The notes under the pieces are model-generated. The model was not told the DNA's origin and did not search any database. It saw only the letters and a program-made list of their open reading frames with translations. The translations under genes and the position numbers were made by a program. A stretch of 61,097 bases of DNA from Candidatus Kapaibacterium sp. (GTDB lineage Bacteria; Bacteroidota; Ignavibacteria; Kapaibacteriales; Kapaibacteriaceae): positions 1 to 61,097 of the forward strand of contig VEQR01000006.1 of assembly GCA_018883125.1 (NCBI GenBank), given 5' to 3'. This document shows, piece by piece, positions 1 through 61,097 of the stretch. Every line of letters starts with the position of its first letter. Position 1 is the first letter of the stretch.

Positions 1-613
1 GGGCGATGATGCCAATCCCAGGAGGGCACATCAGACCCTTCTGAACTCCGCAGACAACTGCATCGACGCCCCAACTATCGATGCACAACTCTTGGATCGC
101 CACCGATGTCACTCCGTCAACAAGTAGCAGCGTTTCGGGCGATAACTCCCGAAGGATCGACGATATCTGCTCGAGGTCAATCGAGACACCGGTTGACGTT
201 TCACTGTGAACGAGCCATACTGCCCGTAGTGGACCTTTCGTGAGTTCGTTCTGCAGCGTCGAGCGGAACTGTTCGGGTGCGATCGAATTGCCCCATGGCA
301 CTGCACATGAAACGACATCAGCTCCGTAAACGGCGCAGCAGTCGGCGAGTCGATCACCGAACCGACCATGACGCAACACCATAACGCGGTCACTCGGACG
401 AAGACTTGCCGCCGTGACGCTTTCGATTGCAGTCATCGCACTTCCTGATAGTAGCACGACGGTTTGCTCGGTTTGAATGATCCGACCGATGTTGGACCGA
501 GTAGTAGCAAGTACCTGATGGAACTGCTCGCTATGGTGATGAATGATCGGCTGACACGCGACGTGCATAACACGTTGCGGCACGGGCACCGGTCCTGGCG
601 TATAAAGTTTCAT
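1..613 (-). CDS. Class V PLP-dependent aminotransferase (alanine-glyoxylate/serine-pyruvate family); 5' part only, runs off window start
   Basis: Not in the ORF track. Manual translation from ATG at 613: MKLYTPGPVPVP...HGRFGDR...VPWG...VHSETSTGV...LVDGVTS...GVQKGLMCPPGIG. TPGP, HxETSTG and the QK (PLP lysine) motif are present. Start overlaps the upstream stop (TGATG). Confidence 0.9.
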   Translation of the reverse strand, partial: MKLYTPGPVPVPQRVMHVACQPIIHHHSEQFHQVLATTRSNIGRIIQTEQTVVLLSGSAMTAIESVTAASLRPSDRVMVLRHGRFGDRLADCCAVYGADVVSCAVPWGNSIAPEQFRSTLQNELTKGPLRAVWLVHSETSTGVSIDLEQISSILRELSPETLLLVDGVTSVAIQELCIDSWGVDAVVCGVQKGLMCPPGIGIIA

Positions 614-1380
614 CAACGTCCGGCTAGTTCATAGAGTAGAACCGAGGCAGCAACGGCCGCATTGAGCGATTCGGCACCTGTTCCGTGTCGAGCAATAGTG
701 GTGTGAATGCTGCATTGCTTCAACACAGAAGGTGATACACCATGCGCCTCCGAACCAATGACCAAGCACCAGCGATCAGGCAGACGTATCTCACTTGGGA
801 CGGTGCCATCAGCAGCGACTGCTGCAATAGCATGGATGTCTCTATGGGTGGCAAAGATCGACGAAAGATCGGCGCGACGAACAAAATTGATCGACGCCAA
901 AGCGCCGGCCGAGGCGCGTACGACCTTGGGGTTATAGACATCGGCACAGTCGCTTGAGGTAACAACGTCCGTGCATCCAAACCACAACGCCGATCGAATA
1001 ATGGTACCGACATTACCCGGATCTGCAACGCCATCGAGAGCAACAATGCGATTGCCAAGTTCACGCGTTGGAAGATAGGACATCACCACGACCACTCCCT
1101 GAGTGGTCTTCGTGGTCCCCATTCGCTGGAGTTCTGACGACGATGCGGCGAAACACCGAACACCGCTCTGGATTGCCATTGCAAGGCAGTCCTGTGCCTC
1201 AACAGAGGCATCATCGGCGATCACTAGAAGTTCTGGACGCAGTCCGGCCTTGATGAGATCAAAGCAGGCATGTGGGCCTTCCACCAAGAACTCTTGCCGT
1301 TGCTCACGCGCGTCGGCATGATGCAACTCGCGGATAGCATTTCGTAGTTTGGGCGACGAGCGCTCCAGCTTGTCAATCAT
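613..1380 (-). CDS. TrmH/SpoU-family RNA 2'-O-methyltransferase
   Basis: FLVEG, DPGNVGTIIRSA, IGSEAHGVS and ESLNAAVA SPOUT motifs. Confidence 0.92.
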   Translation of the reverse strand: MIDKLERSSPKLRNAIRELHHADAREQRQEFLVEGPHACFDLIKAGLRPELLVIADDASVEAQDCLAMAIQSGVRCFAASSSELQRMGTTKTTQGVVVVMSYLPTRELGNRIVALDGVADPGNVGTIIRSALWFGCTDVVTSSDCADVYNPKVVRASAGALASINFVRRADLSSIFATHRDIHAIAAVAADGTVPSEIRLPDRWCLVIGSEAHGVSPSVLKQCSIHTTIARHGTGAESLNAAVAASVLLYELAGR

Positions 1381-1383
1381 ACC

Positions 1384-1392
1384 GCGAAACTA
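1384..1392 (-). promoter_or_regulatory. Putative FCB-type -7 promoter box TAGTTTCGC, 12 nt before the methyltransferase ATG (leaderless)
   Basis: Minus strand reads TAGTTTCGCGGT-ATG, matching the Bacteroidota TAnnTTTG consensus. Confidence 0.55.
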
Positions 1393-2690
1393 TGAAGAGC
1401 ACCAAAGAACTCCTTCGGCTAAAAAGAGATGGTCATGCCTGGACGTCCACCGAGATTGAGACATTCGTCCAGAGAACCGTCAGCGGTGAGGCCACATCGG
1501 CGCAGGTTGCTGCCTTTCTCATGGCTGCATGTACGCGCGGTCTGGCGGCGTCCGAGACCGCAGCACTCACGCTGGCAATGTCCCGCTCAGGTGATATAGT
1601 GCCCACGATGACAACGTCGCGTCCTCGAATCGACAAGCATTCCACCGGAGGTGTCGGCGACAAAGTGTCGCTATTGCTCGCCCCCTTAGCTGTTGCTTGC
1701 GGACTGGATGTTCCGATGATCAGCGGAAGGGGGCTTGGACATACCGGTGGAACGCTCGATAAGCTGGAGAGCGTCAAGGGGGTGCGAACAGATCTTTCGC
1801 TTCGGACCATGCAGTCACTGTTGAGTGACCATCACTTGTTCATGGCCGGACAAACGCCAACCCTTGTGCCGGCGGACAGGATTATGTACGCGCTACGGGA
1901 CGTAACGGGGACGGTGGAGAATGTTGGCCTGATCACGGCCTCGATCCTGAGCAAGAAGATCGCCGAGGGGCTTGATGGGCTGGTCATGGACATGAAGGTC
2001 GGCTCGGCGGCATTCCTGCCAGACCTTGCCTCTGCTGAGGAGCTTGCAACATCGATGAAGTCCGTCTGCGAGCAGATCGGTCTCCCGGTAACATTCGTCT
2101 TTACCCGTATGAACCGTCCGCTTGGTAAGGCCGTCGGCAACTGGGTCGAAGTGGTAGAGGCTGATGCAGCACTTGCCGGCATGGTACAAAGGGATCTTGC
2201 CGAGGTGACCACCGAGCTGGTTGCACGAATGATCATGCTGTCAGACGCGAACATTGCCTACGATGAAGCCCGCCGGAGAGTTATCGACGTGTGGCGCAGC
2301 GGCACTGCGCATGTGATTTTCCACGAAATGCTCCGTCGACAAGGGGGCGATTGGGCAGCCAGCATACGTCATTACTCCAGCCTTCCTTCACGACAGATCA
2401 TAGCCGAAACCCACGGATTTGTCGACGAGATCGACGCCCGCGCTTTGGCAGATGTTCTCGGCAGAGCGGGTGCCGGGCGCACCCGCGAGGATGACCAGAT
2501 CGACCCGGCCGTAGGGGTGGTCATTCACGAACCGCCCGGTCAGACAGTGGAATCCGGACAGCCCCTTGCCAGTGTCCATGCATCAACTGACGAAGCATGC
2601 GCGGCCCTTGCAGCGGAGATATCTACGTTTATCAAAACGACAACGGCCCCCGTGTCTCGGGAGCCGTCGATGGTCATTCAAGTGTGGTAG
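1392..2690 (+). CDS. deoA: Thymidine/pyrimidine-nucleoside phosphorylase
   Basis: DKHSTGGVGDK, MISGRGLGHTGGTLDKLES, YALRDVT and ASILSKK motifs. Confidence 0.93.
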   Translation: MKSTKELLRLKRDGHAWTSTEIETFVQRTVSGEATSAQVAAFLMAACTRGLAASETAALTLAMSRSGDIVPTMTTSRPRIDKHSTGGVGDKVSLLLAPLAVACGLDVPMISGRGLGHTGGTLDKLESVKGVRTDLSLRTMQSLLSDHHLFMAGQTPTLVPADRIMYALRDVTGTVENVGLITASILSKKIAEGLDGLVMDMKVGSAAFLPDLASAEELATSMKSVCEQIGLPVTFVFTRMNRPLGKAVGNWVEVVEADAALAGMVQRDLAEVTTELVARMIMLSDANIAYDEARRRVIDVWRSGTAHVIFHEMLRRQGGDWAASIRHYSSLPSRQIIAETHGFVDEIDARALADVLGRAGAGRTREDDQIDPAVGVVIHEPPGQTVESGQPLASVHASTDEACAALAAEISTFIKTTTAPVSREPSMVIQVW

Positions 2691-2708
2691 TTGGGAGGTA
2701 CGGGGGCG

Positions 2709-3281
2709 TTATAGCGCCTTTTGAAGCGATGCCACAAACGCCTCTTTGGATTGCGAGCCGACGATCTTTTGCACTACGTTGCCCTGGCGGTCAATAATGA
2801 ATGTGGTCGGAATGGCCTGAATACCACCATAAGCGGAGGCGATCTTCTTGGCGGCGTCAACAACATTCATGTACTTGACACCATTCTTCTCGCTGAACGT
2901 GCGAACGTTGGCAACGGCATCGCCCTTATCATCGAGGGAAACCCCAATCACAACAACCCCTTTGGCCGCCATTTCATCCGAGATCTGAACAATGTCCGGA
3001 ATCTCTCGGCGACAGGGTGGACACCATGTGGCCCAGACGTTCAAGAGAACGACCTTGCCTGCTGTCATGGAGCTGAAGCTTACATCCTTTCCACTCGCAT
3101 CAAGCCACGTGAACTCCACAGCCTTTGATCCTCCCTTTGCCGTCACCGAGTTCACGGCGTAGACGGGACCGGCTTGCACTGTAGATGCAGGCTTGGAGAC
3201 AGATGCGTCGGCCGTGCTAACGAGGTAAAGAGAATACCCCAGCACAGACACTAGGGCAAGGGTGAGGGGCAAGCGTTTCAT
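2709..3281 (-). CDS. TlpA/ResA-family exported thiol-disulfide oxidoreductase
   Basis: N-terminal signal/anchor; NVWATWCPPCRREIP; IPTTFIID (cis-Pro loop). Confidence 0.92.
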   Translation of the reverse strand: MKRLPLTLALVSVLGYSLYLVSTADASVSKPASTVQAGPVYAVNSVTAKGGSKAVEFTWLDASGKDVSFSSMTAGKVVLLNVWATWCPPCRREIPDIVQISDEMAAKGVVVIGVSLDDKGDAVANVRTFSEKNGVKYMNVVDAAKKIASAYGGIQAIPTTFIIDRQGNVVQKIVGSQSKEAFVASLQKAL

Positions 3282-3284
3282 AGT

Positions 3285-4106
3285 TTACAAAGCCTCAAGT
3301 CTGAACAAAGCGGACACTTCATCAACGGCCAGGTCAGAGACGACCGAGCACATGATACTATTGCTTTTCCAGACAAACAACGTTTTGTCTTCGGCCGACG
3401 CCCAATGCCACTTGCTCTCGGCCACGTCGTCGGCCGCTACACGATCCATTTGCACCGACTTGGAGTCGATCGATTTTTGATCGACCTCAAGAAGGGAGAT
3501 CGTATGGGACTGCGAGGCGTATACCAGCACAGGGTAGGGGTGACCGTTGATCGTACGAACGCTGCCGCCGATAAGTTTCGCAGCAACTGTAGGGAAAAAC
3601 ACATCGAAATCGACACCGTGATCGGAGAAAAACGACCGAAGATCGTTTCGATCAGATGAACGATGTTCCACAGCATCAGAGCCGCTTGTTGCCTGTGCAT
3701 GGACAGCCAGCGCGGCTTCCGTAAGGTTCGATGGCAGGGCTGACGAGCGGTCAAAAAGCACCAAAGCCACCATCACAATGGCCATCGCCGCCACCATGGC
3801 TCCGGCAAGGGCAGGGCGTGAGAAAGTGTTCCGCACTGCACCAAGGACCCTAACTGCCAACGACGGGGCGGTGCTCCTTTGCGCCTCAGCTGCTATCGCC
3901 ATGCGAATTGAACGCTCCACGGTTACCGGAACCGTGCCTCGAAGCACATCGCTGCGCTTCCGCAGTGTACTGCGAATGCCCGCAATCATGGCCGCCTCGC
4001 GTTGAGAACGACGATCGTTGTGAAGGTTATGGGAAGCAACGTCTGCATCGCTTCTACCGTCAAGAACGCCTGAGATCCAATCGAGTGATTGCGTCTCGTT
4101 ATTCAT
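3285..4106 (-). CDS. Transmembrane anti-sigma factor (degenerate anti-sigma domain, one TM helix, periplasmic domain)
   Basis: Directly downstream of an ECF sigma. ISGVLDG N-terminal motif, hydrophobic ALAGAMVAAMAIVMVALVLF, C-terminal LIGGSV...LVY...ISL...FVWK pattern. Confidence 0.75.
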   Translation of the reverse strand: MNNETQSLDWISGVLDGRSDADVASHNLHNDRRSQREAAMIAGIRSTLRKRSDVLRGTVPVTVERSIRMAIAAEAQRSTAPSLAVRVLGAVRNTFSRPALAGAMVAAMAIVMVALVLFDRSSALPSNLTEAALAVHAQATSGSDAVEHRSSDRNDLRSFFSDHGVDFDVFFPTVAAKLIGGSVRTINGHPYPVLVYASQSHTISLLEVDQKSIDSKSVQMDRVAADDVAESKWHWASAEDKTLFVWKSNSIMCSVVSDLAVDEVSALFRLEAL

Positions 4107-4145
4107 ACTACCGACCCCAAAAAAACGGATTGCGCTTCGTCTGCA

Positions 4146-4724
4146 TCATTGTGGAGCATCAACAGTGAAGCCTCGATCTTTCGCATACGAGGCAAGCTGT
4201 GCGGCCAACAATTTGCGTGCACGGTGCAGACGTGAACGGACCGTCCCAATAGGACAATCAATGAACTCGGCGATTTCCTCGTAAGTGAAACCTTCAATGT
4301 CGCAAAGAATCACAACAGTGCGAAACTCCTCCGGGAGAGACGCCACAGCCTGTGCAACCTCATCGTCGAGCGCATTATGAAAGACCTGCTCCTCAACAAC
4401 CGACGTCTCGACGGAACTGTCTCGGATGGTCTCATAAAAGTCTTCAATGACGTCGTACTCAACAGTATCTGGAGCCTTGGAGGACTTTCGGAACGTGTTG
4501 ATGTACGAATTCTTCAAAATTCGGAACAACCATGCCTTGCAGTTAGTTCCACGCTCAAACTTGTCGAAGAATCGAAATGCCTTGAGATAGGTATCCTGCA
4601 CAAGATCTGCAGCGTCATCGGCGTCACGGGTTAACCGTAAGGCAAAGGAATACAGTGCCGACATATGCGGCATTGCCTCGGCCTCGAACTCTCGGCGCAG
4701 ATCTGGCGAATCAGGTCCTGACAA
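4146..4724 (-). CDS. ECF-family sigma-70 factor (SigH/SigR-like)
   Basis: LYSFALRLT, DLVQDTYLKA, AWLFRILKN (region 2); LPEEFR, YEEIAE, GTVRSRLHRAR (region 4); TTG start. Confidence 0.95.
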   Translation of the reverse strand: MSGPDSPDLRREFEAEAMPHMSALYSFALRLTRDADDAADLVQDTYLKAFRFFDKFERGTNCKAWLFRILKNSYINTFRKSSKAPDTVEYDVIEDFYETIRDSSVETSVVEEQVFHNALDDEVAQAVASLPEEFRTVVILCDIEGFTYEEIAEFIDCPIGTVRSRLHRARKLLAAQLASYAKDRGFTVDAPQ

Positions 4725-4735
4725 ACAAACGTCCG

Positions 4736-6217
4736 TTAGGAATGGCGAAGCATTTCTGTGAGTAGACGCACTCCAACCCCTGAACCACCCTTACATGTGT
4801 AGTGCGATGCTTTCGGCTGGATGGCCGTGCCGGCGATGTCCAGGTGTACCCATGGATAACTGACGAAGTGCTTGAGGAACAGCGCTGCGGTTATTGATCC
4901 CGCACTGCGTCCACCGGAATTCTTGATGTCAGCGTAGTCGCTGGAGATCAGTTCCTCGTATTCCTCGTGAAGAGGGAGTTCACCAACATATTCGTTTGTT
5001 TTTGCGGCTGCTTCACGCAGCTTGTTCATCATCGTGCCGTCCGTCCCCATCATTCCGGTGGTAACATTACCAAGTGCGATCACGATGGCACCGGTGAGGG
5101 TGGCGAGATCGATCACCGAGCTCGGCTTGTAGCGATCTGCATAGCAAAGAGCATCAGCAAGAATGAGGCGTCCTTCAGCGTCCGTATTGTCGATCTCGGC
5201 AGTCTTGCCGTTCATGAAGGTGATGATATCGCCCGGTACCAGTGCGGTTCCGCTCGGCATATTCTCCGTAGCCGGCACAATACCAACCACATTGCGTTTG
5301 ATACCAAGACGGGCGATCGTCTGCATTGTACCAATGACGGTTGCAGCCCCGTGCATGTCACTTTTCATATCGCTCATGCCTGGGGCTGGCTTGATCGATA
5401 TGCCTCCTGTATCGAACGTGACGCCCTTACCGACGAGCACAAGGGGCTTTTCGGTCTTTGCACCCTTCATGTATTCCATCACAATAAAGACCGGCGGGCG
5501 CACACTGCCCTGATTGACGCCAAGCAGACCGCCCATCTTTAGTGTTTCGATCTTCTTTTTGTCCAGGACAGTAGTCTTAAAGCCAGCCTTGCGACCGACT
5601 TCCTGCGCCTTCTTTGCAAGCGTTTCGGGATAGATCTCGCAGTTTGGTGCGTTGGCCAGATCGCGTGCGAGGGTAACGCCATCGACGATGATCATACCCG
5701 CATCAGCGCCCTTTGCAACGGCCTTCTGGTGCTCTTTGTCGGTGATAAGCGTCAGCTTCTTGACCCTTTTAGCACTGTTTGGAGAGATTGTCTTGTACTT
5801 GTCAAATGCATACTGACTAAGCAGAACCCCCTCCACAACAGCCTGAGCCATCGATTCCGCATCAATATCGTTTACAGTCTGGAGGTCCACAGCAATGTGC
5901 TGACAACCTGCAGCGGCAGCGCGCTTTGCAGCCGCGGCAGCGGCTCGACGGATCGTCTCAATCGTAATGGCACCAGTTTCACCGAGACCAGCAAGGATGA
6001 TCCGCGGACTAGCCGCTGCTGAACCGCAATAGGCAAGAGCGGTCTGCAGACTCTTACCAGTGAAGTCCTTTGAATCAAAGAGTGGAGTCAGATGGGGAAT
6101 CGCACTGACAAGCGCTTTCTCGGCTTGATTGAATTGGCGACCTGACTGCGGAACAAACACGATCAGGGCATCAGATTTGACACTTTGCCGTGCGGCGACT
6201 GAGCAGGAAACAGACAT
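4736..6217 (-). CDS. pepA: Leucyl aminopeptidase (M17)
   Basis: GKGVTFDTGG, MKSDM, NTDAEGRL, DLATLTGA, HLDIAG. Confidence 0.96.
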   Translation of the reverse strand: MSVSCSVAARQSVKSDALIVFVPQSGRQFNQAEKALVSAIPHLTPLFDSKDFTGKSLQTALAYCGSAAASPRIILAGLGETGAITIETIRRAAAAAAKRAAAAGCQHIAVDLQTVNDIDAESMAQAVVEGVLLSQYAFDKYKTISPNSAKRVKKLTLITDKEHQKAVAKGADAGMIIVDGVTLARDLANAPNCEIYPETLAKKAQEVGRKAGFKTTVLDKKKIETLKMGGLLGVNQGSVRPPVFIVMEYMKGAKTEKPLVLVGKGVTFDTGGISIKPAPGMSDMKSDMHGAATVIGTMQTIARLGIKRNVVGIVPATENMPSGTALVPGDIITFMNGKTAEIDNTDAEGRLILADALCYADRYKPSSVIDLATLTGAIVIALGNVTTGMMGTDGTMMNKLREAAAKTNEYVGELPLHEEYEELISSDYADIKNSGGRSAGSITAALFLKHFVSYPWVHLDIAGTAIQPKASHYTCKGGSGVGVRLLTEMLRHS

Positions 6218-6274
6218 GGTGATCTTTACAACACATGTGGATGAAAGTTGGGTAAAATACGCAACCCGCGGGCT

Positions 6275-8803
6275 CTAATGCGGGGAAAAGATGTGATAGA
6301 GTCGGAAGGTGACGTCCGGATGTGAACTCACCGGAACCTTGACGTACCCTCCCTTAAGCCAGAGCTGCATCTGATCGGAGTAATGGGCCTCAAGGGGCTG
6401 ACCCGATGCCCCTCCTGGAAGAACCGTGTACTGAACCGAATCACTCATGTTCGAGATAACTCGCATACTGGCCACCACAGTTGTAGGCAGCATTACACTG
6501 TGCTGATCCAAGGTGCTGAATTTCCACTGCGTGTTGTTGACTGTGGTCTGGCTTCCGCCGATATCAAAGGGTCCGAGGTTCATCGTTGGACGCATGAGGT
6601 CATTTCGTCCAAAGACGTGGGGAAATGTTACCGTATGGATCTTCCCGTAATCCCACGTTGCCTGTGGATCAGAGGAGAAGTGCATTCTGAGATCCTGAAC
6701 TGCGGTGTGGAAGGCCCGCAGAACGATCCACGACATGGACTCCAAGTGCGTTGTGGTCCGCACATCATCCCATAGTCGATGGTCGGGCTCGTCGAGAAGC
6801 TCATAGATTCGACGCAAGGGAATGTTGGGAACCAGCGTCCAATCGAAGTAGAGTTGCTGACCTAGTTCATCTTCAAACGTGGCCCAGACAAGCCGATCAA
6901 GGAAGATCGAAAAGACCGAGGCCGCATTATCAAGTGGTGTGTGACCGGCGTCCCATCCCTGAAGCATCGAGAGCGCCTTTCGTTCCTCGGTCGAAAATCT
7001 CTTCGTGCTCCTAGCAAGTATCGGCAGCACTCGGTCAAGAACTCTCTTGGCATACGGCGAGACAACATCCTGCTGCATCATCTGCACGTCCCGCACGGTT
7101 GGCTTTCGATACAGTCGCAGAAGCTCATTAATGCGCTCTATGCGCGAAGATGGCTCAAACAGCGAACCAACATACTGAGGAGAGGGCGAGAGTCTGTTGT
7201 TTGCTGTGGCCAGCCATCCCCGAACGGGATTGACAACACGGCCTAGCGTCGTCAGACTTGTAACTCCCAACCAATCAGCCCCCTGCTGCCATGATGCAAT
7301 GGGGAGGCGGGGATTGGCAGTACCGCGTACGGGCAGACTGCCAGCAACGATCGTGGCCATGGATCCACCTGCACTGCCTATGGTAAAACTCAGTGCTGGC
7401 GATCCCCACGTCTCCAAAGCACGTAGCACCTGATCAACGGTCCTCGACGTATTGATCCGATACATCGCGGTGATCTCATCGCTCGGGTAGGTGGCAGACC
7501 AGCGAAATGTCAGGCAGATGGGATCCTTCGTAATTCTTTCGGGAAACATGTACGACGTCGATGCTACCCTTGGAAAGTCAAAAATCACCGTCGGATTTCT
7601 CATCAGATGGTGATCCGAGATTACTCGCGAGGTCTTGGTTGCACGGATGCTGATGATGGTATCCGGTGCACCAGCAACGTGAATCGTATCGGCAACAAAC
7701 GTAAACTTGGTCTTTCGTCCAGAAGCATCCAGATAGTAGTTCTCGGGGTTAGAGGAATCACACCGTTCGACAACGTAATCGACATCATCGATCATGGCGT
7801 TGGTAAAGCCCCATGCCACCAGATCATTGCGCCCGGAAAGTACAAGGGGCATACCGGGAATGCTTAGTCCGACGACGTTGAGATTGGGTGCCGACAGGTG
7901 AATCTGATACCACTTGGCCGGTGCAGAGGCGCTAAGGTGGGGATCGTTCGCTACAATGGTTCCCCCTTGGGCATTCTTCATCACCCAGCAGTTACTTCCA
8001 AAGCCCGCCCCACGAAGTCCAAGTCGCTCGCGGAAGTGAAGAATGTTGTCGCGGATGGTGCGGATACTGCCCAAGTCTGGTGTGGACGAGGACGCTGCTG
8101 AGGATTCTTGGGGTGTTGCTCGTGACGGGGAATCAATGGTATCGAGTACAAACGGACCACGTTGATCTCTCGGTACATAATCTTCGATGAACGTCGCTCC
8201 ACGCTGATGCTGGATTTGGGCATAGGTGATGTCGCTCCAGAAACCGAGGCTAAGCTCAAAGGCCATAGCGCGCCCGACAACGAGACAATCCTCCGGAGTC
8301 CACGGTTGCGGCTTATACCCTAGAGCATCGAACTCAAACGGAAGGTCGTTGCGGTTTTCTTCAATGTAGGCGTTAACCCCATCGCAGTAGGCCTCGAGCA
8401 GCTGCTTGGCTGTCTTACTCAGTAGACGCTGATGCTGGCGGGCGATTCCAGCTATGTTGATAGTTCGCATGAATGCATCGAACTGCACCCCTTCACTACC
8501 AAAGATCTCCGCCGTGCGCCCTGTAGCCGAACGTCGCCAGAAGTCCATTTGCCAGAGCCGATCCTGTGCATGAGTGTACCCCTGGGCGAACACGACATCG
8601 CGAACAGAACGACCAACGATGTGAGGTATGCCGAAAGAGTTGCGATACACACGAACGCTGTCTCGAACGCGTGCTTTCGTCTCGCGATATGGCGATGGAT
8701 GACTCCTCGTTGCCAACATGATGGCAAAGGCTATGACGCCAATCGAGATAACCACAATCGTCACCAAGGTGGCGGTGATCTTAACCAGCAACCGACGGAT
8801 CAT
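6275..8803 (-). CDS. Penicillin acylase family (S45) Ntn-hydrolase, membrane-anchored
   Basis: GIPHI, AQGYTHAQDRLWQMD, GSNCW (catalytic Ser), ANDPHL, PGGASG, HYSDQ. Confidence 0.93.
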   Translation of the reverse strand: MIRRLLVKITATLVTIVVISIGVIAFAIMLATRSHPSPYRETKARVRDSVRVYRNSFGIPHIVGRSVRDVVFAQGYTHAQDRLWQMDFWRRSATGRTAEIFGSEGVQFDAFMRTINIAGIARQHQRLLSKTAKQLLEAYCDGVNAYIEENRNDLPFEFDALGYKPQPWTPEDCLVVGRAMAFELSLGFWSDITYAQIQHQRGATFIEDYVPRDQRGPFVLDTIDSPSRATPQESSAASSSTPDLGSIRTIRDNILHFRERLGLRGAGFGSNCWVMKNAQGGTIVANDPHLSASAPAKWYQIHLSAPNLNVVGLSIPGMPLVLSGRNDLVAWGFTNAMIDDVDYVVERCDSSNPENYYLDASGRKTKFTFVADTIHVAGAPDTIISIRATKTSRVISDHHLMRNPTVIFDFPRVASTSYMFPERITKDPICLTFRWSATYPSDEITAMYRINTSRTVDQVLRALETWGSPALSFTIGSAGGSMATIVAGSLPVRGTANPRLPIASWQQGADWLGVTSLTTLGRVVNPVRGWLATANNRLSPSPQYVGSLFEPSSRIERINELLRLYRKPTVRDVQMMQQDVVSPYAKRVLDRVLPILARSTKRFSTEERKALSMLQGWDAGHTPLDNAASVFSIFLDRLVWATFEDELGQQLYFDWTLVPNIPLRRIYELLDEPDHRLWDDVRTTTHLESMSWIVLRAFHTAVQDLRMHFSSDPQATWDYGKIHTVTFPHVFGRNDLMRPTMNLGPFDIGGSQTTVNNTQWKFSTLDQHSVMLPTTVVASMRVISNMSDSVQYTVLPGGASGQPLEAHYSDQMQLWLKGGYVKVPVSSHPDVTFRLYHIFSPH

Positions 8804-9798
8804 AGCCAGCGATTCTTCGTGTACCAGGCCACGGTTTCGCTGATACCTTCGTGCAATGATACTTGCTGTTTATAGCCGATCTCTGATCGTGCCTTCTGTG
8901 TGCTGCAGATCCAATAGGGTTGGATTAGGTCTCGCCCCTTTTCATAGTTCAGCACAGGGGGCTTGCCAGAGAGCTTGCCAACAAATCCAACGATCCCGGC
9001 AATACCGAGAACGGCCGCATGAGGTAGTCGAACAGAAACAAGTCGGCGTTTACCCATTACCGCACCGGTCATCGCAGCGATTTGAGGCCATGTATAGAAC
9101 TCATCCGATGAGATGAAGTAGGTCTGACCAACGGCCCGCTCGCTCATAGCGGCAAGGACGATGCCGCGGGCCAAATCTCGCACGTGTACCAAGCTCACAC
9201 TCTTGTCACCAAAGCCAATATAGGTTGCCAGTCCCTTGCTGACGGTCTGAAAGAAGGTCAGAACGGCCTCGTCTCGTGGACCATACACAGCGGGCGGACG
9301 CACGATGGTCGAGGGGATATCGGACGCTTCGCGCACGACATCCTCTGCAAGTTTTTTTGTTCTTCCGTAGGCCGTAATCGGGCGCAGCGGAGAGTTCTCG
9401 TCCACCGGCGCATCACCTGATGCAGCAGGCCCTACAACAGCCAGCGAGGAGATGTGCACAAACCGCGCGAGGCCGGGATTGTATGCCCGTACAGCGTCGA
9501 GCAGGTTGCGCGTTGCTTCAAAATTGCCACGAAGAAACTCCTGTTCGTTCTTGGCTGCAGTCAGCCCGGCCACATGGATCACAATGTCGATATCCTCAAC
9601 AGCCCCTTTCAGGGAGTTCACATCGAAGAGTGAACCATCGACGCGCGTGACGTCCTTTCCCTCGAGCCACCGAAGATTCGAGGTAGAACGGGCAATGTAT
9701 CGAACCGAGTGCCCCTGCTCGAGAAGAACATCAACAACATGGCTTCCAACAAATCCGGTGGCACCGGTAACAAGTACGTTCAAGGGTTCCTCGATCAA
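8800..9798 (-). CDS. NAD-dependent epimerase/dehydratase (extended SDR)
   Basis: TGATGFVG, HVAG, YGRTK (YxxxK), RPPAVYGP. Confidence 0.92.
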   Translation of the reverse strand: MIEEPLNVLVTGATGFVGSHVVDVLLEQGHSVRYIARSTSNLRWLEGKDVTRVDGSLFDVNSLKGAVEDIDIVIHVAGLTAAKNEQEFLRGNFEATRNLLDAVRAYNPGLARFVHISSLAVVGPAASGDAPVDENSPLRPITAYGRTKKLAEDVVREASDIPSTIVRPPAVYGPRDEAVLTFFQTVSKGLATYIGFGDKSVSLVHVRDLARGIVLAAMSERAVGQTYFISSDEFYTWPQIAAMTGAVMGKRRLVSVRLPHAAVLGIAGIVGFVGKLSGKPPVLNYEKGRDLIQPYWICSTQKARSEIGYKQQVSLHEGISETVAWYTKNRWL

Positions 9799-9826
9799 TG
9801 ATAATGTCTGCCAGTGGTGATTAACG

Positions 9827-12800
9827 TCACCGAGTTATGGTAAGCGGAACTGTCCGCACGTGCCGTCCATGTTGAAACCTAACGAAGTAGGCTCCGCTGG
9901 CGAGCTCATGGATCGGCACATCCATACGGTGAAGATCCGTTGACGTCGTAGCAATGACTTGAACCGACAGACGGGCACCCGTTACGGAGCCAACAAGAAT
10001 GTTCACTGGATCGTTGGTTACGGTGGTGAACTCCACGTGAAGCATTTCGTTGCCGTCTGGGACAACGCGGAAAATGATCGGCCGGCCAAGGGAAACAAGT
10101 CCAGCGGAGATATCGCACTCTTTCTCAACAGTCAGAGTACCGTCCTGACCGGTAATGATTGTGCCCGGAGCCATGGCTGTATCAACGTCAAGCACAGTAG
10201 CACTCACGTCCGAGACGTATGTGCGAGCCAGAATTGAGAACAACGAACGCATGGCGATGATCGGGCTGGTTGAAGCAATGGTGACAGTGGCCTGTCCTGG
10301 CACATTCTCCTTAACTGTAACCGTAGCACCCTGCAACGAGGTTGAGGCGGATTCGGGACGCATCAGTAGGGGATTGTAGTTGAGCTCCACGACCATCGAC
10401 CGCAGATCCAGCGAGTCAAGTGGCGTGCCCGAGGTTAAGTCGAACGGCAATGTTACCGGACTGCCGGCAAATGCTGATGCATCCTGCGGGGCAACAATGC
10501 GCAGCCCCGTCACCGTGCCCTTACCAACAGTTGCGCCGGTCAATGTAAGCGAAACGGTATCTGCACAATTGCCACTCGTGCGACTTGACACGCGAATAGT
10601 ATCACGCCGACTGTAATCAACGAATGAATACTCAATGTCGATCTCGGCCTTCTGTTTTGGTGCGAGTGTAGCAGGAAGTGCCGGACGCCGCGCGATGATG
10701 CGAAACGGCGTGGTCACACCATCAAGATCCTCAACACGCACTTCAACTGAGCTGGTGTTGGCAATGGTGATCGTTCGGACGATTGACTCGCCGCTGGTAA
10801 GAGTGCCGAAGTCTGACGTCGAGATCGACGTCGATCGGGAAGGACTACCCGATACACCGCGCAGAACAACCTTCTGAACCACGGAACATGGCTCAATGGT
10901 GTACGAGATCGTGTCCGCAAACGTGCCGGCAGATGGTGGCGTAAACGTTACGTCCACACGCAACGAATCACGGAAACTCTGACCCGAGACAACGGAAACA
11001 GAGAATGGAGCCTTGGCCCCGATAGATGCCAAGCGAGAGCGCAGTCCCGACAAGCCCCGTGCGGAAATGAGAAATGATGACGTTGCCGTTTGTCGTTCAC
11101 AAAGCAGGAGTGTTCCGAAATCGATCTCTGTTCGGTCTTGACTGTACGTAGCATTAAGCATCTGTCCATCGAACTGCACATCAAGCGAGTCATTGCATGG
11201 CTGCAAAACAACCTTTGCATTCAGTGAGAATGTCCCCGATGCTACCGAAGGAGTGATCGTCACCGGCAACAGCTTGGTTGTCTTCGGTGCTATAGTCACG
11301 GCACCGCCACTGTAAGAAATGTCTGACCCCACAATTGATGTGACCGTTACCGGAACAAGTGATGGGTTTGTAACGCTGATTACGGTATCCACGCGCGGAG
11401 AACATTTTAACACCACGCCAAGATCTACTGCAGGCTCATCGACGGTGAGCTGTGGACGATAGGAAGCCCCCTGAACACGGGCACGCAACGTGTCTTGGCA
11501 CGATGCCGATGTATACGGGAAGCCAATGGTTTGAATCACTCCGCGATCAAGGTCAGCACCGAGGGGGCGATACATAACGCTTATGCAAAAGCGTGTGCCA
11601 GGTTCAATTGTCACCGGCTTCGGGATATCCGTCAGTAGGTAGAACGGCGGATCAACACGCGGCACACCGATCACGATAGCTTCCGTGCCGGAATTGGTCA
11701 CGCAGAAGGTCGAGTCCGGGCGGATGTTACCAGTCGGACAAGCTGCATACGTACCGAAGTCGACGCCTGGCTTGTTCAATGCTACAGAGACAGCTGTCCT
11801 CTGACCACGTACGGTGAACGGAATCGGCGTGTTGCAAGGTTGCGCAAGGAACGAGGCAGCTCCTGTTGCTGTGCCGGGTCCTGATGGAGCAAACACCAAG
11901 CGCACGGTCTGACGCTTTCCGGCCTTGATCGCAAAACCTGGGGCCGGCGACACAAGCGCAAAGCCAGAGGGGAAGGATGCGTTGGTGATGGTGACATCTG
12001 CCAAACCCTCATTGATGATCTCAACGTCTACGGTAGTGTCAGCACGACACTGACCGATCGTGCCAAAGTCAACGGAGCTTGGAGAGAGCTTTACCTTGAC
12101 GTTCTGAAAACGAAGCCGAAGGGTTGCCGACACACCCGGACAACCAGCGGAGGTTGCAATTCGGACCTGATAGTCTCCCTCGAGCTTTGCCATATACGTG
12201 CTGGATGTTGCACCGGGAATCACCGCACCATCACGAAGCCACTCATACGTGGCCGCGCTCGTTGTGACCGTAATTTTTACACTATCGCCCGGACAGATGG
12301 TTTGCGACCCGGTTGGCGTTATTTCCACCGAAGGGGCTGGCAGAGCAGTGATAACGATAGGGTCCGAGATGGCCGAGCAGCCATCAGCCCCCTTAATGAC
12401 GAGTCGATACTCTCCTGTCGCACGAACCACGATGCGCGTTGTACCGCCAACAGGAACTGATTGACCATTCACGGTCCAGTCATAGAGCACAGCGTTGGTG
12501 GTCGTGGTGGTAAGGGTTACCGTATCACCCGGACATATCTGGAGCCGCGATGCCTGGATTAGGGGCTTTGTTGGATTACTCTTGGTGATTATAGCCGACT
12601 CTGCCCAACGCTGATCGGTGTACTGGCGTCCGCGTGCAGTGGTATCGTCCGTGACCGATAGCAAATCATCACGGCGGTACCGATAACCATAGACGCGATA
12701 TGAATAACTCATACCGCAAAGAATATTGCTGGAATCCGTCATTCGGCGTCCGAGCTTCGTTGGCCGAATGTCAATAACAGTAGCATTGCCGATCTTCGAT

Positions 12801-13717
12801 CCCTTCGTTATCGTCGAGCCATCGCGGACAGCCCCTACAGGAAATCCAGCAAAGCCGAGAGTGTCGCGAAGGATCAGATACCCTGTGGTCGAATCACCGG
12901 GATTGGGGTCTTCAAGCGCCGTCCATTCTATCGTGTTGGTGTTTGCTGACTGAGCAACAAGCGCAATCGTGGGGGCAGCTGTCCACTTCGGCTCTCGAGT
13001 CTCGCGCCAGAACCAGTGATTGATGTTCGGCACACCAAGAGCGGTGCGCGCAAGATCAAATCGATTGGGTAGTCCACGTGAGTCATTGAATCCAACAACC
13101 ACCGAATCCTTCGTGATGCCTATTCCATAGGAGCCTATCGAACGTCCACTGACACGAACTGACCGTGAGTTCGAAATGTTTGCCGAGTCCAGATTCGCCT
13201 TCGGCATCGGCAACGCATTGTATGACGGACCGGTGGGCTTATTGAAACCGAGCGCATGAACATGTGTCAGATCGCCTTTCATGACTTCAACCAGTTCACC
13301 GGTTTGGTTGATGTTCATGTCGTTATCAACACCGGGAGCAAAGTAGTACGTCGTAAAGAATCGGTTGTCCCGGGCAGACATTTCGAGATACCCATCCGCC
13401 GGGTCTTCGTCGGGAGTATAGCCGGCAGGGAACGCACGGTGCCAGAGAACGATGATCGTACCGGCGCGTAGGTTGCGCCACAGAGGAATATCTCGGAACT
13501 GAGGTCCACCCTGACGTGTGAGCTGACCAGTATTGTTGTCCGTGACGATGAACCCAACGGCATTGAGGTTGTCCGCTACCACAAGCAGTTCCGTCCACTC
13601 CAGCGACGGCTCGACCATGTTGAGATACTCACTGACGACCATCTCCTGCGACTTCATAGGAGAATGGACGGCAACGATGACAATCGCTGCCAGAAGGACA
13701 CGCACGAACGGTTTCAT
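9827..13717 (-). CDS. Large exported multi-domain protein (lamin-tail-like N-terminus, Ig-like, several ASH/choice-of-anchor-D-like repeats, cohesin-like domain, T9SS C-terminal domain)
   Basis: Signal peptide; VVSEY..EWTELLV; repeated (V/I)DFG..C...I.N.G and PF motifs; ELNYNPLLMRP cohesin-like segment; C-terminal LASGAYFVRF...VPLTITR. Confidence 0.75.
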   Translation of the reverse strand: MKPFVRVLLAAIVIVAVHSPMKSQEMVVSEYLNMVEPSLEWTELLVVADNLNAVGFIVTDNNTGQLTRQGGPQFRDIPLWRNLRAGTIIVLWHRAFPAGYTPDEDPADGYLEMSARDNRFFTTYYFAPGVDNDMNINQTGELVEVMKGDLTHVHALGFNKPTGPSYNALPMPKANLDSANISNSRSVRVSGRSIGSYGIGITKDSVVVGFNDSRGLPNRFDLARTALGVPNINHWFWRETREPKWTAAPTIALVAQSANTNTIEWTALEDPNPGDSTTGYLILRDTLGFAGFPVGAVRDGSTITKGSKIGNATVIDIRPTKLGRRMTDSSNILCGMSYSYRVYGYRYRRDDLLSVTDDTTARGRQYTDQRWAESAIITKSNPTKPLIQASRLQICPGDTVTLTTTTTNAVLYDWTVNGQSVPVGGTTRIVVRATGEYRLVIKGADGCSAISDPIVITALPAPSVEITPTGSQTICPGDSVKITVTTSAATYEWLRDGAVIPGATSSTYMAKLEGDYQVRIATSAGCPGVSATLRLRFQNVKVKLSPSSVDFGTIGQCRADTTVDVEIINEGLADVTITNASFPSGFALVSPAPGFAIKAGKRQTVRLVFAPSGPGTATGAASFLAQPCNTPIPFTVRGQRTAVSVALNKPGVDFGTYAACPTGNIRPDSTFCVTNSGTEAIVIGVPRVDPPFYLLTDIPKPVTIEPGTRFCISVMYRPLGADLDRGVIQTIGFPYTSASCQDTLRARVQGASYRPQLTVDEPAVDLGVVLKCSPRVDTVISVTNPSLVPVTVTSIVGSDISYSGGAVTIAPKTTKLLPVTITPSVASGTFSLNAKVVLQPCNDSLDVQFDGQMLNATYSQDRTEIDFGTLLLCERQTATSSFLISARGLSGLRSRLASIGAKAPFSVSVVSGQSFRDSLRVDVTFTPPSAGTFADTISYTIEPCSVVQKVVLRGVSGSPSRSTSISTSDFGTLTSGESIVRTITIANTSSVEVRVEDLDGVTTPFRIIARRPALPATLAPKQKAEIDIEYSFVDYSRRDTIRVSSRTSGNCADTVSLTLTGATVGKGTVTGLRIVAPQDASAFAGSPVTLPFDLTSGTPLDSLDLRSMVVELNYNPLLMRPESASTSLQGATVTVKENVPGQATVTIASTSPIIAMRSLFSILARTYVSDVSATVLDVDTAMAPGTIITGQDGTLTVEKECDISAGLVSLGRPIIFRVVPDGNEMLHVEFTTVTNDPVNILVGSVTGARLSVQVIATTSTDLHRMDVPIHELASGAYFVRFQHGRHVRTVPLTITR

Positions 13718-13748
13718 AGGCCTTAAGAGAGATACATGCGATTCTACG

Positions 13749-13781
13749 AAAAAGGGGCATGCGCTGGCGCATACCCCTTTT
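13749..13781 (-). terminator. Intrinsic terminator (possibly bidirectional) after the Ig-repeat protein gene
   Basis: Minus strand AAAAGGGGTATGCGC-CA-GCGCATGCCCCTTTTT. Confidence 0.8.
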
Positions 13782-13821
13782 GAACCTTCGTATTCGGTGC
13801 TGGATGAACCGGCACCTGTAC

Positions 13822-16800
13822 TTACTTGATCACCAGGACCGAACGCGTCTGAGCTTGACCATTGACGAGAGCAACGAGCTGATACGAGCCAGAGGCCAGG
13901 TCAGCAACGTTGAATGGCAGCGAATGATCGCCACTGATCATCATCGCATCGGTGATCGAGAGAACAGTTTCACCGGTCATGTTCACGAGCGTCAACACAA
14001 CATGAGATGAGCTGCTCAGCGAGAGTTGAACGCGCATGATGCCAGAACCCGGGTTTGGATTGACCGAGTAGCCGGCAACAACATCGCCGTCTTCGTCCAC
14101 GCTGACTACTCCTGGCTTGGTTGTTACGGTGGTTGTGTCGGAGAACTTATCTCCGCACTCCGAACGAACACGACACCAGTACTTACCAGCATCGGTCAGA
14201 GCGTATGCGGCCTTCGTGTAAGTTGGTGTGACCTCACCGGCAAGAGCTGCGCCGTCCTTGAACCACTGATACTGAACCGTTCCGGAGCCCGTTGCTGCAA
14301 GGGTGATGGTCAGCGGCTGTCCGACCGTTGCAGCGACCGTTGCTGGCGGCTGCTGTGTGATCGTTGTGGCGTCGCGAACGGTAACTGTTACCGTATTCGA
14401 TGTAATCGAACCACACGCCGTTGTGATCTTCACAGCATACGATCCTGCGCGAGCAACTGTCGCCGTCAACGTAAGCGTTGGCGACGTCTGACCGGCAAGA
14501 TCAGCACCATTAAAAGTCCACTGATAGGAGAGCGTACCAGCACCCGTGGCCACCACTGAAAGCGAGAAGACCTCACCGGCACATACTGTGTTGCTCATTG
14601 GTGGAGTGGTGATCGTCGGGCTGCCGGCGATGACCAGATTCACAGCACCGGAGGTATTGACGTTCTTATTGTCTTCCAGTTCGGCATAAAGCGTGTATTC
14701 ACCGATATCCTGCGTTGTTACCGGATCGATCGTCAGCGTGCTTGATTGTGCACCAGAATACCGACCGCCATCGGCAACAGGAGCCCCCTTGTACCACCAC
14801 TGAAGGCGAAGCGCACTAGTGGCAGGGTTGGCATAGGCACTTGCCTGGATGACGGCCTTCTGACCGTCGCACACTCCGATGTTGTTTGCAGCGAAGTCAA
14901 CAAAAACACCCGACGTGAGAATACGAGCTTGGCGGGAAGTGGCGGAGCCGCACACACCCACGACAGTGCAATAGTAGTCCGAGCCGAGGTCATTGGCATT
15001 GACGTTGCGGATCTCGAGTCTGTTCGAGGCCGTGCCTACGATGCGACCGTCATCGACAAGAGCAGTTTGGCCCTTGAACCACTGATAGGAGATCGCTTCA
15101 TTCGGAATTTCCGCCTCTACGGTAAGAACTGCTGTTCCACCGATCTTCACTGGCGCGTTTCGCGTCTGATTGACGATCTGCGTTGGACGTGCAACACGGA
15201 CGTGGATGTCGTTTGTGCTTGTGCTTCCGCACTGACCGTATCCCGTGAGTTCGCACCGATACACGCCAGATGTATTGAATTGGGCACGATCGATAACGAA
15301 CAAGGCGTTTGTTGCACCCTCGATCGCAATACCATTCTTGAACCACTGGTAATTGCGCACGGCTCCTGTGGTGACGGCAACCATGGAGACTCTAGCACCG
15401 ACACAAAGGTTCTGCGATGGTGGCTGGGAAACCACGCGCACGGCCTTTGCAACCACGAACGATTGCGAAACGGCACTAATCTCCGGACGATCAACTCCGA
15501 CAACGCGGACAAGACACTGGGTTGCAAACTCAACGTCTGGCACTGTCCAATTCACTGATGTTGATGTTGCCGGCACGATTCCCATTGACTGCCAAGATGC
15601 GCCGTTATTCGACGAGAACTGAACGTCGACATTGGCCATACCGCGGGCCACAAAACGAGCTGTAGATGTTGAACCTGCGCAGAGTGTATCGGCAAACACC
15701 GGAGCCGAAATCGTGATTCGTGGCGTTTGCAGCACGATTGGAGAGGCAAATCCACCAGGACCGGCAGGGTAGGCAACCAGGTCCGAAGGATTTGTCTGGA
15801 CGTTGTTCCAACGACCGTCAGTTGAAATGATCGCGTTGACAATATTACCAGTGATGGCATCACGCTCTTCAATCCGGCGAACGCCCGTTGCCAGTGTGTT
15901 CGGAATGAATGTTGCCCACGAAGAGGCTGAATTCTGACGTGATGCGTAGAAGGTCTCGGCACCTGCAACAAGGGTTCCTTGGCGCTGCACAAGAGCAACG
16001 GTCAGGGGGCGCCCTGTGCCCGCAGTGTTGTCATAAAGAAGCACGTAATTCTTCTCTGACAGCTGCGAGTTGTCGTCCACAATGCCGGTTGCCTGCGTTG
16101 AGAGCACACCGGTACGCAGCGGTGTGGATGTCTGTGCCAGCTGGTACCGATTGATCAGATTACCATTGTTGTCACCAAGAGCTACACGCCACCAGATGGT
16201 ACCGAGTTCCTGGAATGCTGCATTCGTTGACGACACAAGGTTGATCCAGATCGTCTTTGTCGTTTGACCTGGAAGAGTTGAGAACGTCGAGAACTCACCG
16301 GCGTTTGTCAGGGACTTTCCGGCAGCATAGAAGTACGTGTTATCGTTGGCGTTGTAGTGGATATTAAAGCCACCACCAGTCGATGTGAGAATCTGATCAA
16401 GGGCCAGACCCGTGTTGTAGCGATAGGTGGTGTTTGGCGTCAGATTTGTGAATGTCACGCGTGCGAAAACCGGGATCGGGAAGGCCGACACCGAGGAGTT
16501 ACACGTGCCCGATGCAGTTCGGGCATTGATGAACTGGGGCACGATGTCCGTGATCATGCTCGGAGTTGAGAATGCCGTCGAAAACGGAAGCGTCTGCTGG
16601 GCAAGTCCCGGTGCATTCACAACAAGCTGGTAGCTGCCCGCAGCGCTAACCGAAACGTTGTCGAATACGGCCACACCCGCAACCGCCTGAACGCTGGTAA
16701 CGCCTGTGAGGACACCCGTACCCGAAACGCGAGCGATAGAAACTGTTGAAGCGTAATTCTGGTCAACAGAATTGTCGGAACGATATACGGTGACCGTGAT

Positions 16801-17883
16801 CGGATTGAGTGGAACACCAACATAACCGCTCGTCGTTGCACCGCTGATGGCGAAATACGCCGGTGGACCATTTACGGTGAGTGCTGATGAGAGACCCTGC
16901 GTGAGTACCTGGCCGAACGTCGTAAAGGCACGAAGGGTAACACCCGTTTCGGCCACGCTGTAGTTTACTGCTGTAAGATCAACAAAGCTGCTACCTGCTG
17001 GGATGGTTCCGGAGATGGTTCCCGAAACAGAGCCGGTACCGGAGTTGACGGCAATCTGAACACCGGTTGACGTCGTGAGGTTCTTAGCCGCACCCAGAGC
17101 ATCCACTGCGCGCACACGAAGACCGAATGCCGTGTTTTGCGATGGCGACGACGGCACGATGTTCTCAATGGCAAGGTTAGTAGCCGTTCCCACAGTCGAT
17201 TGAGACGAAACCGTCAGGTCATCAAACGTGATTCCCGGACGGCTACCCGAAGAAAAGACCGGTGCCTGGTAGTAGACCCAGCGAAGCTGAACAAATGCCT
17301 GGTTTTCGCAGATGGTTGGCAGAGTTGCTGTGATCGTGCGGAGCGTCGAAACTCCGGAAGCACTCAACGGTGCGACGTATTCAACCGGTACGCCATTGGA
17401 CAGCACATTGGTCCAGGCACTCGTCGTATTAAGACGGTATTGGAGGCGCAATGCATATGGGCGTGTTCCCGAACTGTTTACGGTCGATGTCCACGTGACA
17501 CCGATCTGCGCGCGTCCAACTGTATTTAGCGACAGCAGGGCAGCGCCCACGAAGTTACAGTTACACACCAGTGTGCCAGTATTAATGAACCCAAGACCAC
17601 CTGTACCCAGTCCACTAATGCGAGCGCCACTCGTGAGGTTATACGCGCAGTTCCAGTCGGATGTTGGAAGGGCATCTGATGGCGCATCGATGTCTGCCAC
17701 CATGTGGAACATCATAGCAGTGGGATACGTACCGGCCGGATTGGTGTTCAACCAGTCCGTCAACGTGTAGTTACCACTGCTAAGTGACCACGTGGTAAGG
17801 GGCTGGGTCTGACCATAGACGAGGCCGGACATCAGCACCAAGGTGCACAACAGCGAGATTGAAAATCGTGTGAATGTTTTCAT
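13822..17883 (-). CDS. Large exported protein with tandem I-set-like Ig domains and a T9SS C-terminal domain
   Basis: Likely start MKTFTRF at 17883 (signal peptide), not 17946. Repeated YQW(F/Y)K.G...L.I...D.G.Y.C motifs; C-terminal VSVDE..NPNP..LASGSY..VLVIK. Confidence 0.8.
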   Translation of the reverse strand: MKTFTRFSISLLCTLVLMSGLVYGQTQPLTTWSLSSGNYTLTDWLNTNPAGTYPTAMMFHMVADIDAPSDALPTSDWNCAYNLTSGARISGLGTGGLGFINTGTLVCNCNFVGAALLSLNTVGRAQIGVTWTSTVNSSGTRPYALRLQYRLNTTSAWTNVLSNGVPVEYVAPLSASGVSTLRTITATLPTICENQAFVQLRWVYYQAPVFSSGSRPGITFDDLTVSSQSTVGTATNLAIENIVPSSPSQNTAFGLRVRAVDALGAAKNLTTSTGVQIAVNSGTGSVSGTISGTIPAGSSFVDLTAVNYSVAETGVTLRAFTTFGQVLTQGLSSALTVNGPPAYFAISGATTSGYVGVPLNPITVTVYRSDNSVDQNYASTVSIARVSGTGVLTGVTSVQAVAGVAVFDNVSVSAAGSYQLVVNAPGLAQQTLPFSTAFSTPSMITDIVPQFINARTASGTCNSSVSAFPIPVFARVTFTNLTPNTTYRYNTGLALDQILTSTGGGFNIHYNANDNTYFYAAGKSLTNAGEFSTFSTLPGQTTKTIWINLVSSTNAAFQELGTIWWRVALGDNNGNLINRYQLAQTSTPLRTGVLSTQATGIVDDNSQLSEKNYVLLYDNTAGTGRPLTVALVQRQGTLVAGAETFYASRQNSASSWATFIPNTLATGVRRIEERDAITGNIVNAIISTDGRWNNVQTNPSDLVAYPAGPGGFASPIVLQTPRITISAPVFADTLCAGSTSTARFVARGMANVDVQFSSNNGASWQSMGIVPATSTSVNWTVPDVEFATQCLVRVVGVDRPEISAVSQSFVVAKAVRVVSQPPSQNLCVGARVSMVAVTTGAVRNYQWFKNGIAIEGATNALFVIDRAQFNTSGVYRCELTGYGQCGSTSTNDIHVRVARPTQIVNQTRNAPVKIGGTAVLTVEAEIPNEAISYQWFKGQTALVDDGRIVGTASNRLEIRNVNANDLGSDYYCTVVGVCGSATSRQARILTSGVFVDFAANNIGVCDGQKAVIQASAYANPATSALRLQWWYKGAPVADGGRYSGAQSSTLTIDPVTTQDIGEYTLYAELEDNKNVNTSGAVNLVIAGSPTITTPPMSNTVCAGEVFSLSVVATGAGTLSYQWTFNGADLAGQTSPTLTLTATVARAGSYAVKITTACGSITSNTVTVTVRDATTITQQPPATVAATVGQPLTITLAATGSGTVQYQWFKDGAALAGEVTPTYTKAAYALTDAGKYWCRVRSECGDKFSDTTTVTTKPGVVSVDEDGDVVAGYSVNPNPGSGIMRVQLSLSSSSHVVLTLVNMTGETVLSITDAMMISGDHSLPFNVADLASGSYQLVALVNGQAQTRSVLVIK

Positions 17884-17933
17884 ATGCGAGGCCGCATGAT
17901 GTGAATAGAGGGTTTCTGCCGAATGCATTTGCG

Positions 17934-17942
17934 GCAAAACTA
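17934..17942 (-). promoter_or_regulatory. Putative -7 promoter box TAGTTTTGC for the Ig-repeat gene
   Basis: Exact TAnnTTTG match immediately after the upstream terminator. Confidence 0.6.
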
Positions 17943-17944
17943 TC

Positions 17945-17988
17945 AAAAAAAGAGCCCCCTGACATACCCAAATAGGTTACCAGGGGGC
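17945..17988 (-). terminator. Intrinsic terminator after the M3 peptidase operon
   Basis: Minus strand GCCCCCTG...CAGGGGGC followed by TCTTTTTTT. Confidence 0.8.
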
Positions 17989-18009
17989 ATTATGGATTGG
18001 TTTTATGAA

Positions 18010-19722
18010 TTAGTTGCCGAGCATGAAGTTTGGATACCGTTGCTGGAGCGCCCGATAGGCATACGAAACGATATCCTCGAGGCAACCTTCCGAGAATGGG
18101 GAGGTAAGTTTCCCATGCTCAACGATCCCCAGAAACGGCTTTGACCCCCCGATGTCGCAGATTGACAAGTACGAACCAAATGCCGTTGCACGATCTGTCT
18201 CCGACCACTTCCAGTACTGCAGTGCGCAGGTCTGGGCCAGGGCATAGTCGATGTAATAGAAGGGGCTTTCGTAGATATGACGCTGGAATTGCCAGACTCG
18301 GCCCTGCTCAGCTGCTAGGAAGCCTTCGGCGTTGCGCCACGGCATGTACATGCGCTCCATTTCGCGCCACTGCGCGTTGCGTTCTGCCGGAGTTGCCGAT
18401 GGGTTGGCGTAGATCCAATGCTGGAAGTGATCCACCGCGCAGCCATAGGGCAAGAACAGCAACGCCCCCTGTAGGTGATAGAACTTGAACTTTTCTGTCT
18501 GGTCCTCAAAGAATAGTTCCATCCACGGCCAGGTCAAAAACTCCATACCCATGGAGTGGATCTCGCAGGCCTCAGCCGTTGGCCAGAAGTACTCGGGGAC
18601 GGCCAGATTACGGCTCCGGTACGCCTGAAAAGCGTGACCGGCCTCGTGCGTCAGGACCTCGATGTCATGAGTGGTCTTGTTGAAGTTGGCAAAAATAAAG
18701 GGTAAACCGTAGGCACTGAAGCTTGTGCAGTAGCCGCCGGTGGCCTTGTTGTCTCGGCTCTTCAGGTCCATGAGCTCAGAGTCGAGCATTAGGCGGAAGA
18801 ACTCGTTGGTCTCGGCAGAAAGCTCACCGTACATCTTTTCAGCCCGCTCAACGATCCAGTCATGATCACCCGAGGCCACCGGATTGCCATCGATGAACTG
18901 CAGCTTTTCATCGGCAGTGGTCATCGTGCCGATTCCGAGGCGCAAGCCCTGCGCCTGGCGCAGTTTTGCGGCCAGAGGCACAACATGCTCGCGCACCTGC
19001 GCGCGGAATTTCTCTACGTCCTCAGCTGTGTAGTCTACGCGGCCAAACTCGATATACCGGAAGTTCGTGTACGAGTCGTAACCGAGCATGGAGGCCTTCT
19101 TGGCGCGAAGCTTCACGAGTTCATCGAAGATCGAATCGAGCTCGTCGGCATTCTTAAGGAGGAAATCTCCCATGGCCGTGTAGGCGCGATGACGGATCCC
19201 TGCATCGGGATCAATCACAAGACGGCCGATCGTTGAAAGGTTATAGGTCTGACCGTCGACGTCGATCTTGGCCGAAGCAGTAATCTCGTTGTAGCGGGTG
19301 GTGAGCTCCGATTCCTGCACAAGAAGATCCTTGATGGACGGCTCAAATGTGAGTGTCCAATTTTGCAGACGTGTCAGAAAAAGCTCGCCAAAGTGATCAG
19401 ACACCGCCTGACGATGCTTTGAGGCCAAAAGGGCTCTGGCAACAGTAATGTCGAGCTCAGTAAGTGACGGACCGTTCTCATCGAAGAACAGCTTCTCAGA
19501 TTTGGCATCAGCATCAGTCACGTTTTGCGTGAACTTCACCTCGGCCAACGACGCCATCGTGTAGGTGTCGATACGAGCGCGATTCCAGTCCGAAACACAT
19601 TGGATAATCTCGGCCGCAGATTCAGCCCCTTGAATGCGAGAAACAATGTCTGCAGTTGAAACGGTCAAGGCTGATAGATCAGGTCGACGGTAGGGAAGCT
19701 GTGAAAAGGTCATGGTTGCCAT
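18010..19722 (-). CDS. M3-family oligoendopeptidase (PepF-like)
   Basis: HEAGH zinc motif, ACEIHSM, GGYCT, PFYYIDY. Start reset to 19722 (or 19713) to avoid overlapping the TPR gene. Confidence 0.92.
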   Translation of the reverse strand: MATMTFSQLPYRRPDLSALTVSTADIVSRIQGAESAAEIIQCVSDWNRARIDTYTMASLAEVKFTQNVTDADAKSEKLFFDENGPSLTELDITVARALLASKHRQAVSDHFGELFLTRLQNWTLTFEPSIKDLLVQESELTTRYNEITASAKIDVDGQTYNLSTIGRLVIDPDAGIRHRAYTAMGDFLLKNADELDSIFDELVKLRAKKASMLGYDSYTNFRYIEFGRVDYTAEDVEKFRAQVREHVVPLAAKLRQAQGLRLGIGTMTTADEKLQFIDGNPVASGDHDWIVERAEKMYGELSAETNEFFRLMLDSELMDLKSRDNKATGGYCTSFSAYGLPFIFANFNKTTHDIEVLTHEAGHAFQAYRSRNLAVPEYFWPTAEACEIHSMGMEFLTWPWMELFFEDQTEKFKFYHLQGALLFLPYGCAVDHFQHWIYANPSATPAERNAQWREMERMYMPWRNAEGFLAAEQGRVWQFQRHIYESPFYYIDYALAQTCALQYWKWSETDRATAFGSYLSICDIGGSKPFLGIVEHGKLTSPFSEGCLEDIVSYAYRALQQRYPNFMLGN

Positions 19723-19753
19723 TGGGAACTTTGGTAAAGGAATTTGTTTTGGG

Positions 19754-21598
19754 TTACTTGCTATCACCGCGCAAACGACGGATCTGCTCGCGTGCATCCG
19801 GAACGATGATTGAACGGGGATAGTTGCGAAGGAGCGTTTCGAGAATCTGTGCCGCCCGAAGAGGTTCGTTACGTTTTGCCACAAGATCGGCATACATCCA
19901 GATCGCTCGGTCGCCGAAAATGGAGTCGGGGTTCATCTCGATGATCTTCTTCAGATGCTCACCGGCGCGAGCACTGTCTCCCACTTCAAGACAGCTCTTG
20001 GCGCAAAGGAGCAGTGAGCGATCACGCAGATCGAGATCGCGTATGCTCGAGATCACCGCCTCGAGTTCCTTGATCGCTTCGGCATGTCGCCTCCGCACAA
20101 CCATCCCCTCAGCTCGGGCAATTGCCTTTACGGACCCCGAATCGTCAAGTGCCAGATTCAGAAGAAGCATTCGGTCGATCGCATCATTCGAGGCAATCGA
20201 ACCGCTCGCTTCGGCAAGGGGCGAGTATAGCGCCTTTGCCGAATCGAGCTGGCCATTCCACAGGAGGATGTCGGCAAGCCGGATCTGCGCCATGTCGGCG
20301 CGGTCTCCCGCAAGCCCCTTGGGTGCAGTGATCACACCATTGAGGACCTCTCGTGCGCGATTATCCTGACCCATGGCGAGGTACATATCGGCTAGCCGTA
20401 GTGCCGCGTCAACAGAACGCGGTGATGCTTTCCAGGTGTTCATCAACCTCAACAGTCGATCACGTGCCGGGTCGATCTCGCGGAGCACATCATCGTAGAG
20501 CAAGCCACTGAAGTACAGCGCATCAGCCACGAGGGGGTTGTTACCGTATCGCGAGATGATGTCGTCATAACGGCGGATCACATCGCGTGCCTCGGTCGGT
20601 GTGATCGTCGTGGCTCCGCGCATGCGGAGCTCAAGGCTACGTACCGAGCCAAATGCGGCCGACATCACCATGTTGGCTTCTTTTGACCGACGCGCGACCT
20701 CGTCGTATGCCTGCAGTGCAACATCGTATTGTTCAGAGGAGCGCGCGCCTTCGGCGAACATCAACAGTTCACTACCGGGAACAGCCGAACGCTGATCTAG
20801 CTGCGAGATCACATCAAACGCATCCTTCCAACGCTTTGTTTCCCGGAAAAACCAGGCCGACAGGCGAAGATTCTTCACTACCGTTCGAGGCAGTTCGGCC
20901 AGACTTTCGGCGATAATGGTTTGCCCACCGTCAAAGGAAAGAAGCATACTCAGGCGTCGCTCTGCAGCTAACTCATCGCCGTCGTTAGAAAATGCCGCGA
21001 TAACGTCAGCAACGGCACCGGAAACATCACCGGATGCGGAACGGAGCTTGAAGACCTCGTCAGCATACGCGTTGGCCGAACCATTTCGGGTCCGCGCAGC
21101 AAGAAATGATTCAAGAGCATCAGCATGAAGAAACAACTCCATCTGATCCCTACCGATTCGTACAATCGTAGATTCATCATCATCAGAGAGAGACCGCGCC
21201 TTTTCCCACCATGAACGCGCATTATCGAGTTTATTCTGTCGAGCATAGAGCGTTCCGACGAGGATCGCATCATCGGGCGACTTTGTTGCGATTGCCTTCT
21301 TTTCGGCAAGGGGAAGAAGTGCCGCGTACTGACCAAGTCCACTCAGTGAGCGGACGACTCCACTGAAGTAGGAATCATTGCGCGGATCAGCAGCATGCAG
21401 CTCCTGGTACAACCGTGCAGCATTTCGGAAGTCGCCCGTGCGTTCATAGGCAGTTGCAATGCGGAACTTGTCCGAATCATCGAAGCGGGCACCGATAGCA
21501 GGCTCCGCAACAAAGGAGTTCGCGTAAACACCGGTCGAAAGAAGAACGCTCGTAACGATGTTCGTGCAAAGCATTGTCAGTACCATTCTTTCGATCAT
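19754..21598 (-). CDS. Exported tetratricopeptide-repeat protein
   Basis: Repeated TPR-like helices (A..YERTGDFRNAARLY, DALYFSGLLY, LLRNYPRS). Start at 21598 gives an ATGA overlap with the upstream gene. Confidence 0.8.
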   Translation of the reverse strand: MIERMVLTMLCTNIVTSVLLSTGVYANSFVAEPAIGARFDDSDKFRIATAYERTGDFRNAARLYQELHAADPRNDSYFSGVVRSLSGLGQYAALLPLAEKKAIATKSPDDAILVGTLYARQNKLDNARSWWEKARSLSDDDESTIVRIGRDQMELFLHADALESFLAARTRNGSANAYADEVFKLRSASGDVSGAVADVIAAFSNDGDELAAERRLSMLLSFDGGQTIIAESLAELPRTVVKNLRLSAWFFRETKRWKDAFDVISQLDQRSAVPGSELLMFAEGARSSEQYDVALQAYDEVARRSKEANMVMSAAFGSVRSLELRMRGATTITPTEARDVIRRYDDIISRYGNNPLVADALYFSGLLYDDVLREIDPARDRLLRLMNTWKASPRSVDAALRLADMYLAMGQDNRAREVLNGVITAPKGLAGDRADMAQIRLADILLWNGQLDSAKALYSPLAEASGSIASNDAIDRMLLLNLALDDSGSVKAIARAEGMVVRRRHAEAIKELEAVISSIRDLDLRDRSLLLCAKSCLEVGDSARAGEHLKKIIEMNPDSIFGDRAIWMYADLVAKRNEPLRAAQILETLLRNYPRSIIVPDAREQIRRLRGDSK

Positions 21599-22800
21599 AC
21601 AGACCAACCCTGCGACATCAATGGAAGGACGCGCTGTTGTATTGGTTCACTCGGCACAAGTACCTGCTGGTCGTGTGTGATGATCACATCGATCTCCGTG
21701 CGCAAACCCAGAACATCAGGAATGTACATGCCCGGCTCAATGGAGAACGATGTCCCCGGCAGAATCCGTCTCGTGTCATGTGTCTCGAAGTCATCCATGT
21801 TTGCACCCGGACCGTGCACTTGTGTTGTAATGTTATGACCGGTTCGATGTATAAATGCATGCCCCATACCGGAAGCATCGATGACGCCTCTGCAGGCACG
21901 GTCGACTTCGAATCCGGAAACAGGTGTTGCTGATGCAAACCTATCACGGACAAGTTGGAGTGCTTCATCTCTTCCACGACGAATGATCGCGAAGCTCGAT
22001 TCGACGTCGTCGGGAACAACTTCTCCCGTGTACCCAACCCAGGTAATGTCGGCAAAGACCGACCCCGGAGCATCATGTCGGCACCAGGCGTCGATAAGGA
22101 CGACCATCTCCGGCTCGATATCACTGCTAACAAGGCGCGTAGGTGCGTAATGGGGCGACGCCGCGTTTGGGCCGATCGCCACGATCGGAGCAGCGTCTGT
22201 GGTTAGCCCCTTACGCTGAAACTCCGACATGATGAACGACTGCACGTCGTACTCTGAGACACGTCCCTTGCGTTCGATGGACTTCCGAATGAAACCGAAG
22301 GCATCCATCACGGTCTCACGGAGCTGCCCGGCCGCTACGCAAGCACCGGCGATCTGATCCTCGCTAAGCACGCTGGTGAACTCCTGCAGCATATCGGCCG
22401 AACTGACAACTTCGACACCGAAGGAGCGAATCAGCTCCACAATGCCGGCATCAACCTTGCTGATCACCGGCAGGCGCCCCATGGGAGAATACTCCATCGC
22501 TACCTGCGTGAAGGGGGCCAAGTGCTCCTGAACAATGCGCTCCCAGGAATCCCGTGTGTCGTACACTACTGCGTGGATGTCTAGGTGCGCCAAAGGATTC
22601 TGCTCCATTCGATGAGTGATCTTCACCGGACGTCCTTTCGCCGGAACGATTACCATCCATCGCCTTGTGCAGTGAGCATTAGGTTCGAGTTGCAGGATGT
22701 TCCATGCAAGTTCATTCGAGTGACGCATGTCATAGAGCACCCACGCGTCAATGTTGTTGGTTGCAACGGAGCGTTGCAATTCGCTAAAGAGGGCATTCAT
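21595..22800 (-). CDS. M24-family Xaa-Pro aminopeptidase
   Basis: PHY, LIDAW, FADIT, HRTGH, SIEPG and RTE metal-ligand motifs. Confidence 0.9.
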   Translation of the reverse strand: MNALFSELQRSVATNNIDAWVLYDMRHSNELAWNILQLEPNAHCTRRWMVIVPAKGRPVKITHRMEQNPLAHLDIHAVVYDTRDSWERIVQEHLAPFTQVAMEYSPMGRLPVISKVDAGIVELIRSFGVEVVSSADMLQEFTSVLSEDQIAGACVAAGQLRETVMDAFGFIRKSIERKGRVSEYDVQSFIMSEFQRKGLTTDAAPIVAIGPNAASPHYAPTRLVSSDIEPEMVVLIDAWCRHDAPGSVFADITWVGYTGEVVPDDVESSFAIIRRGRDEALQLVRDRFASATPVSGFEVDRACRGVIDASGMGHAFIHRTGHNITTQVHGPGANMDDFETHDTRRILPGTSFSIEPGMYIPDVLGLRTEIDVIITHDQQVLVPSEPIQQRVLPLMSQGWSV

Positions 22801-23795
22801 TGTACCTCCGTGATCAACATCTGAATTCTGTCCAGCAGACGATGAACGCCCAGACTTGGTGCCATCCTTCCCAGTACGGATTGTTCCCTGGCCACATCAC
22901 ATGCTGACCGAAACTCCTGCATGGCAAGTAGTCGCTGCAACATTTCAGAACTCAGCACACGATCAAACCATTCGCCACGCTGTTGGCGTCGCTGATGGTC
23001 GATCGTGGCGGCACGTGTGTTGTCAAAGAATCGATGGAGCGCATCGATCACGGTATCAAAGCCATCGCCGGTGGCATTACTAACCACGTGAACAGGTGTT
23101 TGCCAGTCTGATGCCGTAGGGATCATGTACCGCAGTGCACTTGTGATCTGGGCCGCCGACCGTTTCGATGCAGCCGCATCGAGATCGGATTTTGTCACGA
23201 CCACGGCATGCGCCACTTCCATGATCCCACGCTTGATACCCTGCACATCATCGCCGCTGTTGGGTAAAGCCAGAAGCAGGAACATGTCGACCATTGTTGC
23301 AACGTCGATCTCGCTCTGCCCCACACCAACCGTCTCGATGATGATCGTGTCGAAACCTGCCTGTTCACACAAGACGATGGCATCGCGTGTGCTGGGTGCA
23401 GCGCCCCCTAGGGTTGCTTTGGATGGGGTAGGTCGAATGAAAGCGTTGGCGCGCTGCCCCAACTCCAGCATCCGAACCTTGTCACCAAGGATGCTGCCGC
23501 CACTGCGACGGCTACTTGGATCGACTGCCAGAACGGCTACACTTCGTCCGGTATCGGTAAGAATGCAGCCAAGACGTTCGATGAATGTGCTCTTTCCCAC
23601 TCCCGGTGGACCTGTACAACCGATCCTCCATGACGGATTGGGCTGGTGCTGACAGCGCTCCAGGAGAGCATAAGCTAGTTCTCGATCGGCCGGAAGCGAG
23701 CTCTCAAGAAGCGAGAGACTGCGCGCCAACGCACGGCGCTGACCACGGCGAATATCTGCATACAGAGAATCGGCTGTTTCGATGGTCGAAGACAC
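22797..23795 (-). CDS. meaB: Methylmalonyl-CoA mutase-associated GTPase MeaB/ArgK
   Basis: GPPGVGKST, AVDPSS, GGSILGDK, ETVGVGQSE, QGIKRGIME. Confidence 0.93.
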   Translation of the reverse strand: MSSTIETADSLYADIRRGQRRALARSLSLLESSLPADRELAYALLERCQHQPNPSWRIGCTGPPGVGKSTFIERLGCILTDTGRSVAVLAVDPSSRRSGGSILGDKVRMLELGQRANAFIRPTPSKATLGGAAPSTRDAIVLCEQAGFDTIIIETVGVGQSEIDVATMVDMFLLLALPNSGDDVQGIKRGIMEVAHAVVVTKSDLDAAASKRSAAQITSALRYMIPTASDWQTPVHVVSNATGDGFDTVIDALHRFFDNTRAATIDHQRRQQRGEWFDRVLSSEMLQRLLAMQEFRSACDVAREQSVLGRMAPSLGVHRLLDRIQMLITEVQ

Positions 23796-23798
23796 GGC

Positions 23799-25631
23799 TT
23801 ACTCCACCGTGACGCTCTTGGCAAGATTCCGTGGCATGTCAACATTGCACCCACGTTCTACAGCAATGTAATAGGCAAGCAGCTGCAACGGAATCGACGT
23901 CAGGATCGGCGTTAGCATCGCAAGGGTCTTGGGAACGCGGATGACGTGTGTTGCCACATCGGCAATGCGATCATCGTCGGCATCGGCAATGGCGATCACC
24001 TGACCGTTACGGGCCCGAACTTCCTCGATATTCGAGCGAATCTTATCGTAGATCTCGTCCCTCGGAGCGATGAACACCACCGGCATGTTCTCGTCAATAA
24101 GTGCAATCGGGCCGTGTTTCATCTCGGCAGCGGGATACCCCTCGGCATGGATGTAGGATATCTCCTTGAGCTTCAGGGCGCCTTCAAGAGCGGCAGGGAA
24201 GTTGACACCGCGACCTAGGTACAGGAAGTTCGACGCCCCGGCGTACTGTTTTGCTATGGCCCGAATCGGCTCTACGTTGTCCAGTATCCGCGTGATGTGC
24301 TCTGGGATCATCTCTAGTTCGCGAGCGATCTCCTTACCCTGCTCGGCGGACACGTTTCTCATGCGTCCCAGGTACAGGGCAAACTGCGCAAGAACGCACA
24401 GTTGCGATGTAAAGGCCTTGGTGGACGCAACACCGATCTCGGGACCGGCATGCAGATATACCCCGGCATCTGTTTCGCGGGCAATGGTACTTCCTACGAC
24501 ATTGACCATGCCGATTACCGTAGCACCCTTCAACTTAGCCTCGCGGATTGCGGCAAGTGTGTCTGCTGTTTCACCACTCTGAGAAATGGCAATGACAACG
24601 TCATCTGGGTTGATGATCGGATTCCGATAGCGGAATTCGCTGGCATATTCTACTTCAACCGGAATACGCGCCAGGGTCTCAATGAGGTACTCACCGACAA
24701 GCCCAGCATGCCATGAGGTGCCACAAGCCGTAATGATAAACCGTGGCGCAGATCGAAGCTTTTCGGCTACGCTGGCAAGGCCACCGAGACGAACAGTTCC
24801 GTCCTCGGAGCGGAGTCGACCTCGAAATCCATCACGAAAGGTGATGGGTTGCTCGTAGATCTCTTTGAGCATAAAGTGTTCAAAGCCACCACGCTCGATC
24901 TGCTCGAGCTCGAAGGCAATCTCCTCGACCACGCTGCGAGTGTCCACATTTTCGATGGTCTTCGTTGCAAATCCGTCCCGACGAAGAATGGCCATCTCAT
25001 TTTCTTGCAGGTACACCACCTGCCGCGTGTGCGAGATCACCGCCGAGGCATCCGAGGCAACAAGGTACTCACCATTTCCAATGCCCAGGATCAGGGGGCT
25101 GCCACGCCGGGCCGCAATGATCATGTCGGGCTCATGGGAGCTGACGACGACTATACCAAACGTTCCTTCAACTTCAGCCAGAGCGGTGCGGACGGAAAGC
25201 TCAAGATCATTCAGCGTCTCGTAGAGCATGCCGATAAAGACCGCCAGAACTTCGCTATCAGTATCCGACTGGAAGGTATATCCGGCATTGAGCAGCTTCT
25301 TTTTAATCGTGAGGTAGTTCTCGATGATGCCGTTATGGACAAGCCCGATCGACCCGCTCATGTCCATGTGCGGATGCGCATTGACGTCATTGGGAACACC
25401 ATGAGTGGCCCACCGCGTGTGGCCCACGCCCACAGTACCATCGAGAGCGTGCACGTCGCTGGCACGTTCGAGGTCGACAACGCGCCCGGCCTTTTTAGCT
25501 ATGCCAAGTCCGTCGGGCGTGATACAGCAGATGCCCGCAGAATCATACCCGCGGTATTCGAGACGCTTCAGGCCGCTGATGATCAGCGGAGCGGCCGGCT
25601 TAGAGCCGATATATCCAACGATTCCACACAT
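23799..25631 (-). CDS. glmS: Glutamine-fructose-6-phosphate aminotransferase
   Basis: MCGIVG, LEYRGYDSAG, GHTRWATHG, SQSGETADT, PRNLAKSVTVE. Confidence 0.98.
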   Translation of the reverse strand: MCGIVGYIGSKPAAPLIISGLKRLEYRGYDSAGICCITPDGLGIAKKAGRVVDLERASDVHALDGTVGVGHTRWATHGVPNDVNAHPHMDMSGSIGLVHNGIIENYLTIKKKLLNAGYTFQSDTDSEVLAVFIGMLYETLNDLELSVRTALAEVEGTFGIVVVSSHEPDMIIAARRGSPLILGIGNGEYLVASDASAVISHTRQVVYLQENEMAILRRDGFATKTIENVDTRSVVEEIAFELEQIERGGFEHFMLKEIYEQPITFRDGFRGRLRSEDGTVRLGGLASVAEKLRSAPRFIITACGTSWHAGLVGEYLIETLARIPVEVEYASEFRYRNPIINPDDVVIAISQSGETADTLAAIREAKLKGATVIGMVNVVGSTIARETDAGVYLHAGPEIGVASTKAFTSQLCVLAQFALYLGRMRNVSAEQGKEIARELEMIPEHITRILDNVEPIRAIAKQYAGASNFLYLGRGVNFPAALEGALKLKEISYIHAEGYPAAEMKHGPIALIDENMPVVFIAPRDEIYDKIRSNIEEVRARNGQVIAIADADDDRIADVATHVIRVPKTLAMLTPILTSIPLQLLAYYIAVERGCNVDMPRNLAKSVTVE

Positions 25632-25634
25632 GGG

Positions 25635-25643
25635 CGCAAGTTA
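25635..25643 (-). promoter_or_regulatory. Putative -7 promoter box TAACTTGCG, 12 nt before the glmS ATG (leaderless)
   Basis: Minus strand CGTAACTTGCGCCC-ATG. Confidence 0.5.
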
Positions 25644-25652
25644 CGGAGTCAA

Positions 25653-28181
25653 CTACCGATACAACGGCGTTGATTGTTTCGGAATAACAAGGTCTCGAAG
25701 TTGCGTGGCCGACGCACCAAAGCGCAGGAAGAACCCCCGATTGAATCCAAGGGGCACCCAGTTCAGGGTGAGATACCAGCAGTGGATCTGCTTTGATAGG
25801 TCAATAATCGGATTCAAAACGGTGCCTGTGAGAAGATCGATGGTGCCCGACACCCCCATGCGCGTTGTTGGAGTGAGTGAAAGCGACCCTCGAATAACAG
25901 CGTTGAGCGACTGCGACGTCATATCCGGATTAGGCTGCGACAAGCTGTAGATGAGCTGTCCCGAAACCTCCCATGGCATGTCAAGGGGCGTCCAGCCGGG
26001 ACTCTGATCACCAAACACGTCCGATATAGACTGCTCAGAGTTCAGGCGGCTGTCGAAACGCGATCGAAGATCGCGCGTTGACGTTGATGTGTCGTCAGTT
26101 CGACGATCACTTCGCGTTGGACTTGCACCTGACGAGCTGAAACGTGATCCCACCTGCAGATTTAGGCTGGTAAGCCGGGCAAGCCCCTTGCCAGCGCCCA
26201 GAACTGTGGAGTTGATCTCACGCCATGTCTCGCGACCGGTTGCGGGATCTGGCGTCTTGACCTGGTCATACGGATTCAGTGTGCCGCTTAGATTGAACTC
26301 CAGTGCGTCCAGCATGGGCGTGCGAAAGTTGAAGAACACCGGTGAAAGACCTAGCGAGTCTGCTGCCAGATTATACGATGTGCTCAACGTAAGCGTAAAT
26401 ATTTCCAAAGGCTTACCAACAGTGTCAGCGTCCATCGACTTGATGGATACGCGGTTGAGGAACGATCCTGTGAGGAGCATTTGCGTCTGGCGAGAGGCAA
26501 GACCGCCCACACTCCCAAAGCGCTGGTAGGAGACTGTCTGACCGGTAACGGGGCTAGTGTACTGTCCAAAGAATCCGAGAGTCGTGTCCGACTGATCCGG
26601 AACATACGTCAATCCGATGTTGGGTTGTAGCGTGTGCCGAATGGCCTGAATGCCAAGCACTTTGGGGTAGGCCAGACCGTAGAGAAAGGTAGAGACATTT
26701 ACTCCCATTCCGTAGGTGTACTCGCGAAAAAAGCCCGATTCTCGGGATGTCTGTACCGTGCTATCAGCAGGATTAACGCTCTGGGTGTAGCGTTGGAAAT
26801 ACCAGTTTTCGGAGTAAGTGATCGACGGGGCAACAATCAGATTGCCAAGCTTGGGCGTCAACGTCAACGATGGCCGATGCTCGACGACAGAAGATTCACT
26901 TACCCGAAATGCACCGGTGTCAGCAGATCTCTGCGCGCTCGCAGTATAGCGCCCAGTGGCGCGATAGGAGAATTGCACCTCCGAAAGCCATGAATCGGCG
27001 TCGACCATTGACTTGAACGGCTGCAACTGAGGTATACTGAAATTGACAACGGGGCTCTGTGTAGTTGAACCGTTGATCAGATTCTGGTCCCGCGTATAAC
27101 CTGCATTGAAGGTCATTCCATTGTAGAACGTCCGCTGGTAGGACACATTACTTCGGGCATTCTGCCTAACGCGGTCATTTGGATTCAACGACGTATTCTG
27201 CAACAGCCGCTGAGTTCCGTAGAAAATGTCGGCCACAATGTTCTCACCCGGCCGCAACTGCTGAGAGTGGGAGAGCTGCAGACCAAGGTTCGTGGCAAAG
27301 GGATCGGTCACCGCGAACCTCGTGTAGCCAAAGCGCACCTCGGCCCGCCCCTGCATACGGTCGCGGACAACGTATTGCCCCCTTCCGTACAGAGTGAAAC
27401 CGCCTTTGGTGGTAAGGTCCGTTGTTAACTCCGCATCTACGTAGTCGCTGATCGCAAAGTAGTATCCGAGATTCTGCAGCACCACACCACGATCCGCGGT
27501 TACCACCGGCGAGGGAACAATGATGCCCGAGCGACGTCCCTGCTCAATGGGGAAGTACATTCCAAGCGGAAGAGCGAAAATGGGAATGTCGTCAACATAC
27601 CAGATGAGCGGATCGAGGAAGATCTTCTCGTTGGCCACCACCTTCATCTTTGGTGACGTAAAGTAAAAATGTGGATGGGGGGCGTCGCATGTGGTGTAAC
27701 ACCCACCATCGACAAATGCCGTTTTTTCATCGACGCGCTTTATGGCTGAACCGTAGTAATACCCACCTTCAACCGACGTTTCACCAAACTCAACTCGGCC
27801 CTTGCGAGTCTCGAAATTGTACACCATCGACTTACCCGCATACTCGGTGGCACCATCACGAAACATCGGGAAGCCACTGATCAAGCCACTCGAGTCGCGC
27901 ACCCCTTCGGCCTTCATGGTGGCGGCGCTGAAATCGATGACGATTCGACTGGATTCGAGGCGCTGCTCTCGCATGTCAACACGCGCGTCCCCGCGCAGCG
28001 TCAGGGTGCGATCCTTTACACGCAGATGGGCACTGTCACGCGCCGTGAATACAACGACAGTATCACTGCCGCCGGTCTCTGCTGGGACCGACACCCTCGC
28101 GGTATCCTGCGCCAATAGCCCACCACCAATCAGGTGAAGACACACAAGACAAAGCAGTGGTATGTGCGCCGCCGGTGGCAT
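25653..28181 (-). CDS. lptD: LPS-assembly protein LptD (FCB type)
   Basis: OstA-like N-terminus, YTTCDAPHPHFY, RRSGII.P, GYYFAISDY, C-terminal IHCW..L.W.P beta-barrel end. Confidence 0.88.
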   Translation of the reverse strand: MPPAAHIPLLCLVCLHLIGGGLLAQDTARVSVPAETGGSDTVVVFTARDSAHLRVKDRTLTLRGDARVDMREQRLESSRIVIDFSAATMKAEGVRDSSGLISGFPMFRDGATEYAGKSMVYNFETRKGRVEFGETSVEGGYYYGSAIKRVDEKTAFVDGGCYTTCDAPHPHFYFTSPKMKVVANEKIFLDPLIWYVDDIPIFALPLGMYFPIEQGRRSGIIVPSPVVTADRGVVLQNLGYYFAISDYVDAELTTDLTTKGGFTLYGRGQYVVRDRMQGRAEVRFGYTRFAVTDPFATNLGLQLSHSQQLRPGENIVADIFYGTQRLLQNTSLNPNDRVRQNARSNVSYQRTFYNGMTFNAGYTRDQNLINGSTTQSPVVNFSIPQLQPFKSMVDADSWLSEVQFSYRATGRYTASAQRSADTGAFRVSESSVVEHRPSLTLTPKLGNLIVAPSITYSENWYFQRYTQSVNPADSTVQTSRESGFFREYTYGMGVNVSTFLYGLAYPKVLGIQAIRHTLQPNIGLTYVPDQSDTTLGFFGQYTSPVTGQTVSYQRFGSVGGLASRQTQMLLTGSFLNRVSIKSMDADTVGKPLEIFTLTLSTSYNLAADSLGLSPVFFNFRTPMLDALEFNLSGTLNPYDQVKTPDPATGRETWREINSTVLGAGKGLARLTSLNLQVGSRFSSSGASPTRSDRRTDDTSTSTRDLRSRFDSRLNSEQSISDVFGDQSPGWTPLDMPWEVSGQLIYSLSQPNPDMTSQSLNAVIRGSLSLTPTTRMGVSGTIDLLTGTVLNPIIDLSKQIHCWYLTLNWVPLGFNRGFFLRFGASATQLRDLVIPKQSTPLYR

Positions 28182-28957
28182 CAGTTCAGCGTTACTCGAG
28201 AAAACGACGGGGGAATTGCCAGGGGGCGAAGCGGAGCAACAGGGGCCGTGAGTCGAACCTCGTCGAATCGGAACTGAATCTTCTGCTCGTCATTATTTGC
28301 CGTCACATTCACACCGTAGGGGACCATTATGCCATCGACATCGCGATATGAACCAAAGGTGACATTCAGGATCGTACGACCATCGATCTGCTTTCGTTGA
28401 TACTGCCGAATAGTCTTAGACGCACTATCGACCAGCGCGAACTCAACATGAAGGGAGTCTCGCCGACGAAACAGCAGCTGTCCGTCCTGACGTGTCGTTT
28501 GGAGTTCAAAGGCGCTGAGATCGCCAGGTGGTATTCCGCGCACAAGCGAACGAATATCGTCCAGCCCCAGCGGGATCGGAAGTAATCCGGCCAACTTCTC
28601 CGATGCCGGGTTGCCATCAATGACCTGACGTGTGAGGTAGTTCAGGACGACGAACGTATCCGTCCGCGCATAGACGCTGCTGGTCTTCATACCAAAGGGG
28701 CTGCCGGTGTTCACAACCAGTGTATCCGTGTTGATGCTAGCGTCAAACGGAACCCCGCTGATGGTCATAGCCCCCTGCAGAGACACTGTTCCTGTGGCCG
28801 TCATGGCACGCCGTGGGCTCAGCACCGACTGAAGTGAAACCTCGGCCGCACGGCAGTTCAATGCCAATACGCCTGAAAGCAGCCACGTTGCAGCGATCAG
28901 CAGGCCTGTTGCAAGACGACAGCAATGGCGCTGTATGGTTGTAGTTTGCATCAACAT
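28181..28957 (-). CDS. DUF4292-like (LolB-like) exported protein
   Basis: DTL.V...PFGM; LP.PL...D...L..G; beta-rich C-terminus. Start reset to about 28957 because the longer ORF overlaps the divergent gene. Confidence 0.6.
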   Translation of the reverse strand: MLMQTTTIQRHCCRLATGLLIAATWLLSGVLALNCRAAEVSLQSVLSPRRAMTATGTVSLQGAMTISGVPFDASINTDTLVVNTGSPFGMKTSSVYARTDTFVVLNYLTRQVIDGNPASEKLAGLLPIPLGLDDIRSLVRGIPPGDLSAFELQTTRQDGQLLFRRRDSLHVEFALVDSASKTIRQYQRKQIDGRTILNVTFGSYRDVDGIMVPYGVNVTANNDEQKIQFRFDEVRLTAPVAPLRPLAIPPSFSRVTLN

Positions 28958-29099
28958 TCCTTGCAAATATCCAACATCCTTGAACGAGAAGCGTCCTACC
29001 GGCCGCTCTCGGTCATCCAAGCTGGAACCATTTGGTTCATTCCAGGGTTCTGAGCCATTCTGCGAATCTCCTCTCTCTGCACCCTCACGAGGAAATCTC

Positions 29100-29567
29100 A
29101 TGATCTACGTCACACGCAAAGCATCATTCTCTGCGGCGCATCGGTTGTACAATCCGACCTTCTCCGACGAACGGAACGAGGCGGTATTTGACAAATGCAA
29201 CAATCCCCTTGGTCACGGACATAATTATGTCATTGAGGTCACCGTAAAGGGGCTTCCCGATCCACTGACCGGTTATGTCATCGACCTGAAGCGTCTAAAA
29301 GACCTGCTCGACGAATTCATCGTTGACAAGGTGGATCACAAACACCTCAACTACGATGTGGATTTCCTTCGCGGGTTCATTCCGACGGTGGAGAACTTGT
29401 GCGTTCTGTTCTGGCAGCAGATCGAGCATCGTCTGCCATCGGGACAGCTGCACTGCATTAAAGTATACGAGTCGGACCAGAACATGGCCGAGTACTTTGG
29501 CGACCCTGTTTCTCTACCAACCTATGACCTTTCACCCGCACAAAACCGCGTTGAGGTGGCATCATGA
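29100..29567 (+). CDS. 6-pyruvoyl-tetrahydropterin synthase (COG0720, PTPS-II-type motif)
   Basis: FSAAHRL, CNNPLGHGHNY (C-X5-HGH), DHKHLN, PTVEN, YES. Start at 29100 follows GAGG. Confidence 0.88.
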   Translation: MIYVTRKASFSAAHRLYNPTFSDERNEAVFDKCNNPLGHGHNYVIEVTVKGLPDPLTGYVIDLKRLKDLLDEFIVDKVDHKHLNYDVDFLRGFIPTVENLCVLFWQQIEHRLPSGQLHCIKVYESDQNMAEYFGDPVSLPTYDLSPAQNRVEVAS

Positions 29568-30295
29568 GCTCAACCCAGAACACGAAGCGCGCAGCCTTGC
29601 TCGACCTTGATGATGCCGAACTCGAGCATCACCTTATGAAGACCGGAGGCCTGTACCCGAGCGTAAGCACTACCGGTAAGCCGCTCTTCGATGCCAACGG
29701 CTCCATCCCGCTGAGCGAGGAGGAACGGCAGGAAATGATCGCTCGACTCGAGCAGAAGTTCGCCGAAATCTTTGACGTACTTCGAATCGATCGTAACGAC
29801 CCGAATAGCACCGACAGTCCTTTCCGCCTCGCACGGATGTGGGTAACGGAACTCTTCGCCGGCAGATACTCACCGGCACCGAAGATCACCGTCTTTCCCA
29901 ACCGTCAGAATGTCGATGAACTGGTGATCTCCAAGGGCATCAAGGTCATGAGCGTCTGCTCTCATCACTGGCAGCCCATCACCGGGACGTGTGCCATCGG
30001 TTACGTTCCTCGCGAAAAGGTCATTGGTCTGTCAAAGTTCACCCGCATTGTAGAATGGTTCTCCCGACGTGGACAGATTCAGGAGGAGCTTGGCGAGCAG
30101 ATCGCTGACTTTCTGATCGAGATCCTTGACCCGATCGCGCTCGGCGTAGTGATATCATCGCGTCATTACTGCATGATCGCCCGAGGGGTCGAGGCCCATG
30201 ATTCCAGCACGATGGTTACGTCGGTGATGCGTGGTGAACTTGCAACGAACAGGGTCCTGCGTGCTGAGTTCCTCGGCCTTATCGGACAGCAGTAA
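29564..30295 (+). CDS. folE: GTP cyclohydrolase I
   Basis: SVCSHH, IGLSKF.R, QIQEE, HYCMIARGV. Confidence 0.95.
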   Translation: MSSTQNTKRAALLDLDDAELEHHLMKTGGLYPSVSTTGKPLFDANGSIPLSEEERQEMIARLEQKFAEIFDVLRIDRNDPNSTDSPFRLARMWVTELFAGRYSPAPKITVFPNRQNVDELVISKGIKVMSVCSHHWQPITGTCAIGYVPREKVIGLSKFTRIVEWFSRRGQIQEELGEQIADFLIEILDPIALGVVISSRHYCMIARGVEAHDSSTMVTSVMRGELATNRVLRAEFLGLIGQQ

Positions 30296-30312
30296 AGCAG
30301 CCCGATGTGGCG

Positions 30313-30321
30313 TAGTTTTGC
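30313..30321 (+). promoter_or_regulatory. Putative -7 promoter box TAGTTTTGC, 12 nt before the rnhB GTG (leaderless)
   Basis: GCGTAGTTTTGCGCC-GTG. Confidence 0.6.
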
Positions 30322-30324
30322 GCC

Positions 30325-30972
30325 GTGCATTTTTTCGAATACGAACAATCGCTCTATGGTAGGGGGCTCACCATTATCGGTGTGGACGAGGCAGGCCGTG
30401 GTGCGCTCGCAGGACCCGTTGTGGCTGCCGCCGTGGTGCTTGACATGCGCACAATTCCTGCGGGCATCGACGATTCAAAGAAACTTCGACCTCAACAACG
30501 TTCACAGCTGGACACGGCGATTAAAGCGTCGGCCATAGCATGGGCTGTAGGTTGGTGTTCATCGGGGCACATAGACGAAGTGAACATTCTTCAGGCCACG
30601 TTTGATGCGATGCACAAGGCCGTCAATGATTGCATCAGGAAGGTAGATCAGCCCCCTGAGATGTGTCACCTTCTCATCGACGGTAATCGATTCCGGCCTC
30701 ATGCAGCGCCGCACACAACGGTTGTTCATGGCGATGCGCTCTGCGTTAGCATAGCAGCCGCATCGATCCTTGCAAAGGTTCATCGTGATACTGTCATGGC
30801 CGGCGAGGTCGACAGGATGTATCCGGCCTACGGTTTTGCCAGGCACAAAGGCTACGGAACGTCAGTTCATCGCAAGGCTATCGCCATGCATGGTCCGTGC
30901 CCGGAACACCGACGGACGTTTATCTCGGGCATCGAAACTCCCGGGGACAATCAATTTGATGATCGTCGATGA
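30325..30972 (+). CDS. rnhB: Ribonuclease HII
   Basis: GVDEAGRG, DSKKL, IDGN, IAAASILAKV.RD, HKGYGT. Confidence 0.96.
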   Translation: MHFFEYEQSLYGRGLTIIGVDEAGRGALAGPVVAAAVVLDMRTIPAGIDDSKKLRPQQRSQLDTAIKASAIAWAVGWCSSGHIDEVNILQATFDAMHKAVNDCIRKVDQPPEMCHLLIDGNRFRPHAAPHTTVVHGDALCVSIAAASILAKVHRDTVMAGEVDRMYPAYGFARHKGYGTSVHRKAIAMHGPCPEHRRTFISGIETPGDNQFDDRR

Positions 30973-32309
30973 TGTTCACACCCGAGATCATCGTCGTCAT
31001 TGTTAGTGTTATTGTCGTCCACGCTGCCGGGGTGCTGGGCAGCCGTCGTGGACGGCAGGACTTTGTCCTTGCGGAACGTTCAATGAGTCAGCCACTGCTG
31101 GTTGCTACGCTTGTCGCAACCTGGTATGGCGCTGTGCTTGCATCCGGTGAGTTTGTGATGCGCCATGGAATTGTCTTTCTCCTGTGCTTCGGGCTGCCGT
31201 ACTACATCGTCGCGATAGTCTATGCAGGCTGGCTCTCCAAACGTGTTCGAGAGGGAATGTCGGCCTCAATTCCCGAGCAGATAGGACGCGTCCACGGACC
31301 ACAAGCACGTCGCGTTGCGGCAGTTCTGCTGCTTGTAATCACCGTGCCGGCGTCATATCAGTTGATGATCGGCTACATCCTCTCAAACCTCACGGGACTA
31401 TCACTTGGGTTGTCGATCATCGTAGGGACGGTGTTCTCTGTGTCCTATGTGACTCTGGGCGGTCTGCGCAGTGACGCATACGCTAACGTCGTGCAGCTGG
31501 TACTGATGTTCGGAAGTATGGTACTGCTGACAGTTGCCTCGATGATGACATTTGGCGGACCCGAGCTCCTTTCGACGGCCAAAACTCGCCACCTGTTTGA
31601 CATTCCCGGCTCGCTGGGGTGGGCCGGTATCGCGAGCTGGTGGGTGATCGCGATGCAGACATTCATCGATCCGAACATCTACGTTCGCACGGCCTCGGCT
31701 TCAAGCGTCTCAGTGGCTCGTAAGGCGATACTCTGGAGCGCTGTTTGCTGGATCGTCTTTGACGTACTTCAACTCGTCGCCGGCCTGTACGCCGCTCGCT
31801 ACGTCCCCGGTAGTAGTCCTGCCGTGGCATATCTCACGTTATCCGACGTTGTGTTGCCTCAATGGGGCAGAGGGCTTGTACTTGCCGGCATCATTGCCGC
31901 TGTATCCTCAACCCTGAGCGGCTATGCGCTGGTGAGCGCATCGACGATAGCCGATGATCTCCTCCCAATGTTGCGGCATGCAGGTTCTGGGTCGGTATCG
32001 CGCCATCGCATCGGACTTGTTCTGACCTCAGTGGTCGGTGCGGCATTTGCATACGCCGTTCCCAGTATCATCGACTTGATCTTTGTAGCCTCGTCAATTG
32101 TTGTTAGCGCACTCCTTCTACCAACACTTGTGAGCCATTCGCACTTTGCGTCACGATTCACCGCGGAGATGATTCCCATTATGACAATTCCCGCCGCTGT
32201 GTCCGCCATCGTTGCCGCAGGAAACTTCGGACAGCCGGCGCTGTTTGGTATCGGGACATCGTTATTGTTGCACATTGCTCACCTCATGTGGGTACGACCT
32301 ACGACATGA
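30969..32309 (+). CDS. Sodium:solute symporter family transporter
   Basis: DFVLAERSM, ATLVATWYG, YVTLGGLRSD, many TM helices, AA.SST. Confidence 0.88.
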   Translation: MMFTPEIIVVIVSVIVVHAAGVLGSRRGRQDFVLAERSMSQPLLVATLVATWYGAVLASGEFVMRHGIVFLLCFGLPYYIVAIVYAGWLSKRVREGMSASIPEQIGRVHGPQARRVAAVLLLVITVPASYQLMIGYILSNLTGLSLGLSIIVGTVFSVSYVTLGGLRSDAYANVVQLVLMFGSMVLLTVASMMTFGGPELLSTAKTRHLFDIPGSLGWAGIASWWVIAMQTFIDPNIYVRTASASSVSVARKAILWSAVCWIVFDVLQLVAGLYAARYVPGSSPAVAYLTLSDVVLPQWGRGLVLAGIIAAVSSTLSGYALVSASTIADDLLPMLRHAGSGSVSRHRIGLVLTSVVGAAFAYAVPSIIDLIFVASSIVVSALLLPTLVSHSHFASRFTAEMIPIMTIPAAVSAIVAAGNFGQPALFGIGTSLLLHIAHLMWVRPTT

Positions 32310-32842
32310 AATCTCCAAGTACAGCGCTTTTCACAGCCTCGAACCTCATTTCGGCACTTCGATCAGTGCTGACAATTCCGATTGTTCTGCTCCTACTGGA
32401 TGGTCGAAATATCGAGGCCTTCTGGTGGTGTCTTGCAGCCGCTTTCACAGATTGGCTTGATGGCTTTGTAGCTCGCAAGACCGAGACCGTCAGTGAATGG
32501 GGGATGATCATTGATCCGATCGCCGATAAGATTCTTGTTGTTTCTGTGATGCTGGTGATGTTGTTCAAGCAGATCATTCCACCATGGTTTTCCGGGGTGA
32601 TCATAGCACGAGATGTTATCATTATCGCCTGTGGGTGGTGGCTCAAATGGCGTCACTCCCTGGTACTACCGTCACTGATGAGCGGGAAGATCGCCGTCAC
32701 GTCCATCGCGTTCTCGGGCATCCTGGCATTGATCGTAACGTCGAACCACCCGGCCGTCCAGATTCTCATGGTTCTTTCAACCTGCGCAATGGCGGTATCT
32801 TTGTGGCAATACGGCAAAAGGATGTATGGGATTCTTCGATAA
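32306..32842 (+). CDS. CDP-alcohol phosphatidyltransferase (PgsA-like)
   Basis: TDWLDGFVARK...WG..IDPIADK signature; start 32306 from the ATGA overlap. Confidence 0.9.
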   Translation: MKSPSTALFTASNLISALRSVLTIPIVLLLLDGRNIEAFWWCLAAAFTDWLDGFVARKTETVSEWGMIIDPIADKILVVSVMLVMLFKQIIPPWFSGVIIARDVIIIACGWWLKWRHSLVLPSLMSGKIAVTSIAFSGILALIVTSNHPAVQILMVLSTCAMAVSLWQYGKRMYGILR

Positions 32843-33827
32843 AATCAAGCAAAAGATATCGGGAGTTGCCGATGCGCTCTCGTTTGACAGACTGAAAGAA
32901 GGACTGTCGAAAACACGAAACTCTTTCGTTGGACGGCTTCGCTCACTGCTCAGCGGCCGCACCATCGACGATACTCTCTTATCGGAGATCGAAGAGATTC
33001 TCATCACGTCCGATGTTGGCGTCGAAACCAGCGAGAAGATCATTGCACGCCTGAAAGAGCGCGTAAAGTCGGAGAATGTCACCGAATCGGATGCTATTGT
33101 CGGCATTCTGAAAGAGGAGATCGCCGCACTCCTCATGGAGTCTCCGGCGGCTCAAGACGACGCCACGTTTGCGATTGACGAGACTGATAAGCCCCATGTC
33201 ATCATGCTGATTGGAGTCAATGGTGTTGGCAAAACAACCACGATCGGCAAGCTTGCCCGCAACTACAAGTCCGCCGGCAAAACAGTCCTGATCGGCGCGG
33301 CAGACACATTCCGTGCAGCTGCCAACGAGCAGCTCGAAGTCTGGGCCAATCGGGCAGGTGTTGACATTGTGCAGCAGCAGCATGGGGCTGACCCTGCGGC
33401 AGTTGCCTACGACACATTGAACGCCGCAAAGGCTCGCGGCACAGACGTTGTGATCATCGATACAGCCGGACGTCTGCACAACAAACTGGGGCTTATGCAG
33501 GAGCTGGAGAAGATCAGCCGCGTGATGAAGAAGATCCACCCCAATGCACCACACGAAGTATTCCTCGCACTGGATGCAACTACTGGTCAGAACGCACTTC
33601 AGCAGGCCAGGGAGTTCACCAAGGTTGCGCCAGTCACCGGTATCGTGCTTACCAAGCTCGACGGAACAGCAAAGGGTGGTGCGGTTATCGCGATTGCCGA
33701 CAGCATGAGCATTCCCGTCCGCTACATTGGTGTTGGCGAACGCATCGATGACCTTCAGCCATTTGATGCCGTCTCTTTCGTTGCAGCGATGTTCGATGAG
33801 GAGTCATCGGGCGATGCAGGGGCGTAA
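32826..33827 (+). CDS. ftsY: Signal recognition particle receptor FtsY
   Basis: GVNGVGKTTT, DTFRAAA, DTAGR, TKLDGTAKGG. Confidence 0.97.
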   Translation: MGFFDKIKQKISGVADALSFDRLKEGLSKTRNSFVGRLRSLLSGRTIDDTLLSEIEEILITSDVGVETSEKIIARLKERVKSENVTESDAIVGILKEEIAALLMESPAAQDDATFAIDETDKPHVIMLIGVNGVGKTTTIGKLARNYKSAGKTVLIGAADTFRAAANEQLEVWANRAGVDIVQQQHGADPAAVAYDTLNAAKARGTDVVIIDTAGRLHNKLGLMQELEKISRVMKKIHPNAPHEVFLALDATTGQNALQQAREFTKVAPVTGIVLTKLDGTAKGGAVIAIADSMSIPVRYIGVGERIDDLQPFDAVSFVAAMFDEESSGDAGA

Positions 33828-34329
33828 CTCACAGCAACCCCGCCGTCGCTGGCTCCGCAACAGTGTGGCTGTGGTGGCGATCCTTTGCTGCGTGTATCTT
33901 GTCCTCTTCGTCAGGGGGCTACTCTTCGAAGCTCAGATGAGTCTTGGCATCATCCGCAGGAACGAGCAGGGCCTGCGTGCACAGATCGTCAACAAAGAAT
34001 CCTACGCCCCACCAACGGACAGTCTGCTGCGTCCTTCGCAGATTATGGTTCTCCATGAGATCTCCCGCCACCTCGATTCTTTGTCCACTGCCAAGGCACA
34101 ACAGCGTGAGATCGACCAACAACTCGTTCGGATGCTGAATCGATTCACCATGTCAGTGAGCGAGTATCGGTGGATCCGGCAAACAGCAACGCGCCTTATG
34201 AGCGGACGACGCCCCCTTCGAGGGCTACTGACTGATTCAGCCAACACGAGCAGACTTCACATGATCATGGGCGACGTAACGACATTCCGCCGCTTCTATC
34301 GTGATACGCTCGACAGGGAGCTACTCTAG
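33814..34329 (+). CDS. Hypothetical single-pass membrane protein
   Basis: Fills the gap in the operon; GAGGAG upstream of ATG 33814; basic N-terminus followed by a hydrophobic helix. Confidence 0.6.
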   Translation: MQGRNSQQPRRRWLRNSVAVVAILCCVYLVLFVRGLLFEAQMSLGIIRRNEQGLRAQIVNKESYAPPTDSLLRPSQIMVLHEISRHLDSLSTAKAQQREIDQQLVRMLNRFTMSVSEYRWIRQTATRLMSGRRPLRGLLTDSANTSRLHMIMGDVTTFRRFYRDTLDRELL

Positions 34330-34333
34330 TCAA

Positions 34334-34627
34334 ATGGGCGAGGTCAATCGAGAGATTGCCGCACTGGTGATGTATTCCCTTACCATGTCACTTGGTATTG
34401 CTGCACGAACCCGGAGGATGTCGTTCGGACGGTGGCATCATGCTCTGTATGCGTTGACGTGTGTCGTCACAATGTGGAGTGTCGTGGGCGGACCATTTCC
34501 AGCCCATGTGCCCTGTGTTGTGATTCTCGCAATTCTTCCAGCAACCCGACCGCGTATCTCACGTCGACATGATCTGTTGGCAATCGCGGGACTTGTGTCT
34601 TTCGTCACTCTCGTTTTGACCATATGA
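34334..34627 (+). CDS. Small hypothetical membrane protein
   Basis: Hydrophobic 97-aa ORF, ATGA-coupled to the next gene; WHHALY and HD motifs. Confidence 0.55.
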   Translation: MGEVNREIAALVMYSLTMSLGIAARTRRMSFGRWHHALYALTCVVTMWSVVGGPFPAHVPCVVILAILPATRPRISRRHDLLAIAGLVSFVTLVLTI

Positions 34628-34965
34628 AGAATCTGCCGCGCATTGTATCGATAACTCTTGCCGCCATGTTCGCAGGGTTTGTCACGCTGCAGTTCAACGA
34701 CGTTGATGCTTGGTTGTGGGTACTTGCCTATGGTGTTGCTTCCGTTCTATGTCTTTGCAATCTTTCGAAGCGGCTCGATCGCGTGGTTAACCGAATGTCC
34801 GCGCTCCTGGGCTTTGCCTACGCGCTGTGGGCAATTGCATTATTCCGACAGACGAGCGGACGCTGGTGGGATGGTGAGATCGAACGTGAGGTAGGGGGCT
34901 TGGCGATCACAGCTCTTGCCATGCTGATGCTGAATTATTTTACGCGTCGAGTGTCACGTTTTTGA
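34624..34965 (+). CDS. TMEM220-family membrane protein
   Basis: LQFNDVDAWLWVLAY and EIEREVGGL match the QxNDPD..W..xY / ExxRExxGL pattern. Confidence 0.8.
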   Translation: MKNLPRIVSITLAAMFAGFVTLQFNDVDAWLWVLAYGVASVLCLCNLSKRLDRVVNRMSALLGFAYALWAIALFRQTSGRWWDGEIEREVGGLAITALAMLMLNYFTRRVSRF

Positions 34966-34986
34966 TCATTCACCGCACGAGGACGT

Positions 34987-35733
34987 ATGATGTCGTCTTC
35001 GTGTATCCTCCTCGTCGCCTTTGCCGCCGCCACCGTGTGGCAGTGCCCGGGCATTGCACAACCGCTCCGCCAGGTGAGCATCGCTGCCGTATTTGGAAGC
35101 CCCCTTCCCGATGACGGCTCGCACCGCATTTCTGTTCGTTGGTACAACGATCCGTTTCAGTCGACACCTCTGTGGCAAGAGGACGTTGACGCAGATATCG
35201 TTGGCGGCCGTTGCGAACTGGTACTTGGCGGCACGGTACCGCTTCCAGATACCGTCCTTCGGGGTAACCGGATATTCGTGGGATACGCTGTAGATGGGGA
35301 AGCAGAACGTCGACCAAGAATAGAGCTGTATGCCACCGGAGTTTCACTCCATGCAGGCTACGCTGACATGGCGGCTCGATTAGATCCGCGGGCAACTGGT
35401 CTCGTCACATCACTCAACGAACTTTCCGGCCCCGTGTCACTTGTCGGAACTGACGGGGTCTCCGTTGTTCGAAAGGGCAGCACTCTCGTTGTTTCAGCAC
35501 CGACGTCTTCCGCAGAGAAAGGACGCGTTATAGGAAATGGTGTTGCCTCGGAGTATCGTGTGAGACCTGCTCGAAAGCTTTTATCAGATGCTCGTGTCAC
35601 GTTTCATACGATATCTCCCACTACGACATTACTGACACAGCTCATCATCGATACGACGTTGAACGAACTTGTCTTTCGTGTATCGGCACCCTTGCTTCCG
35701 GAGGAGTGCATTGACTGGTCGATCGACCCCTGA
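34987..35733 (+). CDS. Exported fibre-like protein A (MAT/tail-fibre-type N-terminal domain, VTSLN neck, C-terminal beta tip)
   Basis: Signal peptide; PL.DG.H...WY...PLWQE...GG...LG...PL...VDG..E..PR..L...A; VTSLNELSGPVSL; ends IDWSIDP. Confidence 0.6.
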   Translation: MMSSSCILLVAFAAATVWQCPGIAQPLRQVSIAAVFGSPLPDDGSHRISVRWYNDPFQSTPLWQEDVDADIVGGRCELVLGGTVPLPDTVLRGNRIFVGYAVDGEAERRPRIELYATGVSLHAGYADMAARLDPRATGLVTSLNELSGPVSLVGTDGVSVVRKGSTLVVSAPTSSAEKGRVIGNGVASEYRVRPARKLLSDARVTFHTISPTTTLLTQLIIDTTLNELVFRVSAPLLPEECIDWSIDP

Positions 35734-35849
35734 TCGTAACGCCTCAAGAGCACCCTTCCTAGTCAGCTGTGTCTCTTTACGTCCCGTTAGCATGCAAGAA
35801 CCACATGGTTCACCAATCATCTTTTATCACATTGTTAAGCGAGGTCTTT

Positions 35850-36749
35850 ATGCGCCCCATCTATCACAGCCTAATGGTATTCCTTGGCTTTCTTTTCATT
35901 TCCATTGGTATGCGAGCTCAGAGCATTACCACTGGTACGCTCCAACTTCGGAATGCTCAGCCGTCCACGGTCGGACTCACCATTCCTGGAACCGGAGTTA
36001 CATCCTATTCGCTGGTGCTGCCACCCCTCATCGGAGAATCAGGACAGACTCTGACGGTTCAAACGGTAACCGGCACCACAGCCACTTTGGGTTGGAGTAG
36101 CACAAACTTCTGGAGTCTGCTTGGCTCGGACATCACCGCTGGGGGCACTGCAACAGGGCAACAGTATCTTGGTACGAAGAATGCCCAGGACCTGGTGATC
36201 GCCGCTAACGCCACCGAAGGCATCCGCATCATTGGCGTTGCCGGTGCAAGTCAGGGTTGGATTGGTATCGGAACATCCTCACCCAAGGCACCGATCGACC
36301 TGGCGCGAACGGTGCTTCTGTCCAACTCCGGAGCTGCAACCGAACTGCGCTTTGCTGAGCCCAGTGCTGCAGGCACGAACTACTCGGCGTTCAAAGCGGC
36401 CGATCAGACGGCTGACATCACATACACGCTTCCCGTCAGCGCTCCGGCCAGCAACGGTATGGTACTCTCTGCCACCACAACCGGTGTGATGAGCTGGCGC
36501 AGTGCTATCGCAGACGTGCCGCGCGGACTCTTTGCACCGACGGCCGGCAACTATATCCACACGATAACGGTAGGGCAGGACATCCCGACAGGATCTATTC
36601 CGATCGTTACAATGGTGAATGCTGCAGGTACGACGATCGCAGCATCAGTTACGGCAATTGATGCAACGGCGGACACGTTCACGGTGGAAACATCTGTTCC
36701 ACTGGCCTCATCTGATCGCATCTCTTGGATGGTCATTCCACCGATGTAA
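35850..36749 (+). CDS. Exported fibre-like protein B (tail-fibre-like shaft motifs, C-terminal beta tip)
   Basis: GAGG before ATG 35850; signal peptide ending AQS; YSLVLP...GQTL...LGW, WSLLG, LGT.NAQDL...N..E.IRI, IGIGTSSP, YTLP...GMVL...MSW. Confidence 0.65.
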   Translation: MRPIYHSLMVFLGFLFISIGMRAQSITTGTLQLRNAQPSTVGLTIPGTGVTSYSLVLPPLIGESGQTLTVQTVTGTTATLGWSSTNFWSLLGSDITAGGTATGQQYLGTKNAQDLVIAANATEGIRIIGVAGASQGWIGIGTSSPKAPIDLARTVLLSNSGAATELRFAEPSAAGTNYSAFKAADQTADITYTLPVSAPASNGMVLSATTTGVMSWRSAIADVPRGLFAPTAGNYIHTITVGQDIPTGSIPIVTMVNAAGTTIAASVTAIDATADTFTVETSVPLASSDRISWMVIPPM

Positions 36750-36781
36750 GTCCCCTCTAACACCTCCAACACCACCGATGT

Positions 36782-38209
36782 ATGAACATCCGAATTCGTC
36801 TCATTTCCCTGATGGTGATTCCCGTTGCCGGTATTTGTGCAACGTCGCAGACGTTCAGTACCAGCCAGATCGACAACAAGACACCCAATCCAATGGTGAT
36901 CTCCAACAGGTCCAGCAATGCACTCCCACTTCGGATTACCACCGGACCGTCAATGACACGTGCACTTGAGATCGGCCAGTCAGGAAACACGTGGCTACTC
37001 GGGCCCTTGGGCATTGGAAATGGTGTTGGCACAGCGCCCTTCGAGGCTGTGCGCATCGGCAGTCTTGCGGCCAGTGGTGGACGTGGTCTGACCATCACGC
37101 TTGATGCAACTTCAACTGCCACAGGACTGCTTGTGCGCGACGTTGGAAACTCGGGGAGTAATGACGCAGGTATCGTGATCTCAAGTCAGTCGAACGGAAT
37201 GGGAACCGGACTTCGTATAGGTGGGCCAACCGGAACTGGACGTCCAACACTTGGTACCGGAATCGATGTGACGGGTGGAACCGGAATACGGTACAATGCA
37301 CTGACCGCGGGGAATGGCGTGGCCATCGACATCGGCGGATCAACACCTCCGAGGCGGGGCATGGAGATCACTGCTTCCGGTTCACAGCACATCGGATTGG
37401 TTGCCCGTGCAAACACCACGGGTATGGGGATCATCGGCGTTTCTCAATCCTCCAGCTATGAGACGCTACCATTTTCTGAACGCACCGGGGTGCGAGGACA
37501 TGCCGCAACCAACTCGGGCATCGGTGCCGACACGATCATCGGCGTGATGGGCACAACGCAGCGAGGAGGAAGTGGCAGCACGCAGATCGTTTCAATCGGC
37601 GTCGTTGGAAATGCTGAGACCCTAGCATCCGGCAACGCCGGAACCACGCTTGGCATTTACGGTACGGCTACGTCGGCGGCAGCCGGCGTAGCCGTTGCCA
37701 TTGGTGGCGGCTTTCGAACGGATACCGGACAGATCGCGCTTCTGACCATTGGCGGCGATGTGATCCTCGGTGGTGAGCGGCCCCGTCTTCCGCCAATCTT
37801 CCAGATGTCCACTTTTCGAGAGATGCCGACACGCAATCGAACCTATGTCCATCATCTTCTATCGAGTGGGATGTCTCGCTTCTCCGGAGTAGCACTGACT
37901 CCAACACCGAACATCATTCTGCCCGCAGCCATTCCCGCGCTTGTTACCATCGGAGCCGGATCGGTGATCCGGTTGCAGGCTGATGTTAATGGGAGTGTTG
38001 TCGGTGGCATTCGCACCGATGCCGCCGACCGTTTGCTGACGCTTGTCGTAACTCAGGGGAACGTCACTCTCGTCAGTGAGAATCCAAATGTGGAAGCCGC
38101 AGATCGACTGCGTCTGAAGAATGGCGTTGCCCTGCAGCTCGGCGCCGATGACATGATACAACTCTGGTACGATCAGGAGATCCAGCGATGGCGATGCTAT
38201 TCGTTCTGA
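36782..38209 (+). CDS. Exported Gly/Thr/Ser-rich beta-solenoid-like protein C with a tailspike-like C-terminal domain
   Basis: Signal peptide; repeated G-hydrophobic-x-G units (IGVMG, IGVVG, LGIYG); C-terminal GGI...LTL...VTL...DRL...LWYD...RW. Confidence 0.6.
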   Translation: MNIRIRLISLMVIPVAGICATSQTFSTSQIDNKTPNPMVISNRSSNALPLRITTGPSMTRALEIGQSGNTWLLGPLGIGNGVGTAPFEAVRIGSLAASGGRGLTITLDATSTATGLLVRDVGNSGSNDAGIVISSQSNGMGTGLRIGGPTGTGRPTLGTGIDVTGGTGIRYNALTAGNGVAIDIGGSTPPRRGMEITASGSQHIGLVARANTTGMGIIGVSQSSSYETLPFSERTGVRGHAATNSGIGADTIIGVMGTTQRGGSGSTQIVSIGVVGNAETLASGNAGTTLGIYGTATSAAAGVAVAIGGGFRTDTGQIALLTIGGDVILGGERPRLPPIFQMSTFREMPTRNRTYVHHLLSSGMSRFSGVALTPTPNIILPAAIPALVTIGAGSVIRLQADVNGSVVGGIRTDAADRLLTLVVTQGNVTLVSENPNVEAADRLRLKNGVALQLGADDMIQLWYDQEIQRWRCYSF

Positions 38210-40260
38210 TGTGTATGGTCGCTGATGATTCGGTCCAGTTTGTGCAAAGCACCTGGGCGTGGAGTTCCGAAGCCTGTGGGAGTTCAATCACGGTACAACA
38301 GTCTCGATGGTTTGAGGCGGGGGACCACGTGCTGATCCATCGACCGACTTGCGACCATGAAGGAGATAGGCTTTCACATAACGTCGGCGAATGGTCTTGG
38401 AACGTCATCGATACCATCATCGGTCAGAGGATATACCTCACGCATTCGCTGCAGGAGCCCCTTAGCCGAGCGCGGCACTTGCAGATCATCCGTGCAGTAA
38501 CACCTGATGATAAGCGATTGCGCCGGCGCATCGTCTCAAGGCCGTGGAATGGTCTGCATGGTGGTGTCGTGGCCCTGTGGAGCGATGACACCGTTCACAT
38601 CGAATCACCGATATCCGCAACAAGCACCGGCTTTTACCAACCAACATTTGATTGGAACTCCTCCGATACCACGGCACGATTTGATGAACAGCCAACAGCG
38701 GTGCTGCCCGGCGATGGAATGGGTCCATGTAGCGTTCCACTGGTCAGCATCGACAGTCTTTCGTCGTGGGGACGTGGCGGCTTGAGTGGTCGCGCGCACA
38801 ATTCCGGTGGAGCCGGGGGGGCCTCAGCTGGACGCGGTGGCAACGGTGGATCAACATCTTCCGCATTCTCTCCGATCAACTCAATGCAAGGGGCTTCTGC
38901 TCGCCCCCTAGATGACGGCACCCGACTCGTGTTCGGATCCTCCGGAGGTGGGGGGCATGGCAATGACCTCGATGGCGGCCGTGGTGGTCGCGGAGGAGGA
39001 ATCATTGTGATACGTGCTCGACATATTCAATTTCACACCGGGAGTATTGTGAGTGCCGACGGCACCAATGGTCACGATGCCAGCCACGATGGCTCCGGCG
39101 GCGGTGGAGCTGGCGGCATGGTTCTTCTTGATGCTGAATCGGTCTCCGGTGATGGTTTGATCACCGCACGCGGTGGTCACGGTGGAACGTCCCGCTCAAC
39201 ACTGTTTCTCTGCGGACCGGGCGGGGGAGGCGCCGGAGGTAGCGTCATGTCAACCTCCGCCCTGCCCGCATCTGTACGCTGTATCGTAAGCGGTGGAGCA
39301 GCTGGTGCATCTTCGGCAATCAGCTCGGATTCGACGGCCGACCGAGGTGCGACGAGCGGAGGAGATGGTACATCAATCCATCCCATTGCACGTTGGAAGC
39401 CCCCTACCGCGGGGATCCCACGCGTGCGACTACGACAGGCTGACACGATGGTTGCCTTCGGATCGACAACGCTTTTGTGGACGGAGGGTGCAACGGCAAC
39501 CCAATGGCTCGACAACGTCCGTACCCTTGGCAGAGACTCAGTATCGACACCACCCATTGAGCGGGGACGGTGGTTTCGCGCACGGATGACACGTGCCGAC
39601 GGATGTGTGATCCTTGACAGTGTATACGTGCGCCCGTCACCGCAGGCGCGTACGCTGGTTGCCAGCATTGGCGATGCCCATGCACGCCCCGGCGACACGG
39701 TGGACGTCTATCTCAGCGTTCGTGCGACGTTTGCCCCACAACGAACGATCGAGGGGATTGTCTACGTATCAACCCACTCATACGTGCTCTTGCCGATAAC
39801 ATCATCGGGGTATGTGTCCGGAACTCGAACGCACATCAAGTTTCCCTTTCGACTCGGCGCAACGGCAGCAAGTACCTACCGGCGCGATCAACTGCGGGCG
39901 GCCCTGGGAGACTCCGCCTCAGTGCAGTTTCGGATTGACAGTGTCATCGTGAATGATTCATCGATTACTGTGCAGAAACGTCCAGGGCGCTTTACGCTGG
40001 ACGATCTCTGCGCAACAGACGGACGTGTGCGACTGTTCAGCCCTCAAATCGATGTGGCATTTCGTGGTCGAACCATCACGACTTCTGCCAATGAACTTTT
40101 CATCAGTGACGTCCTCGGCCGCATCCTTGCCCACCATAGCGCCAATGATAGTAAGGGGCTTGTCGTTACACTTGACCCCACCCTACGAGGACTGATCTTT
40201 ATTGCGGTGGTCGATGGGGAGTATATGCGGACGGTTCCATGGTGGATAAGCGCCGACTAA
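38188..40260 (+). CDS. Glycine-rich exported protein with cohesin-like and degenerate T9SS-like C-terminus
   Basis: F.AGDHVLI, WNGLHGGVVAL, long GGxGG tracts, ARPGDTV cohesin-like start, ISDVLGR..G.IFI C-terminus. Confidence 0.7.
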   Translation: MAMLFVLMCMVADDSVQFVQSTWAWSSEACGSSITVQQSRWFEAGDHVLIHRPTCDHEGDRLSHNVGEWSWNVIDTIIGQRIYLTHSLQEPLSRARHLQIIRAVTPDDKRLRRRIVSRPWNGLHGGVVALWSDDTVHIESPISATSTGFYQPTFDWNSSDTTARFDEQPTAVLPGDGMGPCSVPLVSIDSLSSWGRGGLSGRAHNSGGAGGASAGRGGNGGSTSSAFSPINSMQGASARPLDDGTRLVFGSSGGGGHGNDLDGGRGGRGGGIIVIRARHIQFHTGSIVSADGTNGHDASHDGSGGGGAGGMVLLDAESVSGDGLITARGGHGGTSRSTLFLCGPGGGGAGGSVMSTSALPASVRCIVSGGAAGASSAISSDSTADRGATSGGDGTSIHPIARWKPPTAGIPRVRLRQADTMVAFGSTTLLWTEGATATQWLDNVRTLGRDSVSTPPIERGRWFRARMTRADGCVILDSVYVRPSPQARTLVASIGDAHARPGDTVDVYLSVRATFAPQRTIEGIVYVSTHSYVLLPITSSGYVSGTRTHIKFPFRLGATAASTYRRDQLRAALGDSASVQFRIDSVIVNDSSITVQKRPGRFTLDDLCATDGRVRLFSPQIDVAFRGRTITTSANELFISDVLGRILAHHSANDSKGLVVTLDPTLRGLIFIAVVDGEYMRTVPWWISAD

Positions 40261-40261
40261 C

Positions 40262-41764
40262 TCATCTGGTCTTGTTGATGAGCAGTAGTGCACTCATGCG
40301 GCCTTGGCGCCAGCCGGCCGACTGTTCTTCGGTGATGCGGCCCGGGCCGATGGATTCGTTTCCGAGGAGTACGTCAATGTCACCGTCGCCATCAACGTCT
40401 GCGGCATCACTTACCAGCCAACGGCCGCGATCGGCCATGGGCAACGACCACATTGTAACTGCTGGTGTGAACGCTGCAGTTTCCAATCGCAGAAGGTCGA
40501 AGTCGCCGCGCTCGAGTCGGGGGAAATAGCTGTAGGAGAGCATATCCTGCAGGCCATCAAGGTCAAAGTCCCGAACAATCGCTCCATAGGCTCCGTCAAA
40601 AGGACGGAATGTCGTGTCCGTTACGCGTCCGAGCTTGTCGAGGCGGAACACATAGCTGCCGTGATAGGGCTTGTATGGCGGCATCAGATAATCGCCATTG
40701 TCTCCCGCAGTTACCAGCAAATCATCTTTTCCATCGCGGTCTACGTCTGCAAAACTGAAGGACGATGAGCCGTAACTCGGCGGAAAGGTGATGATCTCTC
40801 GAGATTCAAATCGCCCCTTACCCTTGTTGATATGCACGAAGATCCCTTCACGGGCCTGGGCCATCAATACGACGATGTCCTTGCGACCGTCGCCATTGAC
40901 ATCACGGATTTCTGTGCGGATCGCTCCCGGCTGTGCGACGAGCTCATGATACAACCAGCGCTTTCCTCGACGCTCGAACCAGCCGAGACGACCTAGTAGA
41001 TTTCCGAACTCACAGACCAGCAGATCATCCGAACCATCGCCATTGAAGTCTTCAACGCTGATGTGCGTTGGACGTCGGAGGGAATCAATGATGCGATTCA
41101 CCGTATAGGTGTCTCCCTTCCACTGCACCGCCACAACAGCACCTACGGCGGAATCGTGCGGGAGTAGCTTTCCCATATCCGTAACGTACCACGTTGATCC
41201 ACGGATAGCGATCGAACTCACCGGACCGCCGATGGCAATGGTCGTTAGGATCTTACCGGCACTGCTATAGACATTCATGGAGCCACTCATTGCATCTGCC
41301 GTGATGAACCTCCGGGAGAGGGCATCAAAACGCGCGAGAATCGTCATGGGCATACAGGCATCATCACAGAACACCGGAGTCGCTTCAAACACTGTGCTTG
41401 GTCCCGTTACCTTCGGCATGGGTGTGGATGGCAACTCTTCCGGGGCATTGTCGATGTACCAATTCGCAACAGCGAACCACTCATCCTCGGTCATCGTCGG
41501 CACGGACGGATACATCGCCTGCAGATCATGCGGCATGAGTTCGCGGCTTGGATTCTGATCCAGACCAATGTATTGACGCATCATCGGGAAGACCTTCGTC
41601 AGCCACGTCGAACGATCGAGATGCTCGGGAAGGGGCTTCACATGACACGTCTGACAGTACCGGTCGGCAAGCTTCTTGCCGTCATCCTCGACGTGTGCAG
41701 CGAGAGAAAGCATCCCGCACAGCAGCGCCGTGAGCGCACCACCAACGAGGAAGACTCTTCTCAT
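40262..41764 (-). CDS. Exported monoheme cytochrome c plus FG-GAP/VCBS beta-propeller protein
   Basis: Signal peptide; CQTCH; five DxxxDGxxD motifs; start 41764 ATGA-coupled to purB. Confidence 0.85.
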   Translation of the reverse strand: MRRVFLVGGALTALLCGMLSLAAHVEDDGKKLADRYCQTCHVKPLPEHLDRSTWLTKVFPMMRQYIGLDQNPSRELMPHDLQAMYPSVPTMTEDEWFAVANWYIDNAPEELPSTPMPKVTGPSTVFEATPVFCDDACMPMTILARFDALSRRFITADAMSGSMNVYSSAGKILTTIAIGGPVSSIAIRGSTWYVTDMGKLLPHDSAVGAVVAVQWKGDTYTVNRIIDSLRRPTHISVEDFNGDGSDDLLVCEFGNLLGRLGWFERRGKRWLYHELVAQPGAIRTEIRDVNGDGRKDIVVLMAQAREGIFVHINKGKGRFESREIITFPPSYGSSSFSFADVDRDGKDDLLVTAGDNGDYLMPPYKPYHGSYVFRLDKLGRVTDTTFRPFDGAYGAIVRDFDLDGLQDMLSYSYFPRLERGDFDLLRLETAAFTPAVTMWSLPMADRGRWLVSDAADVDGDGDIDVLLGNESIGPGRITEEQSAGWRQGRMSALLLINKTR

Positions 41765-43059
41765 TGGCTCAACCCGCACCGCTCGAAGATCACATCCACG
41801 TTCTTCAGCATACGGTTCGGGTCGAAGATTGCGTCGAGTTCTTCGGACGAGATGTGCGACATCAGATCGGCGTCTTCACTGAGTGTTTGTCGAAGCGGCA
41901 GGCGTGTTTCCCAGGTGCGCATTGCGTTGCGTTGCACCATGCGATAGGCGTCCTCACGGGTGATGTCCTTGCGCACCAGAGCCAGCATAACCGACTGGGA
42001 ATAGGGAAGTCCGCTGGTAAGCTCGAGATTGCGCTTCATATTCTCGGGATACACAACAAGTCGATCCACGAGCCCCGTTGCCAGATGCAGCATGTAATCC
42101 AGCGTGATGGTCGAGTCCGGACAGATCACCCGCTCAACAGAACTGTGCGATATATCGCGCTCGTGCCAGAGCGCATTGTTCTCGATGGCTGCCATGGCGT
42201 TGCCACGAAGCAGACGCGCCAGACCGCAGATACGCTCGCTGACGATTGGATTGCGCTTATGCGGCATGGCCGACGAACCCTTTTGTCCGGGAGAGAAATA
42301 CTCCTCGGCTTCAAGGACTTCCGTCCTCTGCAAATGGCGCACCTCAATGGCGATTTTCTCAAGGAATGCGCCGATGATGGCCAGTGTGCTCATGTACTCT
42401 GCATGACGGTCTCGCTGGATAACCTGCGTGCTGACGGGGGCAGGCTGAAGACCAAGTTTTTCGCAGACATATTCTTCGACGGCAGGTGAGAGGTGCTCGA
42501 ACGTTCCAACGGCGCCGGAGATCATTCCAACGCTGATCGTTGCCAGTGCATGCTCCATGCGTGTGATGCTGCGGCGGCATTCCTCATGCCACAGCGCAAG
42601 CTTCAAACCGAACGTCGTTGGCTCAGCGTGAATACCGTGTGAGCGTCCGATACAGACGGTGTTCTTGAACTCAATCGCTCGACGATGAAGGATAGCCTGC
42701 AGGTTCTTCAGGTCTTCCAGCAGTAGAACGCCTGCCTGCTTGAGTTGTACGGCAAGGCATGTATCAAGCACATCGCTCGACGTCATGCCAAGATGAATAA
42801 ACCGCGAGGCTGGTCCGACGTACTCTGCAACATTGGTCGTAAAGGCGATCACATCGTGTTTCGTCGTCTCTTCGATCTCAAGGATTCGGTCCACATCGAA
42901 CGATGCCTTGCTGCGGATCTCGGCAACGGCATCCTTGGGGATCACACCAAGTTCTGCCTGAGCTTCGCAGGCCAGGATCTCAATTTCAAGCCAAATGCGG
43001 TACTTGTTCTCGTCAGACCAGATGGCACCCATGTCCGGGCGCGTGTAGCGTTGAATCAT
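41761..43059 (-). CDS. purB: Adenylosuccinate lyase
   Basis: MIQRY, HDVIAF, HLGMTSSD, GRSHGIHAEPTT, GSSAMPHKRNP. Confidence 0.97.
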   Translation of the reverse strand: MIQRYTRPDMGAIWSDENKYRIWLEIEILACEAQAELGVIPKDAVAEIRSKASFDVDRILEIEETTKHDVIAFTTNVAEYVGPASRFIHLGMTSSDVLDTCLAVQLKQAGVLLLEDLKNLQAILHRRAIEFKNTVCIGRSHGIHAEPTTFGLKLALWHEECRRSITRMEHALATISVGMISGAVGTFEHLSPAVEEYVCEKLGLQPAPVSTQVIQRDRHAEYMSTLAIIGAFLEKIAIEVRHLQRTEVLEAEEYFSPGQKGSSAMPHKRNPIVSERICGLARLLRGNAMAAIENNALWHERDISHSSVERVICPDSTITLDYMLHLATGLVDRLVVYPENMKRNLELTSGLPYSQSVMLALVRKDITREDAYRMVQRNAMRTWETRLPLRQTLSEDADLMSHISSEELDAIFDPNRMLKNVDVIFERCGLSQ

Positions 43060-43107
43060 CGTTGTTCTTCATGATGCAGTGTAAAGCAAATCTCTCAGCA
43101 GAAGCTG

Positions 43108-43117
43108 TGCAAAGCTA
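43108..43117 (-). promoter_or_regulatory. Putative -7 promoter box TAGCTTTGCA for purB
   Basis: Exact TAnnTTTG match in the 100-nt intergenic gap. Confidence 0.6.
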
Positions 43118-43159
43118 CAACGCACCAACAAGCCGAATACCCGGAATCAGCAAACCCCA

Positions 43160-43810
43160 CTATCGGGGCCGAAACTCCTGGTGATACTCCGGGGCAAACA
43201 GCACCGGATCGTCCGGAGTGCGTCCGGCAGCAAGCATTCGCCATGCAGCGAAGGCAACAAACCGCGCAGAGTGGCGCGTTAGTCCGCTAACTGGATGAGG
43301 ATCTCGCCGAATTGCTCCCGGACCCACGATCAACGTTGCGTCATCGGCGATAGAATCGAGTTCGTGCACCGTCATTAGCTCGACACATGCCAGATGTGTG
43401 GGATCATCCACGGGGCTCCTTGCAACGTAGAACAGGTCCTTGTGCGATGGGATTACGCAGACGATTGACGCAGCGCCTGAGCGCTGCGCAACCTCGGTTG
43501 AGGCGTGCAAGAGCGCCGTCGTAGTCGGCACGCCAATAAGCTCCGCCTTTGAAGCAACGCAGAGCCCCTTAGCCATTGAGACACCGATGCGCAGACCGGT
43601 GAATGAGCCGGGGCCGCTTGAAACGGCAACGTAGGAAAGATCACGCACGGCAACATCAGCGCCAATGCACACCTGTGTGATCAGGTCCGCGAGTTTGGCG
43701 TCGTGAACATTCGGTCGAATGATCTCGATGGATGCGGCAAGTGCTCCGTCGATGGACACTGCCACGCTGCAGACCGAGCCACTGGTTTCGATGGCAAGAA
43801 GTGACGTCAC
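43160..43810 (-). CDS. tsaB: tRNA t6A biosynthesis protein TsaB
   Basis: LAIETSG..CSVA, GPGSFTGLRIG. Confidence 0.93.
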   Translation of the reverse strand: MTSLLAIETSGSVCSVAVSIDGALAASIEIIRPNVHDAKLADLITQVCIGADVAVRDLSYVAVSSGPGSFTGLRIGVSMAKGLCVASKAELIGVPTTTALLHASTEVAQRSGAASIVCVIPSHKDLFYVARSPVDDPTHLACVELMTVHELDSIADDATLIVGPGAIRRDPHPVSGLTRHSARFVAFAAWRMLAAGRTPDDPVLFAPEYHQEFRPR

Positions 43811-46800
43811 TCCAAGTCCTCCGCATGTACACTGCCGATGCTGCGGACGACCGATGCAAAGCGATCAAGAACGAACTGTGCCTCGTGTCGGTCGGACAGG
43901 ATCACTTCAATCACGAGTCGCTTGCCATGCTGAACAAGGCGAGCATTGCTGAACTCTGCTAGCGGCGTCATCAGACGCTGGAACACCTCGTCGTACCATG
44001 CCGTGTTCTCTTCGGCCGGCAGCTCAACGATCATGCGCTCGCCACGTACCGCAACTCGGACAAAACCAGTCGGAATGGCCGCAATTCGCAGTCGCACAGC
44101 GTAGAGCAACTCTTCGGCCTCCGGCGGAAGTGCGCCGAAGCGATCGCGCAATTCATCATAAACAACATCCACCTGACGCTGCTCTGTGGCGTTGTAGAGT
44201 CGACGATAGACATCGTATCGATCGGTGTCCGCAGGGATGAATGAATGCGGAATAAGCGCATCCGTATCGAGCTCAACGGCAACATCATTGTTGGCAAAGC
44301 TTCTTCGTCGGGCCGAGTCATCCGGGAACAGCTCCTGAAACTCATCATGGCGTAGCTCAAGCACTGCCTCTTCGAGGATCTTCTGATAGAGTTCGAATCC
44401 CATTTCGAGGATAAAGCCGCTCTGCTCGCCGCCCAGCAGGTTACCGGCGCCACGAATTTCTAGATCGCGCATGGCCAGCTTGAATCCGGAACCGAGATCG
44501 GTGTATTCTTCCAGAGCTTGGAGCCTGCGCAACGCCATTCGCGATAGAGTATGCGGAGGCGGGATCAGCAGGTAGCAATATGCCTGCGTGTTAGACCTGC
44601 CGACGCGACCACGGAGCTGATAGAGCTCGGCAAGACCGAAGTTGTCTGAGTTTTCAATGATCATCGTATTGGCATTCGGAATGTCCAGGCCTGACTCAAT
44701 GATCTTTGTTGCAATGAGGACGTCGTACTTACGCTCGAGGAAGCCCTCCATCACGTCTTCGAGAACCTCTGCCTCCATCTGCCCGTGGGCAACGGCAACA
44801 CGCAGCGCCGGCACGAGCATCTTGATCTTCATCGAAAGCTTGTCGATATCCTTGATACGGTCTGTCACAACAAAACACTGTCCGCCACGCTCAAGCTCGC
44901 GTAAGAGTGCTTCGCGCATGATGTCATCATTCCATTCAACGATCTCCGTTCTCACCGGAAGTCGATTGCGAGGGGGCGTCTCGATGACGGAAAGATCTCG
45001 GGCACCCATGAGCGAGAAATTCAGCGTCCGCGGAATCGGCGTTGCCGTAAGCGTCAATGTGTCAACCGTCGTGCGCAGTTGACGCAGTTTCTCCTTGGCC
45101 GCAACACCGAAACGATGCTCCTCGTCGATGATCAATAGTCCAAGCTCTTTGAACAAGACATCCTTGCTTAACAGTCGATGCGTACCAACGACAATGTCCA
45201 CACTACCATCGGAGATCCTCTGAAGGATTTCCTTTTGCTCCTGACGAGATCGAAAGCGCGAAAGCACCTCGATGCGCACCGGGTAGCGCCGTAAGCGGTC
45301 CCGGAAAGTGACCCCGTGCTGCTCGGCAAGAATGGTTGTAGGCACGAGTACGGCCACCTGCTTGCCCGACTGTGCGGCCTTGAAGGCCGCACGCACGGCT
45401 ACTTCGGTCTTCCCAAATCCAACGTCACCGCAAACCAAACGGTCCATCGGCGTGGGTGATTCCATGTCGAACTTCACTTCTGCCGTTGCTCGTGCCTGAT
45501 CGGGCGTGTCTTCGTACTGGAACGATGCCTCGAACTCGTTCTGCCAGATACTGTCGACGGGATAGGCAAAGCCTGCCTGCGACTTTCGCGCAGCATAAAG
45601 CTTGATCAGATCCCGAGCAATGTCCTTGATGCGCTTCTTTGCGCGGGCTTTCTTCCGCTCCCACTCAACGCTGCCAAGTTTGGAGAGCTTCGGAACAGCC
45701 CCTTCCTCACTGGCATACTTTGAAAGTTTATGAACGTAGTTCAGGTGGACGTATAAGTGGTCTCCGCCAGAGAACTCCAGCTTGACGCATTCTTGAGAAG
45801 ACCCATTGATGACGATCGTATGAAGGCCGAGGTACTTGCCAAGCCCCTTGTCCTCATGGACGAGAATGTCGCCGATCTGCATCTGCTGCAGATCACGCAC
45901 CGAAAAGCCGGACTCTGTGCGCTTGGGCCTGCGCTGGGCGCGTTGACGTCCGAAGACTTGGTGCTCTGTGAAGCAGGCAACGCCTATGTCTTCCCAGATG
46001 AAACCAGCACTCAGTGCCGATGATATCCACGTCACACCATTGAGAGCCCCAACAAGCAGATCACCGGATGACGGGTCATCGGATTCAACCTGATCGACGA
46101 TGCTCTCACACAACTCCCGCAATCGTCGCACATTTTGCTGTCCGTCAGCTCCCACGTAGGGCGTCAGCGAGCGCACCTGCTGCGCAGCGCTCGAGCGAAG
46201 CAACTGTTCAACTGACGCGCCCATCGATGGCTGAGGCTGACATTTTACGCGCATCTCGGTCTCTCCGAGCGGGTTCAGCAGCAATCTTGTAGTCCACGAG
46301 GCGAGTTGGGATCGCTGGTACTCTAAATCGCGGTTATGCAGTTCCGCGTCGACAGCTTCCGGTGAATCGATGACCAGCAGCGAATCCGACGGAATATGTT
46401 CGAGGATTGATGCTTCGAGTGCGGCATCATCCTGATGGTATATCTTGGCCAGGAATGTCACCTGGGAGTGCTCGCGGATGCTTCGCTGGGAAAGGGGCTC
46501 AAACTCGCGGATCGACTCTACGGCATCTCCCCAGAACTCAAATCGTAAGGGGCTTTCCCATCCTGATGGGAACACATCGACGATTCCGCCGCGGATGGCG
46601 ATCTGTCCGGGTTTCGAGACATAATCCGTCCTCTCAAATCCGGAAACAAGCAAGCTGGTGATGGTCTCCTCATAGGCAAGCCGCTGACCGCGTTCGATCG
46701 TTAACGTCGAGCTGCGCACATCACCCGCAACGGGTGCTCTAAGACCCAGCGCTGCAGCAGAGCAGACGATGATAAAACGCTGACCTTCATGAACAGATCC

Positions 46801-47133
46801 GAGTGCATCCATCTGTTCATGATGAACCATTCCACCGGCGGCCAGAGCACTCTGACGTTGGGCACCATGAATGCCCACAACCTGATCTGCTCCCAGCAGT
46901 ACTGAAAAATCATGCACATACTGATCAACATCGGTATCATCGGCAACAATCACAATTGCCGAGACTGACCCCATTTGCCAGAGTGCACCGATGAGCAATG
47001 ACCGGGCAGAGCCGGTTAGCGTCTTCACCGATACGAAATGGTGTTCTGTAAGCTGCCGGGCGCAATCCAGCACGCAGGCGGATGAGGTAGCCGCCTGCAG
47101 GATTGGGTCATATCCTGTGATGATGTGTCGCAT
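43807..47133 (-). CDS. mfd: Transcription-repair coupling factor
   Basis: RGGIVD, CarD-like [52 protein letters not shown]. Confidence 0.97.
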
Positions 47134-47161
47134 GTGGTGGTGTTCGGAGACAATGAGCCCC

Positions 47162-47341
47162 CTAACGTCGCCTCTGGGATTCGAAATACTCGCGCATCAA
47201 TTTCTGACGCTCCATTTTGCGGTTGTACCTCTCACACATTCCGCCATTGAGCACAAGGACCACGAGGACGACCCCAAACAGCAAAGCCATGATAATGGGA
47301 GCCTTTGGTGTTGGCCGCTGTTGCGGTTCCGTATCACTCAT
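47162..47341 (-). CDS. Small (59 aa) single-pass membrane protein
   Basis: ATGA-coupled to the prmA stop; hydrophobic IIMALLFGVVLVVLVL followed by a charged tail. Confidence 0.6.
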   Translation of the reverse strand: MSDTEPQQRPTPKAPIIMALLFGVVLVVLVLNGGMCERYNRKMERQKLMREYFESQRRR

Positions 47342-48189
47342 GAAACACCTTTCGTTCGAAGTGCAATGGCACACCATTCTGTTTCCGTCAGCATCTCCTC
47401 GATCTGGCAGCCACGTTCGAGAAAGGGGGCGCATACTTCGTCGGCATCGTAGCGAAGTATACCGGAAAGCAGGATCACACCGCCGGGTTCAACGGCGCTG
47501 ATAAATGCCGCAGCATAGGGGATAACAAGGTGACGATAGAGGTTTGCGGCAAGACCGGAGCACTGCGGCAATTCAACGGCATGCAGATCCACATGCTCAA
47601 GTCGAACGCGATCCGTGACGGCATTCCGCTCGATGTTTTCCTGACTGTTGACGAAGGACCATTCGTCATTGTCAAACGCAAACACATCCCGCGCACCAAG
47701 GCGAGCCGCAAGTATTGCCAGTACACCAGTTCCCGTGCCGACGTCGATCCACGTGCTATCGGGCTTAACGTACCGCTCCATGAGTCGACACATCATGCGA
47801 GTGGTAGCATGGTGCCCAGTACCGAAGGACATCTTGGGCGTGATCACAAGGCGCAATGGCTGAGAAAACTCCTCCGTCCGCCATTCCGGAACAATCACAA
47901 TCCGCTCGTTGACCACAACCGGCTCGATGCTGGCTTCCCATTCGGCATTCCAGTTGCGGTCCTCCAGCACCTGCACGTGCGTGCCGTGCACGAGGACGTT
48001 CATCGTGGCAAGCTCGGCAACGATGGCTTCGGCAAAATCCGGCTGCCAGTCGTTCTGCTCAAAACATGCCGTGAGAGAATCTAGCCCTTGCTCAACTCCC
48101 ACAAGCGGATAACCGCTGAGAACTCCAAGTGCGATGTCTGCGTCCTCGTCGTGAACGCTCATTGTGAACATGACATATCGTGCCGGCAT
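47338..48189 (-). CDS. prmA: Ribosomal protein L11 methyltransferase
   Basis: WNAEW, PKMSFGTGHHATT, DVGTGTGVL, LSGI. Confidence 0.95.
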   Translation of the reverse strand: MPARYVMFTMSVHDEDADIALGVLSGYPLVGVEQGLDSLTACFEQNDWQPDFAEAIVAELATMNVLVHGTHVQVLEDRNWNAEWEASIEPVVVNERIVIVPEWRTEEFSQPLRLVITPKMSFGTGHHATTRMMCRLMERYVKPDSTWIDVGTGTGVLAILAARLGARDVFAFDNDEWSFVNSQENIERNAVTDRVRLEHVDLHAVELPQCSGLAANLYRHLVIPYAAAFISAVEPGGVILLSGILRYDADEVCAPFLERGCQIEEMLTETEWCAIALRTKGVS

Positions 48190-48201
48190 GACCTCTCGCT
48201 G

Positions 48202-48222
48202 TACTTTTGTGGTGCGAAACTA
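48202..48222. promoter_or_regulatory. Overlapping bidirectional promoter pair for kdsC (+) and prmA (-)
   Basis: + strand TACTTTTG at 48202; - strand TAGTTTCGC starting at 48222. Confidence 0.55.
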
Positions 48223-48279
48223 CGCCGCGAATCATCACGGCGGTCTCACGAACCGCAGACTAACCGCAGAGCCCCTTCA

Positions 48280-48795
48280 ATGACGAATCACGAACGTGCC
48301 GCATCGATCAAGCTGGTGATTATGGATGTCGATGGAACACTCACAGACGGAGCCATGTATTATTCGGCACGCGGCGAGGAGCTTAAGCGCTTCAATACTC
48401 GCGACGGCATGGGAATAACCCTGCTTCATCGGGGTGGGGTAAAAACAGCGATCATCACAAGCGAGAACTCCGAAATTGTGCTTCGCAGAGCGCAGAAGCT
48501 GGGCATTACGGAGGTAGTCCTTGGTAGCCACGACAAGACCGCAACATTCCACGACATCTCTCGTCGTAGCGGGCTGGACGCTAACAGCATTGCGTATATT
48601 GGCGACGATGTTAACGACCTCCATGTGATGCAGCTCTGTGGCCTTAGTGGGTGTCCGTCGGACGCCGTGAGCGCCATCAAAAACGTCGCACACATGGTCA
48701 GTTCGTTCCCGGGTGGTAATGGTGCCGTCAGGGAGTTTGCCGAGTTTATTCTCATTGCTCAAGGGAAGAATGTTACGCTACCCGAGCAGTGGTAA
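48280..48795 (+). CDS. kdsC: KDO-8-phosphate phosphatase (HAD, YrbI family)
   Basis: DVDGTLTDG, FNTRDG.GI, YIGDDVND, GGNGAVRE; start reset to 48280. Confidence 0.9.
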   Translation: MTNHERAASIKLVIMDVDGTLTDGAMYYSARGEELKRFNTRDGMGITLLHRGGVKTAIITSENSEIVLRRAQKLGITEVVLGSHDKTATFHDISRRSGLDANSIAYIGDDVNDLHVMQLCGLSGCPSDAVSAIKNVAHMVSSFPGGNGAVREFAEFILIAQGKNVTLPEQW

Positions 48796-48807
48796 GGAGA
48801 TAGAATT

Positions 48808-49188
48808 ATGGAAGAGAACAACAACGGCTCCTACACGCGGGGCTTTCTCATGGGCGCCCTAGTAGGCGGCGCGATCGGCGGAATCGTTGCGCTGCTTTTT
48901 GCGCCAAAGAGCGGACGTGATCTGCGTCGCGACATCGCCGATAAGACAGAAGAGGTCTACGACAAGGCCCAGAAGTACTTCACAAAGGACGATGAATCGC
49001 CGCGCGAGTTCGATGACGTCATCAACGAAGGCCGGCTTCGTGCCGAACGCATCGTCACCTCTGCCCGCACGCAGGCTGAGAATATTCTCGAGAGCGCCGA
49101 ACAGGTCCTCAAGGACGCAAAGCACCGTGCTCACAGATCCCTGCATGGTTCCGGTGGGGGAGTTGGATCCCATTCGTCGGAGGCATGA
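48808..49188 (+). CDS. YtxH-domain protein
   Basis: FLMGALVGGAIGGIVALLFAPKSGRDLRRDI; AAGGAG ribosome-binding site. Confidence 0.9.
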   Translation: MEENNNGSYTRGFLMGALVGGAIGGIVALLFAPKSGRDLRRDIADKTEEVYDKAQKYFTKDDESPREFDDVINEGRLRAERIVTSARTQAENILESAEQVLKDAKHRAHRSLHGSGGGVGSHSSEA

Positions 49189-49610
49189 TCATGGACAACC
49201 CGGTTCTGGTAATCTCGGCTACAATCGCCCTGCTTTCTGCCACGGCCCTGTGCATTGTTGGCGCCGTTGGCATTCTTCGCCTCCTTCGCAACGTTGATCG
49301 CATGACGAATTCCATTGAAGGAATGCAGCAAGACGTGCGGGACGTCAAGCGCTCACTGCAACCGGTTCTGGAAAAGTCAGCCGAACTCCTTGACCAAACG
49401 CAGCGAACAATCGCGCGCGTAGACCAGGATCTGCAGAAGCTCTCCGCCGGAGCTGATACCTTCAAAGCAATTGCCGACGACGTCAGAGTTCTGGAACACC
49501 TGCTCATATCCACGGTAAGACCATCGGTGGAAGAACTCGCATCATTCATCAGCGGGTTGGTAGGGGGCGTCACGTCATTTGCTAAGCGCCTGACGCGTTC
49601 GTTCTCGTAA
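49185..49610 (+). CDS. DUF948/YtxG-like membrane-anchored coiled-coil protein
   Basis: N-terminal TM followed by an amphipathic heptad region; coupled to the YtxH gene. Confidence 0.7.
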   Translation: MIMDNPVLVISATIALLSATALCIVGAVGILRLLRNVDRMTNSIEGMQQDVRDVKRSLQPVLEKSAELLDQTQRTIARVDQDLQKLSAGADTFKAIADDVRVLEHLLISTVRPSVEELASFISGLVGGVTSFAKRLTRSFS

Positions 49611-49616
49611 CCGGGG

Positions 49617-50555
49617 TTACTTCTTCGCCTTCCGGAGTTGCTTTTCAACGTCTACCCCGTACGACGCGACGAGTTTGCGCACATCGTCATACGCCGCATC
49701 CGACGTGCGCTGGAAGCCCTCCACACTGGCGATGGTCATGAGCGCATTCTTACCTTCAGCTGTTCGCTGGAACGACAGAAGCGCGTCGCAGATACGAGCG
49801 ACGATGGCCTGATCGAGCCCCTTACGCGCAACGACTGGATCATTCGGGATTTCTTCGGTCAGCCCCAGCACCTTGACCTTTTCGAACACATCAGGATGCT
49901 CTGTCTTGATCTTCGTGCGCGCATCAAGCTGCTCTCCGGTCACCGTGTCCGGCCGTGAAAAGAACACTGCCCCGGCATCGACATCTCGCGTGTAGACCTT
50001 GGTAACGACTTGGTTGTGTCCATTGGCGAACATCTCCTCACGTGGAGTGATGCCACGTTTACGAAGCATGTCCTTCGGGTAGATGTAGCCCGACGTCGAA
50101 GATGGATCAACATAGGCGATAGTCTTTCCCTGTAGCTGATCGATGGACGTGATGCCGCTTTCGGCATGCACGATGAACTCCCCCCGATATGACAATTCGC
50201 CATAGCGCCTGGCCACACGCATCACGGCATTGGCACCATACTTCTTATGCGCCAAGAGGTATGAGAACGTGTTCATGATGGCCATGTCGGCGCGGTTCGT
50301 GCCGAAGGCCTCCACAACCGTGATATAGAAGTTGGGAACCGCCACCTTCACATGCAGTCCGGTGCGCTGCGTGATATATGCCGCCAGCACCTCACCGTCC
50401 CTGATGATGGCCTGTGCGTCCGTTGACGGAGTGAGCATGATCCTCACGGGATTCTCAACCGACCCCAGCGGAGTTTCACCGTGCAACAGGGGACGAACCG
50501 ATAGCCATGCAAGCAGAAGAAGTGTTACCGTGATGTATCCTGTTGCCGGGCGCAT
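49617..50555 (-). CDS. Phosphate/phosphite/phosphonate-binding protein (PhnD family)
   Basis: Y..VVEA, D.A.M..FSY, DPSSTSGYIYP, GHNQV, IPNDP. Confidence 0.88.
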   Translation of the reverse strand: MRPATGYITVTLLLLAWLSVRPLLHGETPLGSVENPVRIMLTPSTDAQAIIRDGEVLAAYITQRTGLHVKVAVPNFYITVVEAFGTNRADMAIMNTFSYLLAHKKYGANAVMRVARRYGELSYRGEFIVHAESGITSIDQLQGKTIAYVDPSSTSGYIYPKDMLRKRGITPREEMFANGHNQVVTKVYTRDVDAGAVFFSRPDTVTGEQLDARTKIKTEHPDVFEKVKVLGLTEEIPNDPVVARKGLDQAIVARICDALLSFQRTAEGKNALMTIASVEGFQRTSDAAYDDVRKLVASYGVDVEKQLRKAKK

Positions 50556-50615
50556 GTGCTTGTACCGTGATGGTTCATGTGGATTTCGCTTCTGTTCTAT
50601 ACCGTTGTGGTTGCG

Positions 50616-50637
50616 TAACTTCGCGTCGCCAAACTTA
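50616..50637. promoter_or_regulatory. Overlapping bidirectional promoter pair for sucC (+) and the PhnD-like gene (-)
   Basis: + strand TAACTTCGC at 50616; - strand TAAGTTTGG starting at 50637. Confidence 0.55.
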
Positions 50638-50675
50638 CGATACTACGACACACCCTACGAGGAAGACTACTCAGC

Positions 50676-51929
50676 ATGAACATTCATGAGTACCAGGCAA
50701 AAGAACTTCTGCGATCTTACGGCGTACCTGTCCTGAAGGGCAAGGCCGTATTCTCGTCGGCAGATGCCGGCGCCGTTGCCTTCACCGACTTCGTTTCTCA
50801 CGGATCCAAGGCCATCGTGGTTAAGGCGCAGATCCATGCCGGCGGACGTGGGAAGGGGTCTGTTCACAATCCCGATACCAACGAACCGATTGAGATCGAC
50901 GGCAAGCCCCTTCGTGGAGTGACCGTTCTGGCGAGTGGCAATTTGGCCGACCGCGCCTATCAGGTGGCTGAAGGTCTGCTGAACAACAAGCTAGTGACCA
51001 TTCAGACCGGTGCCGAAGGCAAGATTGTCCGCCGCATCTTTATTGAAGACGGCTGCAGCATCGCTCATGAGTATTACTGCTCAATCCTGCTTGACCGTGG
51101 ACTGGGCCAGAACCTGATCATGGTCTCGACGGAAGGGGGCATGGATATCGAAGAGGTGGCCGAGCACTCACCGGAGAAGATCATCAGGGTGCATGTTGAT
51201 CCGGTGACCGGTTTCCAGCCGCACTTGGCCCGCGAACTGGCCTTTGGCCTTGGCCTAAGTGGCTCTGCTTTCAAGAGCTTCCTTACGTTCATTGCCAAAC
51301 TGTACAATGCCTACGTTGCCATGGACTGCTCCATGCTCGAAGTCAACCCGATGGTGGTGACGACCGACGGCGAGTTCATTGCCTTGGATGCTAAGATCAA
51401 TCTGGACGACAACGCCGAGTTCCGTCATCCGTATTGGGCAGACCTTCGCGACGTTACCGAAGAGGATCCACTTGAGGTTGAGGCTGGCAAGTACAACTTG
51501 AATTACATCAAGCTTGATGGGAACGTTGGCTGCATGGTGAACGGGGCTGGCCTGGCCATGGGTACAATGGATATCATCCAACTTGCTGGCGGCAAGCCTG
51601 CGAACTTCTTGGATGTTGGCGGTGGCGCCAATGTTGAGCGCATTGCCAATGCGTTCCGGATCATGATGAGCGATGCCGGCGTCGAGGCTGTTCTGATTAA
51701 CATCTTTGGCGGGATTGTTCGTTGCGATCGTGTAGCGAACGGTATCCTACAGGCGCTTCAGCAGGTTGACGTCAAGGTTCCTGTGATCGTCCGTCTAGAC
51801 GGAACCAATGCGGTGGAAGCTCGCGAAATACTTCAAAGCTCAGGCCTTAACTTCTTGGTAGCAGCCACGTTGCAGGATGCTGCAGACCGTGTTACAGAAG
51901 CTCTCGGATCAACCGCTTCTGCAACATAA
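50676..51929 (+). CDS. sucC: Succinyl-CoA synthetase beta subunit
   Basis: MNIHEYQAK, KAQIHAGGRGK, GCMVNGAGLAM, NFLDVGGGA, NIFGGIVRCD. Confidence 0.97.
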   Translation: MNIHEYQAKELLRSYGVPVLKGKAVFSSADAGAVAFTDFVSHGSKAIVVKAQIHAGGRGKGSVHNPDTNEPIEIDGKPLRGVTVLASGNLADRAYQVAEGLLNNKLVTIQTGAEGKIVRRIFIEDGCSIAHEYYCSILLDRGLGQNLIMVSTEGGMDIEEVAEHSPEKIIRVHVDPVTGFQPHLARELAFGLGLSGSAFKSFLTFIAKLYNAYVAMDCSMLEVNPMVVTTDGEFIALDAKINLDDNAEFRHPYWADLRDVTEEDPLEVEAGKYNLNYIKLDGNVGCMVNGAGLAMGTMDIIQLAGGKPANFLDVGGGANVERIANAFRIMMSDAGVEAVLINIFGGIVRCDRVANGILQALQQVDVKVPVIVRLDGTNAVEAREILQSSGLNFLVAATLQDAADRVTEALGSTASAT

Positions 51930-51981
51930 TCTGCATTATGTAAACTAAACGGATTCCACACTAAGACCCTTCTCACGTCCA

Positions 51982-52536
51982 ATGCCAAAGAACCGCATCT
52001 TCGATCTAGCCACTATGGCGGTCATTGTCAGCGTTGCCTTCACACGGCTGCTGCCACATTGGCCAAACTTCACACCGGTCCTGGCTGTGGCACTTTGCGG
52101 CGGCATGCTGTACTCTGATCGCCGGAGCGTATTGGTTCCGTTGTTTGCCATGGTCCTAAGCGATGTGGCCATGGGCTTTGCCTTTGGTACCGAGTACGCC
52201 CTGCATACAACACAATTGTATGTGTACGCCTGCCTTGCAGGTACGGCGCTGCTGGGTCGCGCACTTGCCACGATGAAGACACCGTCGGCCATCGTCCTAG
52301 GCGGCCTTGCCTCTGGCATCGGCTTCTTTCTGGTAACGAACGCAGCAGTGTGGATGCACGGCACGATGTATCCTCACAATATTGAGGGTCTTATTGCCTG
52401 CTATGGCGCCGGATTAGCCTTCTACCGCGATGGCGGCAATTTCCTGCTCAACGGTGTCATCTCAACGTGGATGTTTTCGGCCGTGATCTTTGGCGTACGG
52501 TCGTTGATTAGTCGCCGTCTCGTTGCTCTGAACTGA
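51982..52536 (+). CDS. DUF6580-like putative transport membrane protein
   Basis: RLLPHWPNFTPVLAVALCGG, SD, FFLVTN..VW, YP....GL..CY.AG..F. Confidence 0.75.
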   Translation: MPKNRIFDLATMAVIVSVAFTRLLPHWPNFTPVLAVALCGGMLYSDRRSVLVPLFAMVLSDVAMGFAFGTEYALHTTQLYVYACLAGTALLGRALATMKTPSAIVLGGLASGIGFFLVTNAAVWMHGTMYPHNIEGLIACYGAGLAFYRDGGNFLLNGVISTWMFSAVIFGVRSLISRRLVALN

Positions 52537-52594
52537 CCTGCCTGCCCCCTACCATCCTCAACTTTGGGATGGTATTACCGTGGATAACTTTCGC

Positions 52595-52635
52595 AACCGT
52601 CACCGCATTATTGCGCGTGGCGGTTTTGTGTTTTT
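52595..52635 (+). terminator. Terminator-like hairpin with U-tract (end of sucC operon, or attenuator of susC)
   Basis: AACCGTCAC-CGCA-TTAT-TGCG-C-GTGGCGGTT followed by TTGTGTTTTT. Confidence 0.6.
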
Positions 52636-52822
52636 GTTACTTTCCCAAAGAAATTCCCATAACTCAGACACCGTTGGGCCGGAGTGTGGTTGTGAGGGAT
52701 CAGTTTGGGGCACAATATCCGGGAGCATCGATGGCAGCCATTGAGGCGTTGATGACGGAATTTTGGGGCGTGTAATCAATCGACACAGTCAAGGTTTTTC
52801 ATCCACTTCTTTGTGCAGGAGT

Positions 52823-55800
52823 ATGAAACGAGTTTTCTACCTCTTTGCGGTCATTTTTGCCACTGCCGTCATGGCCATGGCACAGGACCGAACAATCTCC
52901 GGTACCGTCACTGATGCTGACGGTGCTGCATTAGCGGGGGCAGTCATTCAAGTAAAGGGAACAAAGGCGGGAACGTTCTCTCGAAACAATGGTGCCTATT
53001 CGATCAAGGCCGCAGACGGTGCGACCCTTGTCTTTAAACTTGTTGGCAAGCGTACGCGCGAAGTCGTCGTTGGAGAAAACAACGTCATCAATGTTGTTCT
53101 CGAAAACGACGCCACGCGTGAAGCCGAGGTCGTCGTCACGGCCGTCGGTTTGACGCGCTCGAAAAAGTCTCTCGGATACTCGACGCAAGAGGTCGGAAGC
53201 GACCAGATCGTCCAGTCCCGAGAAACCAACGTCGTTAATTCTCTTGCCTCTCGTGTTGCGGGTGTGCAAGTGAACAACTCCACCGGTACACCGGGCGCTT
53301 CGTCGTATATCCGCATTCGTGGATCGTCGTCGTTGACTGGTGACAATCAGCCCCTTTTCGTTGTTGACGGTATTCCGATTGACAACTCCCAGGTTGCTTC
53401 CGAAGGAACCACGGGGAGCGTTGCCTATTCAAACCGTGCCATGGACCTTGATCCGAATTCGATCGAGAGCATGAACGTTCTGAAAGGTCCAGCCGCTACG
53501 GCGCTCTACGGTATTCGTGCTGCTGGTGGTGCCATCATCATCACTACCAAGAAGGGCAAGCCATCGGACGGCAAGGTGAACATCAACGTCGCAGGTTCAT
53601 GGGGCATTGACGAGGTCAACAAGCTCCCTGAGCTGCAGACCAAGTGGTCACAAGGGGCTGGTGGTAAGTATGCATTTGGAACGGGTGCGTCCCGTTCATG
53701 GGGTGCGCTCATGGACACACTCCGCTATGATGGCAATTCGGCCTACAAGTGGGACCGCCGTGGCGCGATAGTTGGCAAGAGCAATCCGAACGCAAAGCAG
53801 GATATGCCGGTAACGGCGATCGATCCAGCCGGACAGTTCTTCACGACAGGCCTTACGCAGAACCAGTCGGTAACAATGTCGGGCGGAAGCCAGGCTGCAA
53901 CGTACTATGTGACGTTCTCGAATCTGAACGCCGACGGTGTTGTTCCGAACTCGTCATGGGCGAAGAAGAACCTGAAGGTCAGCAGCAGCGCGTCAGTTGC
54001 CAGCAACGTCACGGCATCGGCAAACATCAACTACGTCAACTCCGGTGGCACTCGTATCCAGCAGGGTTCGAACGTATCGGGCGTGATGCTCGGCCTGCTT
54101 CGTACCCCACCAAGCTGGGATAACTCGAACGGTTACGGAGCTGATGCTGTCACAACCGCCGCCGCATACAAGTTCCCTGATGGCAGCCAGCGGACGTATC
54201 GTGCCGGTGCCGGTTATGATAACCCATTTTGGACCGTCAATGAAAACGTGTTCAAGGATGATGTTAATCGTCTGTTCGGAAATGCACAGATCGATTGGTC
54301 GGTAACACCAGGGCTTGATGTGATGTATCGCATCGGTCTTGACTACTACAACGACAGCCGCAAGCAGACGTTCACGAAGAACTCCCGTGCGTACCCATCT
54401 GGTCGACTGTTCACGGATAACAACACGTTGAGCGACATCACGTCGGATCTGATCGTGACCTACAACACAGATGTTACGGATGACATTCATCTTCAGGCCC
54501 TCGTCGGTCAGAACATGTATTCTTCATCATTCAACTTCGATTATGCTCAGGCTGACGGTGTTGGTGACCCGACGAATCCTGGTGCCATCAACAACTATTC
54601 CGGACGTATCGCCAATCAGGGTATCTCGCGCAAGCGCACGATGGCATACTACACAGATCTGCGATTCGACTATAAGAACGCCCTGTTCCTCAACTTTACG
54701 GGTCGTAACGAAATGTCGACAACGCTTCCTGAAGCGAACAACTCGTTCTTCTATCCATCGCTTTCGGCGTCTGCTGTGCTGACCGAACTGATGCCGGAAC
54801 TGAAGAGCGACGTGATCAGCTTCATGAAGGTCCGAGCGAACTATGCATCTGTTGGTAAGGATGCGCCGATCTATGGTACAAATACCGGTTACGCATCTGC
54901 TGGTTACGGTGACGGCTGGACGAACGGCGTTACGTTCCCATTTGGTGGTCGCATTGGATACACGCTTGGCGACAATCTTGCTTCTCCGGACCTTCGTCCT
55001 GAGAGCACAACATCGATTGAGTTTGGTTTTGACATTTCGATGCTCGACAATCGGCTCTCTCTTGACTTTACGTACTACAACCAGACCGGCAAGGATCAAA
55101 TCTTCTCGGTGCCGATCGCAAACTCAACCGGTTATGCTTCACAACTCAAGAATGCCGGTTCGATCAGCAACAGTGGTATCGAAATTGTCCTATCGGGTTC
55201 ACCGATCGTCACAAACGATTTCCGTTGGGATGTCACCGTGAATTTCACAAAGAACACGATCGAAGTAGTTGAACTTGCTCCGGGTGTTGACAACATCTTC
55301 CTCGGTGGCTTCCAGGGTTCATCTGTCCGTGCCGTTAAGGGTCTCCCCTATGGCTCGATCTTCGGTTTTGGCTGGAAGCGTAACGATGCCGGCCAAGTCA
55401 TGATCGATGATGACACGACATCGGACAACTACGGCTATCCAATCCTGGATGAGACGGAGAAGGCCTTTGGTAGCTTCAACCCAGACTTCCTTCTGGGCAT
55501 CCGTAACTCGTTCACGTGGAAGGGGCTCACCCTTGCCGCACAGCTCGATATCCGTTCGGGTGGCGTGATGTGGAACGGTACACGCGGTGCTCTGTACTTC
55601 TTTGGTACGCACAAGGAAACTGAAGAACGCACAGGCACAAAGGTGTTCGATGGGGTCAAGGCCTCGAACGGCTCGGCCAATGACATCGCCGCACCGTATG
55701 GTGAAGGTTGGCTCTCACTTGGCAATGGTAACGGCTTCTTCGGAAGCAATACCGAAGACTTCATCGAAGATGCCAGCTGGGTTCGTCTGCGTGAGCTGAC

Positions 55801-56014
55801 GCTTTCCTACGTGATCCCATCGAACATCATGGAATCAACGCCATTCAGCGGTCTGACCGTTTCGTTCACAGGTCGCAATCTCTGGCTCAGCACGTCATAT
55901 ACGGGTGTTGATCCTGAGACCAGCCTTCTTGGTGCTTCTAGTGGACAAGGTCTCGACTACTTCAACATGCCGAGCACGAAGAGCTACGTCTTCTCGTTCA
56001 GCCTGAACTTCTAA
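52823..56014 (+). CDS. susC: SusC/RagA-family TonB-dependent outer-membrane transporter
   Basis: AGGAG before ATG 52823; EVVVTA (TonB box), IRIRG, PLFVVDG, VLKGPAATALYG, IIITTKKG; terminal Phe. Confidence 0.95.
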   Translation: MKRVFYLFAVIFATAVMAMAQDRTISGTVTDADGAALAGAVIQVKGTKAGTFSRNNGAYSIKAADGATLVFKLVGKRTREVVVGENNVINVVLENDATREAEVVVTAVGLTRSKKSLGYSTQEVGSDQIVQSRETNVVNSLASRVAGVQVNNSTGTPGASSYIRIRGSSSLTGDNQPLFVVDGIPIDNSQVASEGTTGSVAYSNRAMDLDPNSIESMNVLKGPAATALYGIRAAGGAIIITTKKGKPSDGKVNINVAGSWGIDEVNKLPELQTKWSQGAGGKYAFGTGASRSWGALMDTLRYDGNSAYKWDRRGAIVGKSNPNAKQDMPVTAIDPAGQFFTTGLTQNQSVTMSGGSQAATYYVTFSNLNADGVVPNSSWAKKNLKVSSSASVASNVTASANINYVNSGGTRIQQGSNVSGVMLGLLRTPPSWDNSNGYGADAVTTAAAYKFPDGSQRTYRAGAGYDNPFWTVNENVFKDDVNRLFGNAQIDWSVTPGLDVMYRIGLDYYNDSRKQTFTKNSRAYPSGRLFTDNNTLSDITSDLIVTYNTDVTDDIHLQALVGQNMYSSSFNFDYAQADGVGDPTNPGAINNYSGRIANQGISRKRTMAYYTDLRFDYKNALFLNFTGRNEMSTTLPEANNSFFYPSLSASAVLTELMPELKSDVISFMKVRANYASVGKDAPIYGTNTGYASAGYGDGWTNGVTFPFGGRIGYTLGDNLASPDLRPESTTSIEFGFDISMLDNRLSLDFTYYNQTGKDQIFSVPIANSTGYASQLKNAGSISNSGIEIVLSGSPIVTNDFRWDVTVNFTKNTIEVVELAPGVDNIFLGGFQGSSVRAVKGLPYGSIFGFGWKRNDAGQVMIDDDTTSDNYGYPILDETEKAFGSFNPDFLLGIRNSFTWKGLTLAAQLDIRSGGVMWNGTRGALYFFGTHKETEERTGTKVFDGVKASNGSANDIAAPYGEGWLSLGNGNGFFGSNTEDFIEDASWVRLRELTLSYVIPSNIMESTPFSGLTVSFTGRNLWLSTSYTGVDPETSLLGASSGQGLDYFNMPSTKSYVFSFSLNF

Positions 56015-56050
56015 CCCAAAATATCGACACAATCAAGGAACTACACGATT

Positions 56051-57397
56051 ATGAAACGATATCTCATTGGGTTTTGCAGTGCGTTGCTCGTCGTCCTTAC
56101 GGCGTGCGATACCTGGATCGACCCAAAAATCAATGTCAACCCAAATACCCCTGAGACGGCTGCCTACTCAGTAGTGCTGCCAACGGTCCAGGCTGGTATG
56201 GCGTATGTTATGGGTGGTGACTTTGGTCGGTACACGAGTGTTCTGAATCAGCAGAACACCGGTGTCGACCGTCAGCACCTTGGCATCTACAACTATCAGT
56301 TCACGGAAAGCGACGTCAACAATGCCTGGAGTACGATGTACACCGGACCGATGAATGACCTTGCTATCCTTATCGAGCGTGCAAAGGCCGATGGAGCACC
56401 CCACTACCAGGGTGTGTTCCAAGTGCTGATGGCATACGGTATGATCACCATGTCTGACCTTTGGGGCGATATCCCGTATTCGGAAGCACTCAGTGGTGCC
56501 AAGAATCCGGAACCAAAGTATGATACTCAGGAGAGCATCTACACGGCTGTGAACGCCATGCTTGACGATGCCATCAAGAATCTCGGTGCAGCCACGAGCA
56601 ATCTGAAGCCAGGCAGCGACGATCTCATGTACGGTGGCAAGACGGCAAGCTGGGTCAAGGCCGCTAACTCGCTGAAGGCCCGTATGGCAATTCACTTGGT
56701 GAATCGCAGCAATCAGGCCGCCGCAGGTGCGCTGGCAGCTGCCGCAGCCGGTATCGCTTCAAATGCCGAAGACTTCCAATTCACGTTTGGTGCGCTGGAG
56801 ACGGAAGGCAACCCATGGTATCAGTTCACCACGCAGCGCGATGGTGACCTAACCTTCGGTGTGAAGCTCTCCGAGATCATGATGGCCACGAAGGATCCAC
56901 GCGGCCCGATCTTTGCCGTTGCTGATTCGAATAGTGCTGTTTCCGGAACGTCAAGAATGAACGAATTCTATGCCGGCATCGGCTCAGCTGTTCCGTTCCT
57001 GACCTACGCGGAAATGAAGTTCATCGAGGCCGAAGCCAATAGCCGACTCGGAAACGCAGCTGCTGCTCACGCGGCATATGTTGCTGGTATCACGGCATCG
57101 ATGCAGCGCTCCGGTGTTGCTCCAACGGCGATCACGGCCTACCTTGCTCAGCCATCGGTTGATCCGGGTTCCGACAAGCTGACATTGGACAACATCATGA
57201 CGCAGAAGTACATTGCCATGTACACGCAGCCGGAGTCATGGTCAGATTGGCGCCGCACTGGGTTCCCAACGCTTGCGCCAACGACAGGCACAACGATCCC
57301 ACGTCGGTTCCCGTATGCACAATACGAGCGGCTTTACAATTCAAAGATGCCAGCCGGTAAAACGATCAATGATCGTGTCTGGTGGGATAACAATTAA
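56051..57397 (+). CDS. susD: SusD/RagB-family lipoprotein
   Basis: Lipobox LTAC; DLWGDIPYSEA, PKYD.QE.IY, YAE..FI.AEA, IMTQKYIA, WRRTG.P, VWWD. Confidence 0.93.
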   Translation: MKRYLIGFCSALLVVLTACDTWIDPKINVNPNTPETAAYSVVLPTVQAGMAYVMGGDFGRYTSVLNQQNTGVDRQHLGIYNYQFTESDVNNAWSTMYTGPMNDLAILIERAKADGAPHYQGVFQVLMAYGMITMSDLWGDIPYSEALSGAKNPEPKYDTQESIYTAVNAMLDDAIKNLGAATSNLKPGSDDLMYGGKTASWVKAANSLKARMAIHLVNRSNQAAAGALAAAAAGIASNAEDFQFTFGALETEGNPWYQFTTQRDGDLTFGVKLSEIMMATKDPRGPIFAVADSNSAVSGTSRMNEFYAGIGSAVPFLTYAEMKFIEAEANSRLGNAAAAHAAYVAGITASMQRSGVAPTAITAYLAQPSVDPGSDKLTLDNIMTQKYIAMYTQPESWSDWRRTGFPTLAPTTGTTIPRRFPYAQYERLYNSKMPAGKTINDRVWWDNN

Positions 57398-57417
57398 GGC
57401 TGTCCTCGACGCAACAC

Positions 57418-57457
57418 AAAGGCCGGTGCATCAGGTGATGCACCGGCCTTTTCTTTT
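57418..57457 (+). terminator. Strong intrinsic terminator after susD (probably bidirectional)
   Basis: AAAGGCCGGTGCATC-AGGT-GATGCACCGGCCTTTTCTTTT. Confidence 0.9.
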
Positions 57458-57504
57458 CTCTCACTTCACCAGTGCATCGCACTAGTGAGCAATATGAAGC
57501 CCCC

Positions 57505-58533
57505 TTACGACGGTACTCCGGTTACCGTTGTGTATTTGATGACGTGCTTCTTTTCAGGGTGCTGACGCTGATACTCATGATTGAGAGCGACAGCTGCCTC
57601 ATGGAATCCCGAGAGGATAAGCTTGAGCTTGTTTGGATACTCACAGATGTCGCCCACGGCATACATGCCATCGAGCGTGGTCATGTAGTTGGTCGGGTCA
57701 ACAACGACGGCATTCTTGTCCAGAGCCAGCCCCCATTGGGCGATCGGACCGAGCTTCGGAGATAGTCCGAAGAGCGGGATGAAGTGGTCCACGGATAGGT
57801 CACTGGTCGATCCATCGTTACGCGTGATCGTAACCGACGTGAGCGATCCTTGGCCCGCAAGCCCCGTGACCTGAGCATCGGTGATCATGGCGATGCGTCC
57901 GGCAGCGGCCAGGTCGCGTGCCTTCGAGACACTGTCCGGTGCGGCACGGAACTGATCGCTTCGGTGCACAAGCGTCACGTGAGACGCGATATCCGCCAGC
58001 ACGATCGTCCAATCCAGTGCCGAGTCTCCCCCGCCGCCGATGATAACCCGCTTGCCACGGTAGAACTCCGGATCCTTGATGATGTACTCTACACCACGAT
58101 CTTCGAACTCGCCAATGTTGCCAATTGCCGGCTTGCGGGGCTCAAAGCATCCCAAGCCACCGGCCAGGAATACTGTCTTGCCGTGGATCACCGTTCCCTT
58201 TGTGGTCGTCAGACGGAACGAGCCATCATCAAGCTTCACAAGTTCCTCCGCGCGCTCACCGAGAGTGAACGACGGCGAGAAAGGGGCTCCCTGTTTAATG
58301 AGGTTATCCACCAGGTCGCCGGCCAGAACGGACGGAAATCCGGGAATATCGTAGATCGGCTTCTTCGGGTAGATTTCAGCGCACTGTCCGCCTGGGATCG
58401 GCAGATAATCAACGAGGTGGCATTTCCACTTCAGCAGACCTGCCTCAAAGACGGTGAACAGACCGCAAGGGCCGGCACCGATAACAATAACGTCCGTTCG
58501 GTGAACATTGTCGTGATTTGATTCCGACGTCAT
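57505..58533 (-). CDS. Thioredoxin-reductase-like ferredoxin-NADP+ reductase
   Basis: GAGPCG, GGQC..IYP.KPIYDIPG, GGGDSALDW, GD...YP.KLKLI..GF.EA; no CxxC. Confidence 0.9.
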   Translation of the reverse strand: MTSESNHDNVHRTDVIVIGAGPCGLFTVFEAGLLKWKCHLVDYLPIPGGQCAEIYPKKPIYDIPGFPSVLAGDLVDNLIKQGAPFSPSFTLGERAEELVKLDDGSFRLTTTKGTVIHGKTVFLAGGLGCFEPRKPAIGNIGEFEDRGVEYIIKDPEFYRGKRVIIGGGGDSALDWTIVLADIASHVTLVHRSDQFRAAPDSVSKARDLAAAGRIAMITDAQVTGLAGQGSLTSVTITRNDGSTSDLSVDHFIPLFGLSPKLGPIAQWGLALDKNAVVVDPTNYMTTLDGMYAVGDICEYPNKLKLILSGFHEAAVALNHEYQRQHPEKKHVIKYTTVTGVPS

Positions 58534-59621
58534 GACTGATGATTCTCCATTGATGTAGGTTCAGAGAACAACCGGATACGAATTCCGGAACGTGTCTCGA
58601 TGATCCAGCAGAAACCGCCAATGAGCAATGCCGTGCCTTGATTTACGATCCACGAGATCATTGCAAACACAAATCCCTCGGCGGGAGTTGCGCCAAAAAG
58701 CGAAACAAGCGAAATCTGCGCAGCGACGTGATACACACCAATGGCTCCGGGCGTTGGCGCAATCGTCACGGCCAACGCAAGGATCATCAGCAGAAGCGTC
58801 GCATCGGCAAGCCCAGCACTCACTGTCGCCGCATATGGCATGGCCATAAGGGCCGACCACGTAGTGATGATATACAATGCCCAGATGGCAAGGGTAAAGA
58901 GCGTAATGGGTATCAGCAATCGAGGCTGACGCACCGAGGAGAGTCCGTCGCGGAGGCGGTGCAGAGCCCCCTGAATTGACGAGGCACTTTTCTGGTGGAC
59001 CTTGCCAAGCGTGGCGCCGATGATGGCCTCACCGGCGCGGGTAAAGACAACGATCACCACGACAGCCGCAAGCAAGGCAAGAATGAGAAACAGGCTCGTG
59101 ATCGTTGACTGTGTATCTGCAGCCGCAAAGGTCGTGGGTGCAGCTCCTTGCATGCGCAGCAGCGTTGTGACGAGTTCATTCTGAGCATACGTCATCACGA
59201 TGAATATCCCTGCAAGAAGCGTCAGCACGTCGATGACGCGTTCGACAACAACACTGCCAATCGATGTTTCGGCAGGAATGCGAGCACGTTGCGCCAGCAC
59301 CAGGGGCCGTGCCAACTCTCCGGCCCGCGGAACAATGGCATTTGCTGCATATCCTATCATCACGGCGTTGAAGGACGATGAAAGAGACACCTTGGCACCT
59401 GATGGGCGAAGGAGGATCTCCCAGCGAAGCGCTCGAGCAACATGCGCAACGATACCCGTCAGAAGAGCGACGATGACCCACCCATAGTTGAGCCTACCGA
59501 TGCTGTTCATCATGAGGTCTAGATCGGCTGCGCTGGTACCGTTGATCAGGTATGAACCGGTTAGGACAACCAGGATAAGGGGCACGATGTAGGTGACAAG
59601 GATTCGGGCAGCGCGTTTCAT
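58530..59621 (-). CDS. Lysylphosphatidylglycerol-synthase TM / UPF0104 flippase-like protein
   Basis: RALRW..LL, NAIVPRAGELAR, VVVERVID, PTPGAIGVYH. Confidence 0.88.
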   Translation of the reverse strand: MKRAARILVTYIVPLILVVLTGSYLINGTSAADLDLMMNSIGRLNYGWVIVALLTGIVAHVARALRWEILLRPSGAKVSLSSSFNAVMIGYAANAIVPRAGELARPLVLAQRARIPAETSIGSVVVERVIDVLTLLAGIFIVMTYAQNELVTTLLRMQGAAPTTFAAADTQSTITSLFLILALLAAVVVIVVFTRAGEAIIGATLGKVHQKSASSIQGALHRLRDGLSSVRQPRLLIPITLFTLAIWALYIITTWSALMAMPYAATVSAGLADATLLLMILALAVTIAPTPGAIGVYHVAAQISLVSLFGATPAEGFVFAMISWIVNQGTALLIGGFCWIIETRSGIRIRLFSEPTSMENHQS

Positions 59622-61097
59622 GAGCGTACCTTCTTCCGGGGCTTATTCGGCTTTCCCTCCCCCGTTTGCTCTACTTCTTGGTGATCACTGTAGAATGCCG
59701 CCAGTGCCTGACCGGTGTGTGACGACGGTACCTTGATCACATCGGTAGGAGTACCGGATGCCACCACATGACCGCCGGCGGAGCCACCTTCCGGACCGAT
59801 ATCGATGATCCAGTCGGCAGAGCTGATGACATGAAGGTTATGCTCGATGATGAGCAGCGTATGACCCTGATCTACCATTCGATCGAACGACGTCAAGAGG
59901 CGCGCTACGTCATGTACATGCAGACCCGTCGTTGGCTCATCAAAAATGAAAAGCCGAGATCCTTCGGTATGAGAATCCAAATGCCCAGCAAGCTTTACTC
60001 GCTGGGCTTCGCCCCCGCTGAGGTGCGTCGATGGCTGGCCAAGACGCAGATATCCAAGACCTACATCAGAGAGGATTCTCAACTTATTGACGATACGCGG
60101 GTAGTCCTTGAAATGCGTAATTGCATCATCAACCGTCATGGCCAGCACATCAATGATCGACTTGCCATTATAGAGAATCGATCGAGCATCGCGGCGATAC
60201 CGCGTCCCTTGGCATGCTTCGCATGGTAGAGTAAGATCCGGCAAGAACTGCATTTCGATCAGAACCGAACCAGCCCCTTCACAGACCTCACAGCGTCCAC
60301 CAGAGACGTTGAAGGAAAAGTACCCCGACTTCCAACCAAACTGCTTGGCCGCCTGCGTGGAAGCGTAGACGTCACGGATCAGATCGAAAACCTTGATGTA
60401 GGTTGCCGGCGTCGAGCGCGAGGAGCGTCCGATCGGTGTTTGGTCCACCATCTCCACACCGGCGATATACTCCAGACCATCAATGCGCGCATGAGAACCA
60501 ACTTCTCCGCCGTAGGCACCGAAGGCCCGTGCTATGGCACCGTAAATGACACCATGAACCAGCGAGCTTTTTCCCGAACCCGATACACCCGTGACGGCGG
60601 TCATGGTTCCCAGAGGAATGCTAACCTTGTCTCCTTTGAGGTTGTGGTGCACGGCACCTATCACATCAATGGATTTGCCGCTGCCGCGTCGGAATGCCGA
60701 CTTTGGCGCAATGGCCTTCTCGCCACGAAGATATTGGGACGTCAGGGACTGGCCCGTGGCAATCATGGTATCAAGCGACCCGCTGAAGGCAATCTCGCCA
60801 CCGAGCTCACCGGCAAGGGGGCCGACATCGATCACATGGTCTGCCGTTCGGATAACATCAAGGTCATGCTCGACAACAACAACGGTGTTGCCAAGGCCTT
60901 TGAGTCGACGGAGGATGCCAAGAAGCCGACCGGTGTCGCGCGGGTGAAGGCCAATACTCGGCTCGTCCAACACATACAGCGTGCCAACGAGCGCACTACC
61001 AAGCGATGATGCCAAATTGATGCGCTGTGACTCGCCCCCTGAGAGCGTGTGCGAGAGTCGATCCAGGGTCAGGTATTCTAGTCCGATTTCGCACAGC
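59618..61097 (-). CDS. uvrA: Excinuclease ABC subunit A; 3' part only, runs off window end
   Basis: Frame stays open to the edge (IGLEYLTLDR...LSGGESQRI); LDEPSIGLH, GVSGSGKS, CxxC zinc fingers, LSGGEAQR. Confidence 0.97.
   Translation of the reverse strand, partial: LCEIGLEYLTLDRLSHTLSGGESQRINLASSLGSALVGTLYVLDEPSIGLHPRDTGRLLGILRRLKGLGNTVVVVEHDLDVIRTADHVIDVGPLAGELGGEIAFSGSLDTMIATGQSLTSQYLRGEKAIAPKSAFRRGSGKSIDVIGAVHHNLKGDKVSIPLGTMTAVTGVSGSGKSSLVHGVIYGAIARAFGAYGGEVGSHARIDGLEYIAGVEMVDQTPIGRSSRSTPATYIKVFDLIRDVYASTQAAKQFGWKSGYFSFNVSGGRCEVCEGAGSVLIEMQFLPDLTLPCEACQGTRYRRDARSILYNGKSIIDVLAMTVDDAITHFKDYPRIVNKLRILSDVGLGYLRLGQPSTHLSGGEAQRVKLAGHLDSHTEGSRLFIFDEPTTGLHVHDVARLLTSFDRMVDQGHTLLIIEHNLHVISSADWIIDIGPEGGSAGGHVVASGTPTDVIKVPSSHTGQALAAFYSDHQEVEQTGEGKPNKPRKKVRS

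Follow-up and report, generated by a model that had tools for sequence, protein, structure and literature searches.

The described fibres closest to those considered here are the mosaic adhesive trimers (MATs) of Bdellovibrio bacteriovorus, prey-binding proteins of 626-1959 aa that include a non-S74 subgroup (Caulton et al. 2024, PMC10769870). That report also likens the tip of Bd0726 to CBA120 TSP4 XD1 (7REJ), and its Supplementary Table S3 lists MATs from FCB-group bacteria. Here we analyse four genes, A to D, on the + strand of a 61,097-nt stretch of a Candidatus Kapaibacterium sp. genome (the window). Several features are shared with those MATs: in A the signal peptide is followed directly by a conserved beta-rich base and a trimer is predicted, B carries a GIGT-type capping-loop shaft, the beta-sandwich tips are interchangeable, the structure compared to the Bd0726 tip ranks third for the tip of C, and the genes are chromosomal, multi-copy and phage-free. 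Unlike in Bdellovibrio, however, each gene holds only some of the parts. A is a stub without a shaft, B and C lack a base, a protein tagged for the type IX secretion system (T9SS) and similar to AgmC_N (D) is conserved along with A-C, scores against the Bdello_MAT_N model stay below its cut-off, and predation is not known for this organism.

Other systems share single features with the locus. SprB of gliding Bacteroidota is delivered by the T9SS and is a moving adhesin in Flavobacterium, where sprCDBF forms a T9SS adhesin operon with a dedicated outer-membrane partner. A T9SS-tagged protein is likewise encoded with the fibre genes here, and an outer-membrane beta-barrel or OmpA-type protein accompanies such genes at sister loci and in family f17, but our fibre proteins have no T9SS tail and no PorP/SprF family match was seen. 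Phage multi-tailspike receptor-binding complexes are branched, and, as in our locus, several fibre proteins are encoded side by side with the attachment module in one only. Phage tailspikes (CBA120 TSP4, 7rej; Pam1, 7eea; LKA1 gp49, 4ru4) share a C-terminal or XD-type beta-sandwich with the A/B and C tips, whereas our locus has Sec signal peptides and no virion genes, and identities are 9-20% with Z at most 8.7 for every tip match, a range the tool calls common. Finally, the AgmC_N-like, glycine-rich module of D (residues 61-373; 38368-39306, + strand) aligns with positions 100-412 of NF047640, the model for Myxococcus xanthus AgmC (E 4e-44, 151 bits), and a D-like protein of family f17 with positions 35-405 (E 1.9e-63), both below the 275-bit cut-off. 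In contrast to AgmC, D has a T9SS tail; to our knowledge, Myxococcus has no T9SS.

Results

Genes A (34987..35733, 248 aa), B (35850..36749, 299 aa), C (36782..38209, 475 aa) and D (38188..40260, 690 aa) were verified from the ORF list as four consecutive, co-oriented hypothetical genes, in agreement with a preliminary description of the locus. The listed start of B (35769) was corrected to 35850, because most of the 105 relatives found have the resulting length. A and B are 116 nt apart and B and C 32 nt, C and D overlap by 22 nt, and a site search saw no terminator-like site within the operon. The GC content of the window is flat (0.52-0.59), and its 39 other ORFs, scanned against Pfam (E<=1e-5), are housekeeping or envelope genes; as had been noted, there is no capsid, sheath, tube, baseplate or integrase gene among them. 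The reported absence of an S74 chaperone domain also holds, with no Peptidase_S74 match in A-D or across the whole, 99%-complete genome. A-B-C-D is an operon of the core chromosome and is phage-free.

Signal peptides had been described on the first three genes, and signal-peptide-like N-termini were found in most aligned sequences (A 21/21, B 40/42, C 18/18) by a crude hydrophobicity plus small-residue/Gln rule, which is a heuristic and not SignalP. On the + strand products, cleavage is predicted at A|Q in A (signal peptide residues 1-24), A23|Q24 in B and S22|Q23 in C, and neither a T9SS tail nor a lipobox was found in these three proteins. By the same heuristic, 15/17 aligned D sequences have the hydrophobic stretch and only 6/17 the small-residue/Gln motif. 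The host is indeed an FCB bacterium, and its genome also encodes a T9SS, with SprA present and 115 Por_Secre_tail matches, 62 of them above cut-off.

Protein A is a stub of the MAT fibre superfamily. Its N-terminal beta-rich domain (residues 26-135; 35062..35391, + strand) has four paralogues in the same genome, each at the head of a protein of 368 to 2422 aa, and orthologues of A align with these paralogues in hhalign at Prob 99.9% (E 4e-34, 160 columns; reversed control 1.3%). NF053851 (Bdello_MAT_N) is matched at E<=0.01 by 23 of the 39 members of this domain family, the best at 5.6e-11, with shown scores below the 60-bit cut-off and, where the matched range is given, coverage of roughly the first half of the model's 162 positions. 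The proposal that A bears a MAT-type N-terminal domain is upheld by these paralogues, alignments and family matches. A itself does not match NF053851 at E<=1; for this reason, and because the family scores fall below cut-off, the link to the Bdellovibrio MATs is drawn at superfamily level only. With a profile of the domain family, 61,040 representative proteins are matched at E<=1e-3; among the 150 matches listed, the domain starts within the first 80 residues of proteins 166 to 4680 aa long. The AF2 monomer model of the domain has pLDDT 78-88 and resembles a generic Ig/FN3-like sandwich in a fold search (Z at most 6.9), and Foldseek against the PDB returned nothing at E<=1e-3.

The motif residues previously singled out in this domain coincide with conserved columns (D43, G44, Y53, E65, G74, G81, E107 and R111), as do those of the neck (V140, S142, N144, E145 and G148). 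The neck, ATGLVTSLNELSGPVSLVG (residues 136-160; 35392..35466, + strand), is conserved, with G138, V140, S142, N144, E145 and G148 invariant in the A alignment, and falls below pLDDT 50 in the monomer model; together with a helix at residues 119-131 it forms a predicted three-fold interface. Homotrimer modelling, suggested earlier as a check, favours a trimer: three copies modelled together reached 0.79, and the best of three controls 0.17. This score is the model's own confidence, obtained with a self-made alignment and calibrated on two copies, where 20 of 30 proteins solved as one-chain pairs and 1 of 23 solved as single chains attain the mark. At least 80% of contacts are common to the trimer runs, and the partner pLDDT is at least 81. 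Residues 114-173 make up the interface, in which positions 123, 126, 129, 140 and 169 each contact their own counterpart; this stretch is exactly the low-confidence one of the monomer model.

The tip of A (type 1; residues 175-248; 35509..35730, + strand) is a small beta-sandwich with monomer pLDDT 87-94. It is common to B, whose tail aligns with that of A at Prob 82% (hhalign, E 1e-5). In VIA-align it lies closest to the cyanophage Pam1 tailspike (7eea_A; Z 8.1, rmsd 2.0, 65 aa), followed by LKA1 gp49 (4ru4) and 9k4a, both at Z 6.8. As modelled, the tip resembles tailspike C-terminal domains.

Protein B consists of two Y.L.LP...G..L...W units (residues 25-82 and 163-216) around a GIGTSSP shaft (residues 88-160), followed by a type 1 tip homologous to that of A (residues 222-299; 36513-36746, + strand). 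The motifs described for it are conserved (Y53/L57/P58...W82, Y192/L194/P195...W216, and G139, G141, T142 and P145). Its profile matches the solved MAT fibres Bd2439 (8ol4, E 2.3e-4) and Bd3182 (8ojn, E 0.037), in each case at the capping-loop motif, and its N-terminal 150 aa are paralogous to baseless proteins of two other contigs of the genome, C72 and C190. Neither B nor C matches MAT_N in profile searches, yet both are built from fibre modules, in keeping with their earlier portrayal as anchorless.

Protein C had been described as a Gly-rich beta-solenoid. The glycine-rich character is confirmed (22% of residues 100-330), but the body (residues 58-372, + strand) is modelled at pLDDT 30-50 only, so the beta-solenoid stays putative. 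The type 2 tip (residues 373-475; 37898-38206, + strand) ends in LWYDQEIQRWR, and the terminal motif previously noted is conserved (W462, Y463, D464, W470 and R471). Its nearest structures in VIA are the phage Solidus tailspike (24qj_A, Z 8.7), 6o38_A (Z 8.7) and CBA120 TSP4 (7rej, Z 6.5), again within the common range. Five of the six best of 48,161 chains (Z 8.7 to 5.8) are phage tailspike, spike or baseplate entries, the sixth being 6o38, titled only as a chaperone-substrate complex. Against BFVD the C model gave 24 matches at E<=1e-3 (best 9.3e-6). The modelled C tip is phage-fibre-like and of a different type from the A/B tip. Modules matching the body and the tip are also present in giant fibre proteins of other families. 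As a separate observation, tandem fibre genes may also come from duplication and module shuffling without physical partnership.

Protein D is glycine-rich (28% of residues 195-400) and ends in a divergent T9SS C-terminal domain (CTD; residues 620-690; 40045-40257, + strand). This tail scores below the Pfam and NCBIfam cut-offs, and aligns in hhalign with 50 CTDs of the same genome at Prob 85% (E 6e-6; four controls at most 2.2%), consistent with the CTD-like end ascribed to it. The genome holds four D-like genes, and no MAT_N gene shares a contig with any of the other three. In family f17, the D-like protein clears the Por_Secre_tail cut-offs.

The gene set is conserved in relatives, as related genomes, hence not independent ones, attest. 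Full-length orthologues of A occur in 21/24 same-genus genomes. The 20 of these 21 loci that were fetched contain A (20/20), B (20/20), C (18/20) and D (17/20), each missing C or D lying at a contig end, and are flanked by ftsY (16/20) and purB (16/20). B, C and D are full-length in all nine other family genomes of a 151-genome class sample, with B adjoining C, and set and order are maintained across three genera of the family; the set A-B-C-D holds through genus and family. The idea of a split system gains further support from two loci of the same design in the same genome and from an operon in another family, f17, that joins D-like and MAT_N genes. C190 groups five genes, one each for an outer-membrane barrel, a small CTD protein and a MAT_N stub and two for fibre proteins that have no base; 3/4 relatives fetched have all five (the contig of the fourth ends early). 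C72 has one gene for a CTD protein, one for a stub and two for proteins with no base, and these are kept in 2/2 relatives. In family f17, all three loci read encode a D-like protein, an OmpA-type outer-membrane protein, a MAT_N protein, a baseless protein and a tip protein. Across 17 f17 genomes, 7/13 D-like loci have a same-strand MAT_N gene no more than 10 kb away, against an expectation of ~7% by our own rough estimate (~10 MAT_N genes in 3 Mb); 5/13 have no MAT_N gene listed nearby and 1/13 is at a contig end.

Discussion

We consider A-B-C-D probably to be an operon whose few products are envelope proteins that resemble phage tail fibres and belong to the non-S74 MAT branch. This reading draws on the observed module homology, the predicted A trimer, the conservation of the gene set and the recurring four-part design. 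A would be exported by Sec and would trimerise through its short helix and intertwined neck, forming a stub in which a MAT-type base, thought in Bdellovibrio to lie on the cell surface, sits under a tailspike-like tip. B and C would be exported fibre proteins from the same module pool, neither with a base of its own, B pairing its GIGT capping-loop shaft with A's tip and C a glycine-rich body with the second tip type. D would be a glycine-rich AgmC_N-like protein taken to the surface by the T9SS. The four products may cooperate there as a putative adhesive or recognition fibre set, in which attachment of B and C would rely on A and/or D, and the fibres would be tied to the outer membrane by D or, at sister loci, by the small T9SS-tagged proteins. 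The attachment to cells or prey proposed earlier would be a candidate role.

The preliminary interpretation therefore stands in part. The MAT base in A, the baseless B and C and the CTD on D are retained, but not the proposal of a new kind of system, since Table S3 of the Bdellovibrio report already includes MATs from FCB-group bacteria (PMC10769870), and the N-domain family counts 61,040 representative proteins. New here is how a known fibre type is arranged, the base being in A only and a secretion-tagged glycine-rich partner being present.

It is rather unlikely that the four genes are an ordinary array of independent surface adhesins, each exported and anchored alone, with D an unrelated neighbouring T9SS cargo. 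Module shuffling is evident, in that the B shaft unit, C body and C tip recur in giant proteins; D-like genes are multi-copy, three of the four in this genome not beside MAT_N genes; and Table S1 of the Bdellovibrio report has consecutively numbered MAT genes, bd0704/0705 and bd3266/3267 (PMC10769870). Nonetheless, neither B nor C is a duplicate of A, since the base domain is absent from both. Gene set and order are constant across the three genera, the set of stub, two baseless proteins and CTD protein stands at two other loci and rearranged in f17, and the f17 D-like loci lie near MAT_N genes more often than our rough estimate predicts.

A gliding-motility or surface-translocation apparatus, with D as an AgmC-type motility protein and A-C as moving adhesins like SprB, appears improbable. 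The AgmC N-terminal model is matched by D and its f17 counterpart, and a T9SS is present, but both matches are below cut-off, the window has no gld or spr gene (Pfam) and A-C carry no T9SS tail. Moreover, a literature search found no paper on the AgmC mechanism, so the name carries little weight.

We would be surprised if A-C were monomeric periplasmic or outer-membrane-associated beta-sandwich proteins, fibre-like in looks only. Both A domains do fold confidently as a monomer, A-C bear no known outer-membrane export signal and the fold matches are of middling Z; against this, A modelled as a trimer outscores its controls, its conserved neck is disordered when a single chain is modelled, and the capping-loop motif of B is that of MAT beta-helices solved as trimers.

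That the locus is left over from a prophage tail-fibre module, or from a tailocin or a contractile injection system, is scarcely credible: the tips and shaft are like phage tailspike and fibre parts and C look-alikes in a protein atlas fall mostly in viral clusters (a lead only), but the 39 other ORFs hold no phage structural or integrase family, IMG/VR scans gave no C relative and one partial B match, all three fibre proteins have signal peptides, GC is flat, and the position between ftsY and purB in the genus means that synteny already contradicts it.

Organisation and conservation of the operon

Four consecutive ORFs on the + strand make up the operon: A (34987-35733, 248 aa), B (starting at 35850, 299 aa), C (36782-38209, 475 aa) and the glycine-rich D (38188-40260, 690 aa). 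The start of B was placed at 35850 because most of its 105 relatives, taken from a collection of 5.8 billion proteins, share the resulting length. A 116-nt gap separates A from B and a 32-nt gap B from C, the C and D genes share 22 nt, and a consensus scan found no terminator-like sites inside the operon. Orthologous A-B spacers are for the most part 40-60 nt long, with a GGAG-like ribosome-binding site at their end. Three small membrane proteins encoded upstream (h200, h108 and h113) were excluded from the system because they are only variably present beside A. The gene next upstream of A encodes the TMEM220-family protein h113 (34624-34965, + strand; Pfam E 1.7e-14), which is found at 15/20 orthologous loci.

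Signal peptides were called by a simple rule, a hydrophobic 10-mer between residues 1 and 45 together with a small residue immediately before a Gln, to which 21/21 A, 40/42 B and 18/18 C aligned sequences conform; for D, 15/17 sequences contain the hydrophobic stretch and just 6/17 the small-residue/Gln motif. Gln after the signal-peptidase site is a Bacteroidota trait, and the names attached to relatives of B place the uncultured host in the Kapabacteria/Kapaibacterium group of the Bacteroidota.

Orthologues of A occur in 21/24 same-genus genomes, the three genomes without one being 92%, 85% and 69% complete. At the 20 of these 21 loci that were fetched (G019 was left out), A is present in 20/20, B in 20/20, C in 18/20 and D in 17/20. 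Every missing C or D falls at a contig end, and at one locus (L044) D matches weakly although a 663-aa ORF is present. The flanks are also maintained, with ftsY upstream in 16/20 loci and purB downstream in 16/20. The A-D operon belongs to the core genome and is not an island. GC content is even over the whole window, whose other 39 ORFs encode housekeeping and envelope functions (folE, rnhB, ftsY, purB, tsaB, mfd, lptD and a SusC/D pair, by Pfam). A prophage, tailocin or contractile injection system was rejected on the basis of this housekeeping synteny and the lack of any capsid, sheath, tube, baseplate or integrase gene among those 39 ORFs (E<=1e-5). The preliminary description is borne out on each of these points: its four co-oriented ORFs are present as described, every motif it quoted corresponds to conserved alignment columns, no phage structural or integrase gene accompanies them, and the genes do co-occur in relatives.

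Protein A: base domain, predicted trimer and tip

Four paralogues of the first ~175 residues of A stand at the head of other proteins encoded by this genome, of 368, about 429, >1250 and 2419 aa. The longest of these has DUF5907 repeats and, by eye, a GIGTTAP motif alongside YadA-like repeats. NF053851 (Bdello_MAT_N), the model of the base domain of the mosaic adhesive trimer (MAT) fibres of Bdellovibrio bacteriovorus, is matched by three of the paralogues at E 3.4e-7 to 0.022. Among A orthologues and paralogues together, 23/39 match at E<=0.01 (best E 5.6e-11), with the match ranges given falling at model positions 4-80 of 162. Where bit scores are given, none reaches the 60-bit curated cut-off (best own-genome paralogue 30.2 bits; 0/1 genome over), and A itself gives no match to NF053851 at E<=1. 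Profile-profile alignment by hhalign nonetheless joins A orthologues to the paralogues over 160 columns at Prob 99.9% and E 4e-34 (reversed control 1.3%). Because these paralogues carry the NF053851 matches, the N-terminal domain of A is classified by profile comparison as a divergent member of the MAT_N family, through a transitive link. This family is very large and almost unstudied beyond Bdellovibrio: at E<=1e-3 its profile finds 61,040 representative proteins (32,269 at E<=1e-10), and among 150 listed members (166-4680 aa) the domain starts inside the first 80 residues.

The AF2 monomer of A (pLDDT 75) comprises a confident N-terminal beta domain (residues 30-115) and a confident C-terminal beta-sandwich, or tip (177-247, pLDDT about 90); residues 118-150, which cover the invariant neck, are of low confidence, and A has no shaft. 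When three copies of A(26-248) were folded alongside controls, the trimer scored 0.79 against 0.17 for the best of three controls. In a benchmark, the 0.79 mark was reached by 20/30 proteins solved as one-chain pairs and 1/23 solved single chains, counts that hold only roughly for the A trimer because the calibration was built on two copies and other alignments. Across runs, contact agreement was at least 80% and partner pLDDT at least 81. The predicted interface spans residues 114-173, with same-residue inter-chain contacts at 123, 126, 129, 140 and 169, as expected for a three-fold axis. According to Caulton et al. (2024, PMC10769870), the base domain has no solved structure, so there was none for the model to copy. 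The A homotrimer, among the multimers that the preliminary description had proposed for modelling, passes its controls, and the prediction, made for A only among A-C, supports trimerisation of this protein. An A/B/C heterotrimer was dropped, given the differing lengths of the three proteins (248, 299 and 475 aa) and a tip on C that is unrelated to the A/B tip.

The nearest folds to the A tip are C-terminal domains of phage tailspikes, led by Pam1 (7eea; Z 8.1, rmsd 2.0 Å over 65 residues) and followed by LKA1 gp49 and a K64-1 depolymerase (Z 6.8), values that the fold-search tool's own note treats as borderline. Foldseek with the A model returned nothing from the PDB at E<=1e-3 and, from BFVD, only phage matches of low TM (about 0.2). 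A sequence profile of the N-terminal domain run against PDB chains gave only a sub-threshold match in the neck, to 7zoh (E 0.0035, 0 stretches). The neck (A4 profile 126-171; window ~35360-35500) weakly resembles 7zoh/7zoi, which are labelled glycoside hydrolase family 18; this likeness may reflect a common trimerisation or stalk element.

Proteins B and C: fibre proteins without a base

No base domain was found in B, which is built from two Y.L.LP...G..L...W units, a shaft of the form W.L.G...YLGT...IGIGTSSP and a tip homologous to that of A (hhalign Prob 82% and E 1e-5 between the two tails, 47% and E 2e-4 between full-length alignments). The B profile matches solved MAT fibre tips at their capping loops, both in Bd2439 (8ol4/8onf, E 2.3e-4) and in Bd3182 (8ojn, E 0.037), and the stretch of B that aligns to these loops is IGIGTSSPKAPIDL. 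The MAT capping-loop motif is given as V-G-G/N-pi-x-x-P-x-x-x-L (Caulton et al. 2024, PMC10769870). At the sequence level, B appears to possess the beta-helical shaft with capping-loop motif by which MATs are recognised.

C likewise has no base domain. Its body (residues 19-372) was modelled at pLDDT 30-50, and for this reason we do not claim a solenoid; the C-terminal domain (residues 373-475) yields a confident model. When this tip was compared with 48,161 PDB representatives, phage tailspikes, spikes and baseplates supplied five of the best six matches. Solidus gp83 scored Z 8.7 and CBA120 TSP4 appeared twice (Z 6.5 and 6.2); the other two were a capsid spike and a baseplate. The one remaining match, 6o38, also has Z 8.7; its entry title is 'a chaperone-substrate complex', and it is presumably a phage fibre with its assembly chaperone. 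Supplementary Table S1 of Caulton et al. (2024, PMC10769870) likens the tip of the Bdellovibrio MAT Bd0726 to CBA120 TSP4 XD1, so that the C tip and this MAT tip are both linked to TSP4. Against BFVD, C gave 24 matches at E<=1e-3, the best being a marine-phage collagen-repeat protein (E 9.3e-6, 28% identity over 106 columns), and a sequence profile of C against PDB chains returned nothing meaningful. Atlas look-alikes of C comprise viral clusters, PTL_trimer and T4 gp9/10 N, and serve as leads only. P0103, which is listed with PF26696 (PTL_trimer), matched no family in a scan against a Pfam set that lacks PF26696.

Within a 151-genome sample of the class, full-length B is confined to the window's own family, where it occurs in 9/9 other genomes. 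Full-length C has the same distribution (9/9) and adjoins B. The component modules are more widely spread: many occurrences of the middle module of B were found in other families, within giant proteins, and giant fibre proteins elsewhere contain either the body or the tip of C, with a B-type module often immediately preceding the tip. An IMG/VR scan produced one partial match of B and no relative of C. Elsewhere in the same genome, C130:7973-12545 is another fibre locus that has no MAT_N domain; there, a 265-aa protein combines the shaft module of B type with a tip of C type, and the next protein, of 1263 aa, contains B-type modules.

Protein D and type IX secretion

NF047640, which models the N-terminal domain of Myxococcus AgmC, aligns to residues 61-373 of D with E 4e-44 and 151 bits. 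This falls short of the 275-bit equivalog cut-off, as does the 215-bit match of a D-like protein from another family of the class. A literature search on Myxococcus AgmC, including gliding, found no paper. The N-terminal module of D is multi-copy, with three further copies in its own genome and matches in 49/151 class genomes.

The last 72 residues of D align end to end with 50 C-terminal domains (CTDs) of own-genome type IX secretion system (T9SS) proteins (hhalign Prob 85%, E 6e-6), while the tails of A, B and C and a reversed D, used as controls, reach at most 2.2%. The D tail lies under the library thresholds for PF18962 and TIGR04183, and relatives of D in the other family pass both T9SS-tail cut-offs. 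The host itself has a T9SS: SprA_N is over cut-off on contig C124, and of the genome's 115 matches to Por_Secre_tail, 62 exceed the cut-off.

Recurrence of the split design

Arrangements of the same kind recur on other contigs of the genome. A five-gene sister operon on one strand (C190:56535-60963, L010 535-4963, - strand) encodes an OMP_b-brl barrel of 235 aa, a small T9SS-tagged protein of 193 aa with a FlgD_ig-like tail, and a 348-aa MAT_N stub that has a tip, together with two baseless fibre proteins of 361 and 334 aa whose N-termini resemble that of B; a cytochrome-c-motif protein follows. The five-gene set is complete in 3/4 fetched relatives, the fourth contig ending early. The short contig C72 (2-4790, L011, - strand) carries a second sister cluster, with the end of a T9SS-tagged protein, a 429-aa MAT_N stub and two baseless fibre proteins, the last of which has YadA-like NT..G repeats and is cut by the contig end; this set is found in 2/2 fetched relatives. 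At a third locus (C5:20550-30000, L009 2551-12001), the 2419-aa giant MAT_N fibre, which contains the DUF5907 repeats, precedes a T9SS-tagged protein of 297 aa, after which comes an open-ended ORF with a poly-proline linker, OmpA-like by eye. The 297-aa protein has the N-terminal motif ..S.GAV...GT.GQ..IG......GFWY, which was also seen by eye in the small protein of the five-gene operon.

The design extends to another family of the class (f17), in which all three loci examined (L073, G058:C8; L074, G141:C33; L075, G133:C123) share one gene order: an AgmC_N-like D homologue (975-990 aa) over the T9SS-tail cut-offs, an outer-membrane barrel with an OmpA domain (~690 aa), a MAT_N fibre (530-582 aa), a baseless protein beginning AQ|VPSLVTQQLRLS and a small protein with an A/B-type tip (243-281 aa). 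Across 17 genomes of this family, 7/13 D-like loci lie within 10 kb of a same-strand MAT_N gene, a count drawn from related genomes and not to be read as a statistical test; of the remainder, one is at a contig end and five are without a listed MAT_N gene nearby.

Relationship to MAT fibres and possible assembly

Among known systems, the non-S74 MAT fibre of Bdellovibrio comes closest. The preliminary description had presented the operon as a candidate new system, a claim that does not stand because Supplementary Table S3 of Caulton et al. (2024, PMC10769870) lists MATs of FCB-group bacteria (417-854 aa), so that the kind of system is already known. The signal peptide followed by a ~130-aa beta-rich N-terminal domain that marks a MAT is seen in A only, by the transitive link. 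The operon has two types of beta-sandwich tip whose nearest folds are tailspike-like, corresponding to the alternative (NS74) tip of MATs, and the earlier observation that no S74 domain is visible holds for A-D and for the whole genome. Other libraries add little for A-D: Pfam gave no family at E<=1, PHROGs gave weak matches only, to families of unknown function, and the PADLOC anti-phage defence models gave 0 families at E<=0.01.

The Kapabacteria operon differs from the Bdellovibrio MAT in being split into a base-bearing stub (A) and baseless fibre proteins (B and C), in the very small size of A, and in keeping an AgmC_N-like, putatively T9SS-tagged partner (D). Our literature search, supplementary file 2 of PMC10769870 excepted, found neither this split arrangement nor MAT fibres with T9SS partners. 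Judged by titles and abstracts, no paper calls Kapabacteria predators.

We consider it somewhat probable that the products of A-D form a functionally coupled surface-fibre set. A specific architecture in which D is the anchor and A the docking site of B and C is by comparison unlikely. In such a multi-subunit complex, the A trimer alone would bear the MAT base, and baseless B and C trimers would dock on it end to end or as branches, in the manner of multi-tailspike phages. The MAT base domain is presumed by Caulton et al. (2024, PMC10769870) to bind a surface element, and their Discussion leaves open both the ligand of this domain and the route of the fibre to the surface. A T9SS-delivered D, or the small T9SS-tagged proteins of the sister loci, might be that long-sought element. 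Taken jointly, the docked complex and this T9SS-delivered partner for the base make a doubtful proposition, to which we give a low probability. Were it true, export or anchoring of MAT fibres in Bacteroidota would be tied to type IX secretion.

The Kapabacteria loci keep the base (A) apart from the baseless B and C and alongside a putatively T9SS-tagged partner, and the sister loci additionally keep an outer-membrane barrel, which supplies small, tractable candidates for what anchors and exports MAT fibres. A real partnership would yield a rule of general application to the display of phage-derived fibres by Bacteroidota; otherwise A-D would be one more conserved adhesin-like operon.

Neighbouring surface proteins

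Convergent with D, a gene at 40262-41779 (- strand) encodes a 505-aa protein with FG-GAP/VCBS-type repeats (Pfam) and, by eye, an N-terminal CxxCH haem-binding motif. It is conserved beside D in 16/20 loci and may or may not relate to the operon. Further away, two large adjoining surface proteins of 1296 and 1374 aa with Ig-like domains are encoded at 9827-17946 (- strand), the second ending with a T9SS sorting domain over cut-off.
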